Source: an uncultured virus (IMG/VR IMGVR_UViG_3300033994_002454)
Lineage: Duplodnaviria; Heunggongvirae; Uroviricota; Caudoviricetes
IMG/VR virus record: IMGVR_UViG_3300033994_002454
Coordinates: 1 to 64,000 of that record
Direction: 5' to 3' (one strand)
Length of the DNA stretch: 64,000 nucleotides
Position numbers and translations under genes: made by a program. The notes below the pieces were generated by a model. It saw nothing but the letters and a program-made list of their open reading frames with translations, was not told the origin of the DNA and ran no database searches. Below, piece after piece: positions 1-64,000 of this stretch (position 1 is its first letter; the number at the start of each line of letters is the position of its first letter).

Positions 1-323
1 TTATCTTTTAATAAGTAATAAATCATTGTCATAGGATCTTTATCTCGCCATATGTTAATTTGTTCTAAATAATTTAAAATATTATTAAGATCAGGTATAT
101 CGTATAATCTATCCATAATAACATATGATCTAGTTAATTCATATATTTTAGGAAATATATTAGGGTGTTTATTAAACTGGTTATAGAAATATAATTCATC
201 TTGGGTAAAACCATCTGAAAAGTTACTTTGTTTTTTAACTTTATTTTTATCTATAGCGTATACTTTACCTTGTTCTCCTCCACCTAGGTAGGTTTCTTTT
301 AATATGTCTATAAGTTTAATCAT
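1..323 (-). CDS. protein-kinase-like protein, truncated by window edge
   Basis: Manual translation from ATG at 323: MIKLIDILKETYLGGGEQGKVYAIDKNKVKK, a GxGxxGxVY glycine-rich loop followed by Lys; not in ORF track. Confidence 0.6.
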   Translation of the reverse strand, partial: MIKLIDILKETYLGGGEQGKVYAIDKNKVKKQSNFSDGFTQDELYFYNQFNKHPNIFPKIYELTRSYVIMDRLYDIPDLNNILNYLEQINIWRDKDPMTMIYYLLKD

Positions 324-757
324 TCTCCTTTACGTTCTTGCCATTCATAAGATATACCATCTCTTACAATAGGACCACCTTTAGCCCATGTTCTGCAAGT
401 ACGAGCTGAATGGCATTTGAAACTATGCATCCAACAATATCCTAATCTACCATCTTCATCTGATAATGGTCCAGGCATACAATCTTCCATTCTTGGAGAG
501 ATATCAAATGCAGCACAATTAGCACATAAAGATTGTTTAGCAGCTTCAACTGTTGTATCCCAATGTTCTGCTAATTTGTCCCAATAATCTCCAGGTTCAT
601 CAACATTTAAAGGACCATATTTAATGTAATCTGCTTTAATAGCCGAGTCTCTATTTCGAGTGTTAAGTTCTAAATCTTGAGTAGGTAAAGGGCAAGCCAT
701 AGCAGCTTCATATAATTTACCTTCAGCTAAATATTTTTTTAAATCAAAATTGTCCAT
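320..757 (-). CDS. Cys/His-rich hypothetical protein, putative virion-internal protein
   Basis: Likely start MDNFDLKKYLAE at 757 rather than 865; CANC...C...CWMHSFKCH...C cluster. Confidence 0.6.
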   Translation of the reverse strand: MDNFDLKKYLAEGKLYEAAMACPLPTQDLELNTRNRDSAIKADYIKYGPLNVDEPGDYWDKLAEHWDTTVEAAKQSLCANCAAFDISPRMEDCMPGPLSDEDGRLGYCWMHSFKCHSARTCRTWAKGGPIVRDGISYEWQERKGE

Positions 758-758
758 A

Positions 759-1235
759 TTATTTTGTTTTACCCCATTTAGTACCTTTACCAGGTGTTTT
801 ACATTGAGCAGGTGTAGGACGACATGAAGGATATTTTGAGCGTTTTTCTCCTTTTTCACGTCCACATGCTTTATATCCTGTTATTTTACCATCTTTTCTA
901 ATAGGTGCATTACAGTCAACCCATCCACCTTTTTTACCAGGTGCACCTTTACGACTAAACCATTTTCTTAAAGACTCGTCTTCTTGTAAAATTTCTCTAA
1001 TTATATCTTTTAGTTTAGAATATCCTGATCCGTAAGGAGTAGCTTTACCTGCTTGAGGGTCATCTGCTTCTTTAACATCTTTCCAAATTTTACCTTGACG
1101 ACATCTAACTACAGCGCCGGATTTATAAGCAGATGGTTTGTCAAATTTGCGGTCTGCAATACGAAGACATCTGTCTCGTTTTTTCTTTTCTTCAGAAAGA
1201 ACTTCGTTAATAAGTTTTTCTAACCTAGTCATCAC
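759..1235 (-). CDS. basic phage hypothetical protein (DUF5872-like)
   Basis: SAYKSGAVV, LRKWF..WVD..CGR..KYPSCRP motifs recalled from conserved large-virus proteins. Confidence 0.5.
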   Translation of the reverse strand: MMTRLEKLINEVLSEEKKKRDRCLRIADRKFDKPSAYKSGAVVRCRQGKIWKDVKEADDPQAGKATPYGSGYSKLKDIIREILQEDESLRKWFSRKGAPGKKGGWVDCNAPIRKDGKITGYKACGREKGEKRSKYPSCRPTPAQCKTPGKGTKWGKTK

Positions 1236-1909
1236 CAGAATCCAGAAAAAGATGATTTTAATCCAAGTAATTTAGCATATCTTGGTAAACGACATGACCA
1301 ATAAGATGCTTTTGTTCTATCTTTTTTATTGGCACAGTCATGACGTTTTGCAAATGCACGACGTGCTTCTGGGTTATTTATTTTGGCTGATAGGCCTGTT
1401 GTATCTCCAAAAGATACTTTTTTAATTCCGCCTCCAGGTTTTCTAACATAAACATAGAATTTTTTAGATCCACCACGTTTTGGTTTTCCAATTGGGGGAT
1501 TTTTCTTTTTACCTTCAGCTTCTTCAAGTTCTTCGTTTTCAAGCAAAAGTAAATCTAAAGGTACTTTAACACCTTCATATAAACCATAGTTACCTAAGTC
1601 AGTTTCCTCTAAAATTTCTTTATCATCATCGTTTACATGAATAATTTCACGTAAATATAAAGCGCGAGCTTCTGCCCATAAATTAAGGAACGATTCCGAA
1701 CCATATCGGAACGTGTTTTCAGTAAGTGGTAATTTGTTTACCACGTGATATCGCAGATTTTCCGATAATATTTCTTTAGGTGCTATACTTTCGTTTAGTA
1801 CTACACCAACATTACCTACATTGTTACAATCGTGGCAACCACAATTGCACTTGTCCTTTTTAGAGGGAATAGATAATACTTCTTTTATAAGTTTACGTAG
1901 ACGTTCCAT
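1232..1909 (-). CDS. phage hypothetical protein with conserved basic C-terminal domain (DUF6321-like)
   Basis: KKFYVYV..IKKVSFG..ARRAFAKRHDC..ASYWSC. Confidence 0.5.
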   Translation of the reverse strand: MERLRKLIKEVLSIPSKKDKCNCGCHDCNNVGNVGVVLNESIAPKEILSENLRYHVVNKLPLTENTFRYGSESFLNLWAEARALYLREIIHVNDDDKEILEETDLGNYGLYEGVKVPLDLLLLENEELEEAEGKKKNPPIGKPKRGGSKKFYVYVRKPGGGIKKVSFGDTTGLSAKINNPEARRAFAKRHDCANKKDRTKASYWSCRLPRYAKLLGLKSSFSGFW

Positions 1910-1920
1910 GACTATAAATA

Positions 1921-3147
1921 TTATTTATTAGTTCTAATGTTCATTCTCATTGGAAGTAATTTACCTGAAGCATTTCTTGCTACAATTTGGTAAACTAAAG
2001 GTACTTTTTTTCCACCTTCTAACACTTCACTATCTGTTTCGATTCGAACTTCTAAAACTTTTGTTGTTGGGCCAGGGTATTTTACTTTAACTGAATCAGA
2101 TCTTAAGTCACCTACCATTTTATAGGCATCCTCTGGGGTTGCTACATGGTAAATAAATAATTTTCCTCCAGGTTTTTCTCTAACATACCAATAGCCGTAT
2201 CCAAAAGATGAAGCTAATAATTTTTTAACTTTATCTAAATCAACACCACTAACAGATTCCCAATTATTTGGTGTACCTGTTTGGTTAATATAATTGTTTA
2301 ACCCATCTGCTATTCTTTGAGAATCAATATTCAAGATATCAAATATTTCTTGAAACAATGGATTATCACCATACTTTGATTTATCAAATATTACTTTACC
2401 TTCTTTATCGAATACAATAAATGGTATATTTCCACCATTATAAATTGCAGAACCACCTACATTTTTAATAGATAAATAATATGGTCCTTTTGGTGTTGTA
2501 ATTACTATATCTGCAATAGTTGTGCCTATTTCTTTAGGACCTTCAAATGAAAGTTGTCTTGAAGTATCGGATGCACCTGCAAATTTAATATTTTCTGCTG
2601 TTATAGTAGATGGATCAATGTCTAAAGTAGTAAAAATTTGTTTTACTTCAGGGTCTTCTATTGAATCTAAAGAATTTCCAGCCGCTGATTGTAATTTTTC
2701 AAGTAAGCCTTGTTCATATTTTTCACCTTCATTTGCTCCACCGGCTAAAGTGATTTGTACTTGACCTTCACCTTCTAAATCAAATTCAAACATGTTGTAT
2801 TTTGAACTACCATTAGGTCCTTCTTTAGGACCATATACTTTAACTTTAGGTGAACCAAATACACTGTTTAAAATTTCAAGAAATTTATCTTTATCTATTT
2901 TATTGATATTACCTATTCTATAATCATTGGCCATTTTAGACAATCCAGCCTCTTTACCTTCTTTAGAATTAACAATAGCATCAATTGCTTTACGGGTGTT
3001 AGCTGCTTTAGTTCCTTCTCTTAAGTCGATATTATATTTAAATAATTCTCGCTCTAATAACAGTATATCCTGTTTATTTTTCATATCAGGATACCCTTTA
3101 GGAAACTTGTAAGCTATACTATATAAAAACTTTTCTAAAATATCCAT
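1921..3147 (-). CDS. PD-(D/E)xK restriction-endonuclease-like protein
   Basis: GEKYE helix followed by ADIVITT..YYLSIK (D-xn-S-x-K variant); N-terminal YKFPKGYPD domain. Confidence 0.45.
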   Translation of the reverse strand: MDILEKFLYSIAYKFPKGYPDMKNKQDILLLERELFKYNIDLREGTKAANTRKAIDAIVNSKEGKEAGLSKMANDYRIGNINKIDKDKFLEILNSVFGSPKVKVYGPKEGPNGSSKYNMFEFDLEGEGQVQITLAGGANEGEKYEQGLLEKLQSAAGNSLDSIEDPEVKQIFTTLDIDPSTITAENIKFAGASDTSRQLSFEGPKEIGTTIADIVITTPKGPYYLSIKNVGGSAIYNGGNIPFIVFDKEGKVIFDKSKYGDNPLFQEIFDILNIDSQRIADGLNNYINQTGTPNNWESVSGVDLDKVKKLLASSFGYGYWYVREKPGGKLFIYHVATPEDAYKMVGDLRSDSVKVKYPGPTTKVLEVRIETDSEVLEGGKKVPLVYQIVARNASGKLLPMRMNIRTNK

Positions 3148-3614
3148 TATGCTTCAGGTGTTTCTGCTGGAGTTTCTGCTGGTGTTTCTTCAGCTGGTGG
3201 GGTTGGTTCAGTTCCTAAATCAAGTTCTCCACCTTCTGTTCCAGCTTCTTCTTTTGCTCCATAACGTAAAATATTTGCTATAGACTGTGCTGCTCTTTCT
3301 TCTTCAGGTAAATTTAAAAGGTAATATTTTTTACCTTCTACTTGTGCAATCCAACTACGTTTACCATAGATCAAATAAAACATTTGACCATTTTGTAAGT
3401 TAATACGGAATGTAGTAGGACGTGGTGCAACCCAATCAATTGAAGCTAAAAAGCTATCATATTCTGGGGTTAATAAATCAACGATAACTTTTTTAAGCTC
3501 AGGAAACTTTGTCAGTTCATCATATTGAACTGCCTCTTCAGGTGTTACTGTCATATTTGAGTACACCTGCTTTGATAAAGCTTTGAGTCTATTTACAAGT
3601 TCTTCGCGTGTCAT
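3147..3614 (-). CDS. hypothetical protein with acidic ETPA-repeat tail
   Basis: 155-aa ORF, translationally coupled to neighbours. Confidence 0.6.
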   Translation of the reverse strand: MTREELVNRLKALSKQVYSNMTVTPEEAVQYDELTKFPELKKVIVDLLTPEYDSFLASIDWVAPRPTTFRINLQNGQMFYLIYGKRSWIAQVEGKKYYLLNLPEEERAAQSIANILRYGAKEEAGTEGGELDLGTEPTPPAEETPAETPAETPEA

Positions 3615-4375
3615 TATTTTTGTTTAAGTTTAGCTAAAATAGCTTCTTTAATTTTTTGTGCTTTAGCTGTAGCAATGCGTCCTGCTTTTTCATCAGACAT
3701 ACCTTGAGCTTTTAAAGCGTCATAAATTTCACCACGTTTTTTAACTTGCTTTTTTGACATTTCGTCAATAGCACCTTCTTCAGAAGCTACATCTACCATA
3801 GCATTAAGTTCTGGTTCTTTTAATTCAAACTCAAGGTAATGTTTTGCTGAAGAAATCATATTTTTAGCAGTGATAATTTTTGACTGCCACCAATGAGGAA
3901 AATCAACTTCTTGGCCATTGTCAAATTGATCAACCATTTTATAAAGTTCCATAGCATATTTACCAATTTGGTAAAGGTCTGCTTTGATCATATTTGGTTC
4001 ATCATCTTCATGACCTAGATCCATATCTTCCATTTGCATTTTTTTCTTATCTTGAGCAGCTTTTTTCATTGACTCTTTTTTGTCTCCGTCTTTGTCAAGA
4101 TCTAAAAAATCTGGTTTAGCTTTTTCTGTTAAAGCAGCTCTAACCATTTCTCTTAATTTGCTATTTTCCATTGTTTCTTCAGGTTGTGGTTCTTCAATGT
4201 TGTTGGCTGCTTGTTTTTTTACTTGATTAACAGCAGTACCATAAGCCACATTTTCGGCATTTTTACCATGTTTTCTTACTAATTTATCTCTACGTTTTGG
4301 ATCGTTTACGATTGCCAAAAAGTTGTCATAGATTTTTTTAGATTCTTCTGGTGAAAATGCCTCATGTAGTTTCAT
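3614..4375 (-). CDS. charged hypothetical protein, putative head-internal protein
   Basis: KPDFLDLDKDGDKKESMKKA EF-hand-like motif and FPHWWQSKI segment typical of large-phage head proteins. Confidence 0.5.
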   Translation of the reverse strand: MKLHEAFSPEESKKIYDNFLAIVNDPKRRDKLVRKHGKNAENVAYGTAVNQVKKQAANNIEEPQPEETMENSKLREMVRAALTEKAKPDFLDLDKDGDKKESMKKAAQDKKKMQMEDMDLGHEDDEPNMIKADLYQIGKYAMELYKMVDQFDNGQEVDFPHWWQSKIITAKNMISSAKHYLEFELKEPELNAMVDVASEEGAIDEMSKKQVKKRGEIYDALKAQGMSDEKAGRIATAKAQKIKEAILAKLKQK

Positions 4376-4578
4376 TTCTTAAGCCTTGTCTTCTGCAGTT
4401 GATGTCTTTTTGAATTCAGCTGCAAGTTTTTTGATGTTATTGGCTGCACTACGTGCACGTCCACGAGCTGCTTTTGATGTTTTAGCATGCTCAGCTTCCA
4501 TAATAACAACTTGTTCTTTAATTGCGTCTAAAAGTTCTGTTGTGTTCATAAATTTTATTATTTATAGATTATTAAATA

Positions 4579-5169
4579 TTAGCCTTCTCCACCTCCAATA
4601 TATTCGCTAACGAAAAATTTAAGTGTGTTTCCGACTTGTGTTTCAAGTTTTTCATTGTTCATTCCTTTAGCAATTTTAAATGCTTTCATTAAAGCATCCA
4701 TCAAATCACCTTCAGTACCTTTCATATCAGCAGAAATGTCTTCTAAACCACCAGCTATGTCTGTAGGTGCTTCATCAGCAGGAGCTTCATCAGCAGGTAC
4801 TTCTTCAGTTGTATCAGTTACTTCAACGTCTTCAACGTCTTCTTCTTTATCTTTTTTAGCTTCATCTAAAAATCCTCCGTCAGCCGCAGCATCCATCATT
4901 TCTGCTTCTTCTTCTCCAGGATCTCCTTCGTAAACTGGGTCCATCATGTCTGTTGCTGTTTCGCCTTCTAGTTCAGCAACAATCATTTCTTTGATTTTTG
5001 CTTTCATTTCTTCACGCTTACCTGCTTTTTTTCCTTTTTCGTATTCGTATTTGTCTACGTCAGCTCTTTCTTCACGAGACTCATTTTCGTTAAGGGCTTT
5101 AAATGAAGGATTTAAATTCTCAAGGGATTTATTTTCCTTTAAGAATTTTTTTAAGTCAAAATTGTCCAT
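4579..5169 (-). CDS. acidic hypothetical protein, scaffold/internal-like
   Basis: Very Glu/Asp-rich; shares MDNFDLKK(F/Y)LxE leader with gene at 320-757. Confidence 0.55.
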   Translation of the reverse strand: MDNFDLKKFLKENKSLENLNPSFKALNENESREERADVDKYEYEKGKKAGKREEMKAKIKEMIVAELEGETATDMMDPVYEGDPGEEEAEMMDAAADGGFLDEAKKDKEEDVEDVEVTDTTEEVPADEAPADEAPTDIAGGLEDISADMKGTEGDLMDALMKAFKIAKGMNNEKLETQVGNTLKFFVSEYIGGGEG

Positions 5170-5170
5170 T

Positions 5171-5800
5171 TTATTTTTTATTATTTGCGTATAAATATTC
5201 GGAAAGTAATGTTCCTATCGCTCCTACTTTCTGTCTTACAAAAGACCATTCATCTCTTACCATATGATGTGGTTCTTTATAAGATACACCCAATACACCT
5301 ATTAAATGATCGTCTAAACTATACACACCAAGCATACACATAGATTTAGTACCAAACTGGGTAGTTAAATATTCTAATCCTAAAGTATCTTCTGCTACAC
5401 TTACATCTTCAACTGAAATCTCATTGTCACTATATATTTTAGAAAGAACTCTAGGAAATAAAGATACGGGAATGTTTTGGAAAGTATGTTGAATAGGGGG
5501 GGTATTTGGGGATGTTTTTTCAAAGAAAAAAGAAAATTTCTGGATTGATTTTCCTGTAGGGTAAAAATGACCTCCATTATGGAATTGGGCTAACCATACT
5601 CTATCGCATTCTAATTCATTCATTATAGCTTCTAATTGTCCATCTATTAAAGTAGAAGTTTCAAGGGCTTCACGCATCGGAGCTTTTTTATCAGTTTTCT
5701 CCATTTTAAGTTTAACCCAATTAACTATAATAGGACCTATTACTGCTGTAATTAAAGCTACAATTATTGTAACTGCTACTGTGGTAGTTGTTGTCATCAT
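5171..5800 (-). CDS. membrane protein with N-terminal TM helix and GAF-like domain (T4 holin T-like architecture)
   Basis: Hydrophobic residues 8-28, then LECDRVWLAQFHNG and IGVLGVSY GAF-like strands. Confidence 0.45.
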   Translation of the reverse strand: MMTTTTTVAVTIIVALITAVIGPIIVNWVKLKMEKTDKKAPMREALETSTLIDGQLEAIMNELECDRVWLAQFHNGGHFYPTGKSIQKFSFFFEKTSPNTPPIQHTFQNIPVSLFPRVLSKIYSDNEISVEDVSVAEDTLGLEYLTTQFGTKSMCMLGVYSLDDHLIGVLGVSYKEPHHMVRDEWSFVRQKVGAIGTLLSEYLYANNKK

Positions 5801-6369
5801 TTTTTAAGTGAATTTAAATATTCTATTACTTCATCTAAAGACTGTTGAGCGCGCTCTTTGTCTATTCCACCAACCCATTTTTGTACTTCACCATGTTCTG
5901 AAATAAAACTATTAGCTTTATTATTCAGAATACTTTCAAACCAACTTTTATATTCTTCTATTTGCTGATCAATTTCAGCATTATGTGTTTTAATTCTATA
6001 ATCTTCCCAAGTACCAGAAATTTTCATTTGAGTTTCTGTAACTGTTCTACAGTCTAAACATTCGTTGTATGCTTTAAAATAAAAGGGATCTAATTGTTTG
6101 TCCATTACTTGTTTACATTTTGGACAAAATAAAGGAACTGCTGCTTTTTTAAAACTATCAAGTTTAGTAACATTTTCTTTTATACCATCTCGGATAGTCC
6201 AAGTTTTACCTCTTTCTTCCCAAATATCACCTTCTTTATGTTCTTCTTGAGTTTCACCTGTATAACCTATACCCATTGTAGAACGATTACCGTATTTACC
6301 TTGAACAAGGTTACGGAGACGTTGAACGTCTTTTTCTACAAATTGCTTTTTTAAAACGTTATCTGACAT
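5797..6369 (-). CDS. zinc-finger hypothetical protein
   Basis: CPKC...CLDC. Confidence 0.55.
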   Translation of the reverse strand: MSDNVLKKQFVEKDVQRLRNLVQGKYGNRSTMGIGYTGETQEEHKEGDIWEERGKTWTIRDGIKENVTKLDSFKKAAVPLFCPKCKQVMDKQLDPFYFKAYNECLDCRTVTETQMKISGTWEDYRIKTHNAEIDQQIEEYKSWFESILNNKANSFISEHGEVQKWVGGIDKERAQQSLDEVIEYLNSLKK

Positions 6370-6370
6370 G

Positions 6371-6895
6371 TTATAGACCTAAATTTTGTAATTGTTTGAT
6401 AGTATCCTCTGCTGATGTATGTAAAATTCCTATTCCTCCTGCTGCATTCCATCTGTCGATAGTGTCTTTTCTATCGTCTATAAGTATACGATTTTTTCCA
6501 GAAAAATCAGATTTAAATTTAGCAGGTTTAAAGTAGATTTTTTTCATATTGTCTAAACGTTGAACCCAATCGTTTTTTGCTTCTCTGGATTCTGGGTTTA
6601 ATGAAGGAGCTGTTAGAATGTATGGGTTATATTTTTTGATATAGCTCCAAAGTTCTTTTCCTCCGGGTTGCCAATCTAAATTTGCCCAATATTCGTATTC
6701 GGACATTCCTTTTTCTTCTAAACTTCGTTTAAATAGATCCCAAAATTCATCTCTACCTTGTGTATTAGCATGGCTAGTAGAAATTCCAGTTAAATCTTTA
6801 TATCCTTTGTCAAAGTCAACTAATACACCATCCATATCACAAAAAATAATATATTTTGGTTTAATTGCTTCGTATAAATCTAATAAATTTGGCAT
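6371..6895 (-). CDS. HAD-family 5'(3')-deoxyribonucleotidase
   Basis: IFCDMDGVLVDF (motif I), ILTAP (motif II), LIDDR (motif IV). Confidence 0.85.
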   Translation of the reverse strand: MPNLLDLYEAIKPKYIIFCDMDGVLVDFDKGYKDLTGISTSHANTQGRDEFWDLFKRSLEEKGMSEYEYWANLDWQPGGKELWSYIKKYNPYILTAPSLNPESREAKNDWVQRLDNMKKIYFKPAKFKSDFSGKNRILIDDRKDTIDRWNAAGGIGILHTSAEDTIKQLQNLGL

Positions 6896-6922
6896 TGTTT
6901 AAAATTAGAGTTTTTGATAAAT

Positions 6923-8689
6923 TTACAAAAGGTCTTTTACACGTTCAAGTAGTTCTTCACTAAAATCAACCCCATGTCTATTTTTAAATTCTTTTACTAA
7001 CTTGTCAGTAGGTAAACCTTTATCTTTTAATAAAACATATGCCCCTAAATCAGCATCCATTTCATCATCTTCAGAATATGGTCCTGTATGTCCTAAAAGT
7101 AAATGTGTTACTTCGTGTGCTTCAACAAATTTTAAATCATTAAAATCCAAGTCTGAATCTACAAAAGTTTCACCATCAATGATTATTGTTTTATCTTTTG
7201 GGTAATAGAAACCATACCCATATTCGTCAAAATATGGTTTTAAATTTGGATAGTTTTCATTTTCTTTGAAAATAACTAAAATATTTACACCTGGTTTAAA
7301 TGTGCTAGGGTATGAAAGTACATCGGTATCATCTTCTTCTTTAATAACACCTTCAGTAATAGTATCTGTCCATCCTCTAAACATCATATTACCTTTTTCA
7401 TATGCTTCTCTTTCTATTTCAGGTAAATCACCTTCTTCGTTTGTGTTTTGAGTTGTAATATTACCTAAACGATCCTCACAATTCTGCATATGGTGAATCA
7501 TTTCATGCGCATATGAACGCATAATGTCTTTTGGATGACGATCCATTGTGTAAAGTACTATAACGCGGTTATTCGGGTCATAGTATGCTGTTTTACCGAA
7601 GAAATTTCTAGCATTTTCAACATCATCATTTACAAATTTTACTTTAGGTAAAGGACGAATATTCATGCCTTTATTTAACATAAATTCAGTAAGTGATTTG
7701 ATTAGTTTAGGGTAATCATGTTCACTCGGTTCAACATACATTTCCTGTAAAGCTAATTTCGGGTTAGATGTTTGAAAATTTTTCTTACGCATTACAGTTT
7801 TAGCAACTAAATCCATCTCATCATTTTTCTCATCATAGTTTAGAGCAAATGGTAAGTTAATATCGTTACGTAATTTAAGTAATACCGCTTGATAATCATC
7901 TGGGAGGTTAGCTAATTTTTCTCCGTATTTTTCTGCTGTTTGGGTAAATAGATCTTCCAATTCTTCAGCAGAAATAGGTTTTCCATTGCGTTCATCATTT
8001 ACTCGTTCTATAAAATGTTTAGTGAATTGAACATCTATTCCATAATCCTCAAACCATTCATCAGCTATTTTTTCTACATCATCTAATTCAGATTGTGTAA
8101 CAAATTCTTGAATAGGGGTTTTTGTTAAAATAGACCAAACTTTATCTTTTTCTTCTTGTGAAAGTTGAGTTGGAAGATATGATTGAAATCTTTCTTTTTC
8201 ACCACCAATTAAAGCAGCACGTGTATTTGTACCACTAACCCTATCATCACTACTTTCTGATCGGATAACAATAGTTTTAAAGTTAGGGTATTTTCCTTTT
8301 AAACTATCAAAACGTTTTAAATCACCTAAATCCATTTCACCTCGGATACCTACTACTGGGTAGAAAAATGTATCTGGGGTATTTTTAATCATAGAGGCAA
8401 CATCCGAAATAGGGGATGAATTTTCTGCTATTTTAATTTCAACGTTAGATGGTAAGTATTTTTTGTAAATATCCCATATTGCTTTACTTTCCTCTTTAGA
8501 AACACCATCACGGTTTTTATGGCCAATTAAAACGATTACTTTTTCAAAGTTAGGGTTTTTAGCTACTTCATCAACCAATGCAAAGTGACCTACTGTAGGT
8601 GGTTTAAATCCACCAGGAATAAGAGCAATACCTTTTTGCCCTTCTGCCTCTAATATAGGCTGTATAAGTATTTTAACTAACGAATTCAT
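6923..8689 (-). CDS. multidomain protein: HxGH-type cytidylyltransferase-like domain plus two HExxH zincin-like domains
   Basis: PGGFKPPTVGH and VSGTNTR N-terminal motifs; AHEMIH..E and AHEVTH..E. Confidence 0.7.
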   Translation of the reverse strand: MNSLVKILIQPILEAEGQKGIALIPGGFKPPTVGHFALVDEVAKNPNFEKVIVLIGHKNRDGVSKEESKAIWDIYKKYLPSNVEIKIAENSSPISDVASMIKNTPDTFFYPVVGIRGEMDLGDLKRFDSLKGKYPNFKTIVIRSESSDDRVSGTNTRAALIGGEKERFQSYLPTQLSQEEKDKVWSILTKTPIQEFVTQSELDDVEKIADEWFEDYGIDVQFTKHFIERVNDERNGKPISAEELEDLFTQTAEKYGEKLANLPDDYQAVLLKLRNDINLPFALNYDEKNDEMDLVAKTVMRKKNFQTSNPKLALQEMYVEPSEHDYPKLIKSLTEFMLNKGMNIRPLPKVKFVNDDVENARNFFGKTAYYDPNNRVIVLYTMDRHPKDIMRSYAHEMIHHMQNCEDRLGNITTQNTNEEGDLPEIEREAYEKGNMMFRGWTDTITEGVIKEEDDTDVLSYPSTFKPGVNILVIFKENENYPNLKPYFDEYGYGFYYPKDKTIIIDGETFVDSDLDFNDLKFVEAHEVTHLLLGHTGPYSEDDEMDADLGAYVLLKDKGLPTDKLVKEFKNRHGVDFSEELLERVKDLL

Positions 8690-9434
8690 CTATTTTATTT
8701 TTAGCTGTATCTAGGGTATCAAATTCAGGTAATTGATTAACCATAGATTCAATATCTTTGTTCAATTGAGCTTTTTTAGCATCTGATTTTGCTTGTTCTT
8801 CAGGAGTTTTAGGTTTACCTATAGCAGTAGATGCTTGAAGGAACGGTTCAAGTAAATCAGTGTTAAATTCTTGTTTAGCGTCTTTTGGATTGTTGTTTAA
8901 TAAGATAAAATTATTACCAAACACTTGTTGATATGTTCCAATATTTTTATTTACATCTCTCCAATTACGTAATACAATTCCAGGCATTAGGCTTCTGTCA
9001 CGTTGTTGGTTACGTTCAAGTGAAACTAAGGGAGAAACATAGATCATTAACATCAACGTTTCATACCCTAAATCTTCTAGTTGTTGTTTTTTCTTAGTAA
9101 GAGGAGCTAAAGCACCACCAGTACCATCTAAAATAACGTGGTCTTTATTTGCAATTAGTTTTTCAAATTTATCTTGAGTAACTTTTCTAGCTTGAGCTTG
9201 TAGTTTAGATGCTTGAGATAATTGATCGGGAGTAAAATTCTTTTGTTTTAAACCAAGCCCATTTGCTTTTAATAACTCTTCGTAAGTGTCATCTGAATTG
9301 ATAACTGTAAATGTATTAGGGATAAGTTTAGAGGATATATAAGATTTTCCACTTCCTGCAGGGCCAGCTAAAAATATAGCTTTAGGATTTCCTTGTACCT
9401 CCTTCAATAATTGAACTAGACTTATCATAATCAT
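8673..9434 (-). CDS. P-loop kinase (zeta-toxin/AAA_33-like)
   Basis: AIFLAGPAGSGKS, INSDD, ILDGT, ERNQQRDR lid. Confidence 0.8.
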   Translation of the reverse strand: MIMISLVQLLKEVQGNPKAIFLAGPAGSGKSYISSKLIPNTFTVINSDDTYEELLKANGLGLKQKNFTPDQLSQASKLQAQARKVTQDKFEKLIANKDHVILDGTGGALAPLTKKKQQLEDLGYETLMLMIYVSPLVSLERNQQRDRSLMPGIVLRNWRDVNKNIGTYQQVFGNNFILLNNNPKDAKQEFNTDLLEPFLQASTAIGKPKTPEEQAKSDAKKAQLNKDIESMVNQLPEFDTLDTAKNKIDEFVS

Positions 9435-9439
9435 ACATA

Positions 9440-10213
9440 TTACATCTCTTTCCTAACACTCGTTTTAAATTCAGTAAATATAGGCGCTTCATTTGGGTTT
9501 TCTAGGTCAAATAAACGTTTTACTGTTTTAAAAATTTCAATATTTTCTTCTTGTGTGCGAGATGGTAAAATCATTTCCCATCCTTTACCTTGCATTTTAT
9601 CTTTTGAACCTTTACGTTTAGAAGATTTTAACCATAGAATACCAGTTTTATCAGGTTTAACACCAAAACATTCTTCATAACAATGAGCATAAACTGCTGC
9701 TTGTAATTCATAAGTTGTCTGGATGTGATTTGATGTTTTATGGTCAATAATCCATAAAGAGTTATCAATTCTACAAACTAAATCTGTTGTACCTGCTACT
9801 TTAAGGGTATCTGAATAGAGATGAATTTCTTGGTCAATTAATTCAGGTTTGTAAGTTTCCCAAAAATCAACAAAACGTAAAAACATTTGCCAAATGTTAG
9901 GATCGTATTGTGGGTATCCAGCTTCATTTAAAAAGTTCATTTCTTTACCTTCTAAATACTCTTCAATCATTTCGTGTACTTTAGTTCCATCTTCACCAGC
10001 TTTTCTAACAATGTAATCAGCTGAGCGACCCATGTTTTTTAACCATTCTTCAAAATGTTTACCTTTTGGGTAAGAACCTAACACGTGAGTGATTGATGGG
10101 TAATATTCACCATTTCGTCTGTAGTATCTAGAATCTGGAAGAGTAATTTGTTGAGCATCTTCTGAGATTTCAAGGATACGGTTATTAACGTGCTTAATGT
10201 TACGTTTTTTCAT
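9440..10213 (-). CDS. PD-(D/E)xK exonuclease
   Basis: YPSITHVL, GTKVH, E..AGTTDL..IIDHKTS, QAAVY. Confidence 0.85.
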   Translation of the reverse strand: MKKRNIKHVNNRILEISEDAQQITLPDSRYYRRNGEYYPSITHVLGSYPKGKHFEEWLKNMGRSADYIVRKAGEDGTKVHEMIEEYLEGKEMNFLNEAGYPQYDPNIWQMFLRFVDFWETYKPELIDQEIHLYSDTLKVAGTTDLVCRIDNSLWIIDHKTSNHIQTTYELQAAVYAHCYEECFGVKPDKTGILWLKSSKRKGSKDKMQGKGWEMILPSRTQEENIEIFKTVKRLFDLENPNEAPIFTEFKTSVRKEM

Positions 10214-11139
10214 ATTATAGATAATTTTTTCTCCATCAGTTTATATTGTGTTAATGGAGAAACTGTTTGTACTAATTTGGTAAAGTCTTCAAAACCCATG
10301 TCACTAGGATCTTTTCCTTGGAGTTCTACTAAATAAATTTCCTTTCCAATGTCTAAAAGCTGTTCACAGAAACCAAGGGCTTTTGAAATAGCATCGTTGT
10401 CTAATGCAATATATATTTTTTGTACTTTAGAAGTAACTATTTTTTTCATTAAATTTGATTGAATGTTTTTACCAAATAATGGTACAACATTACGTTTTAT
10501 AGCCATTGCATCAAATGGACCTTCACATAGTATAATAGGTAAGTCCCAGTTAATAAACAACTCAAACGGTATAATATCGCGAGATGTTTCAGGGTTGCGG
10601 TACTTGATGTAAGGATTTTTCTCAAATGATCTCGCGGTAAAATAATTTAATCTACCGTTACTATCATATGATGGGATAACAACCATGTTATTATATTGGC
10701 CTGAATCACAGTATCCAATATTGTATTTTAAAATATCGTGTTTAGATACATTTCGTTTTTTAAGATATGCTAGAGCATGTTTTGCTACAATATCTTTATT
10801 GTTGATAAAGGTTTTAAATTCCTTTGGTAGTTCAAGTAAAGTTTGTTTTACTTCTCCTATATCTTCTACAGAAACATTTTTTACAAGTTTACTTAGTTCC
10901 TGGAAGTAAGAGGCATCAACTTGGATTTGTTTAAATAAACTTCTAATGGTTTTACCTTTTTTACCACATACCCAACAAGCCCATTGATTTACTCCTTCTT
11001 TGTTTTCGGTAAAATTAACTTCTAGTTTTGGTTTGGAATGGTGACAAAATGGACAGGTATAGGATTGATTTCCTCTAGCGGTACGTTTTCCTGCCCCTAA
11101 AACAGAATTTACCAGATTAACTAATAACTCATTTACCAT
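10210..11139 (-). CDS. DNA primase (zinc-binding domain + TOPRIM)
   Basis: CPFC..H..CWVC zinc ribbon; LCEGPFDA; ALDND. Confidence 0.9.
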   Translation of the reverse strand: MVNELLVNLVNSVLGAGKRTARGNQSYTCPFCHHSKPKLEVNFTENKEGVNQWACWVCGKKGKTIRSLFKQIQVDASYFQELSKLVKNVSVEDIGEVKQTLLELPKEFKTFINNKDIVAKHALAYLKKRNVSKHDILKYNIGYCDSGQYNNMVVIPSYDSNGRLNYFTARSFEKNPYIKYRNPETSRDIIPFELFINWDLPIILCEGPFDAMAIKRNVVPLFGKNIQSNLMKKIVTSKVQKIYIALDNDAISKALGFCEQLLDIGKEIYLVELQGKDPSDMGFEDFTKLVQTVSPLTQYKLMEKKLSII

Positions 11140-11143
11140 AAAT

Positions 11144-11174
11144 AGAAGATATGACCTATCTTTTAAATATCAAA
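11144..11174 (-). promoter_or_regulatory. Bacteroidota sigma70-type promoter upstream of primase
   Basis: Minus strand TTTG-N19-TATCTTCT resembles the Bacteroidota -33 TTTG / -7 TAnnTTTG consensus. Confidence 0.5.
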
Positions 11175-11612
11175 GTCTTTTCTAAAAAACTTACCTAAAA
11201 TATTATCGTTGAAATATAAGTTAGATTCCTCTAACACTCTATGAATAAATAAAGATTGAGTTTCGTAATATGTTAAAAGCTTTTTGTTTGGACAAGTAAC
11301 TAAAATTTCTCGTGTAAAATTTTCTTTTGATTCTGTTTTAAGCAGTTCAAGTAATAATTTATTTGAACCCCAATATTTTTTCCAATCAGATTCAGAAGTT
11401 ACAATTTTGTAAGATGGTTTTCTACCAACTGTACCTTCATATAATTCAAGATCTTTTTTAGTTAATTTTGCTTTTTTATTATAGTAAAGTACTTTTTTAC
11501 CAATATAAGATTTACCTGATGGTATATGGGTTATTTTATAGATAAATCCATAGGTGTTGTTTGGAAATTGAGAAATATCCTCAATTTCCTGTTTTTTGTA
11601 TAACCAAATCAT
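11163..11612 (-). CDS. GIY-YIG (Seg-like) nuclease-family protein
   Basis: YGFIYKIT..YIGKK..YWGS..E..N. Confidence 0.75.
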   Translation of the reverse strand: MIWLYKKQEIEDISQFPNNTYGFIYKITHIPSGKSYIGKKVLYYNKKAKLTKKDLELYEGTVGRKPSYKIVTSESDWKKYWGSNKLLLELLKTESKENFTREILVTCPNKKLLTYYETQSLFIHRVLEESNLYFNDNILGKFFRKDFDI

Positions 11613-12568
11613 GATAACATGTCTAAATTAACTAATATAGTTGTATCAGTAACAGCAGAAGTTGGTAAAGGTTGAGCAAGTTTTCCTACAGCAATTAACT
11701 CGTAATTATTATTATAAAGTCCTACTGTTGTCACATATGGTGAAAAATAAGAACCAGTTGCAAAATCATATATAACTCCACTGTTTGCACTTCCAGAAAC
11801 TATAGTTGGGTTTTGAGAAAAATTAAATTCATTTTCTCTTAAAGTACACTTATATTGAGCTTCGTATATTGTTATAGTACTTTCAAATGAACAAGTTACA
11901 TTTGAAGATGTTATAAAACTTTTAATAAAAGATACGTCATTGTAATCGTATAAAATATTTCCATAAGTTCCAAACCCATAACCACTTAAACCTGGGGCTC
12001 CGTCATTGGTTAAAATGATCATTCCATGTTCATATATTACATCTCCAAATTTTAAAGATCCTGAAATTAAATTGCCTTCTCCATCATCTGTAAGAATACT
12101 AGTTCCGTTGGATAAACTTATGGATCCTGGTTTTAAATATTCTCCGAATAAATTAGAAGGGATTGAAATTACTCCTATTAAATCATTTGATCCTGTTGGG
12201 AAATATCTATTTGGGTTTAAAGTAGTAGAAAGATAATTATAATAACTAGGTTCATATGGTAACCCTGTTATTGTTCCATCATTATTGAATGATGCTGTAT
12301 TTGCTGGGGAACCGTTACTTCCTGAAATATAATTTGAGTAATAAAGTTCTTTTATTGAATGGTAAACTAAAATTTCATCTTGGATAGTAATATAACCTGT
12401 TGGGTATGAACCAGAAACCCAAAGAGTAAACGGAATATTCATTCCGGTATACCTATCAATTTCTACATTAGAGCCAGTAAGTTCATTGCCTTGAAAGGTA
12501 AACGATTTGTTTACCTTAAAGGGTGAAACGATAACGTCTGAAGTTATAAATGACTTGAATACGCTCAT
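11609..12568 (-). CDS. virion structural protein (baseplate/tail)
   Basis: C-terminal PYVTTVGLYN..LIAVGKL.QPL domain; paralogous to next gene; located in baseplate module. Confidence 0.6.
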   Translation of the reverse strand: MSVFKSFITSDVIVSPFKVNKSFTFQGNELTGSNVEIDRYTGMNIPFTLWVSGSYPTGYITIQDEILVYHSIKELYYSNYISGSNGSPANTASFNNDGTITGLPYEPSYYNYLSTTLNPNRYFPTGSNDLIGVISIPSNLFGEYLKPGSISLSNGTSILTDDGEGNLISGSLKFGDVIYEHGMIILTNDGAPGLSGYGFGTYGNILYDYNDVSFIKSFITSSNVTCSFESTITIYEAQYKCTLRENEFNFSQNPTIVSGSANSGVIYDFATGSYFSPYVTTVGLYNNNYELIAVGKLAQPLPTSAVTDTTILVNLDMLS

Positions 12569-12574
12569 TCATTC

Positions 12575-13588
12575 TTAGAAATCTAGTTTTACTCTAACAA
12601 GAGCTTCTTTTGTAAAGTCTTTCAACAATGGTCTTGACATTTTAGCAACAGCTAATAAATCATTACTGTCATTATACATTCCAACTGTAGTAATATAAAC
12701 TTGAGGTTGGTTTATAAAGTTATCATAAATTACTTCACCTGTAGAACCCGAAATAAATGATGGGTTTTCTGAGTAGTTAAATTCACTATTACGTGCTCTA
12801 ACAAATACATAATCAGAAGTAATGGTTTCTTCGGAATTTAAAGCAAATGAAGCTGCTCCTGCAATAGCATTATATAGTGTTTGGTTATTTAAACCATCAC
12901 TATTATTAGATCTACTTGCATCAACTTGGATTGATTGAGAAATAGCAGATGGATTAAGTAAAATTGTTCCTAAATCAGGAAACACTAAACCATATGAACC
13001 AGATCCAGCAACATATCCACTATTAGGTAATGAACCTGCTGTACCATTAGATCCAGAAATTAATTGGTATACTCTAGATGAACCTATAAAAGTATTTACT
13101 GGGTTGTCAAGAGAATTATCTGTTAAATTAATAGTACCACCTGGTCCTGTAAGTTGTAGATTTAAAGATCCAGGAAAAAGAGATTGTTTGTAACGAGCTC
13201 TTTCAATTGAAAGAACCCAAAAATAAGATCCTGTTGATACGTTATTCCCTGTTCCAAAAATAAAACTAGCATTTTCATCTTCTAGAATTAATGAACGGTA
13301 TTGCCCATAAATTGTTTTAGTGTATGAATTCTCAGGAACAATTGGGTTATACCATGTGCTTCCACTTCCTAAAGCATCAGCATATGCAATATCAAATTGT
13401 ACTTGAGCTGTTGAATCTGTTGAAGCTGTTTGATATACACTTAAGTAATAATTTCCAGAAGAACCAGCAGCTTGGATAGATGATGTTTCAAATATTGTTA
13501 AGGTTGGAGCTCCAGTTGACCAGAGTGTAGAGGTAATTGAATCGCTACTTACTAAAAAATCTTCGGGATCGAATCTTTTAAATGCCAT
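12575..13588 (-). CDS. virion structural protein (baseplate/tail)
   Basis: EFNYSENPSF..YITTVGMYN..LLAVAKMSRPL; shares C-terminal domain with 11609-12568. Confidence 0.6.
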   Translation of the reverse strand: MAFKRFDPEDFLVSSDSITSTLWSTGAPTLTIFETSSIQAAGSSGNYYLSVYQTASTDSTAQVQFDIAYADALGSGSTWYNPIVPENSYTKTIYGQYRSLILEDENASFIFGTGNNVSTGSYFWVLSIERARYKQSLFPGSLNLQLTGPGGTINLTDNSLDNPVNTFIGSSRVYQLISGSNGTAGSLPNSGYVAGSGSYGLVFPDLGTILLNPSAISQSIQVDASRSNNSDGLNNQTLYNAIAGAASFALNSEETITSDYVFVRARNSEFNYSENPSFISGSTGEVIYDNFINQPQVYITTVGMYNDSNDLLAVAKMSRPLLKDFTKEALVRVKLDF

Positions 13589-13598
13589 TATTTATATT

Positions 13599-14270
13599 TT
13601 AAATGTTTGTTTTATTAATTGTAACAGGAATAGTTAAACGAGCACCACTATCTAAACCTACAACGGTTAATGTAGCAGATAATTGAGTATTATTACCAAA
13701 TAATGTATTTACAGTAGTTGCTCTTAAGTTAATTTGAGAACCAATGACTGTTACAGATACATTTGTTCCTAAAGTTGTTGTTGAAGTAACAGCAGCATTT
13801 GCTGAAGCTGCAGCTGTTGTGTTAATACCTACTCCTGTAAATGTACTCATTAAACGGACATCTGAAATAGTAGCTGAATATCCGCTAGTTTCATATGCTT
13901 GGGTATTTCCTAAATAATTTAATGTTTGAGGAGTAACAGATAATGCAGCTCCTTGATTTAAGGTAATTGCTGAGTATCCTAGATCAAGTACAGGTAATTT
14001 AGCTGTTCCGCGAGGTAGGGTAGCTAATTTATACTTCATAATTTGAGTTTCAATAGGAAATGCCTCTAATAAAGGCATATTTTGAATAGCTTCACCATAA
14101 AATGAAGAGCCTGAAGGGTGAGTAGGATTATATAGAGTATAATCAATTTCGTCATCTGCTAGAGCAAACTGTGTAATTCTAAACGAACCGTCATTTTTTG
14201 CTAAAAGCTCTCTACCTTTATTTGTTAAAATTGCGTCAACTGTTATGACCTGATTATTTAAATATCCCAT
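13599..14270 (-). CDS. virion structural protein (tail-fibre/baseplate attachment-like N-terminus)
   Basis: VDAILTNKGRELLA..ITQFALADDEIDY resembles the N-terminal domain of P2 gpH-type fibres. Confidence 0.55.
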   Translation of the reverse strand: MGYLNNQVITVDAILTNKGRELLAKNDGSFRITQFALADDEIDYTLYNPTHPSGSSFYGEAIQNMPLLEAFPIETQIMKYKLATLPRGTAKLPVLDLGYSAITLNQGAALSVTPQTLNYLGNTQAYETSGYSATISDVRLMSTFTGVGINTTAAASANAAVTSTTTLGTNVSVTVIGSQINLRATTVNTLFGNNTQLSATLTVVGLDSGARLTIPVTINKTNI

Positions 14271-14312
14271 GTTTTAATATTGTTATAGGTGTATTATATG
14301 TAATAAATATCA

Positions 14313-17300
14313 TTAAATCAACCCTTTCTGCGTAAGATCTAAAATAAATTGATCTACTGATTTGTTTAGTTCAGGAACTACATATTCAGGTCTTACTATA
14401 TATGGACCACTGGCATTTGTAGGTCTATATCCTTCCATCAAAATTAAACTAGCATCATCAACATATCGTCTAATTAAAAAGTGATCTAAGTTAAATACTG
14501 TAGAAGAAGCTGAAACTGGAAGAGCATAATTAAAATGGACTTCAATAGATCCTGTTTGGGTAATGCGATCTGATCCACTTTCAGCAGGGCCAAATATTTT
14601 TCCTACTTGATAAACATAATCTTCTCTACCTTCAAATCTAAATTCATCTGCATATTTTATTGACCAAGGTAATGTAACTGGGTTAAAGCCGGATCCTGTT
14701 ATATCAACCATTTTAACATTAGGATCACCATATAAGTTTACTAATGTTGCTTCAGAAGAAGTTATAACATTTGGATAAGTTGTTTTATTTGGCCATCCCC
14801 AAATTGAATTAGCTCCTGAAGAGGTAACAGGGGAAGTAGCTATAGGAGATTGATATATTTTAAAAACTGAATTTGGTAATACAAAAAATGATCCTCCAGC
14901 AACATTACCAATCCATTTTATATAAACTGTATATATATCATTAATATTAAGTGTAGTATTAGATAATAGAACCCCAGTAATATCTATAATACCATTATTT
15001 CCTGGGGAGTTATATGATGGGGTATGAAGAATGCTTATAGGGTTTCCAGTGGAATCTAATAAGGGATTTCCATTTTTATATATAAAAAGTTCTATTGTAT
15101 AGTTAATAGTACTTCCAAAGGGTTGGGTTATTACATATTTTACCTCAGCATCTAAATATAAACTAACACCATCTCCTATTGGACCTGTTGTAACTTGATA
15201 TCCATTATTTGACAAATAAGTATTTCCATATACTGCATTACTAAATGAAACTTTAGTTGGAATATTCCCAAAAACTTGAATTGAGGATCCAGTAGTATTA
15301 TACAATGCTGTGTAGTTTCCTACAGAACCAGAAGCAGTTAAAACTATATCTTCAAAACTCATTGTAGTATTCCATGTAACATTTGGAGAACTACCAAACT
15401 GAGTATATAAAATAGGCTCAATACGAGTACCACCTCTAATAACATTTCTATATTGAGTTCCTCCTGCGGAAATTGTTTGAGTATTTATTAACATTCTTTC
15501 TCCAGACTCAAATGTTCCTTTAATATCAGCTAATGAGTTTTCTGAGGTATTTGGGATAACAACAGTTCCATCAGACTTGATTAAATATAAAACGTGAATT
15601 GCTGAGGCATTCATTTTTTCAGAAGGCCATCCTGAAATAGAATCACAGTAGGCAACCATGTTTTTTAAACTATCTATTGTTGGTAGTTTACCATAAGTTC
15701 CAGTATCACCAGGTGTCCAAACATTTAATTGTTGTGAAGTTGATTTTACACCATCATAACGAGGTAAAGTTACTCGTTTAGAGGAATAATTTGAATCTTG
15801 AACAGCTGCTTTAAGAGCACTTCCACTAATTAATAAATTAAAATTAACCGGAGTTAAAATATTAGTTGAGTAATCTATATCTTCATATATTGAATTTAAT
15901 CGTGCTTCTTCAATATTATTCATTATAGGATTATAACTACTATAATAGTAATTAGGTTCTGTAATATAAGGTTCTACAATATTAGAAACACTGCTTGGAG
16001 AATTTATATTTCTACTCTGGGTAATTAAAAATTCAGCATTTGTTATAGTAACGGGATTTCCAAAAGGTATAAAACCCCAAGAATAGTAAGAACTTCCTTG
16101 TACAGGATAAAATGATCCTGAAATAGTATAAGTAGTTGGTGTTGTTGTAATAGTAAATGTTTGACTAGTTACTGTACCTGATCCTATAGATCCTGGGATG
16201 ATTTGTTGGAAATTTAAGTTTAAAGTAGCTATACCTACAGAAGTTTGAGCTAGGAAACTTGCTGTAAAATTTAATGGAGTATTTGGTGTATATCCAAAAT
16301 TAGTATTTCCTGAGGAAGAATCATAGTAGTTTAAAGGGTTAATGCTAGCTGTAAGTAAAAAAGGATAAACAGTTGTTCCAGGTATAATTTCAGGAATTGT
16401 TATAGAAGCAGAAACAGTATAATCTAAAATTTTATTATCAGCTGCAACAAATGGAAAATTTCCATATGTTGTAGGATTAACTTTATATAGATAATAACTT
16501 GGATATTCATTAAGGATATCTAAATCATATTCTATATATTGTGATGTAGATGAATTATAAATTAAAATTTTATCAAGTTGTCCTAAAACATTACTGTTAT
16601 TATTTCCTAATGAATCTATTTTAGCTATTTTAAAATATGTAGCAGCATATTCAGATCCAGGGAATGGAACCGTAAATGTTTCATAATCAATAAAAATCAT
16701 CATTTCCCCATTTTGAGGAGATGTTACAGGATTTATAAAATTACCAAAAAATATAGCTTCATCAATTTCATTTAAAGGAAGAACTGAGCCTGATAAAGTT
16801 GGAAAATAGAGAACTTGTTGATAAGGTAAAGATACATTTTGTAATGGGTATGATTGGGCTAAGCTTTGAGTAGTTACTATTAAATTTGATCCACTAAATT
16901 CACCATTATAAAACTCATCTTGAGTACTATGTAGCATAACTACAGAGCCAGAGGGAGTAATAATACTTTCGGACCAACTTTGAGTTAAAAAGTATATGTT
17001 ATTAGGTCCAATACCATTTGCTCCATAAGGAGAAGTTAAAACACCATTATATGGGTTAAACACACCTGCAGGACCTCCACTAAAATTTTCTACAGTTCCT
17101 GGGTGGTAAGTATTCCAACTTGGGGTTAAAGTTCCAGAAACTATAATATTTTGAAATGTAAAAGGAACATTATTATTAGATCCACTAGTAGTATATGCTA
17201 TTGTTGAATAGTTATCTACTTGTGGTTCAGGGTATCTGTTTCTTTCAAGTATAGACTGTTTGATTACAATACCCGAGGCAAGACTTGTACGTGCAGGTAC

Positions 17301-20300
17301 AAAATCTTTAATCATTTTGAATAATGAGTTATCAAAGAATTTGATTAAACGAATAAAATCATTTAAATCATAATTTTTTGTATATTTTTCAAAGTAATCA
17401 TTTCGTAAAATATCTAACTCAGGATAAGATAATGCTGATGATGATCTAAATCTTGGGTCACCAATATATTCTCCAATGTTAAAATATCCAATTTGACCCA
17501 TGATATCATCATTGATTTCATCTTGGGGTGAAAATGCTACTTCAAGTAAATTAGTATTTGCTGTGTAGCTTTGACTAATTTCTACATTTTGGGATAATGA
17601 TCTAAAAGCAGATAATGTATCTCCAGAAGGAATTGTATTATCTTCTACTCTAATTTTATCAGAAATAGCATTTTTAATACCAATTATAGGTTGATCTATA
17701 AAGAAATATTCTGTATTAGGATTAAATGTTGGTATATCATGAATATAAAAAGTATTTCCTCCTAAAGAAGGGAGAAATGAACTTGTTGTAGTCCATGATC
17801 CTGTTACTTTAGGGTGAATCGAAACCGATCCAGTATATAATTCACCTCCTAAAGATGCTCTAAAAGCTAATTCATTTGGAGAAGAATTTAATGAATTTCC
17901 TTCAATCGAATAAGGATTCATTACATAATCCTTAAATACACTTTCACTTAGTACTGTTGTATAGTATCTAATTTCTTGTAAAGATCCAGAGAATGAATCA
18001 TAAGTTCCCCCAGCAATTGCTGTATTAGAATTAGCAAAAGTAGAAATATTTCCTGTAAGCCAGGCTGTTGAATCTTCATTTATGAATGAAGAAGTATAAA
18101 AACCTAATAGGGTTCCATTATCTCCTCCTTCATATACGTTATTACCTGCATATAAAGTAAAATCATCCCCGTTTCTAGTTACCATTGTAGACCACCATCC
18201 ACCATCAAAAAATGGTAAATATATGCTAGCTGTTGAATTAGGGAAATTTACAGCATCTGGGTAGAAAATTAAATTTGCATATTGGTAATATGGATCTATA
18301 ATTGAACCTGAATAAGAACCTGAGGAATATCCTGATCCAGTATATTGGAGTACTATGGATGAAAAATTATCATTATACCATAAACTTTGAGAATATGGGA
18401 TAGATGATGTTGGTAAACCTTCTGTTTTAAATCTAAATTCTAGTGTAGAAGGAACATTGTTCGGAGAGTTCCAATCAATACTTACTTTCCAAGAAGAAGA
18501 AATATGATTACTTCCTGTTGTATAAAAAGCATAATTAAATGTATCTTGCCAATAATCCCAATCATTTGAGTTGATTTTATCTTTTCCACCATATTCATTA
18601 ATTCTTAATACAGTATCAGGAATACCATAAGAAGTTATTAACGTGCGCAGACCAGGTAGGGTACCTTTTGATTTAAGCAGGTACGGCAAGTTATGATAAA
18701 TGCGTTTATATAGCGATTTATTTACATCGTCTAACGGTATATAATCGTTAGAAGCAGATATTAAGGTATCAATATATTCAAATCCGCTTGGAGTTGGAAG
18801 TGAACCTGTAATATTAGGGAAGGGAAATAAACCACCTTCAGGAGTTAAACCTATAAATGCAGTATATAAATCCTGTATTGAAAAATTATTTTGGTATAGT
18901 TTAATTCCAAAATCACGAATAGCATCTGCTACTATATCTTTTGAAATACCATATTCTAAACGGTTATCAGCATTATATTTTTCAGTAACATCTTTATAGT
19001 AAATCCAAATATTATCATAAAATTGACCCACCATATCAACAAATAATTTATATTGATTGTTTGATGGATCGTCTCTTAAATATTCAGGTATTACATAATA
19101 TAAATAATCTTTATTAAGATCATCGTATATAGATGCTGAAAGTAAAATACCACCATAGAATGGGGAAGTTTCATCAACACTACCAAACCAATTTAGTACT
19201 TGGGTACTACCGGTTAAATATAACTGATAAGGAGGTTGTGAAGTTGATTTAGGCCAAGCCCATGAACCACTTGAGTAATATAAATAATATTCATAACCGT
19301 CGAAATTAGTTATAATATTGTTTATATATGCTTCATATATAGCAATACTAACATTTGGATCGTTATTTATTGTATTATTTAAAGTAGCTATAGATGCTGA
19401 GTAATTTTCAAGAAGGGATACTTTATAATAAAAATTTTCTAATCTAGTTTGAGCTGAACTAAAGTGGATAAAATTATTAAAGTCTGTATAGTCTATGTTA
19501 ATATCAATTTCTTTTTCTTCTAGTAAACTACTTAATTGATTAAAAGAACTAGTTAAAGTAGTAGTAGTTAAAGAAGTATAATTTAAAGCTACTGTTGAAT
19601 TGTTTACTTGATCTTTTAAGTCTAAATTAAAATTAGGTCCTTTTATAGGAATAGTATCAGTAATAATAATAGGAAGATCCTCAAATGCTACTTGATATGC
19701 TAAAGAATTATCTAAAGAAGTTACTACCCATAATTGAGAATTTAAATCAAATTGTTCAGGAAGAGATTCATATAATTTAATTAAAATAGAAACATTATTA
19801 GGATCTGAGTCATCTAATTGAATGTTATTAGCTAGGGTTAATGAGTTGGTTCCAAAGTTAAGATAAAAATCTACAAAATATGAGCTATTTTCTCGTTGTT
19901 GAATAAAATTATTTGTTTGTTCAACTAAATCAATATCTGTTAAAGAAGTACTATCTAACCTAAGTTCAGTTCTATCAGATGATATTTCAGAAATATATAA
20001 CTGTTGAAGTTCAGAACCTATTTGTTTATTAAAGAAATTAAAATATGTAATATATTCTCCTTGATCAAACCCATTATCAATAAGAATTTTTTCAGGGTCA
20101 ACTTCTATTTGAGAAATAGAATTATTGTTTCCGGCTGATTGTCCATTATTAAGGATAGTATATTCTGAAAAATTATAATCTTCAAAAAGTATATTTTGAT
20201 TATTATCATATATAAATAATTCAATATAACTTCCAGTAGTTAAAGTAGTATCTATTTCAGTAGAAGAAATTAACGAAATATCGTTTCCTCCATATGTTTG

Positions 20301-20345
20301 AAATATAAAATCTTGTGCATCTATCTGTGTAATTTCTGCAGCCAT
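14313..20345 (-). CDS. 2010-aa baseplate wedge/tail structural protein
   Basis: LPYLLKSKGT..LR.LIT.YG (P2 gpI-like), a LamG-like beta domain (TLEFRFKT..FSGSLQEIRYY), Ser/Thr-rich beta regions. Confidence 0.7.
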   Translation of the reverse strand: MAAEITQIDAQDFIFQTYGGNDISLISSTEIDTTLTTGSYIELFIYDNNQNILFEDYNFSEYTILNNGQSAGNNNSISQIEVDPEKILIDNGFDQGEYITYFNFFNKQIGSELQQLYISEISSDRTELRLDSTSLTDIDLVEQTNNFIQQRENSSYFVDFYLNFGTNSLTLANNIQLDDSDPNNVSILIKLYESLPEQFDLNSQLWVVTSLDNSLAYQVAFEDLPIIITDTIPIKGPNFNLDLKDQVNNSTVALNYTSLTTTTLTSSFNQLSSLLEEKEIDINIDYTDFNNFIHFSSAQTRLENFYYKVSLLENYSASIATLNNTINNDPNVSIAIYEAYINNIITNFDGYEYYLYYSSGSWAWPKSTSQPPYQLYLTGSTQVLNWFGSVDETSPFYGGILLSASIYDDLNKDYLYYVIPEYLRDDPSNNQYKLFVDMVGQFYDNIWIYYKDVTEKYNADNRLEYGISKDIVADAIRDFGIKLYQNNFSIQDLYTAFIGLTPEGGLFPFPNITGSLPTPSGFEYIDTLISASNDYIPLDDVNKSLYKRIYHNLPYLLKSKGTLPGLRTLITSYGIPDTVLRINEYGGKDKINSNDWDYWQDTFNYAFYTTGSNHISSSWKVSIDWNSPNNVPSTLEFRFKTEGLPTSSIPYSQSLWYNDNFSSIVLQYTGSGYSSGSYSGSIIDPYYQYANLIFYPDAVNFPNSTASIYLPFFDGGWWSTMVTRNGDDFTLYAGNNVYEGGDNGTLLGFYTSSFINEDSTAWLTGNISTFANSNTAIAGGTYDSFSGSLQEIRYYTTVLSESVFKDYVMNPYSIEGNSLNSSPNELAFRASLGGELYTGSVSIHPKVTGSWTTTSSFLPSLGGNTFYIHDIPTFNPNTEYFFIDQPIIGIKNAISDKIRVEDNTIPSGDTLSAFRSLSQNVEISQSYTANTNLLEVAFSPQDEINDDIMGQIGYFNIGEYIGDPRFRSSSALSYPELDILRNDYFEKYTKNYDLNDFIRLIKFFDNSLFKMIKDFVPARTSLASGIVIKQSILERNRYPEPQVDNYSTIAYTTSGSNNNVPFTFQNIIVSGTLTPSWNTYHPGTVENFSGGPAGVFNPYNGVLTSPYGANGIGPNNIYFLTQSWSESIITPSGSVVMLHSTQDEFYNGEFSGSNLIVTTQSLAQSYPLQNVSLPYQQVLYFPTLSGSVLPLNEIDEAIFFGNFINPVTSPQNGEMMIFIDYETFTVPFPGSEYAATYFKIAKIDSLGNNNSNVLGQLDKILIYNSSTSQYIEYDLDILNEYPSYYLYKVNPTTYGNFPFVAADNKILDYTVSASITIPEIIPGTTVYPFLLTASINPLNYYDSSSGNTNFGYTPNTPLNFTASFLAQTSVGIATLNLNFQQIIPGSIGSGTVTSQTFTITTTPTTYTISGSFYPVQGSSYYSWGFIPFGNPVTITNAEFLITQSRNINSPSSVSNIVEPYITEPNYYYSSYNPIMNNIEEARLNSIYEDIDYSTNILTPVNFNLLISGSALKAAVQDSNYSSKRVTLPRYDGVKSTSQQLNVWTPGDTGTYGKLPTIDSLKNMVAYCDSISGWPSEKMNASAIHVLYLIKSDGTVVIPNTSENSLADIKGTFESGERMLINTQTISAGGTQYRNVIRGGTRIEPILYTQFGSSPNVTWNTTMSFEDIVLTASGSVGNYTALYNTTGSSIQVFGNIPTKVSFSNAVYGNTYLSNNGYQVTTGPIGDGVSLYLDAEVKYVITQPFGSTINYTIELFIYKNGNPLLDSTGNPISILHTPSYNSPGNNGIIDITGVLLSNTTLNINDIYTVYIKWIGNVAGGSFFVLPNSVFKIYQSPIATSPVTSSGANSIWGWPNKTTYPNVITSSEATLVNLYGDPNVKMVDITGSGFNPVTLPWSIKYADEFRFEGREDYVYQVGKIFGPAESGSDRITQTGSIEVHFNYALPVSASSTVFNLDHFLIRRYVDDASLILMEGYRPTNASGPYIVRPEYVVPELNKSVDQFILDLTQKGLI

Positions 20346-20347
20346 TA

Positions 20348-20701
20348 TTAGGTAAGTGTTGTTCCGGTTTGTAATTCTATAACTTGTTTTTGGGCTTCAA
20401 GTAAATCTGTTCTTAATTGAGCTATTTCATTTTGAAGAGCTATTATTTCATCTTGATTAGCATCAAATGCTATATATTCACTACTTTTTTTAATCAAATA
20501 CTCATGTGAATTAGTTGCCCCTAGTTCAGGTATTTGATAAAATAATTCATTGTACATATTAAAAAAATCGTCTACAGTTGGTTGTTGGTCAATTTGTTCT
20601 TGAATTGTTTGAACACCCAATTGTTTAAAAGAAGTATCTATTACTTTAGTGTACTGTCTTTTATCATATACTTGTTTATTTAGATTTATACTTTCACTCA
20701 T
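20348..20701 (-). CDS. structural-module hypothetical protein with C-terminal coiled coil
   Basis: 117-aa ORF, heptad C-terminus. Confidence 0.55.
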   Translation of the reverse strand: MSESINLNKQVYDKRQYTKVIDTSFKQLGVQTIQEQIDQQPTVDDFFNMYNELFYQIPELGATNSHEYLIKKSSEYIAFDANQDEIIALQNEIAQLRTDLLEAQKQVIELQTGTTLT

Positions 20702-21900
20702 CCGTTTACAACTTTAAAGTAATAGTTATCATCAAAAATTTTAGTAGAACCGTTAATATTAGTTTTAATCAAAATATGATAATATCTTTCAGGTTCTAAT
20801 CCACTCATATATACATCAAAATAATTTCCGTTTTCATTAGAACTAATTTGAGTATAATTGTCATCGAAGTTAACAACATATTCATTAGTAGCCAAGTCTT
20901 TTATTGCATAGTATGAAGAAGTTGGCAAATAATATAAATTAGTAAATAACGAAGACGTTTGATATACTCTAGGAGGATACAACGGACTTACATTTACATA
21001 AAATCTATTTTTACTAGTTGGATAAAATGTACCTGGGTTTTCGGAAAGGGACATTTTTAAGTCAACAGTATCTACAATGCTACTGGTAGCTGAACCGGTT
21101 AATATAGTTGAATAATCTCTCCATCTAAATTCTAGACATGGAGGATAAATTGTATTTGTATCAACACTATAATATTTAAATATAGGTTGAATATATTGAC
21201 TGGTGTTGAATTCTTGAGAACCGGTTAATTTAATTATAAATCCATTATTAGGAATAGACCCTGTAATCCAAGCATTAACTGTATTAGTTACATTAGCTTC
21301 TATATCTTTAATATCACGTAAACTAAATTGAACATGAGATGAACCACTAAAAGCTAATTGAGATAAAACATATCCTGGAAGTACAAATCCTATGGCTACA
21401 TATAAACTTTGAGAAGCATCATAAAACCAGTTTCCACCGCCTATCCCCCCATAAATGTTGCTAAATGAACTGGTGTAAAATATTTGACCAGAAGCATTTA
21501 TATACGATCCTGAAGGAGACCAAACTCCTGAACCGCTAAAATTAGCGAATCTCCAGGATGCTCCATCTTCTTCTTTTGGGTTATCTAAATAATATCCGGT
21601 ACCATTATTCCATGATTGAGCTAAAGGTAAAATTTCTAAAGTAGTATTTTGATTTAAACCTTGAGCTTCTGCGATAAAATTTTTAAGGTATATGTTATAT
21701 TGACTATTACCAATTTTATTAGAACGTATGTCTAATATTTCATTTTGATCAAATTCAACTAAATATCTAGCTACTTCAGGATCTCCACTTATATCTAATT
21801 TATTAGAAGCTTCTAAAATAGCATCCAACCCAGTATTCATTGTTGGGTAAGCAGAATATAACGTAGTATCTTGGGTTGGAAATATTTTATAAACAGCCAT
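20698..21900 (-). CDS. virion structural protein (DNRLRE/CBM96-like domain)
   Basis: IFPTQDTTLYS..NTG..RYLVEFD..NNGFIIK..PCLEFRW pattern. Confidence 0.5.
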   Translation of the reverse strand: MAVYKIFPTQDTTLYSAYPTMNTGLDAILEASNKLDISGDPEVARYLVEFDQNEILDIRSNKIGNSQYNIYLKNFIAEAQGLNQNTTLEILPLAQSWNNGTGYYLDNPKEEDGASWRFANFSGSGVWSPSGSYINASGQIFYTSSFSNIYGGIGGGNWFYDASQSLYVAIGFVLPGYVLSQLAFSGSSHVQFSLRDIKDIEANVTNTVNAWITGSIPNNGFIIKLTGSQEFNTSQYIQPIFKYYSVDTNTIYPPCLEFRWRDYSTILTGSATSSIVDTVDLKMSLSENPGTFYPTSKNRFYVNVSPLYPPRVYQTSSLFTNLYYLPTSSYYAIKDLATNEYVVNFDDNYTQISSNENGNYFDVYMSGLEPERYYHILIKTNINGSTKIFDDNYYFKVVNG

Positions 21901-21926
21901 TATGTTATTTTATTATAAATATAAAA

Positions 21927-23771
21927 TTATAAAGGAACTACCTTACCTTTAATATCTTGATTAGGATATTTTATTTCAAATATACTAGGGTCTAATGAAG
22001 GATAAATTACATTATTTTGAGTAGCTGATGATATATCATAAGCATACTGAGAGTATCCTAAAGTAGTTCCTGTTTTGTTTGAAATATTAATAGATTTAAT
22101 TGTTTGAACTCCTTTAATTTTATCTAATAAAATGTAAAGATCTCTTAACATTATAGGTTGATTTAATTGCCATTTACTTAGATCAAAATATTGTTGTAAA
22201 GCAGAAATACATGCTAATAAAACTTCATTATTATTATATTCTGGAAGTACTATAATTTCAAAATCTATACCTATATTAATTATAAAAGCATCTCTAATTT
22301 CAATATTGTCTCCAATCATTCTATATTGAGACATGTATGTTCTTAAATTATTTTTTAATGCTTCAGTAGCATAATCTAATTGACCACTACTATTTAAAGA
22401 CAAAATGTATAAATTTAGTGTTTCAATAGTTGAAACTTGATTATCTGTTAATTTAGGTTGTTCAATAAACGCTTTAGAAATAGCACCATAATCCGACGGC
22501 ATACTTAAAGCACGAATTAGATAATCATCTGCAGTAACTGAACGTTGTTGGGATGCTATAAGAGTTAGAGTATTTTGACGGATTTCTTCTAATGTGTCCC
22601 CACCTCTACCTCCAGATGCTGCTTCAGGGTTAGTAGCAAAAACAGAATTAAATATATAATCTGATGTTGTGGGGTTAAGATTAAATTGGTTAAAATTAGT
22701 TCTTGTAGTGTTTAAACTATTTAATGTATTAGCAGTAATATTAGAAATAACTCCTCCACCAGTTAAATATCTAACTGTTAATACTGTATTAGAGGGGGAA
22801 ATACCATAAGTCCCAGTATATAAAAAATTAACAGGGGAATATGCTGCTGTAAGTTTATTTTGAGAAAATGGAAGTCCAATACCTACATTATCTGCATTTG
22901 GAGTAATTTCTTCTGTAACATCATTAGGAGCTCCAGCACCAAACTGAATTTGAAGGTTTGATAAAGAAGTAAAACGAGTTGCAAAACGTCTAGCTACTTT
23001 TTTTAATCTTAATAAGTAAGGAGTATCTCCATTTGCATTAGGATCATTAATATTAGTATTTTTAATAGTATCTAATACCATTTCTTGACCTAAATGGTCT
23101 ACTTCATACCATTGATTTCCTTCAGAATCTGTAATGTCTAGTACTTTAATAATGTTAAAGCCCTGTAAGTTTATTGTTTGAAATGATTGGGGGGAACCAA
23201 ATGTAAAATTTTCAGTATTAATAGTAGCAGAAATAGCATTTCTACTCTTTTTTAACAAATAATATTGAGGTATATTACCTGCAATTTGGTAAATAGTAAC
23301 TTCTGTTGGATCTTGAGAACTAGAAACTGAAAAGTCGACTTTACTTTGGATTAAAAATGAAGTTCCATTTTGAGAACTTATAGTTGAATTTTCTCTTACA
23401 GTCAAAGCATAATCATAGTCAGGGACATAATTTCCTCCTACTAATTTAGAAGGTAATTGTTGATATATATCTACTACTGTTTGAGCTACTCCCGTTGTTT
23501 TTGGACGATATCCAAACATATATGCTAAATCAAATACATTTTTTGTTTGTTGAGCATATTGAATAAAAGTTTCTTGAAATTGGTTATCTAAATAAAAACT
23601 TAAAACATCTCCAACATATGAAGCTTGTTCCATAAACATCATACCTGGGGAAGCAGGGGAAAAGTCATTATATGTTTGGGGAAAATATGTTCTAGAATAT
23701 TCTATTAGTCGTGATCTAAATTCAGAAAAGTCACGGTTAATATATCTTATATCTCTATTTGTAGTAGCCAT
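21927..23771 (-). CDS. baseplate wedge subunit (T4 gp6 / baseplate J-like)
   Basis: DFSEFRSRLIEY..YNDF..SPGMMFME..SFYLD; IQFGAG; ASGG..DTLEEIR; RSVTADDY. Confidence 0.9.
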   Translation of the reverse strand: MATTNRDIRYINRDFSEFRSRLIEYSRTYFPQTYNDFSPASPGMMFMEQASYVGDVLSFYLDNQFQETFIQYAQQTKNVFDLAYMFGYRPKTTGVAQTVVDIYQQLPSKLVGGNYVPDYDYALTVRENSTISSQNGTSFLIQSKVDFSVSSSQDPTEVTIYQIAGNIPQYYLLKKSRNAISATINTENFTFGSPQSFQTINLQGFNIIKVLDITDSEGNQWYEVDHLGQEMVLDTIKNTNINDPNANGDTPYLLRLKKVARRFATRFTSLSNLQIQFGAGAPNDVTEEITPNADNVGIGLPFSQNKLTAAYSPVNFLYTGTYGISPSNTVLTVRYLTGGGVISNITANTLNSLNTTRTNFNQFNLNPTTSDYIFNSVFATNPEAASGGRGGDTLEEIRQNTLTLIASQQRSVTADDYLIRALSMPSDYGAISKAFIEQPKLTDNQVSTIETLNLYILSLNSSGQLDYATEALKNNLRTYMSQYRMIGDNIEIRDAFIINIGIDFEIIVLPEYNNNEVLLACISALQQYFDLSKWQLNQPIMLRDLYILLDKIKGVQTIKSINISNKTGTTLGYSQYAYDISSATQNNVIYPSLDPSIFEIKYPNQDIKGKVVPL

Positions 23772-23772
23772 C

Positions 23773-24177
23773 TTAAAGTTGAAGTGTTAAAGTATCGTTT
23801 ACGTTAGAATTGGCAATTGAATATTTTAATTGCACTGTCAAAGTATTATTATCTGGATCTTGAAGGATTTCTAATGAATTAATAGTAATATTAGGGAATA
23901 CTGAAGCTATGTTAGAAGAAATTTTGGATTCTAAACCTATTAAGGTTCCTTCTGTAATCTGATCGAATAAAAAAGCTCTTAAACCTCCACCAAAAGTAGG
24001 ATTTAATGGGTATTCTCCGGGGTTAGTTAAAAAATAGTTTATTAAATTATTTTTAACAGCTTGAGCGGTCAGATAATTAGGAGTAAAAACAGATGGACCA
24101 TTAAAAGGTAAGTTCACCCCAATAGCAACGTTTGGATTTAAATCAAGTGGGTTAACCTGTTGGGGATTAAATGGCAT
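23773..24177 (-). CDS. baseplate wedge subunit gp25-like
   Basis: VKNNLINYFLTNPGEYPLNPTFGGGLRAFLFD. Confidence 0.9.
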   Translation of the reverse strand: MPFNPQQVNPLDLNPNVAIGVNLPFNGPSVFTPNYLTAQAVKNNLINYFLTNPGEYPLNPTFGGGLRAFLFDQITEGTLIGLESKISSNIASVFPNITINSLEILQDPDNNTLTVQLKYSIANSNVNDTLTLQL

Positions 24178-24524
24178 TATTTACTATTTAATAAATTCAT
24201 AATTTGATCCATACCTACTTCACCAGCACCTAGATTACCATTTATAGGGTCACTTACTTGAGGTCGAAATGGGACTTGAGCATCACGTGATGTAAAACTT
24301 AAAGCAGTCTCATTCATAACATCCATATATGCTTTTCTTGTATCCATTACAGGTGGAGTAAAGGTTGGATTGTTAGGTTGAGAAGGAATTGTGTTTGGTG
24401 TAACTGATTCTCTAACAACTGTTTTAGGTGTTCTAACTGCTTCTAAAAGAATTTCTTTTAATTCTTCTTGAATTACTTCTCGTACTGCTTCTTTAATTAA
24501 TTTTTTAAAATCTGTACTTTTCAT
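24177..24524 (-). CDS. hypothetical protein with KKLIKEAVRE leader
   Basis: 115-aa ORF downstream of late-type promoter motif. Confidence 0.6.
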   Translation of the reverse strand: MKSTDFKKLIKEAVREVIQEELKEILLEAVRTPKTVVRESVTPNTIPSQPNNPTFTPPVMDTRKAYMDVMNETALSFTSRDAQVPFRPQVSDPINGNLGAGEVGMDQIMNLLNSK

Positions 24525-24542
24525 ATGATTATAAATATAGGG

Positions 24543-25697
24543 TTAATCGGCTTTTAAATTATTTTGTTGAATATAGAATATAAGTTCATCAATTAATATC
24601 TGATCAATTGAGCTAAATGACCATTCTCCTTTTAACAATACAACACCTTGTTTATTTGTTGCTGTTGCTCTTCTACGTTTTAATGGTTTATCTGTTACTT
24701 CAGTTTCAACCCCCATTGTAAATCCATTTACATCTACAACTACAGGAGATAATTGTTGTGATTGGGTGTTTGTTAAAGCTGTGAGTTCTATAGCAACTCT
24801 TTCTTGTTCAGCATCAGGATAACATTTTTGAACTAATTGATCAAGTAAATTAAGCAGTTGAAGAGCTTGTAAAAGTACTTGTCTTAATAGAACTAAAATA
24901 GATAATATACTGGTGTTTATATTTCTTAATTTGCCTATGAGTTTATCAAGTCTGTCTTTATTATCCTGAATGGCTAGCACAACATTAGTTGGGAGACCAG
25001 GTACACCAGGAACACCAGTAGATGTCGGGATTGGAAGATTTTTTAGTATGTTAAATGCTATATCTAACCCTTCAATAATACCTCCAGTTACTCCTAATGC
25101 TTTAGTAGTATTGTCTATTAATTTTAAAGTATTATTTAATTGTCTAACTAATTTATTTTTTCGGTTTATTAAAGCTGTTAGTTCAGGTTGAGTAGGACAA
25201 CTTGCTTGATCTAAATATTTTGTAAATTGTTCTGGGTTAATGTTGGATACTTGGGTTATTCCAAAACCTGCTATCATAGTTAATATAGAAGGAATTAAAG
25301 TTGATTTAATAGTACCTATTTGATTAGATAAACGTTCTTGAGCAAAATAATCTGCTCCTTTATTCCCTTTAGAAAGTTCTTCTATTTGTGCTCTACTAAG
25401 TTGAGATGAACTAAGTTTTTCTTGGGCTAAAGAAGGAATTAAAGGTTGTAGTTGAATTACACCTAAATCGGTTTTTAAAGTATTATCCCCTTTATACAAA
25501 GCAGGTTCAGTAAATTGAAAACCAGGAGCATTTACAGTCATAGATAAACTTCCACTTTCAGGAATATTTCCGTCAATTGTAAAATTCCCATTAGTATCAG
25601 TAAAAACAAATGTAATAGGAGAAATAGATACTTTAGCACCCTTAATAGGATCTAAAGATTGCCCATTTACAACTACTCCTTTTATAGAATACATCAT
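24543..25697 (-). CDS. structural-module protein: carboxypeptidase-regulatory-like beta domain plus helical region
   Basis: IKGVVV..PIKGAKV..TDTNGNFTI..APGF. Confidence 0.55.
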   Translation of the reverse strand: MMYSIKGVVVNGQSLDPIKGAKVSISPITFVFTDTNGNFTIDGNIPESGSLSMTVNAPGFQFTEPALYKGDNTLKTDLGVIQLQPLIPSLAQEKLSSSQLSRAQIEELSKGNKGADYFAQERLSNQIGTIKSTLIPSILTMIAGFGITQVSNINPEQFTKYLDQASCPTQPELTALINRKNKLVRQLNNTLKLIDNTTKALGVTGGIIEGLDIAFNILKNLPIPTSTGVPGVPGLPTNVVLAIQDNKDRLDKLIGKLRNINTSILSILVLLRQVLLQALQLLNLLDQLVQKCYPDAEQERVAIELTALTNTQSQQLSPVVVDVNGFTMGVETEVTDKPLKRRRATATNKQGVVLLKGEWSFSSIDQILIDELIFYIQQNNLKAD

Positions 25698-26974
25698 ACT
25701 GTTTTAACTGTTTTAGATTTAACACTATCTATTTCATTATAAACTGTTCCAAAAACTTGTAAAGCTGAAGTAGCTGTGGTTAAAAGTAATGGGTTTGGTG
25801 CTGCTACTCCTCCAGGCCAGTCTTGAACTGCTTTTAAAGCTTCAGATAAATTTTGCAATTCAGTAATTAATATTTTTAAATATTCTACGGTTTCGTCACC
25901 TCTTAAAACAGCTTGATTAGCATTTACACTACCTAATTTAACCAATTTACTAGCAATACCTATTTCATTTGTAGATTCTATATTAACACTATTGTTTGAT
26001 GATATGCCAACTGAATTTTGTCCACTAATTAAAATACTATCTGTTTTAGCATTTAAAACAATTCTATTTGAATTTAGAATAATTTGAGGGTTAGCGAATT
26101 GGGAAGGTAAAGTTGGTTTAGTAGTATAAGAAACAAAGTTTTCATTTGCTATACTAAAAGGAATTTTTTGATAAGAAGTTAGGTATATTGAAGATAAATC
26201 TTGAGATATATCTTCTACAATAGGGATCCATCCTTTATCACTAACGTTAGTAGGTTGTCCATTTCTTATTATAGTAATAGGATCACCATTAGTACCCGCA
26301 GTTGACCAATTATTATCTATTGAACTTTTTGATTTTGCAGTACTACCAAAACGTAAACTTTGCCCATGTCTTCCTTCAAGTAATGAATCACCCATATAAG
26401 GCATTAAAGGGTGAATATCTGTTTTTTCAACAAACGTATTTTGAGACGGATTAATAGGGCTATTTAAATTAATTCCTGTTGAATTATCTGTTACTTGTCT
26501 TACTAAACCGTTTTCTACCGTTTTATAATCATTAGATTGTTTAACACTAATAAAATCTGAAGGGTCTGGGTAAGCATCATGATGGGGATGGTTCCAAATA
26601 CCTAAAGGTTTTAAATAAAAATATGATTGACTTGAAGTATTTTGTCCTTGATTTTGATTAGGTAAAGAAAATAATAATACTATTTCATTTACTAATGGAT
26701 ATGTTTTAATTTGTGAATCGTAAGGTAAAGCAAAATTTGTAGGATTTTTTGTTCCTGATTGATTAACAAATTCATAAAATATAGCTCCTATTCCATTCCA
26801 TTCTCCTACGTCTGCAAATCTAGGATGGTTTTCATCTAAAACAATATCAATAACTCTAGCTGCAACTAATTGAGATTTTAAATCGTTAATTTGATTTTGT
26901 AAGTCTGGGGTTGAAGAAACAGAAGGTATTCCTTGGGTTGAATTAGTAACACCTGTTCTATATGTAACACCCAT
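25694..26974 (-). CDS. baseplate hub/central spike protein (gp5/gpV-like)
   Basis: OB-fold YPLVNEIVLL; GDSLLEGRHGQSLRFG; beta-helical repeats; AVLRGD. Confidence 0.65.
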   Translation of the reverse strand: MGVTYRTGVTNSTQGIPSVSSTPDLQNQINDLKSQLVAARVIDIVLDENHPRFADVGEWNGIGAIFYEFVNQSGTKNPTNFALPYDSQIKTYPLVNEIVLLFSLPNQNQGQNTSSQSYFYLKPLGIWNHPHHDAYPDPSDFISVKQSNDYKTVENGLVRQVTDNSTGINLNSPINPSQNTFVEKTDIHPLMPYMGDSLLEGRHGQSLRFGSTAKSKSSIDNNWSTAGTNGDPITIIRNGQPTNVSDKGWIPIVEDISQDLSSIYLTSYQKIPFSIANENFVSYTTKPTLPSQFANPQIILNSNRIVLNAKTDSILISGQNSVGISSNNSVNIESTNEIGIASKLVKLGSVNANQAVLRGDETVEYLKILITELQNLSEALKAVQDWPGGVAAPNPLLLTTATSALQVFGTVYNEIDSVKSKTVKTV

Positions 26975-27312
26975 TAGTCTTTTGGATTAAATTTTTTAAC
27001 TTCAGATAGCAATTGTGCTTTTTCATCTTCAGTCATTCCAAACCCTTCATCTTCCGATTTACCAGTAGCTAAAGCACGTTGGATAATAGTAGCCATTTTA
27101 ATTAGCTGCTCATCATTTTTAATTCCTAATTCCATGTATTCCTTAATTAAAGGAACTATTAGTGTAGCATCACCAATATCATTAATAAGTGGTTTTAGTT
27201 CACCTATCAAAGCAGTAATTTGTTGCTCTTTTTTCTTTTGGTTTTCGTAAATTTCTTTTAAAATATCAGAAAATTTTTTCTTACCAAATACGTTTGATTC
27301 TAGATTGCTCAT
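26974..27312 (-). CDS. conserved phage hypothetical protein
   Basis: Helical 112-aa ORF with late-type promoter motif at 27326. Confidence 0.6.
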   Translation of the reverse strand: MSNLESNVFGKKKFSDILKEIYENQKKKEQQITALIGELKPLINDIGDATLIVPLIKEYMELGIKNDEQLIKMATIIQRALATGKSEDEGFGMTEDEKAQLLSEVKKFNPKD

Positions 27313-27340
27313 ATGTATTGTTTTTTATAAATATAAACAA

Positions 27341-28078
27341 TTACGAGAGTTGGAAATCCATGTACCCTTGTTCCAAATAAAATAAATAGTTTTTCTTAAA
27401 TATATCATATAAAACCCCAGCTATTTTTGTAATTTTAGGAGTTTTAGCGTCTGGGATCATTTCGTGGATGTAAATGTAAAGGGCTTTTTTATTAAATACA
27501 TCTATACTGTCTCGTTTTCTAAATAGTTCTAAAACAGCATCTGCAATTTTTGCATCATATTCTTTGGGAAATATTTCATATAAATTACAACTTACAAATT
27601 CAACATACTCATCCATAAATTGAGATAAACGGTCATTAGTGTTTGTTGGTTCTATAGTATATGAATGGGTATCATCTTTTAACAATTCATCAGTTGATAC
27701 TTTACTAACCTTACTTTTGTAATTTTTTTCATTATATAAAATACACCAACGTTTTACAATTGTACCAAAATATGAATACGCTTTAGCTCCATTTTGGGGA
27801 TTGAAAAGATGCATTTTAGAAAGTAAAAACACAATTATTTCATGCTGTAAATGTTCTAAATTTTCTACTTCAGTATGATAAAATTTAAACGTATGAATTA
27901 TGTTCTGGGTTAGCTTGAAAAAAGGATAATGGATTTTATCTTCATATATTTTACTTTTTAAAACTGGGTCAATCGTATTATTATATAATACAATAGCATT
28001 TTCAGTCTCTTGAGTAAAATAGTTTTTACTAACTGGTTTTTTAGCCATTTTAGCTGAATTTTCTGAGGTTGAATTCAT
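27341..28078 (-). CDS. phage sigma factor, T4 gp55-like
   Basis: NYFT N-terminus and FNP..KAYSYFGTIVKR, resembling gp55 region 2 (NPFAYFTQI); start may be MAKKP at 28048. Confidence 0.7.
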   Translation of the reverse strand: MNSTSENSAKMAKKPVSKNYFTQETENAIVLYNNTIDPVLKSKIYEDKIHYPFFKLTQNIIHTFKFYHTEVENLEHLQHEIIVFLLSKMHLFNPQNGAKAYSYFGTIVKRWCILYNEKNYKSKVSKVSTDELLKDDTHSYTIEPTNTNDRLSQFMDEYVEFVSCNLYEIFPKEYDAKIADAVLELFRKRDSIDVFNKKALYIYIHEMIPDAKTPKITKIAGVLYDIFKKNYLFYLEQGYMDFQLS

Positions 28079-28337
28079 TTAGGATTTCTTGGATTTTTAA
28101 AATTGATTGAAATATAACCCCAACTTCATCATCTTTTTCAAACACACCTCCTCGATCTAATTCTCTCAATTTCTTATCAGAAATCTCAATTGTACGAGAT
28201 AAACGGTCTAAATAAGCTAAATATCCGGCTACAATATCTTCTTGTTTTTCATTTTTTCTTAGAAGATTAAAAGTCGTGAACCCTAGGACCACGACTAAAA
28301 CTGCTAATACACAGCAAATAATTGTTAAAGCTATCAT
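28050..28337 (-). CDS. small membrane-anchored protein
   Basis: N-terminal hydrophobic helix. Confidence 0.55.
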   Translation of the reverse strand: MIALTIICCVLAVLVVVLGFTTFNLLRKNEKQEDIVAGYLAYLDRLSRTIEISDKKLRELDRGGVFEKDDEVGVIFQSILKIQEILNEFNLRKFS

Positions 28338-29128
28338 AAGTTATCTAACATATTTTTTAAACCATCACTTTTGAACGAACCTAAAGCTTTGGTTTTGGTT
28401 GATGTCTTTTTAGACATGTTGGGTTTATTCCCCAATGTAAAATTTCCTTTTCCGGTATCCACGGATTTTTTACCTTCTTTTAATTTAGGTAACCATTCAC
28501 GTTCAAATTCAATACGTGCTGCCATTAAATCTGCCTGGTGTAAGATAAAAGGTAATGAGGTCCTTGGTTTTTGTTCTGGCATATAGGCCATAAGGTATTT
28601 CTCATTTGCCTTATCATATAAACCATCATGGGTTTGAATGGCTAACATTTCGTTAAATGTATACTGGATACCATGTGATTGAAGTAAAAATAAACCTCTA
28701 TCTGGGACTGAAGCAAATGGAACTTTTGTATTAAACATATAATCTTCTCCTAATTTATCTTTTCTCCATTGATCAGTCTGGGGAATATATGAATCTTCCA
28801 CTTCATCACCCATTTTCCCTAAATCATGGTTTAGGGCTGAGAATACAAGTTCTTCAATTGTAAAAGTAGACATATCACATCCTTCATCTTCCCATAATTG
28901 AGCCTGTTTAAATGCGCATCGAATAACGCGTAAAACATGTTCTACATATCCTCCTGGGAAAGCATTATGGTATTCTTTTTTATGCGCAGCAGGCATTAAC
29001 ATTAAACGATCAGCATATTGCTCATAAAATTCTAGAAGTTTTTCCCTACGTGGAGAAGATATTTCATTGGAAATAATAAGCATTAATTCATTCCAATTAT
29101 CTTGGATTTGTTCGGCAGTAAGATTCAT
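28334..29128 (-). CDS. HD-domain phosphohydrolase (YhaM-like)
   Basis: YHNAFPGGYVEHV, NHDLGK, HDG, LHQAD. Confidence 0.85.
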   Translation of the reverse strand: MNLTAEQIQDNWNELMLIISNEISSPRREKLLEFYEQYADRLMLMPAAHKKEYHNAFPGGYVEHVLRVIRCAFKQAQLWEDEGCDMSTFTIEELVFSALNHDLGKMGDEVEDSYIPQTDQWRKDKLGEDYMFNTKVPFASVPDRGLFLLQSHGIQYTFNEMLAIQTHDGLYDKANEKYLMAYMPEQKPRTSLPFILHQADLMAARIEFEREWLPKLKEGKKSVDTGKGNFTLGNKPNMSKKTSTKTKALGSFKSDGLKNMLDNL

Positions 29129-29145
29129 AACTTTTATTTATTTAA

Positions 29146-29313
29146 TTAATTTTCACGTTCTACAATTGCTTGAGTATCTTCTTGAAGTTCAAAAAGTTCT
29201 CTTAAAATTTCACGAGCTGTTTCTACATTTCGTTCGTTTAGAGCAAGTCTTAAACGTTTTAATTTTCCTTCAATAGACTCCAAGCGTCTCAATACTAATT
29301 CTTTATTTTTCAT
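29146..29313 (-). CDS. small coiled-coil protein (55 aa)
   Basis: Manual translation MKNKELVLRRLESIEGKLKRL..; below ORF-track cutoff. Confidence 0.5.
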   Translation of the reverse strand: MKNKELVLRRLESIEGKLKRLRLALNERNVETAREILRELFELQEDTQAIVEREN

Positions 29314-29398
29314 TTTATTTTATTTACTTATTTTTTTTATAACATTTATTTATTTCAATAATAATATTAAAATATAAATTAAAGGTAATAACTTTCTT

Positions 29399-29848
29399 TT
29401 ACGTAGTCACGGATTCTTTAAGATTTTTTTTAACTAGATCTTGAATCTTTTTTAAGTGGGCACACTTTTCATATTCTTCTGTACTTTCAAAGTAATTCAT
29501 AGAAAGCTTTACTGCAACTAAAAATTCTTCATTTGAATATTTTTTTAAATCCCCTCTCCAGGTTTTACTTCTAAATTTAAAACCCTCAATCCAAAAATAG
29601 GCCCTAGTAAACATCATGAATTCTCCAGCTTCATCAATCCCTTTTAAATCTAACTCAGCATCTGTTTTAGAGAAAAAGTCTAAAACCTGTTTTTTAAAAC
29701 TAGTTCCATTCATAATTAACTTATAAAACATCCCTAGCTTAAAGTGTGGTGTTTCTTTATAAGCTAATAACTCTCCCTTTAACTTTTTATCTTTCTTAGA
29801 ATCCTCAGGAAACCCAAAAAGCGCAAATATTCCACTTAAAGCCATCAT
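29399..29848 (-). CDS. protein with C-terminal UVR (UvrB/UvrC) motif
   Basis: EEYEKCAHLKK. Confidence 0.55.
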   Translation of the reverse strand: MMALSGIFALFGFPEDSKKDKKLKGELLAYKETPHFKLGMFYKLIMNGTSFKKQVLDFFSKTDAELDLKGIDEAGEFMMFTRAYFWIEGFKFRSKTWRGDLKKYSNEEFLVAVKLSMNYFESTEEYEKCAHLKKIQDLVKKNLKESVTT

Positions 29849-29914
29849 TCTATATGTATATATTATTCTAAATTAAAATCTACGTGTAAAATCGTTGATT
29901 TCGAACATAAATAT

Positions 29915-30367
29915 TTAATCAAACTGTTCTCCAATTTTTCTTATAACTTGTTTAGCCTCATCTAAAGAAACATAGAAAAATTCTCTTTCACCTCTTACTC
30001 TTTTCTCTTTTAAAAGCTTGTGAACTTCTTTTTCGATACGCTCCCCATTAAAACAACTATACGAATATACAACATCAAATGGCATAGGAACGCCGGTTGA
30101 TTTACTTAATTGTACAGCACGTTCTTCGGGATCATGTTTTGTATAACCTATTTTTAACATTTCAGGCATTGAAGGATTAACTAATACATAAACATATTGA
30201 TCACCTTTTTTACCATCAATACTTTGTCTTAAACGTCCAGTATAATATTCGACAACATCCCAACCATCACTATCTTTTTTGATTGAAAAATATTTGGGAG
30301 ATGGGGCTAAAGGCGTTCTACAATACGGAACATAACCTTTAGCCTCTTCAAGTGTTAAACGTTTCAC
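29915..30367 (-). CDS. T5orf172 / GIY-YIG family protein
   Basis: YVYVLVN..LKIGYT..PEERAVQLS..TGVP..F..E..H..REFF. Confidence 0.85.
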   Translation of the reverse strand: MKRLTLEEAKGYVPYCRTPLAPSPKYFSIKKDSDGWDVVEYYTGRLRQSIDGKKGDQYVYVLVNPSMPEMLKIGYTKHDPEERAVQLSKSTGVPMPFDVVYSYSCFNGERIEKEVHKLLKEKRVRGEREFFYVSLDEAKQVIRKIGEQFD

Positions 30368-30609
30368 TAGAACCGAGCTTGAGCGTTTGCACCTTTATAC
30401 CATGGAAGTCCTTCTCTGTTTTTTAAAGCTTCTTTCCATTGTGCTTCCGTCATTTTAATTCCGTTGAGGTAATACTCTCTTTTACGTTTGTTTCCTTCGG
30501 GAATTAAAGCCGGACCTTCCCAATTGTGAAGTTTCCCATCAAACATATACATGATAGTTCCGTCTGCAGTTCTAACTTTTCTACTTGGTTGATACTTTTG
30601 GTTTTCCAT
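30367..30609 (-). CDS. LHxxxGPA-repeat family small protein
   Basis: GKLHNWEGPALI..EYYLNG. Confidence 0.6.
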   Translation of the reverse strand: MENQKYQPSRKVRTADGTIMYMFDGKLHNWEGPALIPEGNKRKREYYLNGIKMTEAQWKEALKNREGLPWYKGANAQARF

Positions 30610-30839
30610 TTTTTTATTTATTTAAAATAAAACATCTGATAAAATGTCTCCTATTATGCACCCTGCTAAAAATGCTAATCCGAATAACCCAGTAAAACTA
30701 AATGCTACATACAATGCAATGATTGCTGAAATTTTAATTCCTTTGTTTTCTACTTTACTTAACATAACCTTTATTTTTATTTATTTATACTGTTAGTATA
30801 CGAATAAAAAATATAAGATCCAAGGATCTTTTAAAGTTT

Positions 30840-31196
30840 TTAAGAAATTGTGAGGGTAAATTCCCCTCCTCCTAACATGTAATAGGTAGTTCCGGTTACA
30901 TTATTAGCGGGGGTAAAAGTAAAAAATGAAGAACAATTACCTGGGACTACAAATCCAGTAATATAGGAAGAAGAAACTAGAGTACCTAGTTCTAAACTAC
31001 TTGATATAGTATATGAACCTGAAAAGTTTTGTGGTGAATTTGAATCATAGAAACCACTTGAAGTTCTTACTGTTTCTAGAACAAAGTAAGTAGAAGAACT
31101 TGGGTTAGCAAATGTAAATGTTTTTGTAACACCTGATGAAATGTTTTCACCAATAGAGCCTGTTCCTTTTAATTGTGAGGGAGTATAAGTTGCCAT
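30840..31196 (-). CDS. Ser/Thr-rich beta protein, possible virion decoration
   Basis: Composition like the structural module; late-type motif at 31304. Confidence 0.5.
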   Translation of the reverse strand: MATYTPSQLKGTGSIGENISSGVTKTFTFANPSSSTYFVLETVRTSSGFYDSNSPQNFSGSYTISSSLELGTLVSSSYITGFVVPGNCSSFFTFTPANNVTGTTYYMLGGGEFTLTIS

Positions 31197-31314
31197 TTTA
31201 TTTATTAAGTATTACTTCGAACAAACTAATTATACCACAAATAATAATTGCAATAGAACCAATTGTGAAATGAACTGGGAGCATCAATATATTTTTCATG
31301 GTGATAAATATTGG

Positions 31315-31509
31315 TTATTCAAGTAATTTGGATATTTTTTTAAGATCGTCTAACATGTTTGATAAAATACCTTTTTTAAACGCGTTATAGTCTTCTTGGT
31401 CTTTTCTAGGAAAAGCTACTAAATAACAACCCCTTTCATCCTTTGGGTAAAAGTAAAATCCTTTTCTTATTTTCTTTTTTGTTTTTCTTGGTAGTCTAAA
31501 TTTTGCCAT
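31315..31509 (-). CDS. small basic hypothetical protein
   Basis: Likely start MAKFRLPRK at 31509, directly behind a class-B promoter (31517-31545). Confidence 0.55.
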   Translation of the reverse strand: MAKFRLPRKTKKKIRKGFYFYPKDERGCYLVAFPRKDQEDYNAFKKGILSNMLDDLKKISKLLE

Positions 31510-31545
31510 GGTCTGTAATATACATATATATTTTGTCGATGCCAA

Positions 31546-31800
31546 AGATTTTTTAAAAAAGAAGGATTTGATGTTTACTATCTTTTACAAAAATGGCCGA
31601 TTTGGAAAATTAGGTTGCATTTGGGGGTATATAGCTATATATTGGGTCGATGGGGTTAAGGTTTTAAAGAGAAGAGATTTACTCTAAGTCCACGTCCTTC
31701 ACCACCCCGCCATATATTGACCCCGGCGCACGTGGTACCCAGTACATAATACTATATGCATACCATATATATACCGCCGTACCGGTACAGGCCTACCAGC
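31546..31800. other. non-coding, palindrome-rich boundary region (candidate genome end or origin)
   Basis: No credible gene; locally GC-rich; palindromes CACGTG, GGTACC, TATGCATA, GTACCGGTAC, AGGCCT; separates the late-type region from the early array. Confidence 0.4.
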
Positions 31801-31983
31801 CTTGTACCTTGGTCTTTGAACCTACCAGCTCACCGTTCTCAAAATAATAAAACTCCAGCTTACCGTCTTCACGCTTTACGGTCACATTGGCTTGGTCGGT
31901 TAAGCACCCATCAATGTTTAGAATGCGTGTTTGGTTTAATTGGATAAATGTTGATGTTGTCATATGTGTCTCTGTTTTACGCA

Positions 31984-32031
31984 CCCCGAAAGCCCGATTG
32001 CTCGGGCTCATAGGGCGTATAATTAAAAGAT
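31984..32031 (-). terminator. intrinsic terminator, copy 1 of an approx. 48-bp direct repeat
   Basis: Minus AGCCCGA-GCAA-TCGGGCT then TTC; near-identical copy at 32846-32894. Confidence 0.65.
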
Positions 32032-32046
32032 AAAATTGTTGCTTAT

Positions 32047-32304
32047 TTAAAAATCTTGGTCACATACCTCATCATGTAAGTCAAGCATGTACTGGCGCTC
32101 CATCATTTCCTGCTTATAGGTCTTGGTCTTAAACACCTCAAATGGAGCAATTGGGTTATCGCTCTTGGCTCTAACATGGTACTCATCCCATACCTCTCTA
32201 GCGTTATCAACCTCAATCAATATTTGGCTTGGTTCTAGGTTTAGGGCGTATGTCTTAATTACTTTACCACTTAAATCACTCACTGTAAAATCAACTTTAA
32301 TCAT
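32047..32304 (-). CDS. early hypothetical protein
   Basis: Start MIKVDF immediately behind class-A element at 32329. Confidence 0.6.
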   Translation of the reverse strand: MIKVDFTVSDLSGKVIKTYALNLEPSQILIEVDNAREVWDEYHVRAKSDNPIAPFEVFKTKTYKQEMMERQYMLDLHDEVCDQDF

Positions 32305-32360
32305 GTTTCTCAATTTATTTATACACCCAATATACGAACCCATTTACCCAACCTGTATTC

Positions 32361-32786
32361 CTAATACCCCTCTGGGCGGCTAAACTGAGGGTGGTTATCA
32401 TAATATCTAACCCAGTACTCATATTCTTCACGTTCGGCTTTAGCCTTATCTACATCTTTGATCTTACCGGATTGTCTTAACTTATTATATCTATCTCTAA
32501 CCGTAAGCATCCAATCAAAATAATCTCTACCCTTAGCATGGTTATATGAATATGAATCTGTATCATCATACTCAGCAAACCAATCATCTACGAATTCAAA
32601 CCCTCTTATTTCAACTAACTCTTTCTTACCATCTATATTTCTCCATCTATTACCTGAGAGACCTAATAGATGCTTAATGTACTCATCTTCATTACCCTCC
32701 CATCTATCTTTAGGGGTTAAACCCATTCGGTACTCTTGATCTCTCCAATATGCTGCTGATTGTCTTTGTTTTTCTGAACGTCCCAT
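32361..32786 (-). CDS. early hypothetical protein
   Basis: Likely start MGRSEKQ at 32786 behind element at 32811. Confidence 0.6.
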   Translation of the reverse strand: MGRSEKQRQSAAYWRDQEYRMGLTPKDRWEGNEDEYIKHLLGLSGNRWRNIDGKKELVEIRGFEFVDDWFAEYDDTDSYSYNHAKGRDYFDWMLTVRDRYNKLRQSGKIKDVDKAKAEREEYEYWVRYYDNHPQFSRPEGY

Positions 32787-32845
32787 TTTATTTATTTTAA
32801 TTATACACTCAATATACGAACCCGCTCGTGCGACCCTACTTCCGC

Positions 32846-32894
32846 CCCCAAAAGCCCGATTACTCGGGCTCACAGGTCGTATAATTAAAAAGAT
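32846..32894 (-). terminator. intrinsic terminator, copy 2 of the direct repeat
   Basis: Minus AGCCCGA-GTAA-TCGGGCT-TTT, directly 3' of the tRNA-like cluster. Confidence 0.65.
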
Positions 32895-32897
32895 TTG

Positions 32898-32956
32898 TGG
32901 AGTGGGTGGAGTCGAACCACCTGCTTGTACCTGTACAGCTTTAACCAAACCACTCC
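32898..32956 (-). ncRNA. minimised tRNA-like RNA lacking a normal anticodon loop
   Basis: GGAGTG/CACTCC acceptor, GGTGG-TTCGACT-CCACC T arm, short D region, TGTAC-AG-GTACA in place of the anticodon arm. Confidence 0.6.
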
Positions 32957-32975
32957 TGGGCCTGCAGACCCGTTA

Positions 32976-33047
32976 TAAATGTGCTTCATATGTGCAAAGC
33001 TTAATCCATTGGCTTGGATTCCGGAGCCTAACCCGGTTCTACATTTA
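32976..33047 (-). ncRNA. 72-nt cloverleaf-shaped RNA without tRNA consensus bases
   Basis: TAAATGT/ACATTTA closing stem with three hairpins CCGG/CCGG, AATCCA/TGGATT, GCTTT/GAAGC. Confidence 0.45.
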
Positions 33048-33053
33048 CCATTG

Positions 33054-33123
33054 TGGTCATGACAGGACTCGAACCTGCTCCCTCCCTTATAATCGGTTGC
33101 GTTCTCCCACACGCCCCATGACC
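33054..33123 (-). ncRNA. tRNA-like RNA with unpaired anticodon stem
   Basis: GGTCATG/CATGACC acceptor, GCGT/ACGC D stem, GCAGG-TTCGAGT-CCTGT T arm; anticodon arm ACCGATTATAAGGGAGG does not form a 5-bp stem. Confidence 0.6.
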
Positions 33124-33144
33124 TTATATTTTTAGTTCAGTGGC

Positions 33145-33480
33145 TTAAGCAGCCACCTCACTCCCATCTGCCTTTACTTTGGCAGGTCGTCCACGCTTAA
33201 CAGCTCCACCATTTAACTCAGCTTTAGCCTTCAACTCAGCTAATCGTAACTGTCTAGCACTATTTGGATTTACAGGACGTCCTTGACCTACACCTAATGC
33301 TTTATTCAAAGCTTGTTTTTTCAATCGAGCTTGTCTCTCACTGTTTTCATTTACAGGACGTCCTCGTTTCAACTCACCATTTGCTCTTTTTACTTCTAAC
33401 TCTGCTAAACGGATTTGTCTTGCACTATTAACATTAACTGGACGACCTTTAACTACATTTTTTACTTCTACTTTTTTCAT
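33145..33480 (-). CDS. tandem AT-hook (GRP) repeat protein
   Basis: Four GRP cores in approx. 29-aa repeats (KRGRPVNENSERQAR). Confidence 0.7.
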   Translation of the reverse strand: MKKVEVKNVVKGRPVNVNSARQIRLAELEVKRANGELKRGRPVNENSERQARLKKQALNKALGVGQGRPVNPNSARQLRLAELKAKAELNGGAVKRGRPAKVKADGSEVAA

Positions 33481-33555
33481 AACTTTTATTTTTCTTTTTT
33501 ATTTATATTATCAATATACGAACTATCTATTTATTTTCTTATTCCCCCGTTTTAA

Positions 33556-33696
33556 TTACACTACAAAAAAACATTCAGTTCCAATTGTAACACAATTATA
33601 TATTATCAAACTTACTATTCCAACTATAAACCCAAAACCTAAAGTAATACAAACTCTATCAACTAAATTACCTTTTACTAAACTTAAACTTTTCAT
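33556..33696 (-). CDS. small membrane protein, cytosine-depleted
   Basis: Manual translation MKSLSLVKGNLVDRVCITLGFGFIVGIV.., 46 aa, own class-A element; 3 C on coding strand. Confidence 0.5.
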   Translation of the reverse strand: MKSLSLVKGNLVDRVCITLGFGFIVGIVSLIIYNCVTIGTECFFVV

Positions 33697-33744
33697 CTTT
33701 TTATCTCTTTAATTATACACTCAATATACGAACTATACTTTAAC

Positions 33745-33828
33745 TTACTTATTCCCTTGTTTACTAATTAATTTCATAATTAATACTACATTCAATAACA
33801 AACTTAAATAAACTATACTACCTATCAT
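33745..33828 (-). CDS. 27-aa membrane peptide, cytosine-depleted
   Basis: MIGSIVYLSLLLNVVLIMKLISKQGNK behind element 33855; 1 C on coding strand. Confidence 0.45.
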   Translation of the reverse strand: MIGSIVYLSLLLNVVLIMKLISKQGNK

Positions 33829-33899
33829 CTTTTTCTTTTTTTAATTATACATTCAATATACGAAACTACATTGTATTATTTTATTCCTGGGTTTTTTAT

Positions 33900-34313
33900 T
33901 TAGTATTCAGGGTAATCAATATACCCAGCTTCATCCACAATATGGGTAATAGCTGTAAGTGCTTTATTCATACTTTCAGTAGCTCGTTTAAAATCATCTT
34001 CTCTTGATTTTTTACCAGCTTCAAAAGCATAATACATTAAGAGATTTACATATTGTTCTGTAAATCCAAATTTATACTTATCTGAGGTTTCTAGTCCCAT
34101 TGCTTCAGAAAGGCTAATTTCTTTACGATTGTGAACCCGGAAAGTATTAATTTTATCACCAACTAGATTATCAATCTCTTCAATACGTTCAATAGCCATA
34201 GCCTTTAACCATAAAATATTTTGTGGTATTTCTTCAGGTGCCTTATCTAATTTAGCAGCTCCTTCTTTTACCTTTTCTCGGTAAGTGTCGTAAAATGATT
34301 TTTCTTCGCTCAT
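33900..34313 (-). CDS. early hypothetical protein with normal base composition
   Basis: 137 aa behind element 34341. Confidence 0.65.
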   Translation of the reverse strand: MSEEKSFYDTYREKVKEGAAKLDKAPEEIPQNILWLKAMAIERIEEIDNLVGDKINTFRVHNRKEISLSEAMGLETSDKYKFGFTEQYVNLLMYYAFEAGKKSREDDFKRATESMNKALTAITHIVDEAGYIDYPEY

Positions 34314-34330
34314 AACTTATCTCTTTTTAA

Positions 34331-34522
34331 TTATACATTCAATATACGAAATGCATTTACCATTTTCATGTCCTTATTGGTTAGTTTAATTTGTTTAAAA
34401 TTTTTCTCACCATCAAAAATCACAAAATACTTTTTATCACTTTTAACTTCTCTTACTATACAACTTACTTTTTTCAAATACATTATTTCAATTAAACTAA
34501 TAACACTTTTTAAATCAATCAT
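34331..34522 (-). CDS. early hypothetical protein, cytosine-depleted
   Basis: Behind element 34548; no + strand G from 34394 to 34554. Confidence 0.55.
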   Translation of the reverse strand: MIDLKSVISLIEIMYLKKVSCIVREVKSDKKYFVIFDGEKNFKQIKLTNKDMKMVNAFRILNV

Positions 34523-34573
34523 TTTATTTCTTTTTAATTATACAATCAATATACGAATTATAATTTAAATCGC

Positions 34574-34801
34574 TTAGTCCTTAATAATTACAATATCACC
34601 AACTTCACAATCCATTTCATCAACTCTATTTATTATTTTTTCATCTAATCCAGAACAATTTTTAGATTTAATTTTCAATAATTCTCCACTATCTAAATCT
34701 TCAACTACACAACTAATTATTCTACTTACTCTACAACCCTTAGATAATTCATTTACACTATCAATTTTAAATTTTCTTTTAATTACTTTAAATCTTTTCA
34801 T
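34574..34801 (-). CDS. early hypothetical protein, cytosine-depleted
   Basis: 75 aa lacking Ala, Pro, Thr, Gln and His; 4 C in 228 coding nt. Confidence 0.6.
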   Translation of the reverse strand: MKRFKVIKRKFKIDSVNELSKGCRVSRIISCVVEDLDSGELLKIKSKNCSGLDEKIINRVDEMDCEVGDIVIIKD

Positions 34802-34851
34802 TTTATCATTTTTAATTATACAATCAATATACGAACTATAGTTTAATTTTG

Positions 34852-35142
34852 TTAGTCCCGTTCAAATAATATGCTGAACAAATCCTCCATCCATATTTTA
34901 TTTTCACTTTCAACAAAATATATACCCATTCCTCTATAATTGTATACTAAATCGTCATTATATGTTTTATTATATTCATTAATTTTTTTCACAAATTCAA
35001 CAATATCATTGTCCAATTCATCAACATTAAATTCAATAACTTCAAAATCATTATACAATGTATTAAAATGTTTCATCAACAATTTATTCAATTTAGTGTT
35101 TTGGAATCGTTTTACTTCATTTACAAAATTCATATTTTTCAC
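34852..35142 (-). CDS. early hypothetical protein
   Basis: Behind element 35160; stop overlaps next GGACTA box. Confidence 0.6.
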   Translation of the reverse strand: MKNMNFVNEVKRFQNTKLNKLLMKHFNTLYNDFEVIEFNVDELDNDIVEFVKKINEYNKTYNDDLVYNYRGMGIYFVESENKIWMEDLFSILFERD

Positions 35143-35191
35143 TTTTTAATTATACAATCAATATACGAATTATATTTCAGTAACGTTATTC

Positions 35192-35368
35192 CTATTTAAA
35201 CTCATTTTTTATTTCAAATGTAACATAAAATAAATCATCCATTCCATCATATTCACTGAATTCAAATCCTAATTCCTCTGCTACATCTTTCAATTTCAAA
35301 AACAATTCAATATTTTTTTCATTGATTCCATTCATAATAAGTCCTTTTACAATTGCTTCGTTTTTCAT
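35192..35368 (-). CDS. small early protein (58 aa)
   Basis: Manual translation MKNEAIVKGLIMNGINEKNIELF.. behind element 35395. Confidence 0.5.
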   Translation of the reverse strand: MKNEAIVKGLIMNGINEKNIELFLKLKDVAEELGFEFSEYDGMDDLFYVTFEIKNEFK

Positions 35369-35427
35369 CTTTTTATTTTTTTAATTATACAATCAATATA
35401 CGAAATATACTTTAACTCTGTTATTCC

Positions 35428-35556
35428 CTAGTTTAATCTGATTATAGCATCTTCAAACTTCAATGTTTCAGGTAAAAATACAAATTGTACAGTATTCACT
35501 TCCTGAATTAATAAAAATGCTAACAATTCTAATTCTTTTCTTTCTTCTTCACTCAT
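35428..35556 (-). CDS. small early protein (42 aa)
   Basis: Manual translation MSEEERKELELLAFLLIQEV.. behind element 35579. Confidence 0.45.
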   Translation of the reverse strand: MSEEERKELELLAFLLIQEVNTVQFVFLPETLKFEDAIIRLN

Positions 35557-35599
35557 TTTATTTTCTTTTTATATCATCAATATACGAAGGAGAAATGTA

Positions 35600-35809
35600 T
35601 TAAAACATTCCTCCACTTATAACAAATCTATATTTATAGATAGTTTCATAATCACCTTCACTAAAAATTTCTTCACATACTTTTTCTCTCTCACACCATT
35701 CTACTTCATTATAATAAATCCATCCATCAGGACCCGTCCCATGTATTCTAATTTGTAAATTCTTATTTTCTACTTTTTCTAACTCTTCAATTAATTCTTT
35801 TACTGTCAT
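35600..35809 (-). CDS. MTVKELIEEL-type small phage protein
   Basis: Common phage N-terminal motif; behind element 35835. Confidence 0.6.
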   Translation of the reverse strand: MTVKELIEELEKVENKNLQIRIHGTGPDGWIYYNEVEWCEREKVCEEIFSEGDYETIYKYRFVISGGMF

Positions 35810-35860
35810 TTTCTATCTTTTTATTTATACACTCAATATACGAATTTCATTTTAATTAAC

Positions 35861-36058
35861 TTATTCCATTTTTAAATCAATAATAAAATCAATTAACAAA
35901 TCCACTAAACTATCATCACTAATCCATCCTCTTTCATACAAATAATAATTTTTTACATCTTCTAAAGTTTTCAATTTATCAATTTCTATCTCAAATTCTA
36001 AAACTTGTTCACCACTAATTTCACACTCAAATTCAAATACTTTTTCACTTAATGTCAT
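35861..36058 (-). CDS. early hypothetical protein, cytosine-depleted
   Basis: 3 C in 198 coding nt; behind element 36084. Confidence 0.6.
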   Translation of the reverse strand: MTLSEKVFEFECEISGEQVLEFEIEIDKLKTLEDVKNYYLYERGWISDDSLVDLLIDFIIDLKME

Positions 36059-36092
36059 TTTCTATCTTTTTAATTATGTTATCAATATACGA

Positions 36093-36114
36093 AAGCCTCT
36101 TTAATAAGAGGCTT
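36093..36114 (-). terminator. terminator hairpin embedded in class-A promoter spacer
   Basis: Perfect 9-bp stem AAGCCTCTT/AAGAGGCTT, 4-nt loop, followed on minus by TCGTATATT. Confidence 0.7.
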
Positions 36115-36141
36115 CCTTTGATGATGATTATTATTTTATTC

Positions 36142-36465
36142 CTAAGCAGCTATTTCATTATTATCTTTTTTAGGTCGTCCTCTTTTAACTAAACCTAACT
36201 CTCTTTTACTCTCTAATTCTTTTAGTCTTTTCTGTCTTTCACTATTTTCATTTACAGGACGTCCTTTTTTCAACTCTCCATTTTTTCTTTTATTTTCTAA
36301 CTCACTAATCCTCTTTTGTCTTTCACTATTTTCATTTACAGGTCGTCCTCTTTTTAACAATCCTAACTCTCTTTTACTTTCTAATTCTTTAATCCTTAAT
36401 TGTCTTACACTGTTTTCATTTACAGGACGTCCTAATTTTTTTACTTCATTTTTCATAACTTTCAT
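36142..36465 (-). CDS. tandem AT-hook (GRP) repeat protein, paralog of 33145-33480
   Basis: GRPVNENS repeated three times plus terminal KRGRPKK. Confidence 0.7.
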   Translation of the reverse strand: MKVMKNEVKKLGRPVNENSVRQLRIKELESKRELGLLKRGRPVNENSERQKRISELENKRKNGELKKGRPVNENSERQKRLKELESKRELGLVKRGRPKKDNNEIAA

Positions 36466-36539
36466 TTTTTATTTTTTTAATTATACAATCAATATACAAA
36501 ATTTATTTTAATTATTTTATTCCTCAGGTAGTTTAATCA

Positions 36540-36731
36540 TTAACCATACACCACCCCCCATTTAATTAACATCCCATTAATTTCTATTTCACCACTATCT
36601 CCTACACATTCATATTCTCCAAAATCACACTCACTATCATTACTAATAAAAATTCCAACATTACTTTTTTCATCTAATTCAATAAAAATTCCTTCAAAAT
36701 CTAATACCTCTTTTCCATCTTTTACTTTCAT
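36540..36731 (-). CDS. 63-aa protein encoded with no cytosine on the coding strand
   Basis: No G on + strand from 36532 to 36754; own class-A element at 36757. Confidence 0.6.
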   Translation of the reverse strand: MKVKDGKEVLDFEGIFIELDEKSNVGIFISNDSECDFGEYECVGDSGEIEINGMLIKWGVVYG

Positions 36732-37070
36732 AACAATTTTCTTTTTAATTTATTGTAATATACGAAAATTATTTGATGAAATCTATTCCTGAGCAGTCTG
36801 ATAGCCTGCAAATTCCTTGCAAGCTTCTTTTAATGTTTTTCAAACGCCACGTTTGGCTATAATCGCGGTGTGGGTCTCGGTTTAATATTCAACTGTTCCT
36901 ACCTCACACACGAATATCAATGTTGTTTTCCATTTTTTGATTACTGGGAGGTTCTTTCTGTGTCCTAATGCTGTTGCGTTCCTCTGTTCTGTTTCCATTA
37001 TGGAGAATACCTTAATATTCAGTTATACATATGTGAAGATAATGATTTTCATTCAATTTTCCAAGTATTT

Positions 37071-37493
37071 TTGACGATTTCTTTAACGATTTTCATTATA
37101 TGACGATCCCCATCCCCCCATTTCCCCGTGTGGGGGACGTGTTTTTTCATGTTTTTTGTATATACTTTTGGAAAGTTTTAAAAAGGACGTGGACGGGCAA
37201 TGGAGGGGTTAGACACACCACTTTTTCACACCATTCATTGCCAAACACACTTGTCACATACTATTAACGATTTTCGTTTTGTTGATGATCATCATTGACG
37301 ATTTACATTCCCCATGTTGATTTTCATTCCACACATTGACGATTTCCTTTTGTTGATAATCATCGTTGATTTTCATTTTTGACGAGTTCCGTTGACGATG
37401 TTCGTTTGCATTTATTTCACGTTGATTCTCGTTTCTTTGACAATGTATATTTGATGATTTACGATTTAATTTCCATTGCTAATTTGACGATTT
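37071..37493. repeat. cluster of about 13 TTGACGATTT-like decamer direct repeats in a largely non-coding region
   Basis: Exact copies at 37071, 37295, 37336, 37484; variants at 37083, 37100, 37264, 37282, 37353, 37379, 37392, 37437, 37451. Confidence 0.7.
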
Positions 37494-37626
37494 CTATTAA
37501 ACGTCCTGTTCTAACATCATTCACCTTATTTGCTCCAGTGATGATTTCTTTCAGTTTATCTTTATTTTGTTTTACCAATGAACTTAGTAATGTCAATTCA
37601 TTGTCTGATAATTCTTTTATTGTCAT
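37459..37626 (-). CDS. small early protein (55 aa)
   Basis: Manual translation MTIKELSDNELTLLSSLVKQNK.. behind element 37649. Confidence 0.5.
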   Translation of the reverse strand: MTIKELSDNELTLLSSLVKQNKDKLKEIITGANKVNDVRTGRLIEIVKLAMEIKS

Positions 37627-38309
37627 CTGTCTTATTTTATTTATCTGGGATATACGATCTCTATTTTATATTTTCTATTCCCTCAGTTAATTCATCTACA
37701 TAAAACCTTACATCTTCTATTTGGGTTTTATTTTTAAATACTATTACTTTTTCCTCTCTAACCATAACAAAGTATTCATTACCTTGTTCATCTGTAAAAT
37801 GTATGTCTTTCATAACTTTTATTTTGAATATACAAACCAAATCCCTATAACTTGTTTCCCATTTATTTCAAATGGCGCTGTTGTGCCATCACTAAATGCA
37901 TATATATAAAAATCTAATTCTTTCATATTATCTATTTTTAATTATTTCAATATAACACTTTCCACTATAACCACTTCCACACCATTTACTTAATTCTTTT
38001 TCGGTTAATGTATTGGCTAGTTCTTCAATGGCTTCAATTGACATGTTATCAATTTGTTTTGCTGTGTAGCTCATAACCTTATTTATTCAATTTTAATTTC
38101 AATTTCAAATCCCTAATAGTCATTTTTACAAAACCTGCAGTCATAATAGGCATTTTTCCACTCTGTTCTACTTTTTCAATTTCAGCAATCATGTTTTCTT
38201 GTACTTTATCTAATCCATCATTGATTAGAAACTTTTCAAAATCATTTAATTTACTCATAACTTTTCTTTTTATTTTCTTAATTTATACATTCAATATACG
38301 AAAGCTTTT

Positions 38310-38654
38310 TTACTTATCTTCGTCCTCTACTTTATCTTCAAGTTCAAATTGTTGCAACACTGCATTGATATGACTCATTGTTTCATAAACATCTATTTGT
38401 GCACTATCTACTTCAATTACGTTTCCATAGTTAATAGAAAACTCAACATCATCTTTATTAACTAAATCATCACAATTATACTCTAATACTCGTTCAATTT
38501 CATTTGATAATTCATTAATCAATTCTTCACTTAGTTTTGTTACTGTATTAACATCATCTAATCCATTTATCAATGCTATTACTTTATCAATATCAACTTG
38601 TGATGATAATGCTTTTGCTGCTTCTAATTGTGCTACTAATTCTACTTTTTTCAT
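38310..38654 (-). CDS. early acidic hypothetical protein
   Basis: Behind element 38679. Confidence 0.65.
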   Translation of the reverse strand: MKKVELVAQLEAAKALSSQVDIDKVIALINGLDDVNTVTKLSEELINELSNEIERVLEYNCDDLVNKDDVEFSINYGNVIEVDSAQIDVYETMSHINAVLQQFELEDKVEDEDK

Positions 38655-38695
38655 ATTTTTCTTTTTTTAATTTATTGTAATATACGATTTTTCTT

Positions 38696-38908
38696 TTAAT
38701 TATTTGATTCCTCTATTAAAGTAATTAATTCATCAATCAATTCTTTATCATCAATTTCATTGTTGTTAAAGTCAACTACTTGAACTTCATCCATAATAAA
38801 ATCCATAAATGAATCGTGAATAGTTACTACATAACCTTCACCATTTTCTCCTTCAATAGTATATACTTTTGTTTCGTATACTTCTTTATCTGTGATTTCT
38901 AATTTCAT
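38696..38908 (-). CDS. early acidic hypothetical protein
   Basis: Behind element 38934. Confidence 0.6.
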   Translation of the reverse strand: MKLEITDKEVYETKVYTIEGENGEGYVVTIHDSFMDFIMDEVQVVDFNNNEIDDKELIDELITLIEESNN

Positions 38909-38944
38909 AACTTTTATTTCTTTAATTTATTGTAATATACAAAA

Positions 38945-38962
38945 GCCCTCTTAATAGAGGGC
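38945..38962 (-). terminator. terminator hairpin embedded in class-A promoter spacer
   Basis: GCCCTCT/AGAGGGC 7-bp stem followed on minus by TTTTGTATATT. Confidence 0.65.
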
Positions 38963-38968
38963 GTCCTT

Positions 38969-39304
38969 TTAAAATTTACCTTTAAACATTAATTTTAATT
39001 TATCTTCTATTCCTGAATTAGCTAATTCTGTTTCTTTTTCATCAATCAACTTATCCAAATCAATACCTAAGCTCAATAATGATTTTTTAAATTCACTAAA
39101 CCCTTTATAACTTGAATCAACATCAATTCCTAAAAACTTAATGTTTGCAAAATCAAGACCAATTTCTAAATCAACTTCAACACCACCATCTTTACCTTCA
39201 CTGATGAATGCTTGGTTGATTAATGTTAACTCAATTGCATCGTTGTTTCCTAATTTTACTTCTGTATTGAAGCCTACCATTAATGTTTTGTTTGTAATTT
39301 TCAT
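38969..39304 (-). CDS. early hypothetical protein
   Basis: Likely start MKITNK at 39304 behind element 39341. Confidence 0.6.
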   Translation of the reverse strand: MKITNKTLMVGFNTEVKLGNNDAIELTLINQAFISEGKDGGVEVDLEIGLDFANIKFLGIDVDSSYKGFSEFKKSLLSLGIDLDKLIDEKETELANSGIEDKLKLMFKGKF

Positions 39305-39512
39305 AACTTTTATTTTTTTTCTTTTTTTATTTATACACTCAATATACGAAAGCCTTTTTAATAAGCTTATTCCTCTACTTTCTTTAAACTTGAAACATTT
39401 ACAATGTATCTGTATCGTTCGTTTTGTATTGCACACGTCATATCTCCTGCTTTATACCACACTAACGTCCATGTTCCGGGGTATTTGTAGCATGTTACTT
39501 TATCTCCTACTT

Positions 39513-39794
39513 TCATAATGGATAACCTATGTCTCGTTTAGCAAAATCATCGGCTTCAAATTGTTCAATTATTCTCATTTCATTTATGATTTCCATTGCT
39601 TTATCCCATTCTGGTAAGCTGTAATCTGATTTGATATCTAATTCTTTCATCAATTCATAAATGGCCATCCACTCATTTCGATATGCAGTGGCTAAATTTG
39701 AATCTCTTCCAAAACGTGATTCATATTGTTTTGTTTGCAAATATAGCTTTGCATCTTTTTCTTGAATTTTTTTGATCATGTCTGCTTTTTTCAT
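39513..39794 (-). CDS. early hypothetical protein
   Basis: Behind element 39822. Confidence 0.6.
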   Translation of the reverse strand: MKKADMIKKIQEKDAKLYLQTKQYESRFGRDSNLATAYRNEWMAIYELMKELDIKSDYSLPEWDKAMEIINEMRIIEQFEADDFAKRDIGYPL

Positions 39795-39838
39795 AACTTT
39801 TATTTCTTTTTAATTTATTGTAATATACGAAAAGGATG

Positions 39839-40222
39839 TTAAAACCCCCATTCCTCAAGCATTTCTTTTAAAAATTCTACCCGATTATAACCATCTCTAC
39901 ATACTAACCAAATACCATCTCTGTTTAAACAATAAACAAATTCTACACTACTACCAAAACCTAACTCAAACAAACCTTCAACATCTAAATAACTAGTTGA
40001 ATGTAAATCTTCACCTCGATCACGACAATATGCTACTGTATCTTCAGTTGATTCTCCTAATGAACTGATATCTCCTAGTTCAATTAGTTTTTGTAATTTT
40101 TCTTTATCGTAGTGTTTGAATAATGTTATACCTACACCATCAACATACCCATCAAAATGACAGTAAATTGAATTTACTATACCTGATTCGTTTTCAATTG
40201 CTATTCTACTTCTTGTACTCAT
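39839..40222 (-). CDS. conserved phage protein with YCHxDGY motif
   Basis: MSTRSRIAI..SIYCHFDGY..GVG..L..HY. Confidence 0.7.
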   Translation of the reverse strand: MSTRSRIAIENESGIVNSIYCHFDGYVDGVGITLFKHYDKEKLQKLIELGDISSLGESTEDTVAYCRDRGEDLHSTSYLDVEGLFELGFGSSVEFVYCLNRDGIWLVCRDGYNRVEFLKEMLEEWGF

Positions 40223-40281
40223 GTTTTCTTTTTTTATACATTCAATATACGAAATTTCTTTTAATAAGCTTATTCCTCTGT

Positions 40282-40509
40282 TTAAAGGTTTTCTATTTCT
40301 TGTTTAACTTCTTCATAATACTGAATAGTTAAATAATTACAATAATGTATTTTATCTCCTACTCTACTACCAAAATTATTTAATATCTCATCCACTACAA
40401 TTAAGGCACATTCTTTTGAAAACTCTTGCATAGAAACACCTCGGGTAAAATCCTTACCTAGCTCAAGATATTTGTTAACTAATTCTATTGCTTTGTCTTT
40501 TGGTATCAT
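40282..40509 (-). CDS. flavobacterial-phage-type small protein
   Basis: PKDKAIELV..KECALIVVDEIL..YYEEVKQEIENL pattern. Confidence 0.6.
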   Translation of the reverse strand: MIPKDKAIELVNKYLELGKDFTRGVSMQEFSKECALIVVDEILNNFGSRVGDKIHYCNYLTIQYYEEVKQEIENL

Positions 40510-41281
40510 TGTTCTGTTGTAAAAAGTTCAATAATAAAATTATCATCATTTTCAATAGCAGTGTCTACCAATGTTGCAAACACTTCTATCATTGTAGTTG
40601 CTTTTTTAATTGATGATATTTTTTCTTTCCAATCTCGTTCAAATCGACGAAACGATTCTACTTCAAATTCGATATCATCTATATCATCTATTTCCTTAAT
40701 ATACTGGAGTGTATAACCATATGAACAATCAAATTCAGTGTCCATCCACTCTAGCAATTGTTTTTTTCCTCTTTCAAAATCAAATTTCATAATCCTAAAT
40801 CTTTACGTTCTTCAATTAAATATTCTACTTGTTCAATTGGCATTGTTAACATTAATTGTCTTAACATTTGCCAGTCCATTTTTATTTCTTTAAGAATGCA
40901 TTGCATTGTTTCACCATCCACTTCTATATCTTTGAGTACATCAATCACTAATTTAACTCTTTGTGGATTTTCTTGCATTTTTTCTGTCATAACTTTTATT
41001 TTTTACCAATGATTACCATTATTTCTTGATGGGTTTTGAGCGAATGCTTCTTTACACATCTGTTCTACATTACTGTCCTTAAATTTACCCCATGGAAATA
41101 TACCTTCGTATGTACCATATTGGTAACCAACTAACGCAACTTGTACTATTTCTTTTAGTACTTCCATTTCTTCATCAGTTTTAGCTATTTGTCTTGCTGA
41201 TATGGTATTTAATTGACCATATCTATCACAACCGCTTGTTCTGTAATGTTTAACTAATTTTTCTACTAACATTTCTTTCAT
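40506..41281 (-). CDS. three small coupled hypothetical genes (40506-40790, 40787-40990, 41003-41281)
   Basis: ORF track; overlapping stop/start junctions behind element 41305. Confidence 0.55.
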
Positions 41282-41313
41282 AACTTTCTCTTTTTCTTAC
41301 TTGAAATATACGA

Positions 41314-41335
41314 AAGCCCTCTTAATTGAGGGCTT
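41314..41335 (-). terminator. terminator hairpin embedded in class-A promoter spacer
   Basis: AAGCCCTC/GAGGGCTT 8-bp stem. Confidence 0.65.
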
Positions 41336-42095
41336 CCTTTTTTGCTTGTTTTGAAAATCGTTCAAGTAATTCCTCTATACTCAGTGCTTCATACTCAACA
41401 TCTTTTTTCTTAAACATAACGTCTCTATCATTGTATGGATCAATTCGAAATTCAATAAAACTACCTGATTCAAATTCAACCTTAACTACATCAAATGAAC
41501 CATAATACTTCGCATAGTCACGTCCGCTTGTAATTGTAGCTGATGGGTATAATGTTTTGTATTTGTTGAGAGTAGCATTCAATAATGCAGTTGATTTATT
41601 ATATTCCTCGAATCGTTGTTTTTCTTTTTCATTATGTTCCAACAATTTGGTTAATAATGTTTTTGGTTTAACATAACGAGATTGATCTTGAATAGTCCAT
41701 GATTGTATTTTGTCTCGTTGAACATCAAATGAAAATGAAGCATTTTTTAATTCCTTAGTGGTTGTATCAAAACGTTTACCTAACAAACTAATCCCACCTG
41801 TATAGAACTTTGCTGTAACTTCAACTTCAAATTGAGTTTTATTGTAACTATAACCTAATGTTACTTTACGTGTGTTGATGGATGATTTAAAATCATTTTT
41901 GTAATGAACACCTTTGATAAATCCTGCTTCAATGAGCATATTTTCAATTCGTTGATTCTCATTTTCTTGGAATGTGATGTTTTTGTTTTGATTTTCAATA
42001 TACCTATCAACTTGTTCTTGTTGTTCAGTTGTCAACAATATACCTGCAAATAAATCTAATTGGTTTGGGTCTTTAATGTTTTCTGTATTTTCCAT
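41322..42095 (-). CDS. early hypothetical protein
   Basis: Likely start MENTEN at 42095; contains QLDLF, a beta-clamp-binding-like pentapeptide. Confidence 0.6.
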   Translation of the reverse strand: MENTENIKDPNQLDLFAGILLTTEQQEQVDRYIENQNKNITFQENENQRIENMLIEAGFIKGVHYKNDFKSSINTRKVTLGYSYNKTQFEVEVTAKFYTGGISLLGKRFDTTTKELKNASFSFDVQRDKIQSWTIQDQSRYVKPKTLLTKLLEHNEKEKQRFEEYNKSTALLNATLNKYKTLYPSATITSGRDYAKYYGSFDVVKVEFESGSFIEFRIDPYNDRDVMFKKKDVEYEALSIEELLERFSKQAKKEALN

Positions 42096-42154
42096 AACTT
42101 TTATTTCTTTTTTATACAATCAATATACGAAATTTCTTTTGAGTATTCTATTCC

Positions 42155-42559
42155 TTAGCCTATACTTGAATCCCAACTTGTTACTATAAAGTCTAATTGC
42201 AATCCTGTAATTTTAGTTTTACTTTCATCACACCATGCTTTTGCTTCAAAACCACCTGTACCATTTAAAATTGGTATTTCATGGTGAGTACCTTTATAAT
42301 CACCTAATCTACTTGCAGCAGCACCTCGCAATAAACGTTCTGCTGTTTCTCTTAAATCATAGATGGTAGGCATTTCACCTCGCCATTTCCAATCTAAAGC
42401 ACCCATAGCACGTTCTACTTGATCAAAATCAAATTCATCCATAATATCTTTGATCATATATTCAAGATCCTTTACTACGGGTTCTGGCTGTTCAAGTGCT
42501 TTATTGATTAGCTGTTGTAGTGTTAGTAACTCGTCTCTGTCTAAATTTTCTAAATTCAT
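42155..42559 (-). CDS. conserved phage hypothetical protein
   Basis: IMDEFDFDQVERAM.ALDWKW motif. Confidence 0.65.
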   Translation of the reverse strand: MNLENLDRDELLTLQQLINKALEQPEPVVKDLEYMIKDIMDEFDFDQVERAMGALDWKWRGEMPTIYDLRETAERLLRGAAASRLGDYKGTHHEIPILNGTGGFEAKAWCDESKTKITGLQLDFIVTSWDSSIG

Positions 42560-42603
42560 ATCCTTTTTATTTGTTTAAATATACGAAAACTATTTTACAA
42601 TTT

Positions 42604-43209
42604 CTATTCCTCTAAACTAGAGGGTAGATAAAGTAGAGTTGGGTTTTTCTTTTGAATATCAATTTCAGGATATTGCTTTTTAAATTCCATAACATCAAAT
42701 CTTTCAGTAATCAAGTGATGTCCATTTTTAGTTGGAATATTAGCTATAATCTTCATCCCAAATGGTTTACATTTGGTATTGATATATTCTTGAATTTCTC
42801 TATCAAAACTTTCGTCAGAGTTATCAATATCAACAATCCATCGTTTTTCATGAGTTTTGATCTGCCCAACAACTGAATCAAATAGGTGTTTTTGATTGTG
42901 GTTTCCGTCTTGTATTCTTTGAGCCAAAGCAACCATCATATTCAACGATACATCTTTATGGTTTTGTTTCTGAACATGGATGTAAGCTCTTGCTTTAAAC
43001 ATTTCACAAAGTTGCTTAATCTCATCGTATCTGTTTTCTAAATGTTCAATGGATTCAATACAATAAGTTTTAATAGTTCTAACTGATTGATGGTTATCCC
43101 GCTCACCTTCAGGTTGATCTTTCTTGCGTTTGAAAACATAAAGCATATAAAAATCACCTTTATTTTCAAAGTTAAGTAATAGTTTTATATGCTCTAAATT
43201 GTCAATCAT
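42604..43209 (-). CDS. conserved phage protein, possible AEP/nucleotidyltransferase-like fold
   Basis: KRKKD, ARAYI, WIVDID, TKNGHHLI (DxD plus sxG.H). Confidence 0.45.
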   Translation of the reverse strand: MIDNLEHIKLLLNFENKGDFYMLYVFKRKKDQPEGERDNHQSVRTIKTYCIESIEHLENRYDEIKQLCEMFKARAYIHVQKQNHKDVSLNMMVALAQRIQDGNHNQKHLFDSVVGQIKTHEKRWIVDIDNSDESFDREIQEYINTKCKPFGMKIIANIPTKNGHHLITERFDVMEFKKQYPEIDIQKKNPTLLYLPSSLEE

Positions 43210-43238
43210 ATCCTTTTTATTTGTTTAAATATACGAAA

Positions 43239-43751
43239 TCATCTTTCAATACCTAATTCCTTAAGTGTTTTTGGAGTATAATCTACTTGCTCACACGAAA
43301 CACAAATGTAGCGATCATCTGGTATTTCAAATGGAGCCATTGGTGCATCCATCATCACTACTTTTCCATGAATGTGTCCATGTATATTTTTGTTGAAGCG
43401 ATAGTCAAGTTCCATTGGGTGAATAGGGCAATGTGTCAACATTACTCCTTTGTACTGTATCATCCCAGCTACACTTTCAACGTGTTCAAGTAGTTTTTTA
43501 ACGTCTTGACGGCGATCATGGTTTCCTAGTACAACATGTTTTACACCGTTTAAACGATCAAGTAGTGGATATGGTGATGATTTCTCCATAGTCACATCCC
43601 CTAAAATATATGTAACGTCTCGTTTATGAACAACACTGTTGTATTTGGCAATTACGTATTCGTCATGTTCCTCTACACTAGAGAAACCTCGGTGCAATGC
43701 CATGTTGATGTGCCCTAAATGTAAATCTGCTATGAAAAAAACTCTTGCCAT
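43239..43751 (-). CDS. calcineurin-like metallophosphoesterase
   Basis: ADLHLGH, LGD, GNHD, THCP, HGHIH. Confidence 0.9.
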   Translation of the reverse strand: MARVFFIADLHLGHINMALHRGFSSVEEHDEYVIAKYNSVVHKRDVTYILGDVTMEKSSPYPLLDRLNGVKHVVLGNHDRRQDVKKLLEHVESVAGMIQYKGVMLTHCPIHPMELDYRFNKNIHGHIHGKVVMMDAPMAPFEIPDDRYICVSCEQVDYTPKTLKELGIER

Positions 43752-43794
43752 TTTCTTAATTTTATTGGAATATACGAAATCTATTTTACAATCT

Positions 43795-44318
43795 CTATTC
43801 CTTACTTAAGGTAAACATCATTTCAGCTACCTCATCTGCTGTACAACGTGGCATTACTTCTACATAACCATCTTTTAAAACAACCCATTTCCCATCTGAA
43901 TATAGCATCCAGTCTTTATCTCCGTTCCATGCTGCTACTTCAGCTGTGGTTTCACCTTGATCTGAATATGATGATTTTCCAAATATAACGCTAATGGTAC
44001 AACCATTTCCAAATGTGATTTGGAAACCATCATGCCACATATCTTTATCTACTACTGTTGCAAATTTTTTCATTCGTCTTCAAATTTTGCTGTTATTACG
44101 ACTTGTTCAGACAAATACTCTATCTGTCCTGCACACGCATTGTATTTTGTAAATTTAGGGTTTTCTATCATTTCAAAATAGCAACGTTCATTTTCTGTGT
44201 ACAATAATTTTCCATAAAATGTTGGAAATGCATTACTACACAATACACGTCCAACCATTTTTTTCAAGTTATGTCCTTGATGAATGCGGGATGTTATTTT
44301 ATTTCTACCTAAATTCAT
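43795..44318 (-). CDS. two small hypothetical genes (43795-44073, 44070-44318)
   Basis: ORF track; first has GFQITFGNG.TISV..AEVA motif common in phages. Confidence 0.55.
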
Positions 44319-44321
44319 ATT

Positions 44322-44495
44322 CTAAAGCATAGCAATAAAACCTACAATCAACAACAGTACTACAGCTGGTATCCAAAGTGGGGATGTAACCCACCACCAA
44401 CTCCAATCAATGTTTCCTGTTAATTTCAATACTGTAAATATGATGAACAGAACCATTCCGATTCCTATTCCTCCTGATGATTTTTTATTTTCCAT
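44322..44495 (-). CDS. two-TM membrane protein with LKLTG.IDWSWWWV motif
   Basis: Likely start MENKKS at 44495. Confidence 0.7.
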   Translation of the reverse strand: MENKKSSGGIGIGMVLFIIFTVLKLTGNIDWSWWWVTSPLWIPAVVLLLIVGFIAML

Positions 44496-44957
44496 ATGTT
44501 TCGTTGTAGTATTGTTCAAATGTTTTTCTCGGGTAATTTTCACTTTCCCACATCTCATAATTTTCTGCAAAATCAATCATCTGCTCTTTCTCCATTTCTA
44601 ACTTAGACTCAGCATCGTTTATACACAATTCTAAACAATTTACTAAACTTGGTGCATGCTCTTTGCATATGTCTAACGTTGCCTTGAGCCACTCAATATG
44701 TTCTTGCATTGCTGTTTTCATTGTTCTTGTTGTTTAAAGTTTTCTTCCCAATATCCTTCAAATGTTTGCCAATCTTTTTCAGCAATGCCTTTACCTTCAA
44801 ATCTACCTGCTTGATGTGCTACATCCCAAGTTTCATTGTGTTGATTTATTTCCATTTCTTTGGCTTGGTCAAATAGCTTATAATTCTCGCCTTTTAAAGT
44901 AACTTCGTTTCCTGTTACTAACTGGTCAATCAACCACTCTACTGCTGTCTGTTTCAT
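44485..44957 (-). CDS. two paralogous KQTAVEWL/AKEMEKEQ-family small proteins (44485-44721, 44718-44957)
   Basis: Shared KTA..EW, EME..Q and TFE.YY motifs. Confidence 0.6.
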
Positions 44958-45019
44958 TGTTCTCTCTTTAATTTACTTCAATATACGAAATTTCTTTTGC
45001 TCAAACTATTCCTTTTTAG

Positions 45020-45049
45020 AAAAACCTGCCCCACTTTCGTGAGGCAGGG
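45020..45049 (-). terminator. intrinsic terminator downstream of RNA cluster
   Basis: Minus CCTGCC-TCAC-GAAA-GTG-GGCAGG-TTTTT. Confidence 0.75.
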
Positions 45050-45081
45050 TAAAAAGAAAACTACTGTTATGAAGAGCAGCG

Positions 45082-45164
45082 TAGTCAGGGCAGGACTCGA
45101 ACCTGCACTAGCCCTGGTATTCACCATATTAAATTAGGACCGTGTTACATTACACCACCTGACT
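45082..45164 (-). ncRNA. tRNA-like RNA with 20-nt anticodon loop
   Basis: AGTCAGG/CCTGACT acceptor, GTGT/ACAC D stem, GTCCT/AGGGC stem around AATTTAATATGGTGAATACC, GCAGG-TTCGAGT-CCTGC T arm. Confidence 0.7.
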
Positions 45165-45168
45165 ATAT

Positions 45169-45254
45169 GAGGATGAGAAATCCTCTGTGTTGGCAACTAT
45201 CTTTTAAGTTATTAGTTGCTGTTTACTTATATTCCTTTCTCAAGGGAACAACAC
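45169..45254 (-). ncRNA. structured RNA candidate with loop-loop complementarity
   Basis: GTGTTG/CAACAC stem enclosing two hairpins; TGAGAAA complementary to loop TTTCTCA of the following GAGGA/TCCTC hairpin. Confidence 0.5.
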
Positions 45255-45258
45255 TTTG

Positions 45259-45376
45259 AAGTCAGGACAGGATTTGAACCTGTATTTGGGCTGCCATTAT
45301 AGTGACCACACGCAGTGTGCTTTTTTACCCTTGGTGCTATAACCATCCAATGCGTCTACCATTCCGCCACCTGACT
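45259..45376 (-). ncRNA. tRNA-like RNA with approx. 55-nt structured insert in the anticodon arm
   Basis: Same AGTCAGG/CCTGACT acceptor; Leu-type D arm GGCGGAATGGTAGACGC; ACAGG-TTCAAAT-CCTGT T arm; insert has TTATAG/CTATAA and CACAC/GTGTG stems. Confidence 0.7.
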
Positions 45377-45442
45377 TACCCCGAATTTTATAGTAGCGGC
45401 ACCTTTACGCGGCCGTCGGTTCTACTTGCGACGATTTTTTGC

Positions 45443-46252
45443 TTAGGCAGCTATAAATTCAGCTGCCATTGCAAATAATTTTTGGTTGATTTCCATGTCT
45501 TGTTTGAAATTCTTCACTTTACGTGCTTTTCTAATTTTAGCACCTGTCATGTATGAAAAACTACCATCTAATATCTTTTCTTGAATCACGTTAAATACTG
45601 ACCATAAATCACTACCTTCATCTTCTTTACGTGTTGGTGCAAGTAGTTCATCTAGGTTAATGTTCATAGCTTCAACTTGATCTTCTGTGAAACGAGTTGT
45701 CAATGCTTTTTTAGCAAGCTCTTTTGCTTGTTCCTCGTCCAACTTAATTTCTTTCATTTTGTTCATTGACTCAACTGTCAAAGGCAACTGCTCAACCATT
45801 TCACGAATTTGCACTTGCAATTCCTCAAATGTGTAACCCATGTGACGCATTTTTACATCATTGAACTGCTCAGTTGAAATAACCAAACCATTTTCACATA
45901 CCATACGGAATAAACCCGCTGTAAACGTAAACGCATTTTTTCCATCGTTTGAATTTGTTAATAGGATTTGTGGAAATACTGTATCACCGTCAGAACCATT
46001 AATTACTACATCTGGGTTGCGGAATACAACTAAGTGTTTTTGGAATCCTTTTGTTCCTTCTTTTCTAGCTTTTACCTCTTTGGCATCAACTACACCCCAT
46101 CCTAATTGTTCCATATCTTCAATCACTCGATTGGTTGGAATGTGGGTAAATTTGTCTGAAACCGTTGGAGCGGCTGTTTCTGTAAAAATTGACTTAGCGC
46201 GTTGTCTAACTTCACTCATTGTCAAAAAACTGTCTTGGCTTAAATCTAACAT
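45443..46252 (-). CDS. DUF932/DUF945 family protein
   Basis: SDKFTHIPT, KHLVVFR, NSNDG..F..GLFRMVCENG, H, DLWSVFNVIQE. Confidence 0.85.
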   Translation of the reverse strand: MLDLSQDSFLTMSEVRQRAKSIFTETAAPTVSDKFTHIPTNRVIEDMEQLGWGVVDAKEVKARKEGTKGFQKHLVVFRNPDVVINGSDGDTVFPQILLTNSNDGKNAFTFTAGLFRMVCENGLVISTEQFNDVKMRHMGYTFEELQVQIREMVEQLPLTVESMNKMKEIKLDEEQAKELAKKALTTRFTEDQVEAMNINLDELLAPTRKEDEGSDLWSVFNVIQEKILDGSFSYMTGAKIRKARKVKNFKQDMEINQKLFAMAAEFIAA

Positions 46253-46315
46253 AACTACTTTTTTTTAATTTAACTTTCTTTTCTTTTTTCTTACTTTCAA
46301 TATACGAAAGCTTTT

Positions 46316-46534
46316 TTAGTTCTCCAAATTTTTATCAACTTTTCTTTTAAAAATCTGTTTAAATGCTTCAACATAATGTTCTTGAGCAGGCAGTAGCATT
46401 AAAAATCCTACCATACCTAATCCCATTGTAAACAATGTTACTTCTTCCTTTAAAAATGAAGAAATTAAAAGTGCTGCTACTCCTACTGTTACAATAGCAC
46501 TAAATTCTACTAAAATGTTTTTTACTCTATTCAT
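46316..46534 (-). CDS. two-TM membrane protein
   Basis: Two hydrophobic helices. Confidence 0.55.
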   Translation of the reverse strand: MNRVKNILVEFSAIVTVGVAALLISSFLKEEVTLFTMGLGMVGFLMLLPAQEHYVEAFKQIFKRKVDKNLEN

Positions 46535-46553
46535 GTTTTTTTATTTATTTATT

Positions 46554-46904
46554 TTATTTCCAAAAAAGTTGAACCATCAATATTCCAAGTGCTAACATTA
46601 AGCAAACAAATGTTTTTAATGTTAATGGCTCGTTAAATAATGTCCAACTCATGTATGTGAACACCATTGCACCAATGCTGAATCCAATTAAACGTGATGG
46701 CCACATTTGACCACCAAATGCTAGAATCATATGTTTTACTGAAAACATGAATAGCATTGAAATAGGTATTCCCATTAGCACTGTTAACCAGTAATGGTTT
46801 TTGAACCATTCATATTTCATAGGGCCTTGCAATTGGTAAAATGTAGCTATTTGAGCTAAAAAACCAAAAAATATCCCTATCAATAGATTACCTGTATTTA
46901 CCAT
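46554..46904 (-). CDS. four-TM SMR/DMT-like membrane protein
   Basis: Four hydrophobic segments and FNEPLTLK..LAL.I motif. Confidence 0.55.
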   Translation of the reverse strand: MVNTGNLLIGIFFGFLAQIATFYQLQGPMKYEWFKNHYWLTVLMGIPISMLFMFSVKHMILAFGGQMWPSRLIGFSIGAMVFTYMSWTLFNEPLTLKTFVCLMLALGILMVQLFWK

Positions 46905-47827
46905 TACTTGTAGAATTTACTATCATCTATTTCATAGTCGAAATCATCCTCTACTTTGTAGTAGTCGTCTTCTTCAAGTTCATCAACTATATCTTCATCT
47001 TCATCTCTATATTCAGGTAACAGTCCTGCATTTTCAACAATCCACCATACTCTATCTTTGTATAGATCAATTGAGATGCCATTTATTTCTGTTACATTTT
47101 TTTCTGTTAGTATAGCTAGTTCAGCAATCAATTCACAGGTGATCAAATCAACTTCTTCAATTGACATTTCTTTTGCTTTGAATCGCTTTTTAAGGTCTAG
47201 GTACTTTACTTCTATTGGGTGTTTTTCTTTTTTTGCCATAACTTTTATTTCTTTTATTTAATTTAATATACGAAAGATATTTTAAAATCAATCTTCCTTT
47301 TTTACTATTCTACTTTCTAACAAATTGATCAATGCTTGTACCTCACCAAATTCGGTAAATCGAATTGAAGGGTATGAATCAAAAAATTCTACATACCATT
47401 GTCCGTCTTCACCAACCTCATCGTTTGAATTTGATATGAATTGAAATCCTTGAGCAACTGTGTATGTGTAGTAATGAAATTCATCTTCTATCCAAACACC
47501 ATTTTCATCATCTGAAAGTTCAATTCCACCATCTTCTTGTTTTTCAAAACCTAATAACTGCAATTCTTTTTCTGTCATTTTTTAATCATCTAAATTTAAA
47601 CCACTTTCATACATTAACTCTCTTATGTGTTGTCTCAATCTGTCACAAACATCCATTTCTTCACTTGATGCTTCTTTATTGCTATCAAAGCTTTGTCCAT
47701 ATTTGACTATTGATCGTAGTTTCTGATCTATGTCCCATACTAACATTTTCCATTTCCAACCATCAAGTGCAGTTCTAGCATCGTTTTGTTCTTCGATTGA
47801 ATCAAATTCTAATATTATCTTACCCAT
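46904..47827 (-). CDS. three small acidic hypothetical genes (46904-47239, 47288-47578, 47582-47827)
   Basis: ORF track; contiguous minus-strand genes. Confidence 0.55.
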
Positions 47828-48062
47828 TTTTGTCTATTTTATCAAGTTCATCTCTAATTACAATTGCTGTTTCATATTCTTCCATTTCAATTGCATGTTC
47901 TAACATATCGTTAATCATTGCTCTGAAATCATTGTTGAATATGTTTACTAATGCATCTTGTAAATATAATTTATCGTCTATACTCAATTTACTCTCTCGA
48001 ATAATCGGATGAAAATCAGCATTGCTAGCTGCTATTTGACTTATAATTTTTCTTTCACTCAT
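47820..48062 (-). CDS. small protein with C-terminal UVR motif
   Basis: LEHAIEMEEYETAIVIRDEL. Confidence 0.65.
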   Translation of the reverse strand: MSERKIISQIAASNADFHPIIRESKLSIDDKLYLQDALVNIFNNDFRAMINDMLEHAIEMEEYETAIVIRDELDKIDKNG

Positions 48063-48268
48063 AACCTTTTAATTTATAAATCTCTAATACTTTTTCCATA
48101 AAACCAAAAAAATATACAAAGTGCAACCCAAACCCACATCCACACTCTGTAACGCTTATCGGTGAACATTGAATACATGAAAACTATAATCATTACTATC
48201 CACCAAATAAAAAACAATTTGCTTAAAAATTTCATATTCTTCTTTTTTTATTACTTGAAATATACGAA

Positions 48269-48286
48269 AGCCCTCTTACGAGGGCT
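48269..48286 (-). terminator. terminator hairpin embedded in class-A promoter spacer
   Basis: Minus AGCCCTC-GTAA-GAGGGCT (GNRA loop) followed by TTCGTATATT. Confidence 0.65.
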
Positions 48287-48295
48287 ATTCCTTTT

Positions 48296-49045
48296 TTAAG
48301 CAAACGTTTCAGCTAAAGCAAACAATCGTTTATTCAACAAAATATCATCACTAGCGTTACTAACAGTTGATGTTAGGTTTTCTTGGATGCGATTGAACAC
48401 TGTCCATAAATCGCTTCCTTCATCTTCGATTCGATTAACTGCAAGTAGATCATCAATGTTGATATTTGATACATCATCGTATCTTAACTTAGCTGCTTCG
48501 TAAGCTAATATTCGCATATCGTTTACTGATAGGTTTGAATGTTTTAGCTTTTCAAATTCATTTAGTACTAAAGATGATTTACGATTAACAGTGTTTAAAT
48601 ATTGATCTAAGTTTCTATAGTTAATTTCGGTATGTTTAATCTTTTGAGTTTCTGCAGCTTCATCAAATCGTACTGCTCCGTTAGAGCATACTAAACGATA
48701 CATACCCATTTCTAAACTAATCGGTTTGCTTCCGTTACAACTGTTTGTAACTGTTAATGATAGCAATGCTTCATCTTTACCTTTATCGTTTTTTATAGCA
48801 AAATCAGGATGCTGTAACCGAACAAAATTGTGTGCAATTTTACGACCTTTACCTCGTTGTTCAGCAACACTATTTATTTCCCATCCTTCATTTTGTAGTT
48901 TTGAAACTACATCTAGTGTAGGAATATAAAACTCTTTTTGTTTAATTCGTTGTACGTTTAGAATGTTATTGTTATCTAACGTGTTAGCAAATGCAATTGC
49001 TTTGTTTAAGTCATTTCCGACTTGAATAAAATTTCTTTTTAACAT
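48296..49045 (-). CDS. DUF932/DUF945 family protein (second paralog)
   Basis: YIPTLDV, NSCNG, GMYRLVCSNG, DLWTVFNRIQE. Confidence 0.8.
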   Translation of the reverse strand: MLKRNFIQVGNDLNKAIAFANTLDNNNILNVQRIKQKEFYIPTLDVVSKLQNEGWEINSVAEQRGKGRKIAHNFVRLQHPDFAIKNDKGKDEALLSLTVTNSCNGSKPISLEMGMYRLVCSNGAVRFDEAAETQKIKHTEINYRNLDQYLNTVNRKSSLVLNEFEKLKHSNLSVNDMRILAYEAAKLRYDDVSNINIDDLLAVNRIEDEGSDLWTVFNRIQENLTSTVSNASDDILLNKRLFALAETFA

Positions 49046-49199
49046 AGTTTTTTAATTATACTTTGGTTTAACATTTCCATTTTTATCTACAGTATATCCT
49101 GTAGGTTTTTTTAGGTTATCCGCTTTATTGTAGCGACCTTTTTTAGTTGATTTTCCTCCTGAACAGCTCATATCTTTTAATATTAAATAAATATACAAA

Positions 49200-49217
49200 A
49201 GGAGGATTGCTCCTCCT
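49200..49217 (-). terminator. terminator hairpin embedded in class-A promoter spacer
   Basis: Minus AGGAGGA-GCAA-TCCTCCT followed by TTTGTATATT. Confidence 0.7.
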
Positions 49218-49224
49218 ATTCCTT

Positions 49225-50034
49225 TTAATCAGCTTTTTCCATTTCGTAAGCATAATGTACGCCTCCGTTGTATATAGAAAAGTATACTTTGAAATCTTTA
49301 TCGCAATCACGGTTCTTTGTGAAGTGCAATGATCGCTCTAAACCATCTCTTGAACGCTCAACGTGGCAAAACGCATCAACCATGTGCTTTAATCTATTAC
49401 TACCTGCGAAATCACCCGCTTTGGTCATTTGTTGAATATTTACAAACGTAGTATAGTATTTGTTTTTGTTTCCACCTTTTTTATGTTGATCTTGCAAATT
49501 CAAAAACCAAAACTCCGCAGCGCTTTCAGTTGTACGATACGCATCTTTATACATCTCTAATACTTCAGCAATTGAATCGATTGCTACTACATCATATCCT
49601 TGATTAAATACATGTTCAAGTGTTTCTTTTACTGTTTCTGAATAGTTTTTCAAAAACAATGTTTGTACACAACTGAATTCGGGCATACGTTTGCAATATT
49701 TGTAATGTGCAATTTCATCCATTTCACCGCTAACAAACAATACTTTTAATCCTTGTTTAGTTAGTTTAGATAATACATCAAGTACAATTGTGGATTTACC
49801 TGAACCCGGTCCACCTGCTAACATCATGTTAGTACCTGGCATTATTCCTCCTTCAGTTGAAAATATAACATCTAATTCAGTATTAGTTTTCATTGGTTTG
49901 AATAACGCTTCACTGAATTGCAAATCACTACCTCTCATCAGTTTTACTGAGTTAGGGTTAAATGTAACTTGGATTTGTTGTTTTGCGGGGCGGCCGCGTT
50001 TTGCTGTGTTCATAGGTCTTTTTTCAATTTTCAT
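49225..50034 (-). CDS. RadA/Sms-like RecA-family ATPase
   Basis: ELD..F..GG, GGPGSGKST, LFVSGE, AIDSI, QMTKAGDFAG..LKHMVD, KNR; lacks Zn finger and Lon-like domain. Confidence 0.85.
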   Translation of the reverse strand: MKIEKRPMNTAKRGRPAKQQIQVTFNPNSVKLMRGSDLQFSEALFKPMKTNTELDVIFSTEGGIMPGTNMMLAGGPGSGKSTIVLDVLSKLTKQGLKVLFVSGEMDEIAHYKYCKRMPEFSCVQTLFLKNYSETVKETLEHVFNQGYDVVAIDSIAEVLEMYKDAYRTTESAAEFWFLNLQDQHKKGGNKNKYYTTFVNIQQMTKAGDFAGSNRLKHMVDAFCHVERSRDGLERSLHFTKNRDCDKDFKVYFSIYNGGVHYAYEMEKAD

Positions 50035-50093
50035 AACTTTTCCTTTTTTTCTTTTTTTATTACTTGAAATATACGAATTCTCTTTTTAATCTC

Positions 50094-51446
50094 TTATTCC
50101 TTCATTAAAGATTTTACAAACTCTGGGTTGTTGTAAATCAACACCATCAAAATGATTGTAATTACTGTTACAATTAGTGTTATTGTTCTTGTTTGGGGAT
50201 TTTTAACAGCATTAATGAACTCAGATATTAAATACCAAAATACTGCTAAAAACACAAATACAATTAATATACTTGCAAGCGTATCTAAAAAACTATTACC
50301 TTTATCTTTTTTATCTTTCATAACCTTTTTATTTACTTGGAATATACGAATTCTCCTTTAAATCTCTTATTCCCTCGTTTATTGAGCTAAAAAATTTTCT
50401 TTAGTAGATGGAACAAACATTTCATCATTGAACCCACAGTACCCATTAATTTCACCATCATCATCGATAAAATTTGCTTCAGCATTCACATTAGCTGGGT
50501 TAATACATTCATAAATTCTACCTGGGGTAAAACCACCATCTGTGTATTTGCCTACATATTGGAAATATTTTGGTAGTTTAGCTATTTCTTTTCTTTGTTT
50601 ATGAATAGCAATTTCTTCAATTATTGCTTTGGTTACAATAACACCACTCCATATCCATAATCCTTTTCTCAATAAATCAAAACCTTTTTCAAACATTTTC
50701 TTTTTTATTTACTTGGAATATACGAAAGTTCTTTTATAAAAACTATTCCTTTATTGAAGGCATTTGGCGTAACCACTTATAATAGCTTTTTGAATGCTTA
50801 AAGCAGGATTTTCTTTCATCACTTCTAAAGCAGTAACTAACAATAGTTTAGCTTCTATATCTTCTTTTTTAACATCATCTAACGCTTGCTGGGCTGTTTT
50901 TAATTGGATGTATAACTCTTGTGATTCTTCTTCTATATTCATATGTACTCTTTTTCTAACTTAAATGATGTCCCATGTTGAATCATTCTTAATTGACCAT
51001 CGTTTGTAAGGGGTTTTGCATCTTCTATGTTATCACTGAAAGCAGGATAACCGCTTCGCAAACCACAAAATACTTGACAGTTTTCGTTCAATATGATGAA
51101 CTCAGGTAACTTTATTTCTCTTGATTTCTTTGGTTTTCTTCCCATATTTCTTTAATATACGAAAGAAAATTTAAAAAGCCAAATTTTAAAAACGAGCTAG
51201 TGGATCCACTTTTTGAGCACCTCCGTCGGTTTCACCTTTGGAATTAAGTGTTTTCATTTCAGGAATTACTTCAACAGGCATTCCATTAATTCTGAATATA
51301 CCACCTTGTTTAAGTAGTTTTTTGAATAATGTTTGATGATTTTCGTTCCATGACTCACTTGCTGAGATAACTGTTTTTTTATCAACTATTTCTCCATCAA
51401 ATTTGATGATGGTTCCTCTTCGGATTGATTGGGGTGCTATTGGCAT
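50094..51446 (-). CDS. five small hypothetical genes (50094-50321 membrane, 50379-50696, 50751-50942, 50939-51145, 51186-51446)
   Basis: ORF track; promoters at 50341, 50717 and 51154. Confidence 0.55.
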
Positions 51447-51470
51447 ATTTTATTTTCTATATTATCTAAA

Positions 51471-52175
51471 TTAATCGTATATTTGTACAATTACACGTTT
51501 GTGACCTAAATTATCGGGGGTTGTTGAGGAATTTTGAACGGCAAATATAAGGTAATAGTCAATGGAAGGATTAAAAGCAACTAACGTATTTGTTCCTGAG
51601 GTTAAATCTGTACTAATTCCATTTGTTGGGTTATAAACATTTAGGTTTGTTCCGTCAAAGAAAAAATTACGTTCGAATCGTTGAATGTAAGTAGCTGAGT
51701 TCATTGCTCCAGCTGTTGCAAGTAATGTAGCACCTGTTAAACTATTTGTAGTGTTGATATACATTCTACCCGTTGAAGTTGTAGAACCTGCTGTTTTGGT
51801 TAATAAATTACGAATATAAATTGAATTATTTGCAACTAATGTTCCAGCAGGAATCAAAACTGAAGTGCTAATTTGGTTTGTTGTACCTATTAAGTTTGAA
51901 CCAACTACATTAGCTAATGTTCTAGGGTTAGCTGTACCTGATATGGTTATATTTCCACTTCCTAAAATACTATTGCCATTAATAGTTTTAATATTAGTTC
52001 CACTAACTAATGTATTTTGCTTCCCAGCAAGGGAAGAAGCTAGCGATGCATCAACTCCGTCGTTTATAGAATCTTCTATTGAAATTTTGCTTTCTAAAGA
52101 AGCATCTTTTAAATCTAACGAGTCAAGGTCTGAGTTTAAATTTTCAACCTGGTCTTGGGATAATTTTGTTGGCAT
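51471..52175 (-). CDS. tail-fibre-like / virion decoration protein
   Basis: KQNTLVSGTNIKTINGNSILGSGNI motif common in phage fibres; late motif at 52186. Confidence 0.6.
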   Translation of the reverse strand: MPTKLSQDQVENLNSDLDSLDLKDASLESKISIEDSINDGVDASLASSLAGKQNTLVSGTNIKTINGNSILGSGNITISGTANPRTLANVVGSNLIGTTNQISTSVLIPAGTLVANNSIYIRNLLTKTAGSTTSTGRMYINTTNSLTGATLLATAGAMNSATYIQRFERNFFFDGTNLNVYNPTNGISTDLTSGTNTLVAFNPSIDYYLIFAVQNSSTTPDNLGHKRVIVQIYD

Positions 52176-52244
52176 GTTATTTTTCTATAAATATGTTTTA
52201 TTTTTCTAACTTAAAATAAATCGTTTAAATGTTCTGGGCAGGTA

Positions 52245-53054
52245 TTAGCTATGTGCTTCTTCCACCACGTTTTGAGTTTCTTCAATAATTTCTGCATCTT
52301 GTATAGTTTCAGCGAATAAAAAATGTGTTTCGTTTCTTAATACGTGATCAACCCGGAAAAAATAGTCTCTACACATTTTGACCATTTCTAAATTTACTAC
52401 TCCTTCTTTGTTTGTAAAGTTGTGTAGTGGAATATCTCTGTGGATAATATAAAGTTTGTCGTTGTGTTTATAAAAACTCATTTAATGTCGTATTGTTTTT
52501 TATATTTTTCAATAAATGTTTCACCAATTCCCATATCAACTATTTCATAATTGTTTGGAATAAGAGGATTACGTTTTCCTCCATCAATAATATCATCAAT
52601 ACTAGATTCAGTAACCATCAAATAGTGTTTTTTACCTGTTGGTTTTTTATAAACTATCACCACCGGTAATTTCTTTTCTGATGGTCTACCTTTATTTTCG
52701 TGATATATTCTCATATTTTGTTTTATTTTGGGAATATGCATCACATCCAGACTTTGATGATTTACATCCTGTTAAATAGTATCCGATTGCTATTCCTGCT
52801 AATATATGAATAAAATATATCCATACTGTTTTCCAATCTGTTTTCATAATTTATCTAGATTTAATTTGTTCATGCTCTTTTATTAATGTATCAAATTCAT
52901 CTCTTTTAATTGATATACGAATTCCATCTACAGTAGCAAAAACATCTTCAGGAAGTTTTAAAATATCTGTTAGTTGGGATGGGTCTATTTCAATGTGTTT
53001 TCTATAAACCGTTTCACCTTCATATCTTACAAAAACAGTTTTTTTCATAGCCAT
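52245..53054 (-). CDS. three small hypothetical genes (52245-52481, 52478-52744, 52851-53054)
   Basis: ORF track. Confidence 0.5.
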
Positions 53055-53815
53055 TTTATTTCATTTGTAATATTATCCCATTCAAAATTGAATGGTGAAT
53101 TTGTGTATAAATATCGTTCATCCAAAACAGATGCATTAAAAAAGTGAGTATGTCCATCATAGTAGTGTCCCCAACCCCCATGAATATGTCCAAACACATG
53201 TATTTTTGGACGAATTTCATCTACTCGATAACGTAACAAATCACATCCTACTCGAATAGTACGTCCTCCTGGGATGTCTAGATAACCAAATGGAGGTCCA
53301 TGTGTGATTAAAATGTCTGTATTATCTGGGATTGCATTCCATTTTGCTTGTAATTCTTCTCCGTTGCGAGGCAAATTAAATGCCCAATTGTAAAATTCAG
53401 GTTGCCAAGGTGAACCATAGATACGAACATTCTCTTCCGGATAATCTCCATTTGGTCCATCAAAATACAATACCACTTCTTCATCTTGAAGATATTCAAT
53501 TGTTTTGTATCCTGTTAAAAAACCTTGAGCCCATTGTGGATTATCTTCAAATATTCGATCATGGTTACCAGCAATGAATATTTTTGTATCGTAGTTGTCT
53601 ATACTATCAAACCATTCAAAAAACCCTACTGCTTCTGCTTTATGATAACCTGTACTCATAAAGTCACCTGCATGAATTAGAATATCTCCTCCAGGCAAAT
53701 CTAATTGTTGTTTACTATTTCGAAACGATTTGCTAGTTGTAATTTGATTATGTTTGGTATGTGTATCTGAAATAAGCGAAACCTTTAACATAAATCTAAG
53801 CGAATAAAACAGCAA
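53045..53815 (-). CDS. metallophosphoesterase (MPPED/239FB-like)
   Basis: ISDTH, HAGD, AGNHD, YGSPWQP, THGPP, VFGHIH. Confidence 0.9.
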   Translation of the reverse strand: MLFYSLRFMLKVSLISDTHTKHNQITTSKSFRNSKQQLDLPGGDILIHAGDFMSTGYHKAEAVGFFEWFDSIDNYDTKIFIAGNHDRIFEDNPQWAQGFLTGYKTIEYLQDEEVVLYFDGPNGDYPEENVRIYGSPWQPEFYNWAFNLPRNGEELQAKWNAIPDNTDILITHGPPFGYLDIPGGRTIRVGCDLLRYRVDEIRPKIHVFGHIHGGWGHYYDGHTHFFNASVLDERYLYTNSPFNFEWDNITNEIKWL

Positions 53816-53931
53816 TAATGCCTATTAAAACAAACCAACCTAAAACAATAATTTCAATTGAATTATTTTTAATAAATTCCATAACTTCTTTAATTTTCTT
53901 AAACATACAAAAGAAATTTTAGGTTTTCAAG

Positions 53932-56238
53932 CTATTTTATTGTCCTTTTTAAAGTTCCATCTTCATAAATTTCTATAATGATTCCCGTTTCATTTTCATC
54001 TACTTCCTGTCCTATCAAATTAATTCGTTTTGCTATAATTTTGATTTCTGATTTATTGTTGATTAATATAGGGTCAAATACTTCATAAGCACCATCAATA
54101 TCATATTGGGTTAGTCTATAGTAGTTGTATATTGGTTTAACAGCATTATCTGTAATGTCATAGCGGAGTTCTTGTGTTGAATTACCTGCTGCAGCAACTG
54201 TTCCTAATTCAGACCATGTAATTCCATTTTCACTTTTCTCTACTACAAAATGGGTTGTATTGTGTTCTGTAGCAGTTGCCCAATATATTAAGTTGCTTTT
54301 GTTTACTGGTTTGCCACTAAAATATAATAACTCAATGGGTAATGCTCCGTTTGTAATTATATTAAAAAATCTAACTTGAGTTCCACAATTGTTTGCATTC
54401 GATACTGTAACCCTAACTGATCCGTCTGTTGTTGTTTGAGGCCAATAAAAAGATATCGATGGAGAGTTTGAGTTTGGTATATTTGACCAAAATGGTGCTG
54501 TTATTGATTGAGTATATGCCCACTGATAAGTTGCATTTGCAACTGGGGTAACTGAATAAGTTTCTTGGGTTCCTGCAATTATGTTATTATTCCCTGATAT
54601 TGTTGAAACAAAGCCTACTGATGGGTTAACATTTATTGTTGTTGATGTTGAGTTAGAACAACCGTTAAATGAAACAGAAACTTGATAAGATTGTGTTGTT
54701 GATGGTGAAGCATATGGGCTTGGAGCTGATGGATTTGTTAATCCGGTTGAAGGTGTCCAACTATAAGTTGGTGTTGATCCTGCAGGGAGACCTGATACTG
54801 TGGTTACTAGTTGAGTTGATGACCCATCACAAATGGTGTTTGTGATCGGAGCTACGCTTATGCTTGGGGTAGGATTAACGGTAATAGTAGTAGATACACA
54901 ATTGTTGCTAAACAAACTACCATTAAAGTTTCTTGCATAGTATGTTGTTGTGCTTGTAGGTGTAACACTAATTGAATTTCCAGTTGCAATCTGACCTATT
55001 CCACATCCACTAGTAAACCAGTATACAGTTCCACTTGCACCATTTGCAGTTAATGTTGTTGATTGACCAACACATATTGTGTTTGATGTTGATGTGATTG
55101 ATGTAGGATCAGGTGGAGGTGGTGCAGTACAAGTTAAACCTAATTGAAACGCACTACTGCTACTATACCCATGAACAAGAATATAATAATTTAAACCATT
55201 AACAGATAACCATTGGTACGATGCTGAAGAAGTTGCGCATGTTGGGCCATAATCGTCATTCCCTCCTACACAAGTTAATGTAGAACAGCTTGTTCCACTA
55301 AACACAGATATTTTACTATCCCATACTGTGTTGCATAAATATGCAGTCATTATTTGTCCGGTACCTGTAATTCTATACCAAACACCAGGTTGGGTTTGAG
55401 AAACACTACAAATCCCATTTTCACCGGTTCCATTGTTAGTTGCATTTACTGTTGTTCCCGAGATTATTTGACCACAAGAAATTGGGGTTGCATTACAGAC
55501 TAAATCATTTGCTGGTGCTAATGGAGCGGTACAACTTAAACATTCAATTGTTGTTGTCCCACAATTTGATGCAGTCCCACATAATGAATTTGTATTGTAG
55601 TGAATATAATATGTTCCTGAAACGGTTGCTGTCCATGTTAATGGAGATGCACCTGAAGCTACAACAGTACCTCCTGGGGTAGTATGTCTAACAGTTATCC
55701 ATCCACCTAAATTATAAGTTGATCTGTACTGTCGCCCTGCAGTAACACTTGTTATAGTGTTATATTCTGATTGGAATGTGCATGAACTTATGGTAAGAAT
55801 ACCGGGTGTTGTAGGCGCTGCTATAGTTATATAAGGTGAGGTATTAACACATCCACCACCTCCTCCTCCTGAGCAACTAGCAATGCAGGTATAACCACCT
55901 GTTGTTGCAGTTCCTGTTGTTGGCTGTATGGTATTTAAAAGAATTGTTCCTATATTATTTACTATTTGAACTCTCATTTCAGAAGGCCAGCTTCCTGATA
56001 GGGTTCTCCAAACTCTTATTGTTTGTCCAGTTGATGCAGTAAAGTTAAAATTAACTGGGCCATATCCGGAGCTAAAAGTAATATTACTTAAAACAGTAAC
56101 CCCATTTACCGATACAGAAACAGCCCCTCCATTCCAACCATCACCAAAGGTGTCAGTTAATCGAATTGTGTGAGTGCATGATTGGGAAAATATAGTAAAG
56201 GAAAATAAAAGGAAAACATAAAGTAGAAAGTTCTTCAT
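53932..56238 (-). CDS. Bacteroidota T9SS-cargo-like secreted multidomain protein
   Basis: Signal peptide; DTFGDGWNG; PANDLVCNA; Ig/PKD-like repeats; LPIELLYF..WATATEHN..YYRLTQYDIDG; CTD-like C-terminus NLIGQEV..IYEDG. Confidence 0.75.
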   Translation of the reverse strand: MKNFLLYVFLLFSFTIFSQSCTHTIRLTDTFGDGWNGGAVSVSVNGVTVLSNITFSSGYGPVNFNFTASTGQTIRVWRTLSGSWPSEMRVQIVNNIGTILLNTIQPTTGTATTGGYTCIASCSGGGGGGCVNTSPYITIAAPTTPGILTISSCTFQSEYNTITSVTAGRQYRSTYNLGGWITVRHTTPGGTVVASGASPLTWTATVSGTYYIHYNTNSLCGTASNCGTTTIECLSCTAPLAPANDLVCNATPISCGQIISGTTVNATNNGTGENGICSVSQTQPGVWYRITGTGQIMTAYLCNTVWDSKISVFSGTSCSTLTCVGGNDDYGPTCATSSASYQWLSVNGLNYYILVHGYSSSSAFQLGLTCTAPPPPDPTSITSTSNTICVGQSTTLTANGASGTVYWFTSGCGIGQIATGNSISVTPTSTTTYYARNFNGSLFSNNCVSTTITVNPTPSISVAPITNTICDGSSTQLVTTVSGLPAGSTPTYSWTPSTGLTNPSAPSPYASPSTTQSYQVSVSFNGCSNSTSTTINVNPSVGFVSTISGNNNIIAGTQETYSVTPVANATYQWAYTQSITAPFWSNIPNSNSPSISFYWPQTTTDGSVRVTVSNANNCGTQVRFFNIITNGALPIELLYFSGKPVNKSNLIYWATATEHNTTHFVVEKSENGITWSELGTVAAAGNSTQELRYDITDNAVKPIYNYYRLTQYDIDGAYEVFDPILINNKSEIKIIAKRINLIGQEVDENETGIIIEIYEDGTLKRTIK

Positions 56239-56338
56239 GGGGTAAAATGGTTAAATTTTACTCACTTGAAGAATCCAATTGGAAACCCCCATCTACCATG
56301 GGCCGGTCGAGTTTCCTATACATATTTCAAGGAAAAAA

Positions 56339-56820
56339 AACGTAGAAGTTTTTGACGGGTTAATTACTATTTTCGGTTATCCGTTTAGGATTTGTCGTTT
56401 TGGTTCCTTTAATACTCCAGATGATACGACTTTGTCAATTCTGGAGTCAATATATCGACGTGTTTCATCGATATCACGGTGAAGAACTGTTTCAAGTTCA
56501 TGTTCGTGTCTGTGGATACTATCCACTTCATTATTGATGCGTTGCATAATGGTTTTTTCAACCATTGTTATATCGCGGCCTGTATTTTCAAACTGGCGCC
56601 AAATAGATTGGTTTTCTTCTTGCACATTGCGATAGATATCGCTTATGTGACGATCAAGATTTGTGTTTAAAGTGTTTAAACGTTTTACTGTTTGATTAAT
56701 CTTAACTAAACCTACAACAACAGCAGTTAATATAATTACTGCTACAATCGTAAGCATACCTAAAACAAATGATGTTATTTCCATGATTTTTAATGATTTA
56801 TGTCAAAGAACTTCTACGTT
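56339..56820. repeat. 18/19-bp inverted repeat flanking gene 56377-56784
   Basis: AACGTAGAAGTTTTTGAC (56339-56356) vs GTCAAAGAACTTCTACGTT (56802-56820), one-base bulge. Confidence 0.7.
56377..56784 (-). CDS. membrane-anchored coiled-coil protein
   Basis: N-terminal TM helix followed by helical repeats ending YIDSRIDK. Confidence 0.65.
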   Translation of the reverse strand: MEITSFVLGMLTIVAVIILTAVVVGLVKINQTVKRLNTLNTNLDRHISDIYRNVQEENQSIWRQFENTGRDITMVEKTIMQRINNEVDSIHRHEHELETVLHRDIDETRRYIDSRIDKVVSSGVLKEPKRQILNG

Positions 56821-56821
56821 G

Positions 56822-56894
56822 TTGTCCCACAAGGGCTCGAACCTCGACTCTTCTGAACCAAAATCAGACGTGTTGCCAATTACACCATAGGACA
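56822..56894 (-). tRNA. tRNA-Gln(TTG)
   Basis: Full cloverleaf, anticodon loop TT-TTG-GT; CCA not encoded. Confidence 0.92.
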
Positions 56895-56899
56895 GGATA

Positions 56900-57033
56900 A
56901 AAAACCCAAACAGTGTCTATTGATCAGGTAGTCTTGTTTGGGGTTGTTACTGCTTATGCCTTGGGCTATTCACTGTAACCAAAATTGACCTCAGCGGGTG
57001 CGCAGATCTAATGGGATGCGTCGAGGTACTGTT
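56900..57033 (-). ncRNA. structured RNA candidate between tRNA-Ala and tRNA-Gln
   Basis: Stems ACCTC/GAGGT, CGCA/TGCG, GTTAC/GTAAC, CCCAAACA/TGTTTGGG; no ORF. Confidence 0.35.
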
Positions 57034-57045
57034 AAGAAATTTTAG

Positions 57046-57119
57046 TGGAGGATAACGGAGTCGAACCGTTGACCCCCTGCGTGCAAGGCAGGTGCTCTAG
57101 CCAGCTGAGCTAATCCCCC
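57046..57119 (-). tRNA. tRNA-Ala(TGC)
   Basis: Cloverleaf, G3:U70, loop CT-TGC-AC. Confidence 0.95.
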
Positions 57120-57160
57120 ATTTCTTATACATATTATAAACTCGTTTGTTTATAAAAAAG

Positions 57161-57245
57161 CGGAGAGTGAGAGATTCGAACTCCCGGAACCTTTCGGTTC
57201 AACGGTTTTCAAGACCGCCGCAATCGACCACTCTGCCAACTCTCC
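57161..57245 (-). tRNA. tRNA-Ser(TGA)
   Basis: Cloverleaf with long variable arm, loop CT-TGA-AA. Confidence 0.93.
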
Positions 57246-57247
57246 GT

Positions 57248-57415
57248 TTATATTTGTTTAGCGCTGTCAATTGCCATTGCTAAATGGACAATCACATCAC
57301 TAAGATGTTTATTAGGAAATGTCTTATACTTTTCCTCTAGTTTTTTTAAAACACTCTCCAAAGAATTAATCTCTGTTTTAATTTTCAATGTTTTATTTTT
57401 GTCTTCCATCTTCAT
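57248..57415 (-). CDS. small helical protein within tRNA cluster (55 aa)
   Basis: Manual translation [20 protein letters not shown].. Confidence 0.45.
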
Positions 57416-57422
57416 TTTTTAG

Positions 57423-57496
57423 CGGTGTGTATGGGACTCGAACCCACGACCCCCTGCGTGACAGGCAGGTATTCTAACCAACTGAACTAACACACC
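57423..57496 (-). tRNA. tRNA-Asp(GTC)
   Basis: Cloverleaf, loop CT-GTC-AC. Confidence 0.95.
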
Positions 57497-57500
57497 TTTG

Positions 57501-57572
57501 TAGTCCCACGGGGAATCGAACCCCGCTTTCCAGGATGAAAACCTGGCGTCCTAACCGATAGACGATGGGACC
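57501..57572 (-). tRNA. tRNA-Glu(TTC)
   Basis: Cloverleaf, loop TT-TTC-AT. Confidence 0.93.
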
Positions 57573-57586
57573 AAATTATTTTTTTG

Positions 57587-57660
57587 TAGCCCTGATAGGA
57601 GTCGAACCTATGACCTACTCATTAGAAGTGAGTTGCTCTATCCAACTGAGCTACAGGACT
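57587..57660 (-). tRNA. tRNA-Arg(TCT)
   Basis: Cloverleaf, loop CT-TCT-AA. Confidence 0.95.
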
Positions 57661-57664
57661 ATTG

Positions 57665-57747
57665 TACTCGGGGCGGGACTTGAACCCGCACAGCCACATG
57701 GCCAACAGATCTTAAGTCTGTCGTGTCTACCATTCCACCACCCAAGC
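57665..57747 (-). tRNA. tRNA-Leu(TAA)
   Basis: Cloverleaf with variable arm, loop CT-TAA-GA. Confidence 0.93.
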
Positions 57748-57790
57748 AAACCTCCCCATTATAAATATCCAAACGATATTATAAGTTTAG

Positions 57791-57863
57791 AGCCTTTGAC
57801 AGGAATCGAACCTGCAACCTATTGATTACAAATCAATTGCTCTACCTGTTGAGCTACAAAGGC
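57791..57863 (-). tRNA. tRNA-Thr(TGT)
   Basis: Cloverleaf, loop TT-TGT-AA. Confidence 0.95.
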
Positions 57864-57989
57864 TTATTTTATTTTTTCCCTTTTTTAGCAATTGCTTTAA
57901 TCCAGCTAAACCAATCTTTAAATTGTTCTACTCTTTGTCTTGGTGTGTTTTTACTCATTTTTTATTTTTGTTTAAATCTACTAACAATA

Positions 57990-58457
57990 TCATACTATTC
58001 CAAGTTCTTTTTCAACTTCCTTAACGTGTTTACATCTTCCTTTTGATCTCCACATTCCTGGGCAGTTGCATTTTGGGTTACCGAATTTGTTTAAGGTAAC
58101 TATGTATGTTCCTCCTCCACTTGAACTTTCAAATTCCCATTTTTTCACCTCTACTTTAGGTGCTTCTATTTTTTCTTTTATCAGTTGCTCTTCAGTTAGG
58201 TATTCTACAATGTCATCTAGAGTTGTTTTAGGGTGACATTCAATTTGCGCTGGGTAAATGAATGTTTTTTCTCCAAATCTAAATATCATCTTAGGTAAGT
58301 AGCTATGTTTTGGAACTTGATATTTGAATGTCTTACAACCAGCAGTTACAATTCCATCTCGTTGTGGGTAAATTTTTACTTGTTCACCTGGTTCTAGGTG
58401 AATGAGTTTTGTTTCTTTTCTACCGTCTTCAAACTCTAAATACAATTCCTTTAACAT
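57990..58457 (-). CDS. SWIM zinc-finger protein
   Basis: Y.V..CNCPG..CKH. Confidence 0.75.
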   Translation of the reverse strand: MLKELYLEFEDGRKETKLIHLEPGEQVKIYPQRDGIVTAGCKTFKYQVPKHSYLPKMIFRFGEKTFIYPAQIECHPKTTLDDIVEYLTEEQLIKEKIEAPKVEVKKWEFESSSGGGTYIVTLNKFGNPKCNCPGMWRSKGRCKHVKEVEKELGIV

Positions 58458-58509
58458 AACCTTTTTCTTTGCTTGAAATATACGAAAAATTTTTTAAGAA
58501 GCCAAATTT

Positions 58510-59160
58510 TTAGTTGCCCATAGCAAATAATTCTTTTGCTTGATCAGCACCAATTGAGTTTACTATTTGGCGCAAAAATTCTCTTTTATCTTTAATGGAT
58601 CCTTCTCTATATTTTCCTATCAAATCAACTACTTCTTTTTCTTTTTCTCTACCCAATTTTGTTTTGTAATCCATTACATCAAAAAAGCTCATGTAATAGT
58701 ACCCACCAACAGGAGATGCACTTTGTAAAATTTCGTCTGTTGATCTAACTTTAGTATCTGCATATTGACCACCTGCTTTAGCTGGGTTCCATTCTGTAAA
58801 TACTTCAATTGAACCGTCTGATGTAGGGCGATAAATTCCTCCTGCTTGTAGTTCTTTTTCTAGTCCTGCTTTTCTCCAAATTTCTTTATCTGGGATGACA
58901 ATATCTAGATCACCAATTGAACCCTTTAAACCAAAAGCATCCCTTAATTCAGGGTAAAGGTATAAACGAGCTGAGCCTGCTATGAAATATACTTTATCAG
59001 ATTTACGAATACCAAATTTTTCAAATACAATTTTATTAGCTTCACCTAATAGTTTAGTTAATCCTGGATCAATTGCTTCGTCTAATTGGAGATCTTCTTC
59101 TAGTTCCGTCCAAAATTCTTTAAGGAATACCTCTTTTAAATATATTTCAGTTAATCTCAT
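58510..59160 (-). CDS. Pol-beta-superfamily nucleotidyltransferase-like protein
   Basis: IAGSARL..GDLDIV..IEVF..K..REKE. Confidence 0.6.
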   Translation of the reverse strand: MRLTEIYLKEVFLKEFWTELEEDLQLDEAIDPGLTKLLGEANKIVFEKFGIRKSDKVYFIAGSARLYLYPELRDAFGLKGSIGDLDIVIPDKEIWRKAGLEKELQAGGIYRPTSDGSIEVFTEWNPAKAGGQYADTKVRSTDEILQSASPVGGYYYMSFFDVMDYKTKLGREKEKEVVDLIGKYREGSIKDKREFLRQIVNSIGADQAKELFAMGN

Positions 59161-59455
59161 CTCCGTTTAATCTAGCTACTACTTCTTTACTATAAATGTT
59201 TTCTATTGTGAGACGTTTAAATGAAAAAAACATACTTAACGGGCTTGGACCTTTTAAAAATAAAAAGTTATATGCTGACCATTCTGCAGTTACATAGTAG
59301 TCATCTTCCAAGATTTCAAGTAAGCGTAAAGGATTTTCATCAACACTCATCCAATCATAAATATCGCATTCTCTACTAACTTGTTTGATAAACAAGTATA
59401 CTTGTACAACTCTAAGTAGAATCACTAAAATGAGCAAACTTAAGACGATTACCAT
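59147..59455 (-). CDS. membrane-anchored hypothetical protein
   Basis: N-terminal TM helix. Confidence 0.55.
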   Translation of the reverse strand: MVIVLSLLILVILLRVVQVYLFIKQVSRECDIYDWMSVDENPLRLLEILEDDYYVTAEWSAYNFLFLKGPSPLSMFFSFKRLTIENIYSKEVVARLNGDEIN

Positions 59456-59504
59456 AACCTTTATTTTTTCTTCAGCATATGAAAGTTTTCTTTGAAAACC
59501 AAAT

Positions 59505-59810
59505 CTACTTTTTCTTTTCTTTTAAAAATTTGATAGCTTTCACTATTTCAGCACATGTTTCGTAATCTTCATTGTCCTGTAAAATAGATAAGTTTTGTTC
59601 TAAAGTGGTTACAAAATCTTGTTTATCTACTGTTATGTCATATATTGTCTGTTCTTGCTCTACAAGAATAGATAGTGCATGGAAATATCTTCTTCGGCTT
59701 TTTAAGTTTTTCAAAATAGTATCTACTAAAGCTTTTGAAATTCTTAAATCTCTATTCGCAACCATTTTTTCAAATTCCTCACTATCAAATACGCTAATTT
59801 CGGTTGCCAT
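59505..59810 (-). CDS. small protein with C-terminal UVR motif
   Basis: NEDYETCAEIVKAI. Confidence 0.55.
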   Translation of the reverse strand: MATEISVFDSEEFEKMVANRDLRISKALVDTILKNLKSRRRYFHALSILVEQEQTIYDITVDKQDFVTTLEQNLSILQDNEDYETCAEIVKAIKFLKEKKK

Positions 59811-59981
59811 ATCAAAATAAATTTAAAAAGTCTGTATTAATATTTTTTGCTTTTAATTTACTAAGCTTTTCATCATTCTCCAACATTTTTGTAGCCAAAC
59901 GCTCAAGGTGTTTCTCCTTTTGCTTTTCGTAGTCTTTGACTATTTTTGAATGTTTTTTCTTCTTCATCTCGATTATACATA

Positions 59982-60635
59982 TTATTTTTTTCTTGAAACT
60001 AAAGAATATGGATCATCATCAACCTTACCATCCCATAAACCTATTTCTTTTAAACGTTTTTGTTGATAATCGTCTAATTGAAAATCAACCATTTCAGTCG
60101 TTTTATAAATTGTTTGATGACCTTCTAATGACTCCATATCACGTTCAGTAAACACGTTTCCTAAGCGCAGAAAATAACAATTATAGCACGATAATTGACA
60201 GTTTCCATCCCTATAGTTGTGTTTGTTACTGTCTTTAAAGAACATGATAAGGGGTATTTTACCATCTGCTTCTCGTTTTTCATCAAACCCACACCAATAG
60301 CATTGTTCAATTAAATATCCTCCTTCAATTAACTTAAATTTTAGTTTATCTGGGGAAAATGAAGATGGGTCTTCTCTTCCATTGACAATGTCCTCAATTG
60401 CAGGCATTTTTCTTCCAAAGGGAGAATTGCTCATAAATTTTGGAATACCTTTACCTGATTGGTTTTTATGTAGGTCAAACAAGGACATGCCTGTAGCTTC
60501 GTCCTTGTAAGCTTTCATAAACGGTTTAAGGTGCTGGTATGAGCAATTTAAATAACGAGCAGCTGCTTTAACCGAGCGAGTATGTTTCATTGCTCGTAAG
60601 CAATCCTCCTTTGATATCGGTTTTGGGTGTGCCAT
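59982..60635 (-). CDS. HTH plus degenerate HNH-like zinc-binding protein
   Basis: SVKAAARYLNCSY HTH; CYWC..D.N..N..CYNC. Confidence 0.6.
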   Translation of the reverse strand: MAHPKPISKEDCLRAMKHTRSVKAAARYLNCSYQHLKPFMKAYKDEATGMSLFDLHKNQSGKGIPKFMSNSPFGRKMPAIEDIVNGREDPSSFSPDKLKFKLIEGGYLIEQCYWCGFDEKREADGKIPLIMFFKDSNKHNYRDGNCQLSCYNCYFLRLGNVFTERDMESLEGHQTIYKTTEMVDFQLDDYQQKRLKEIGLWDGKVDDDPYSLVSRKK

Positions 60636-60636
60636 A

Positions 60637-60951
60637 TTATAGGTCTTCTAAACCATCCATTAAAGTGGTATCCCAATCAGATAGATCGTCTTCATCTGAA
60701 TTCATTTCTGATTTGTCTAAAACTTCAAATGTAGGTTGTTGTTTGTTTAATTTTTCAAATTTATCAAATTCTTCTGGTTCCATGATTACCATGTCTGTCC
60801 ATGTATGGTCTTTTTCTCCAAACATCATTGGTACTCCTCGTTTTGCTCCTGTTGTTGAGCAGTCAACACAAGTTTTTGTGTTGGGTAATGCTTTAACCCT
60901 TAGTGGGTTAATTTCTTGTTGGCATTTAATGCATATTCTACTTTCCATCAT
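60637..60951 (-). CDS. TraR/DksA-type C4 zinc-finger protein
   Basis: CIKC..INPLRVKALP.TKTCVDC. Confidence 0.75.
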   Translation of the reverse strand: MMESRICIKCQQEINPLRVKALPNTKTCVDCSTTGAKRGVPMMFGEKDHTWTDMVIMEPEEFDKFEKLNKQQPTFEVLDKSEMNSDEDDLSDWDTTLMDGLEDL

Positions 60952-61481
60952 ATCGTTTTAAAAATTTCCATAATTGTTGAGCTGTTTTTATAACATGCTG
61001 TTCTTCATTTTCATCTGTTAGTGGATACACTCCCCCATCAGGAGTCAAACTATCAAACACCCACCATAAAATAATTTCTGATTTTATTTCACCATAATGT
61101 TTTTCAAGTAACATTTTAGTGGATAGGTAAAATGGATTTTCATATTTATTCATCTGAAATCCCACTGTTGATAGAACAGCACCAACAGCTTCAATTTGGC
61201 AGAGTTGTTCTGTTAAATTTAAGAAGAACATTTCTTCTTTTTTTCTTAGAGATTTAGGATTTTCTTCCACTTTAGAGTGTCTTCCTATCAATTCACTTAG
61301 ATTTTTGAACTTTTCTTTCATAAACTTCTTTTACTTCAAATACATTTAAAAAATCTTCTATATTCATCTGTTTTTTAAACGCTGCTTGAAAAGCAGCATC
61401 ATCTTCATTATCCGCATCAAGTATTTTACCTTGAGGTTCTTTTGTTTTGTCTAGTTTATTGTAGTATACATATGTTTTCAT
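60938..61481 (-). CDS. two small hypothetical genes (60938-61321, 61293-61481)
   Basis: ORF track. Confidence 0.5.
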
Positions 61482-61482
61482 A

Positions 61483-62379
61483 TCATATATTTTTTGACAA
61501 CCACTCTTTAAATTTTACTGTTTGAATTTTACCTAATTCACTTTTAAATTTATCGCAATCTAAAGCATATTTTCTATCATGACCTAGTCTATCTTCTACA
61601 TATTTGAAATTTACTTCTTTTCCCAAAAGATCACTGATGATTTTTAATATTTCAATGTTTTGGTATCTTTCTCCAGTTCCAATATTGTAAATTTCTTTTA
61701 CTCGATCAGACATAAGTAATTTGTAAATAGCAGCAGCGTTGTCATCTGCATGTATCCATTCCCTAATTTGCTTACCATCTCCATAAACCGGCACTTCCAA
61801 TCCATTTTTGATTGAATAGATAATTTTTGGAACGAATTTTTCTTTGTGTTGGTTTTCCCCATAATTGTTACATGTACGAGTAATCAAATAAGGAAAATCA
61901 TATGTTCTACCAGCTGCCATTACTAGCAAATCTGAAGCTGTTTTTGTAGCTGAATAATATGAACTGGCTTCTAATGGGGTTTCTTCGTTTGATTCATCTC
62001 TATTTTCTCTATCACCGTAAACTTCATCTGTTGAAATATGTAAAAACTTTTTTAAGTTAGGGTTTTTACGAGCTACTTCTATCATGTTGTAGGTACCTTC
62101 AACGTTTGATCTAACAAACGGCAAACCATTTTTGATTGAATTGTCAACATGAGATTCAGCAGCAAAGTGGACTATATAGTCATATTCACCTAACTCTTCA
62201 GCAGACACATCACAAATGTCTTTTTCAATGATTGGAGTTGGCTGTTTTATATTGTCTCTATTAGCTGCATATGTTGATTTATCTATTATCAATACTTCAT
62301 GGTCAGTATTTTCATTTAAATAATTTACAAAATGCGAACCTATAAATCCTAATCCTCCTGTTACTACTATTTTACTCAT
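61483..62379 (-). CDS. rfbB: dTDP-glucose 4,6-dehydratase
   Basis: TGGLGFIGS, HFAAESHVDNSI, ISTDEVYG, YSATK, NNYG, DRLGHDRKY. Confidence 0.95.
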   Translation of the reverse strand: MSKIVVTGGLGFIGSHFVNYLNENTDHEVLIIDKSTYAANRDNIKQPTPIIEKDICDVSAEELGEYDYIVHFAAESHVDNSIKNGLPFVRSNVEGTYNMIEVARKNPNLKKFLHISTDEVYGDRENRDESNEETPLEASSYYSATKTASDLLVMAAGRTYDFPYLITRTCNNYGENQHKEKFVPKIIYSIKNGLEVPVYGDGKQIREWIHADDNAAAIYKLLMSDRVKEIYNIGTGERYQNIEILKIISDLLGKEVNFKYVEDRLGHDRKYALDCDKFKSELGKIQTVKFKEWLSKNI

Positions 62380-63131
62380 ATGTATTTTAAATTATTTTCT
62401 GGGTTATGTTTAATATGGGTACCCCATTTGTATTGGGCGTATTGATGTCCTAGTTGTTCTGCTTGTTGTCTTTTTTCTCCGTTTGTTGAAACGGAAGCAA
62501 AATGGTAAAAGTGACAATTCCAAGTTCGGATCATTTTTAAATTTGATAGGGAACATTTTAAGAAAAAATCCCAATCTGCTACCATTCCAAGTTCATAGTT
62601 TTCATCCCACCCACCTAAACGAATGTAATCATATTTGTTCATGAATATAGGTAAAGTTGAACCACTTTCTTCTTTTTTATCACCTGAAGCGTAGTGGTAA
62701 TCATAGAGCCAAAATTTTTCTAGATCAAATGTTTTTGGGTCTGTACCTAAATTTTCAATATGAAATTGGGGAAATATTGAAGGGTATGGTTCAATTTGGT
62801 TAGGTGAAATTACTGCCCCATCTTCCCAATCTTCCTCTAACGTAGTATCCCAAAAACGAGGAAACACATTGTCATCGTTTACAATTAATATTTTATCGTG
62901 TTGAGCGTTGTATACTCCTAAATTTGTTCCCCTACACAACCCAACATTTTCTTCCATGTTAAGAACATCAATATGTTCAGACCATTTTTCAAGTACTTCT
63001 TTATTGATGTCGTAAAAACCATCTACAACAACTATAATTTGATTTTGATTTTGTTGTCCTTCAATCGCAGAACGTAAACATAAATCTAGAGCATCTGGAG
63101 ATTTATATGTTGGTATAATTACTGATATCAT
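62376..63131 (-). CDS. glycosyltransferase family 2
   Basis: ISVIIPTY, IVVVDG, NDD, GGWDE, ADWDF. Confidence 0.9.
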   Translation of the reverse strand: MISVIIPTYKSPDALDLCLRSAIEGQQNQNQIIVVVDGFYDINKEVLEKWSEHIDVLNMEENVGLCRGTNLGVYNAQHDKILIVNDDNVFPRFWDTTLEEDWEDGAVISPNQIEPYPSIFPQFHIENLGTDPKTFDLEKFWLYDYHYASGDKKEESGSTLPIFMNKYDYIRLGGWDENYELGMVADWDFFLKCSLSNLKMIRTWNCHFYHFASVSTNGEKRQQAEQLGHQYAQYKWGTHIKHNPENNLKYI

Positions 63132-63132
63132 T

Positions 63133-63816
63133 TTAATTGTTTATTTGCTTCCAATCAATTGTAGGTGACATTAATCCTTCCATACAATGTGTTGATAATC
63201 CTGGGATAGGGGTAAGTACAAATCTTGATTTGGTTTGGGCTAAATGTAGAAATTTATTGTGATCACCTTTTATAGAAGTATGGTCTTCAAAATCATCTTC
63301 AAATACCTGTTTTGAAATAACAAAACTTCCACAAGTACTAGGAGTTGTTCTCCAGTGGTGTTTTTTAGTTGTAAAAATTTTAGAAGCTAAATCTTCGTAC
63401 ATTGGTAAAAAATATTTGTCATTATGATCATATAAAGAAACATAATTTAATCCTTGGAAAGTTGAAAATAAATCTTCAATTTTTTCTACCCAATTTTCAA
63501 CATGTAAATAATCATTTTCTAAAAAATATACTAAATCTTTTTCTCCAATCAAAGTTTGTTTAGCTATTTTCCAAGTTTCCCAAAAAGATATTTGATCTGA
63601 TTTTGCATCTATAGTATGTAAAGTATATTTGTCTTGGTATTTTTTTACAAAGTTATTTTCAATACTTCCATCCATTATTAAGTGGAGGTCAACATTTTTA
63701 CCTTCTATAGTGTTTAAAAGGTTTACAAAACACTTTTCAAAATCAAACCATTGAGGGCGATTTTTGTAATCTGAACCTTCTATATTATAATGTCTGTAAA
63801 ATATGTGTATTTTCAT
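63133..63816 (-). CDS. GT-A-fold glycosyltransferase-like protein
   Basis: VYFLENDYLH, YVSLYDH, PIPGLSTH. Confidence 0.65.
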   Translation of the reverse strand: MKIHIFYRHYNIEGSDYKNRPQWFDFEKCFVNLLNTIEGKNVDLHLIMDGSIENNFVKKYQDKYTLHTIDAKSDQISFWETWKIAKQTLIGEKDLVYFLENDYLHVENWVEKIEDLFSTFQGLNYVSLYDHNDKYFLPMYEDLASKIFTTKKHHWRTTPSTCGSFVISKQVFEDDFEDHTSIKGDHNKFLHLAQTKSRFVLTPIPGLSTHCMEGLMSPTIDWKQINN

Positions 63817-64000
63817 TAGAAGGTATATTTAAAATATTTGTAAAATAATTAGCAACATTGATAATTTGTTGTTTTTCTATTTGGATTAAATGTTCTCTTA
63901 ATAAATGTCTAGTTTGAGATGCCTTTTCAATTTCTTCAACTCCAAAAGCGATCCCATATTTAAATATTGGTTGTTTATCTATAATGTTTTCTCTAGTTTC
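63816..64000 (-). CDS. C-terminal end of a gene running in from the window edge
   Basis: Open frame ..KYGIAFGVEEIEKASQTRHLL..NIPF stop at 63816. Confidence 0.5.

Follow-up and report, generated by a model that had tools for sequence, protein, structure and literature searches.

Small protein genes nearly free of cytosine in the putative early region of a T4-like myovirus

A cluster of small genes in an uncultured phage has almost no cytosine on the coding strand, and one of these genes has none. The phage is a T4-like myovirus with a 166-kb genome (G1) and is a distant relative of Flavobacterium phage immuto: the two have 84 common ORFs, with 24–80% identity and broadly conserved order. We analysed a window of 64,000 nucleotides from this genome (positions 1 to 64,000 of IMG/VR record IMGVR_UViG_3300033994_002454). 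In eight small minus-strand genes at 33556–36731, C makes up 0–4% of the coding strand, versus about 15% genome-wide. We tentatively propose that selection on the nucleic acid keeps C out of these genes. Our literature searches found no published description of a near-cytosine-free early gene cluster, in line with a previous sequence-only reading of this DNA, which did not recognise a three-letter gene block as described.

Results

A block of C-poor genes

The + strand has no G at 36532–36754 (223 nt). The next-longest runs, at 34394–34554 (161 nt) and 35843–35966 (124 nt), are both within the same block (Table 1). Across the 166-kb genome, G-free runs on the coding strand are no longer than 77 nt. 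The G content of 33540–36760 is 5.2%, versus 13.9% in the window. In first-order Markov surrogates of the window (n = 200), the longest G-free run averaged 68.6 nt and reached at most 120 nt, and in 2,000 shuffles of 33540–36760 at its own G content, the longest run was 214 nt. G remains abundant on the coding strand of the block's genes (0.18–0.29). The sequence-only reading had reported the first two runs, the per-gene C counts, the abundance of G, and the absence of Ala, Pro, Thr, Gln, and His from the proteins encoded at 36540 and 34574; we reproduced all of these. One qualification is that gene 33900–34313, within the block, has a normal C content (0.133).

An artefact of sequencing or assembly, or chance in an AT-rich genome, can be set aside as extremely improbable: we found no points in favour of it, an independent IMG/VR record is 99.998% identical across all 124,015 bases, five DNA runs from lake water, each from a different study, contain 75–95% of the 31-mers sampled from 33100–37000, no surrogate or shuffle reached 223 nt, the ORFs are conserved, and the trait is also seen in relatives and in a cultured phage.

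The sequences show that the cassette genes genuinely code for proteins (gene calls throughout are simple ORF picks). In random A/G/T sequence with the composition of the C-free gene, stops are 12% of codons and 62 consecutive sense codons have P = 3.5e-4, while ORFs with 0–2 C reach 63 to 138 codons. The C-free gene encodes a conserved small acidic protein, predicted to be all-beta. It has matches in nine metagenome protein clusters at 60–98% identity, with none of Ala, Pro, Gln, or His, and the family has 25 invariant columns across 10 sequences. The AF2 model of the protein (pLDDT 77) had no match in PDB at E ≤ 0.001.

Table 1. Features in and around the C-poor block. fC is the C fraction of the coding strand; C3 is third-position C relative to C plus T; C12 refers to codon positions 1–2.
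Feature	Positions	Strand	Details
Upstream early genes, milder C depletion	37661..41281	-	fC 0.06-0.12; several conserved in relatives, with homologues in G2
Repeated promoter core, 19 copies	32336..46306	-	(TT)CGTATATTG(AnTGTATAAT)
Promoter-like repeat upstream of C-free gene	36740..36790	-	GGAATAG box, then TTTCGTATATTACAATAAAT; variant of the 19-copy repeat
C-free gene, 63 aa	36540..36731	-	0/192 C; inside the 223-nt G-free + strand run
GRP2, repeated K/RGRPVNENSERQ units	36142..36465	-	fC 0.059; C3 1/31
Composite stem-loop, PeSL-like	36073..36114	-	AGCCTCT/AGAGGCT, repeated promoter directly after; promoter core at 36091
C-poor gene, 65 aa	35861..36058	-	3/198 C; C3 0/29; G7 homologue 77% identical, also C-poor
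C-poor gene, 69 aa	35600..35809	-	8/210 C; C3 1/28; homologues in G3, G6, G7 all C-poor
Small gene, 42 aa, moderately C-poor	35428..35556	-	C12 0.095; C3 2/13; own promoter at 35586
C-poor gene, 58 aa	35192..35368	-	7/177 C; C3 3/24
C-poor gene, 93 aa	34852..35133	-	fC 0.053; C12 0.038; C3 8/48, near background
C-poor gene, 75 aa	34574..34801	-	4/228 C; protein lacks A, P, T, Q, H
C-poor gene, 63 aa	34331..34522	-	7/192 C; overlaps the 161-nt G-free run; homologues in G3, G6, G7 have fC 0.005-0.010
Exception gene, 137 aa, normal C	33900..34313	-	fC 0.133; C3 12/70; same promoter as neighbours
C-poor gene, 27-aa hydrophobic peptide	33745..33828	-	1/84 C; homologues in G3, G6, G7, G8
C-poor gene, 46-aa membrane-like peptide	33556..33696	-	3/141 C; homologues in G3, G6, G7, G8
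GRP1, GRP-repeat protein, downstream paralogue, last gene of block	33145..33480	-	fC 0.125; C3 3/43
tRNA-like element(s) and GC stem-loop, closing block downstream of GRP1	32850..33123	-	Rfam tRNA match 33054-33123, 31.7 bits

Architecture of the region and its relatives

From its gene organization, the block appears to be an early region that is hypervariable and made up of small gene cassettes, in a T4-like myovirus of Flavobacterium type; this architecture also suggests early timing for the C-poor genes. Each small gene in the variable region has its own copy of the repeated promoter, with a stem-loop ahead of some. Usually there is an aGGAATAAg box about 20 nt upstream of the promoter core and an A-rich leader of about 15–25 nt before the ATG. 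In IMG/VR, a 20-nt pattern for this promoter matched 58 loci, spread over 24 contigs. It does not resemble a sigma-70 promoter: a scan with the sigma-70 consensus found 59 sites versus 58.4 expected. By scanning, we found composites similar to the stem-loop and promoter at 36073..36114 at 41337–41312 and 38962–38945. At the other end of the block, besides the tRNA match, we read by eye a second T-arm-like sequence and a hairpin (GAGCCCGAG..CGGGCTTT).

The main block is bordered upstream by GRP2, a paralogue of GRP1; the complete close relative G2 carries a single copy (74% identical to GRP1). G1 and G2 differ in the gene content of this region, and G2 has no C-poor block, so the feature is dispensable. 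The sequence-only reading had considered that relatives might lack the bias at the same place: G2 does, but in other relatives, other C-poor genes occupy this place, with C-free runs of up to 702 nt and one 137-codon ORF with no C at all. Weaker or stronger forms of the trait are found in eight further related contigs (one of which is a complete genome of 173 kb) and in the cultured phage immuto_2-6A. The lake and Baltic phages of this group probably infect Flavobacterium. We searched for such C-poor genes in CP220 (GC 27%), phiST, G2, and RB49 and found none; hence these genes reflect neither simple AT-richness, as the sequence-only reading had also argued, nor a general trait of PeSL (promoter-early stem-loop) cassettes.

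The normal-C gene at 33900–34313 is probably a recent insertion. Among the relatives compared, only the near-identical record has it, and a family search gave no match.

Depletion follows gene borders and persists

The depletion is at the level of genes, not of promoters or of the region. The boundaries of C-poor sequence coincide with gene borders. Genes 32361–32786, 32047–32343, and 41322–46252 share the promoter core and have normal C3 ratios (0.17–0.33). In immuto_2-6A, gene 68330–68686 has 5 C in 357 nt (C3 0/61), and its neighbours on both sides, which share its promoter, are normal. Across the genome, intergenic DNA shows no C depletion (coding-strand C of 0.10–0.15).

In 58 pooled ORFs with fC < 0.05, the depletion concerns the nucleotide itself: C is lost at every codon position and in all contexts. 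C3/(C3+T3) is 40/1705 (2.3%) versus 20.2% for the background, and codons from the C-containing boxes account for 3% of Arg, 2.5% of Leu, and 9% of Ser, versus 41%, 34%, and 73%. Ala, Pro, Gln, His, and Thr together are 3.3% of residues instead of 22.6%, while Val, Ile, Leu, Phe, and Cys are over-represented. Depletion is 5.7-fold for AC, 8-fold for TC, 13-fold for GC, and 22-fold for CC. Compared to other small genes, C falls from 0.153 to 0.018 and T rises from 0.270 to 0.363, so about 69% of the lost share goes to T; the purine fraction is 0.62 versus 0.58. The remaining C is at functionally required places, in terminator stems and in conserved Thr, Arg, and Pro codons. For example, part of the residual C of gene 33556–33696 encodes the Thr of a TIGT motif that is present in its homologues. 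In gene 34852–35133, depletion is mainly at codon positions 1–2.

The C-free state outlasts about 40% protein divergence. C is involved in 101 of 1,173 nucleotide differences (8.6%) between homologous C-poor genes (38 pairs, which are not mutually independent), versus 39.9% for 875 normal pairs. In single C-poor pairs at 57–63% protein identity, C is involved in 0/80, 1/114, and 1/57 differences. Among the homologues listed for each C-poor ORF (up to nine), none has fC above 0.091.

Discussion

What keeps C out?

Our favoured explanation, which we hold tentatively, is that purifying selection continues to act on the nucleic acid rather than on the protein. The sequence-only reading had proposed either selection or a local C-to-T mutator. 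The bias is indeed real, strand-specific, maintained, and common to relatives; the evidence leans towards gene-level selection, and we keep a mutational cause as a rival. We favour selection over mutation because the borders are at genes, neighbours with the same promoter have normal C3, Ser, Arg, and Leu codons have switched boxes, and no context is spared. Since the purge extends to all codon positions, to leaders, and to every context, down to zero C, the cost would fall on every single nucleotide: any C in the RNA, or just as well any G on the template strand, would reduce the chance or the speed of obtaining a full product. In our preferred but still more tentative version, these might be first-wave takeover or counter-defence genes, expressed while C-containing RNA is not made or does not survive. 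The agent could be a block, from the host or phage-borne, that acts via CTP or C in RNA; candidates include a chain-terminating CTP analogue, a shortage of CTP, or a nuclease or termination factor that depends on C. Among defences, the sequence-only reading had named viperin ddhCTP, C-specific RNases, and DarT1 as ones that could select for this. A C-directed block could be neither general nor lasting, since 38–122 Cs are present in other early genes with this promoter. Other observations also run counter to selection. First, genes 34852–35133 and 35192–35368 retain near-normal third-position C, which is odd if each C is costly. Second, the gain of T, along with the change of the promoter from TTCG to TTTG in the most extreme array (in G7), is the pattern expected of C-to-T decay.

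Such decay could occur if the coding strand is repeatedly single-stranded, so that its C deaminates far faster and only genes that tolerate or lack C persist. The single-stranded DNA could arise from R-loops where very strong early promoters drive transcription, or as an intermediate when cassettes are transferred between phages by recombination at the repeated promoters. C-to-T changes are known to be in excess on the non-transcribed strand, and deamination is much faster in single-stranded DNA. Only the non-template strand is depleted, leaders included, and the over-represented amino acids are products of C-to-T changes in Ala, Thr, Pro, Ser, and Arg codons. GRP1 and GRP2 resemble genes on the way, with little third-position C and some C kept at positions 1–2, and C-free, purine-richer RNA would favour RNA-DNA hybrids. 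But known transcription-associated asymmetries, which affect the same strand and base, amount to genome-wide skews of a few percent; here, individual genes have lost the base completely next to genes that share their promoter and are unaffected. It also speaks against erosion that the boundaries are at gene borders, that a normal gene lies within the island, that immuto has a single C-poor gene between normal ones, that just-downstream genes with the same promoter core have C3 ratios of 0.21–0.33, and that some island genes keep their third-position C. The frequency of T at third positions of Gly and Val codons is 0.395, as compared to 0.419 if C were redistributed proportionally or 0.444 if C became T, although this is a weak test (about 2 SD). 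Per-site divergence at C is not raised (0.333 in the island versus 0.336 in the flank), in a test that is confounded by selection. Overall, we consider erosion to be somewhat unlikely.

Alternatively, the template might be G-free because of the phage's DNA chemistry. G1 encodes FolE, QueD, QueE, and QueC, for preQ0 synthesis, and a 273-aa homologue of DpdA3 (37.7% identical to DpdA of immuto, E = 3e-42; 34% to CP220; 20% to phiST CGPG_00065). DpdA3 is present in immuto and in each of the group's three complete genomes (G1, G2, and G5). The sequence-only reading missed this DNA guanine transglycosylase and the preQ0 genes, which are the most relevant context. The G of this phage's DNA is probably replaced by a 7-deazaguanine; given these genes, a G-free template would be a strand without the phage's own modified base. 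The modification in G1 and G2 is probably small, of the preQ0 or ADG type, because we searched both genomes for QueF and did not find it. In the first minutes, host RNA polymerase would have to transcribe parental DNA that is fully modified, and cassettes without the modified base in the template would be transcribed fastest. According to the text available to us from PMC10516641, G is completely replaced in the DpdA3 phages immuto, CP220, and phiST. In the available part of PMC4838386, inhibition of bacterial RNA polymerases by deazaG is strongest when the 7-substituent is mid-sized or bulky, and plain 7-deazaG is tolerated, which agrees with the absence of the trait from phiST (dDG). The strand asymmetry also agrees, as G remains abundant on the non-template strand. 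We nevertheless think that this account is unlikely. The same part of PMC4838386 places the inhibition at initiation and not elongation, with no pausing or short products. CP220 (all G is dADG) and phiST have no long C- or G-free runs (maxima of 111 and 83 nt), G2 has the same modification genes and no block, and early genes with the same promoter have normal third-position C even though synonymous purging would be cheap. Also, C-poor genes are found in both the G1/G2 and immuto lineages, although their modifications probably differ (fdPreQ1 in immuto).

Selection might instead favour RNA without G-C pairs or without binding sites for Rho, as an A/G/U transcript would be nearly unstructured and would lack YC dinucleotides. 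Rho prefers C-rich, G-poor RNA, and T4 early transcripts are Rho-sensitive. The proposed benefit of low structure is for translation starts in Bacteroidota, which lack Shine-Dalgarno pairing. Predicted folding energies are indeed weaker (-0.114 kcal/mol per nt for 22 C-poor genes versus -0.180 for 22 normal small genes), leaders are short and A-rich, and a purine-rich coding strand could probably lose C at less cost than any other base. However, compared to their own shuffles, the C-poor mRNAs show no avoidance of structure beyond composition (z = -0.19, not significant). Such benefits saturate and would not be expected to eliminate the few final Cs or to deprive the proteins of five amino acids. 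Depletion is only slightly stronger in YC than in RC contexts (a YC share of 0.31 versus 0.42–0.44), other early genes are unpurged, and phiST, also a Bacteroidota phage, lacks the trait. Both the structure and the Rho versions seem quite improbable.

Relation to known systems

Phages avoid restriction sites, the first-step-transfer DNA of T5 is free of such sites, and mRNAs without ACA resist MazF. As may be the case here, composition leaves nucleic-acid-directed attack no target in the first-acting genes. However, those are words of 3–6 nt, whereas here a whole nucleotide is gone from all contexts, at the cost of five amino acids, and we know of no activity that attacks the C of such genes. 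G-less and C-less cassettes are artificial, non-coding templates for laboratory transcription; the phage genes could likewise be transcribed with only three NTPs, but they are natural, protein-coding, and conserved.

The PeSL cassettes in the hyperplastic regions of T4-type phages (RB49/phi1, T4/PST, and KVP40/nt-1) are similarly arrays of small orphan genes, each with a repeated early promoter, with a terminator stem-loop in places and with content that varies from one close relative to another (available text of PMC2839356 and PMC4122927). G1 and G2 differ in the same way. The cassettes described here resemble these, each with its own repeated promoter, putatively of host type, and in places a terminator stem-loop. 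Unlike in the PeSL cassettes, the promoter is not sigma-70-like and many copies in the island lack a GC stem. The portions of those two papers that we could draw on do not mention a base-composition bias, and RB49 lacks the trait: none of its 262 ORFs has a coding-strand C fraction below 0.111, and no base is missing for more than 62 nt in a row.

The cultured phage immuto (Immutovirus), whose DNA is fully substituted with fdPreQ1 according to the part of PMC10516641 available, also has DpdA3, FolE, QueC, QueD, and QueE. Small genes and a recurring promoter likewise make up an early region in immuto, and one of its genes is nearly C-free. Unlike G1, immuto has this single C-poor gene instead of a block of eight, its repeated promoter has a different sequence, and it has QueF and a formyltransferase.

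Small genes almost without cytosine

The longest run in the window that lacks a single base is, by far, 223 nt without G on the plus strand (36532-36754). The next G-free runs on that strand, of 161 nt (34394-34554) and 124 nt (35843-35966), also lie in the block of small genes at 33556-36731, while the A-, C- and T-free runs of the window are all 53 nt or shorter. Because nearly all genes are on the minus strand, the bias amounts to coding strands without C. The sequence-only reading had reported the 223-nt run and its C-poor neighbors; our run scan and the C counts from our own ORF table confirm both, and no equally long C-free runs are scattered across the window. Genes elsewhere have a C fraction of 0.12-0.19, and G makes up 0.18-0.29 of the coding strand within the block. 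In Markov surrogates of the window, the longest G-free run was at most 120 nt, and 223 nt was never reached in 2000 shuffles of the block at its own low G content, so chance does not explain the run.

Genes of the cytosine-poor block and elements near it (window coordinates)
Feature	Position	Strand	Coding-strand C	Remark
Gene	36540-36731	minus	0/192	just upstream of the second GRP paralogue
Gene	35861-36058	minus	3/198	
Gene	34574-34801	minus	4/228	
Gene	33556-33696	minus	3/141	
Gene	33745-33828	minus	1/84	
Three genes	35600-35809, 35192-35368, 34331-34522	minus	7-8 per gene	
Gene	34852-35133	minus	15	
Gene	33900-34313		fraction 0.133	normal; exception inside the block
Genes further upstream	37661-41281		fraction 0.06-0.12	milder depletion
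First GRP paralogue	33145-33480			
Second GRP paralogue	36142-36465			
Weak tRNA match	33054-33123			31.7 bits; within 32850-33123
Terminator-like hairpin	37115-37136	plus		

Each small gene is preceded on the minus strand by a repeat that hardly varies: an aGGAATAAg box, about 20 nt, TTCGTATATTGAnTGTATAAT, an A-rich leader of about 15-25 nt, and the ATG. The promoter core occurs 19 times between 32336 and 46306, always on the minus strand and 15-40 nt before an ATG, and a 20-nt pattern of the promoter is present at 58 loci on 24 viral contigs. The repeated promoter is not sigma-70-like (a sigma-70 consensus scan gave 59 sites versus 58.4 expected); presumably, it is closer to the Bacteroidota -7 box. 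A GC stem-loop directly precedes the repeat at 41337-41312 and 38962-38945 (found by scanning) and at 36114-36093 (found by reading), and also in the related record G7. Most promoter copies within the block have no GC stem. From the cassette architecture, we infer that the block genes are expressed early.

The most depleted genes sit between two paralogues, GRP1 and GRP2, whose proteins consist of three or four K/RGRPVNxNSxRQxRxxEL repeats; the RGRP motif is AT-hook-like. The close relative G2 has one GRP copy, and the upstream copy in the window (GRP2) has lost more than half of its C. tRNA-like sequences and a terminator close the block. Neither ARAGORN nor Rfam called a second T-arm-like sequence that lies near 32900-32975, and a hairpin, GAGCCCGAG..CGGGCTTT, lies within 32850-33123 and recurs at 32010-31990. 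On the other side, the stretch that separates the C-free gene from the early genes next to it (36760-37450) has ordinary G+C, and its ORFs are short on either strand; a small RNA may be encoded there.

The phage and its relatives

The window makes up the initial 64 kb of an IMG/VR record of 124 kb, and that whole record is 99.998% identical to part of a complete record of 166,116 bp (G1), which closes on itself with a 127-bp overlap and carries the block at about 62.6-65.9 kb. The phage encodes T4-type replication proteins (PolB, clamp loader, UvsX-like, SSB, DnaB and primase) and T4-type structural proteins (baseplate wedge and hub, sheath, tube, major head protein and terminase). By these core genes, it is a T4-like myovirus related to Immutovirus. 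Its closest cultured relative is Flavobacterium phage vB_FspM_immuto (immuto_2-6A), with 84 common ORFs at 24-80% identity. It also encodes domains that are typical of Bacteroidota (a CHU_C-associated Ig domain, CarboxypepD_reg and GH16), and its host is probably Flavobacterium-like. A search for near-identical DNA among cultured phages gave no match. The DNA sequencing runs that contain the block are lake-water metagenomes from five studies; RNA runs contained only 5-9% of the block's sampled words.

We compared nine full records: eight of the 24 contigs with the promoter pattern (G1-G4 and G6-G9), and G5, which was found via the C-free protein.

Longest C-free runs on the coding strand in each record
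Record	Run lengths (nt)	Remark
G1	223, 161, 124	complete
G2	85	complete; core proteins 70-90% identical; same promoter
G3	171, 158	
G4	240, 175	
G5	372, 259, 157	complete, 173 kb; different early promoter; runs adjacent
G6	576, 353	
G7	702, 568, 301	
G8	160	
G9	114	

G-free runs on the coding strand are at most 77 nt in every one of these records. The sequence-only reading implied that relatives should share the bias. Most do, and in G4, G5, G6 and G7 the longest runs exceed that of G1; the exception is G2, in which a search for homologues of the island genes found none. In G3-G9, the block is occupied by different gene sets. No gene was found that is present in G1 and G5 yet absent from G2. 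G7 has a 137-codon ORF with zero C and a 135-codon ORF with one C; in this array, the most extreme of all, the only Cs are in terminator stems, and the promoter has TTTG instead of TTCG. The early region of immuto_2-6A has C-free runs of 158, 117, 99 and 90 nt, and its gene 68330-68686 has 5 C in 357 nt, with genes of normal composition and the same promoter on both sides. G5, the more distant of the complete relatives, has a different repeated early motif, TTTATATTTATATAAATTAAA (L082, 3900-5000), and its cytosine-free genes are separated by GC hairpins such as TAGGTGGTCAGAAATGATCACCTA. No single promoter sequence is therefore required for the trait.

The arrangement resembles the promoter-early stem-loop (PeSL) cassettes of T4-type phages, which are described as composite promoter-terminator cassettes that flank orphan genes in variable regions (PMC2839356, PMC4122927). 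As in PeSLs, a repeated early-promoter motif precedes small genes in a variable region, and the gene content differs between close relatives (G1 and G2, whose core genes are 70-90% identical). Unlike in PeSLs, the repeated promoter is not of the sigma-70 type. The PeSL passages of PMC2839356 say nothing about base composition. The archetype of PeSL phages, RB49, lacks C-poor genes (0.111 is the lowest C fraction among its 262 ORFs), and neither CP220 (GC 27%) nor phiST has any. The trait therefore does not simply follow from AT-richness, from PeSL cassettes or from modification by the DNA guanine transglycosylase DpdA3 as such; with G2 added, we reject a general PeSL property and simple AT-richness. 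Among the genomes compared, the trait was seen only in the Immutovirus-like group.

The genes are real and their composition is maintained

At C-free composition, stops make up 12% of random codons. Such sequence is stop-rich, so long ORFs in it are not due to chance. The 63-amino-acid C-free protein is 60-98% identical to nine clusters of metagenome homologues; in this family, 25 columns are invariant, A, P, Q and H do not occur, and no sequence has more than two T. An AlphaFold model of this protein is a small all-beta fold (pLDDT 77), without a fold match in the PDB. The island proteins had no informative hits in PHROG and no usable hit in the ESM Atlas, and four proteins (33900-34313, 39839-40222 and the two GRP genes) had no match in Pfam. 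As these three-letter genes show, 15 amino acids are enough to build folded, conserved proteins.

Ten genomes supplied 58 ORFs whose C fraction is below 0.05, which we analyzed as one pool. Third-position C, as C3/(C3+T3), was 2.3% (40/1705) versus 20.2% in the background. Use of C-containing codon boxes was reduced too: CGN for arginine, 3% versus 41%; CTN for leucine, 2.5% versus 34%; and for serine, the TCN box fell to 9% from 73%. C was depleted in every context, by 5.7-fold in AC, 8-fold in TC, 13-fold in GC and 22-fold in CC. At least 30 unrelated families have the trait.

The sequence-only reading had looked to homologues for a loss of the residues that require C. In the proteins of the 58 pooled ORFs, the share of A, P, Q, H and T residues is 3.3% versus 22.6% in the background, and comparison of homologues shows that the C-free state persists across divergence. 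In 38 C-poor homologous pairs, which are not mutually independent, C was involved in 101 of 1173 nucleotide differences (8.6%), versus 39.9% in 875 pairs of normal genes. For C-poor pairs at 57-63% protein identity, the counts were 0 of 80, 1 of 114 and 1 of 57. All listed homologues of C-poor ORFs have a C fraction of 0.091 or less. The observation is confirmed, extended and conserved. Among the results listed by our full-text searches for cytosine-free or cytosine-less phage genes, nothing was relevant, and we did not find in print any natural protein genes that exclude one nucleotide from the coding strand through long divergence.

Selection or mutation

The sequence-only reading had left two alternatives: selection or a C-to-T mutator. 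Most likely, the cytosine-poor state is maintained by selection on the nucleic acid, and we put selection ahead of mutation. The boundaries of depletion coincide with gene borders, which we count for selection at the level of the gene, as we do the lone immuto_2-6A gene between its normal neighbors. Genes with the same promoter core just outside the block (32361-32786, 32047-32343 and 41322-46252) also speak for it: their third-position C ratios are normal, at 0.17-0.33 versus 0.217 in the background, and so does intergenic DNA, which is not C-poor across the genome.

Alternatively, C could be lost by strand-specific mutation, through transcription-coupled or single-strand deamination. This would explain why, compared with other small genes, T has gained about 69% of the share that C lost; why V, I, L, F and C are over-represented in C-poor proteins; and why the promoter C reads T in the G7 array. 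Also, the two GRP paralogues resemble genes that are losing third-position C first. However, neighbors with the same promoter core, which mutation should have reached as well, are unaffected, and T is not enriched at third positions of Gly and Val codons (0.395 observed versus 0.444 expected under C-to-T change, although at about 2 SD this is a weak test). Divergence at C sites is 0.333 in the island and 0.336 in the flank, in a test that is confounded by selection. If mutation is nevertheless the cause, then the block would be a natural footprint, of unusual sharpness, left in a phage genome where DNA was exposed as a single strand, and linked to mobile gene cassettes. Some island genes fit neither simple reading: 34852-35133, for example, is depleted at codon positions 1 and 2 but keeps third-position C (8/48).

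Three other explanations can be rejected. A C-poor neutral equilibrium is excluded because intergenic DNA is 10-15% C genome-wide, and context-specific agents (a TC-specific deaminase or an ACA-specific nuclease) because all contexts of C are depleted. Extra G enrichment fails as well: G has the same share of third positions as in other small genes.

What might act against cytosine

If selection is the cause, then early infection includes a step at which every single C in RNA, or every G in the template, carries a penalty. The candidates include nucleotide-analogue or nucleotide-depletion defenses, C-dependent RNA cleavage or termination, and the cost of transcribing the phage's own, presumably hypermodified DNA. 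We know of no sequence-level escape from any of these pressures. Because C is removed completely, at the price of five amino acids, the cost would be per nucleotide rather than a bulk property. A C-directed block on RNA synthesis or survival, which only the first-wave accessory genes would have to withstand, is the candidate that best fits the gene-level pattern. Tentatively, the block might be part of a three-letter pool of first-wave genes, with A, G and U in the RNA and A, C and T in the template, whose expression would need no CTP, would escape C-directed attack and would meet no modified template base. In this generic, sequence-level way, genes for takeover or counter-defense could be expressed when nothing else is, and the selection would be strong enough to forfeit five amino acids. 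Cultures exist of immuto_2-6A, with its single gene of this kind, and of the Flavobacterium that it infects.

Another proposal is that the template is kept free of G because of the phage's own, presumably 7-deazaguanine-modified DNA. The phage encodes FolE, QueD, QueE and QueC (genome 86286-91366, by PHROG and NCBIfam matches) and a DpdA3 homologue with relatives in immuto_2-6A, CP220 and phiST. The latter (genome 91786-92607, outside the window) matches immuto26A_65 "DpdA" (E = 3e-42), CP220 CPT_0056 (E = 1e-29) and phiST CGPG_00065 (E = 8e-4, or 2.6e-8 in a second search); it was found by protein similarity and was not detected by the Pfam TGT profile. According to PMC10516641, all G in the DNA of immuto_2-6A, CP220 and phiST is replaced by 7-deazaguanine derivatives. 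Given such substitution, a G-free template would carry no modified base. This link is suggestive but is weakened by the controls: CP220 and phiST have no such genes, G2 has the pathway yet no block, and other early genes keep third-position C. Furthermore, QueF was sought in G1 and G2 and found in neither, whereas immuto_2-6A has it, so lineages with the trait in common probably carry different modifications. Also, 7-substituted deazaguanine in vitro hampers bacterial RNA polymerase at initiation, not elongation (PMC4838386).

The modification cluster spans genome (G000:C1) 85232-92607, outside the window, and comprises a MazG-like pyrophosphohydrolase (79% identical to that of immuto_2-6A), FolE, a 534-amino-acid ORF, QueE, thioredoxin, QueD, QueC and DpdA3. 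For the 534-amino-acid ORF between FolE and QueE (genome 87062-88666, outside the window), searches of PHROGs, Pfam, NCBIfam and phage records gave no match. It is absent from G2, G5 and immuto_2-6A, so its presence does not follow that of the trait; it could encode one more modification enzyme or just be an unrelated insertion.

Selection for unstructured RNA or for escape from Rho could also act against C, and C-poor genes do have weaker folding energies than normal small genes (-0.114 versus -0.180 kcal/mol per nt), but measured against shuffled versions of themselves their mRNAs show no weaker folding (z = -0.19), and either benefit should saturate before the last C is lost.

Other features of the genome

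Eight tRNA genes are clustered at 56821-57863 in the window (Gln-TTG, Ala-TGC, Ser-TGA, Asp, Glu, Arg-TCT, Leu-TAA and Thr-TGT); four of the eight decode C-containing codons of residues that the cytosine-free genes avoid. At 45081-45164, ARAGORN called a tRNA with a two-base "anticodon" and no assigned identity, which Rfam scores as a tRNA at 44.5 bits. A 2010-amino-acid ORF beside the baseplate genes (14313-20345) has no match in PHROGs or Pfam; it is present in G2 at 71% and partly in immuto_2-6A. The phage also encodes two glycosyltransferases, a nucleotide-sugar epimerase, a cytidylyltransferase-domain protein and a GroEL-like chaperonin, at genome 68450-72178 and 78457-80094 (outside the window) and at 61483-62379 and 6923-8689 in the window.
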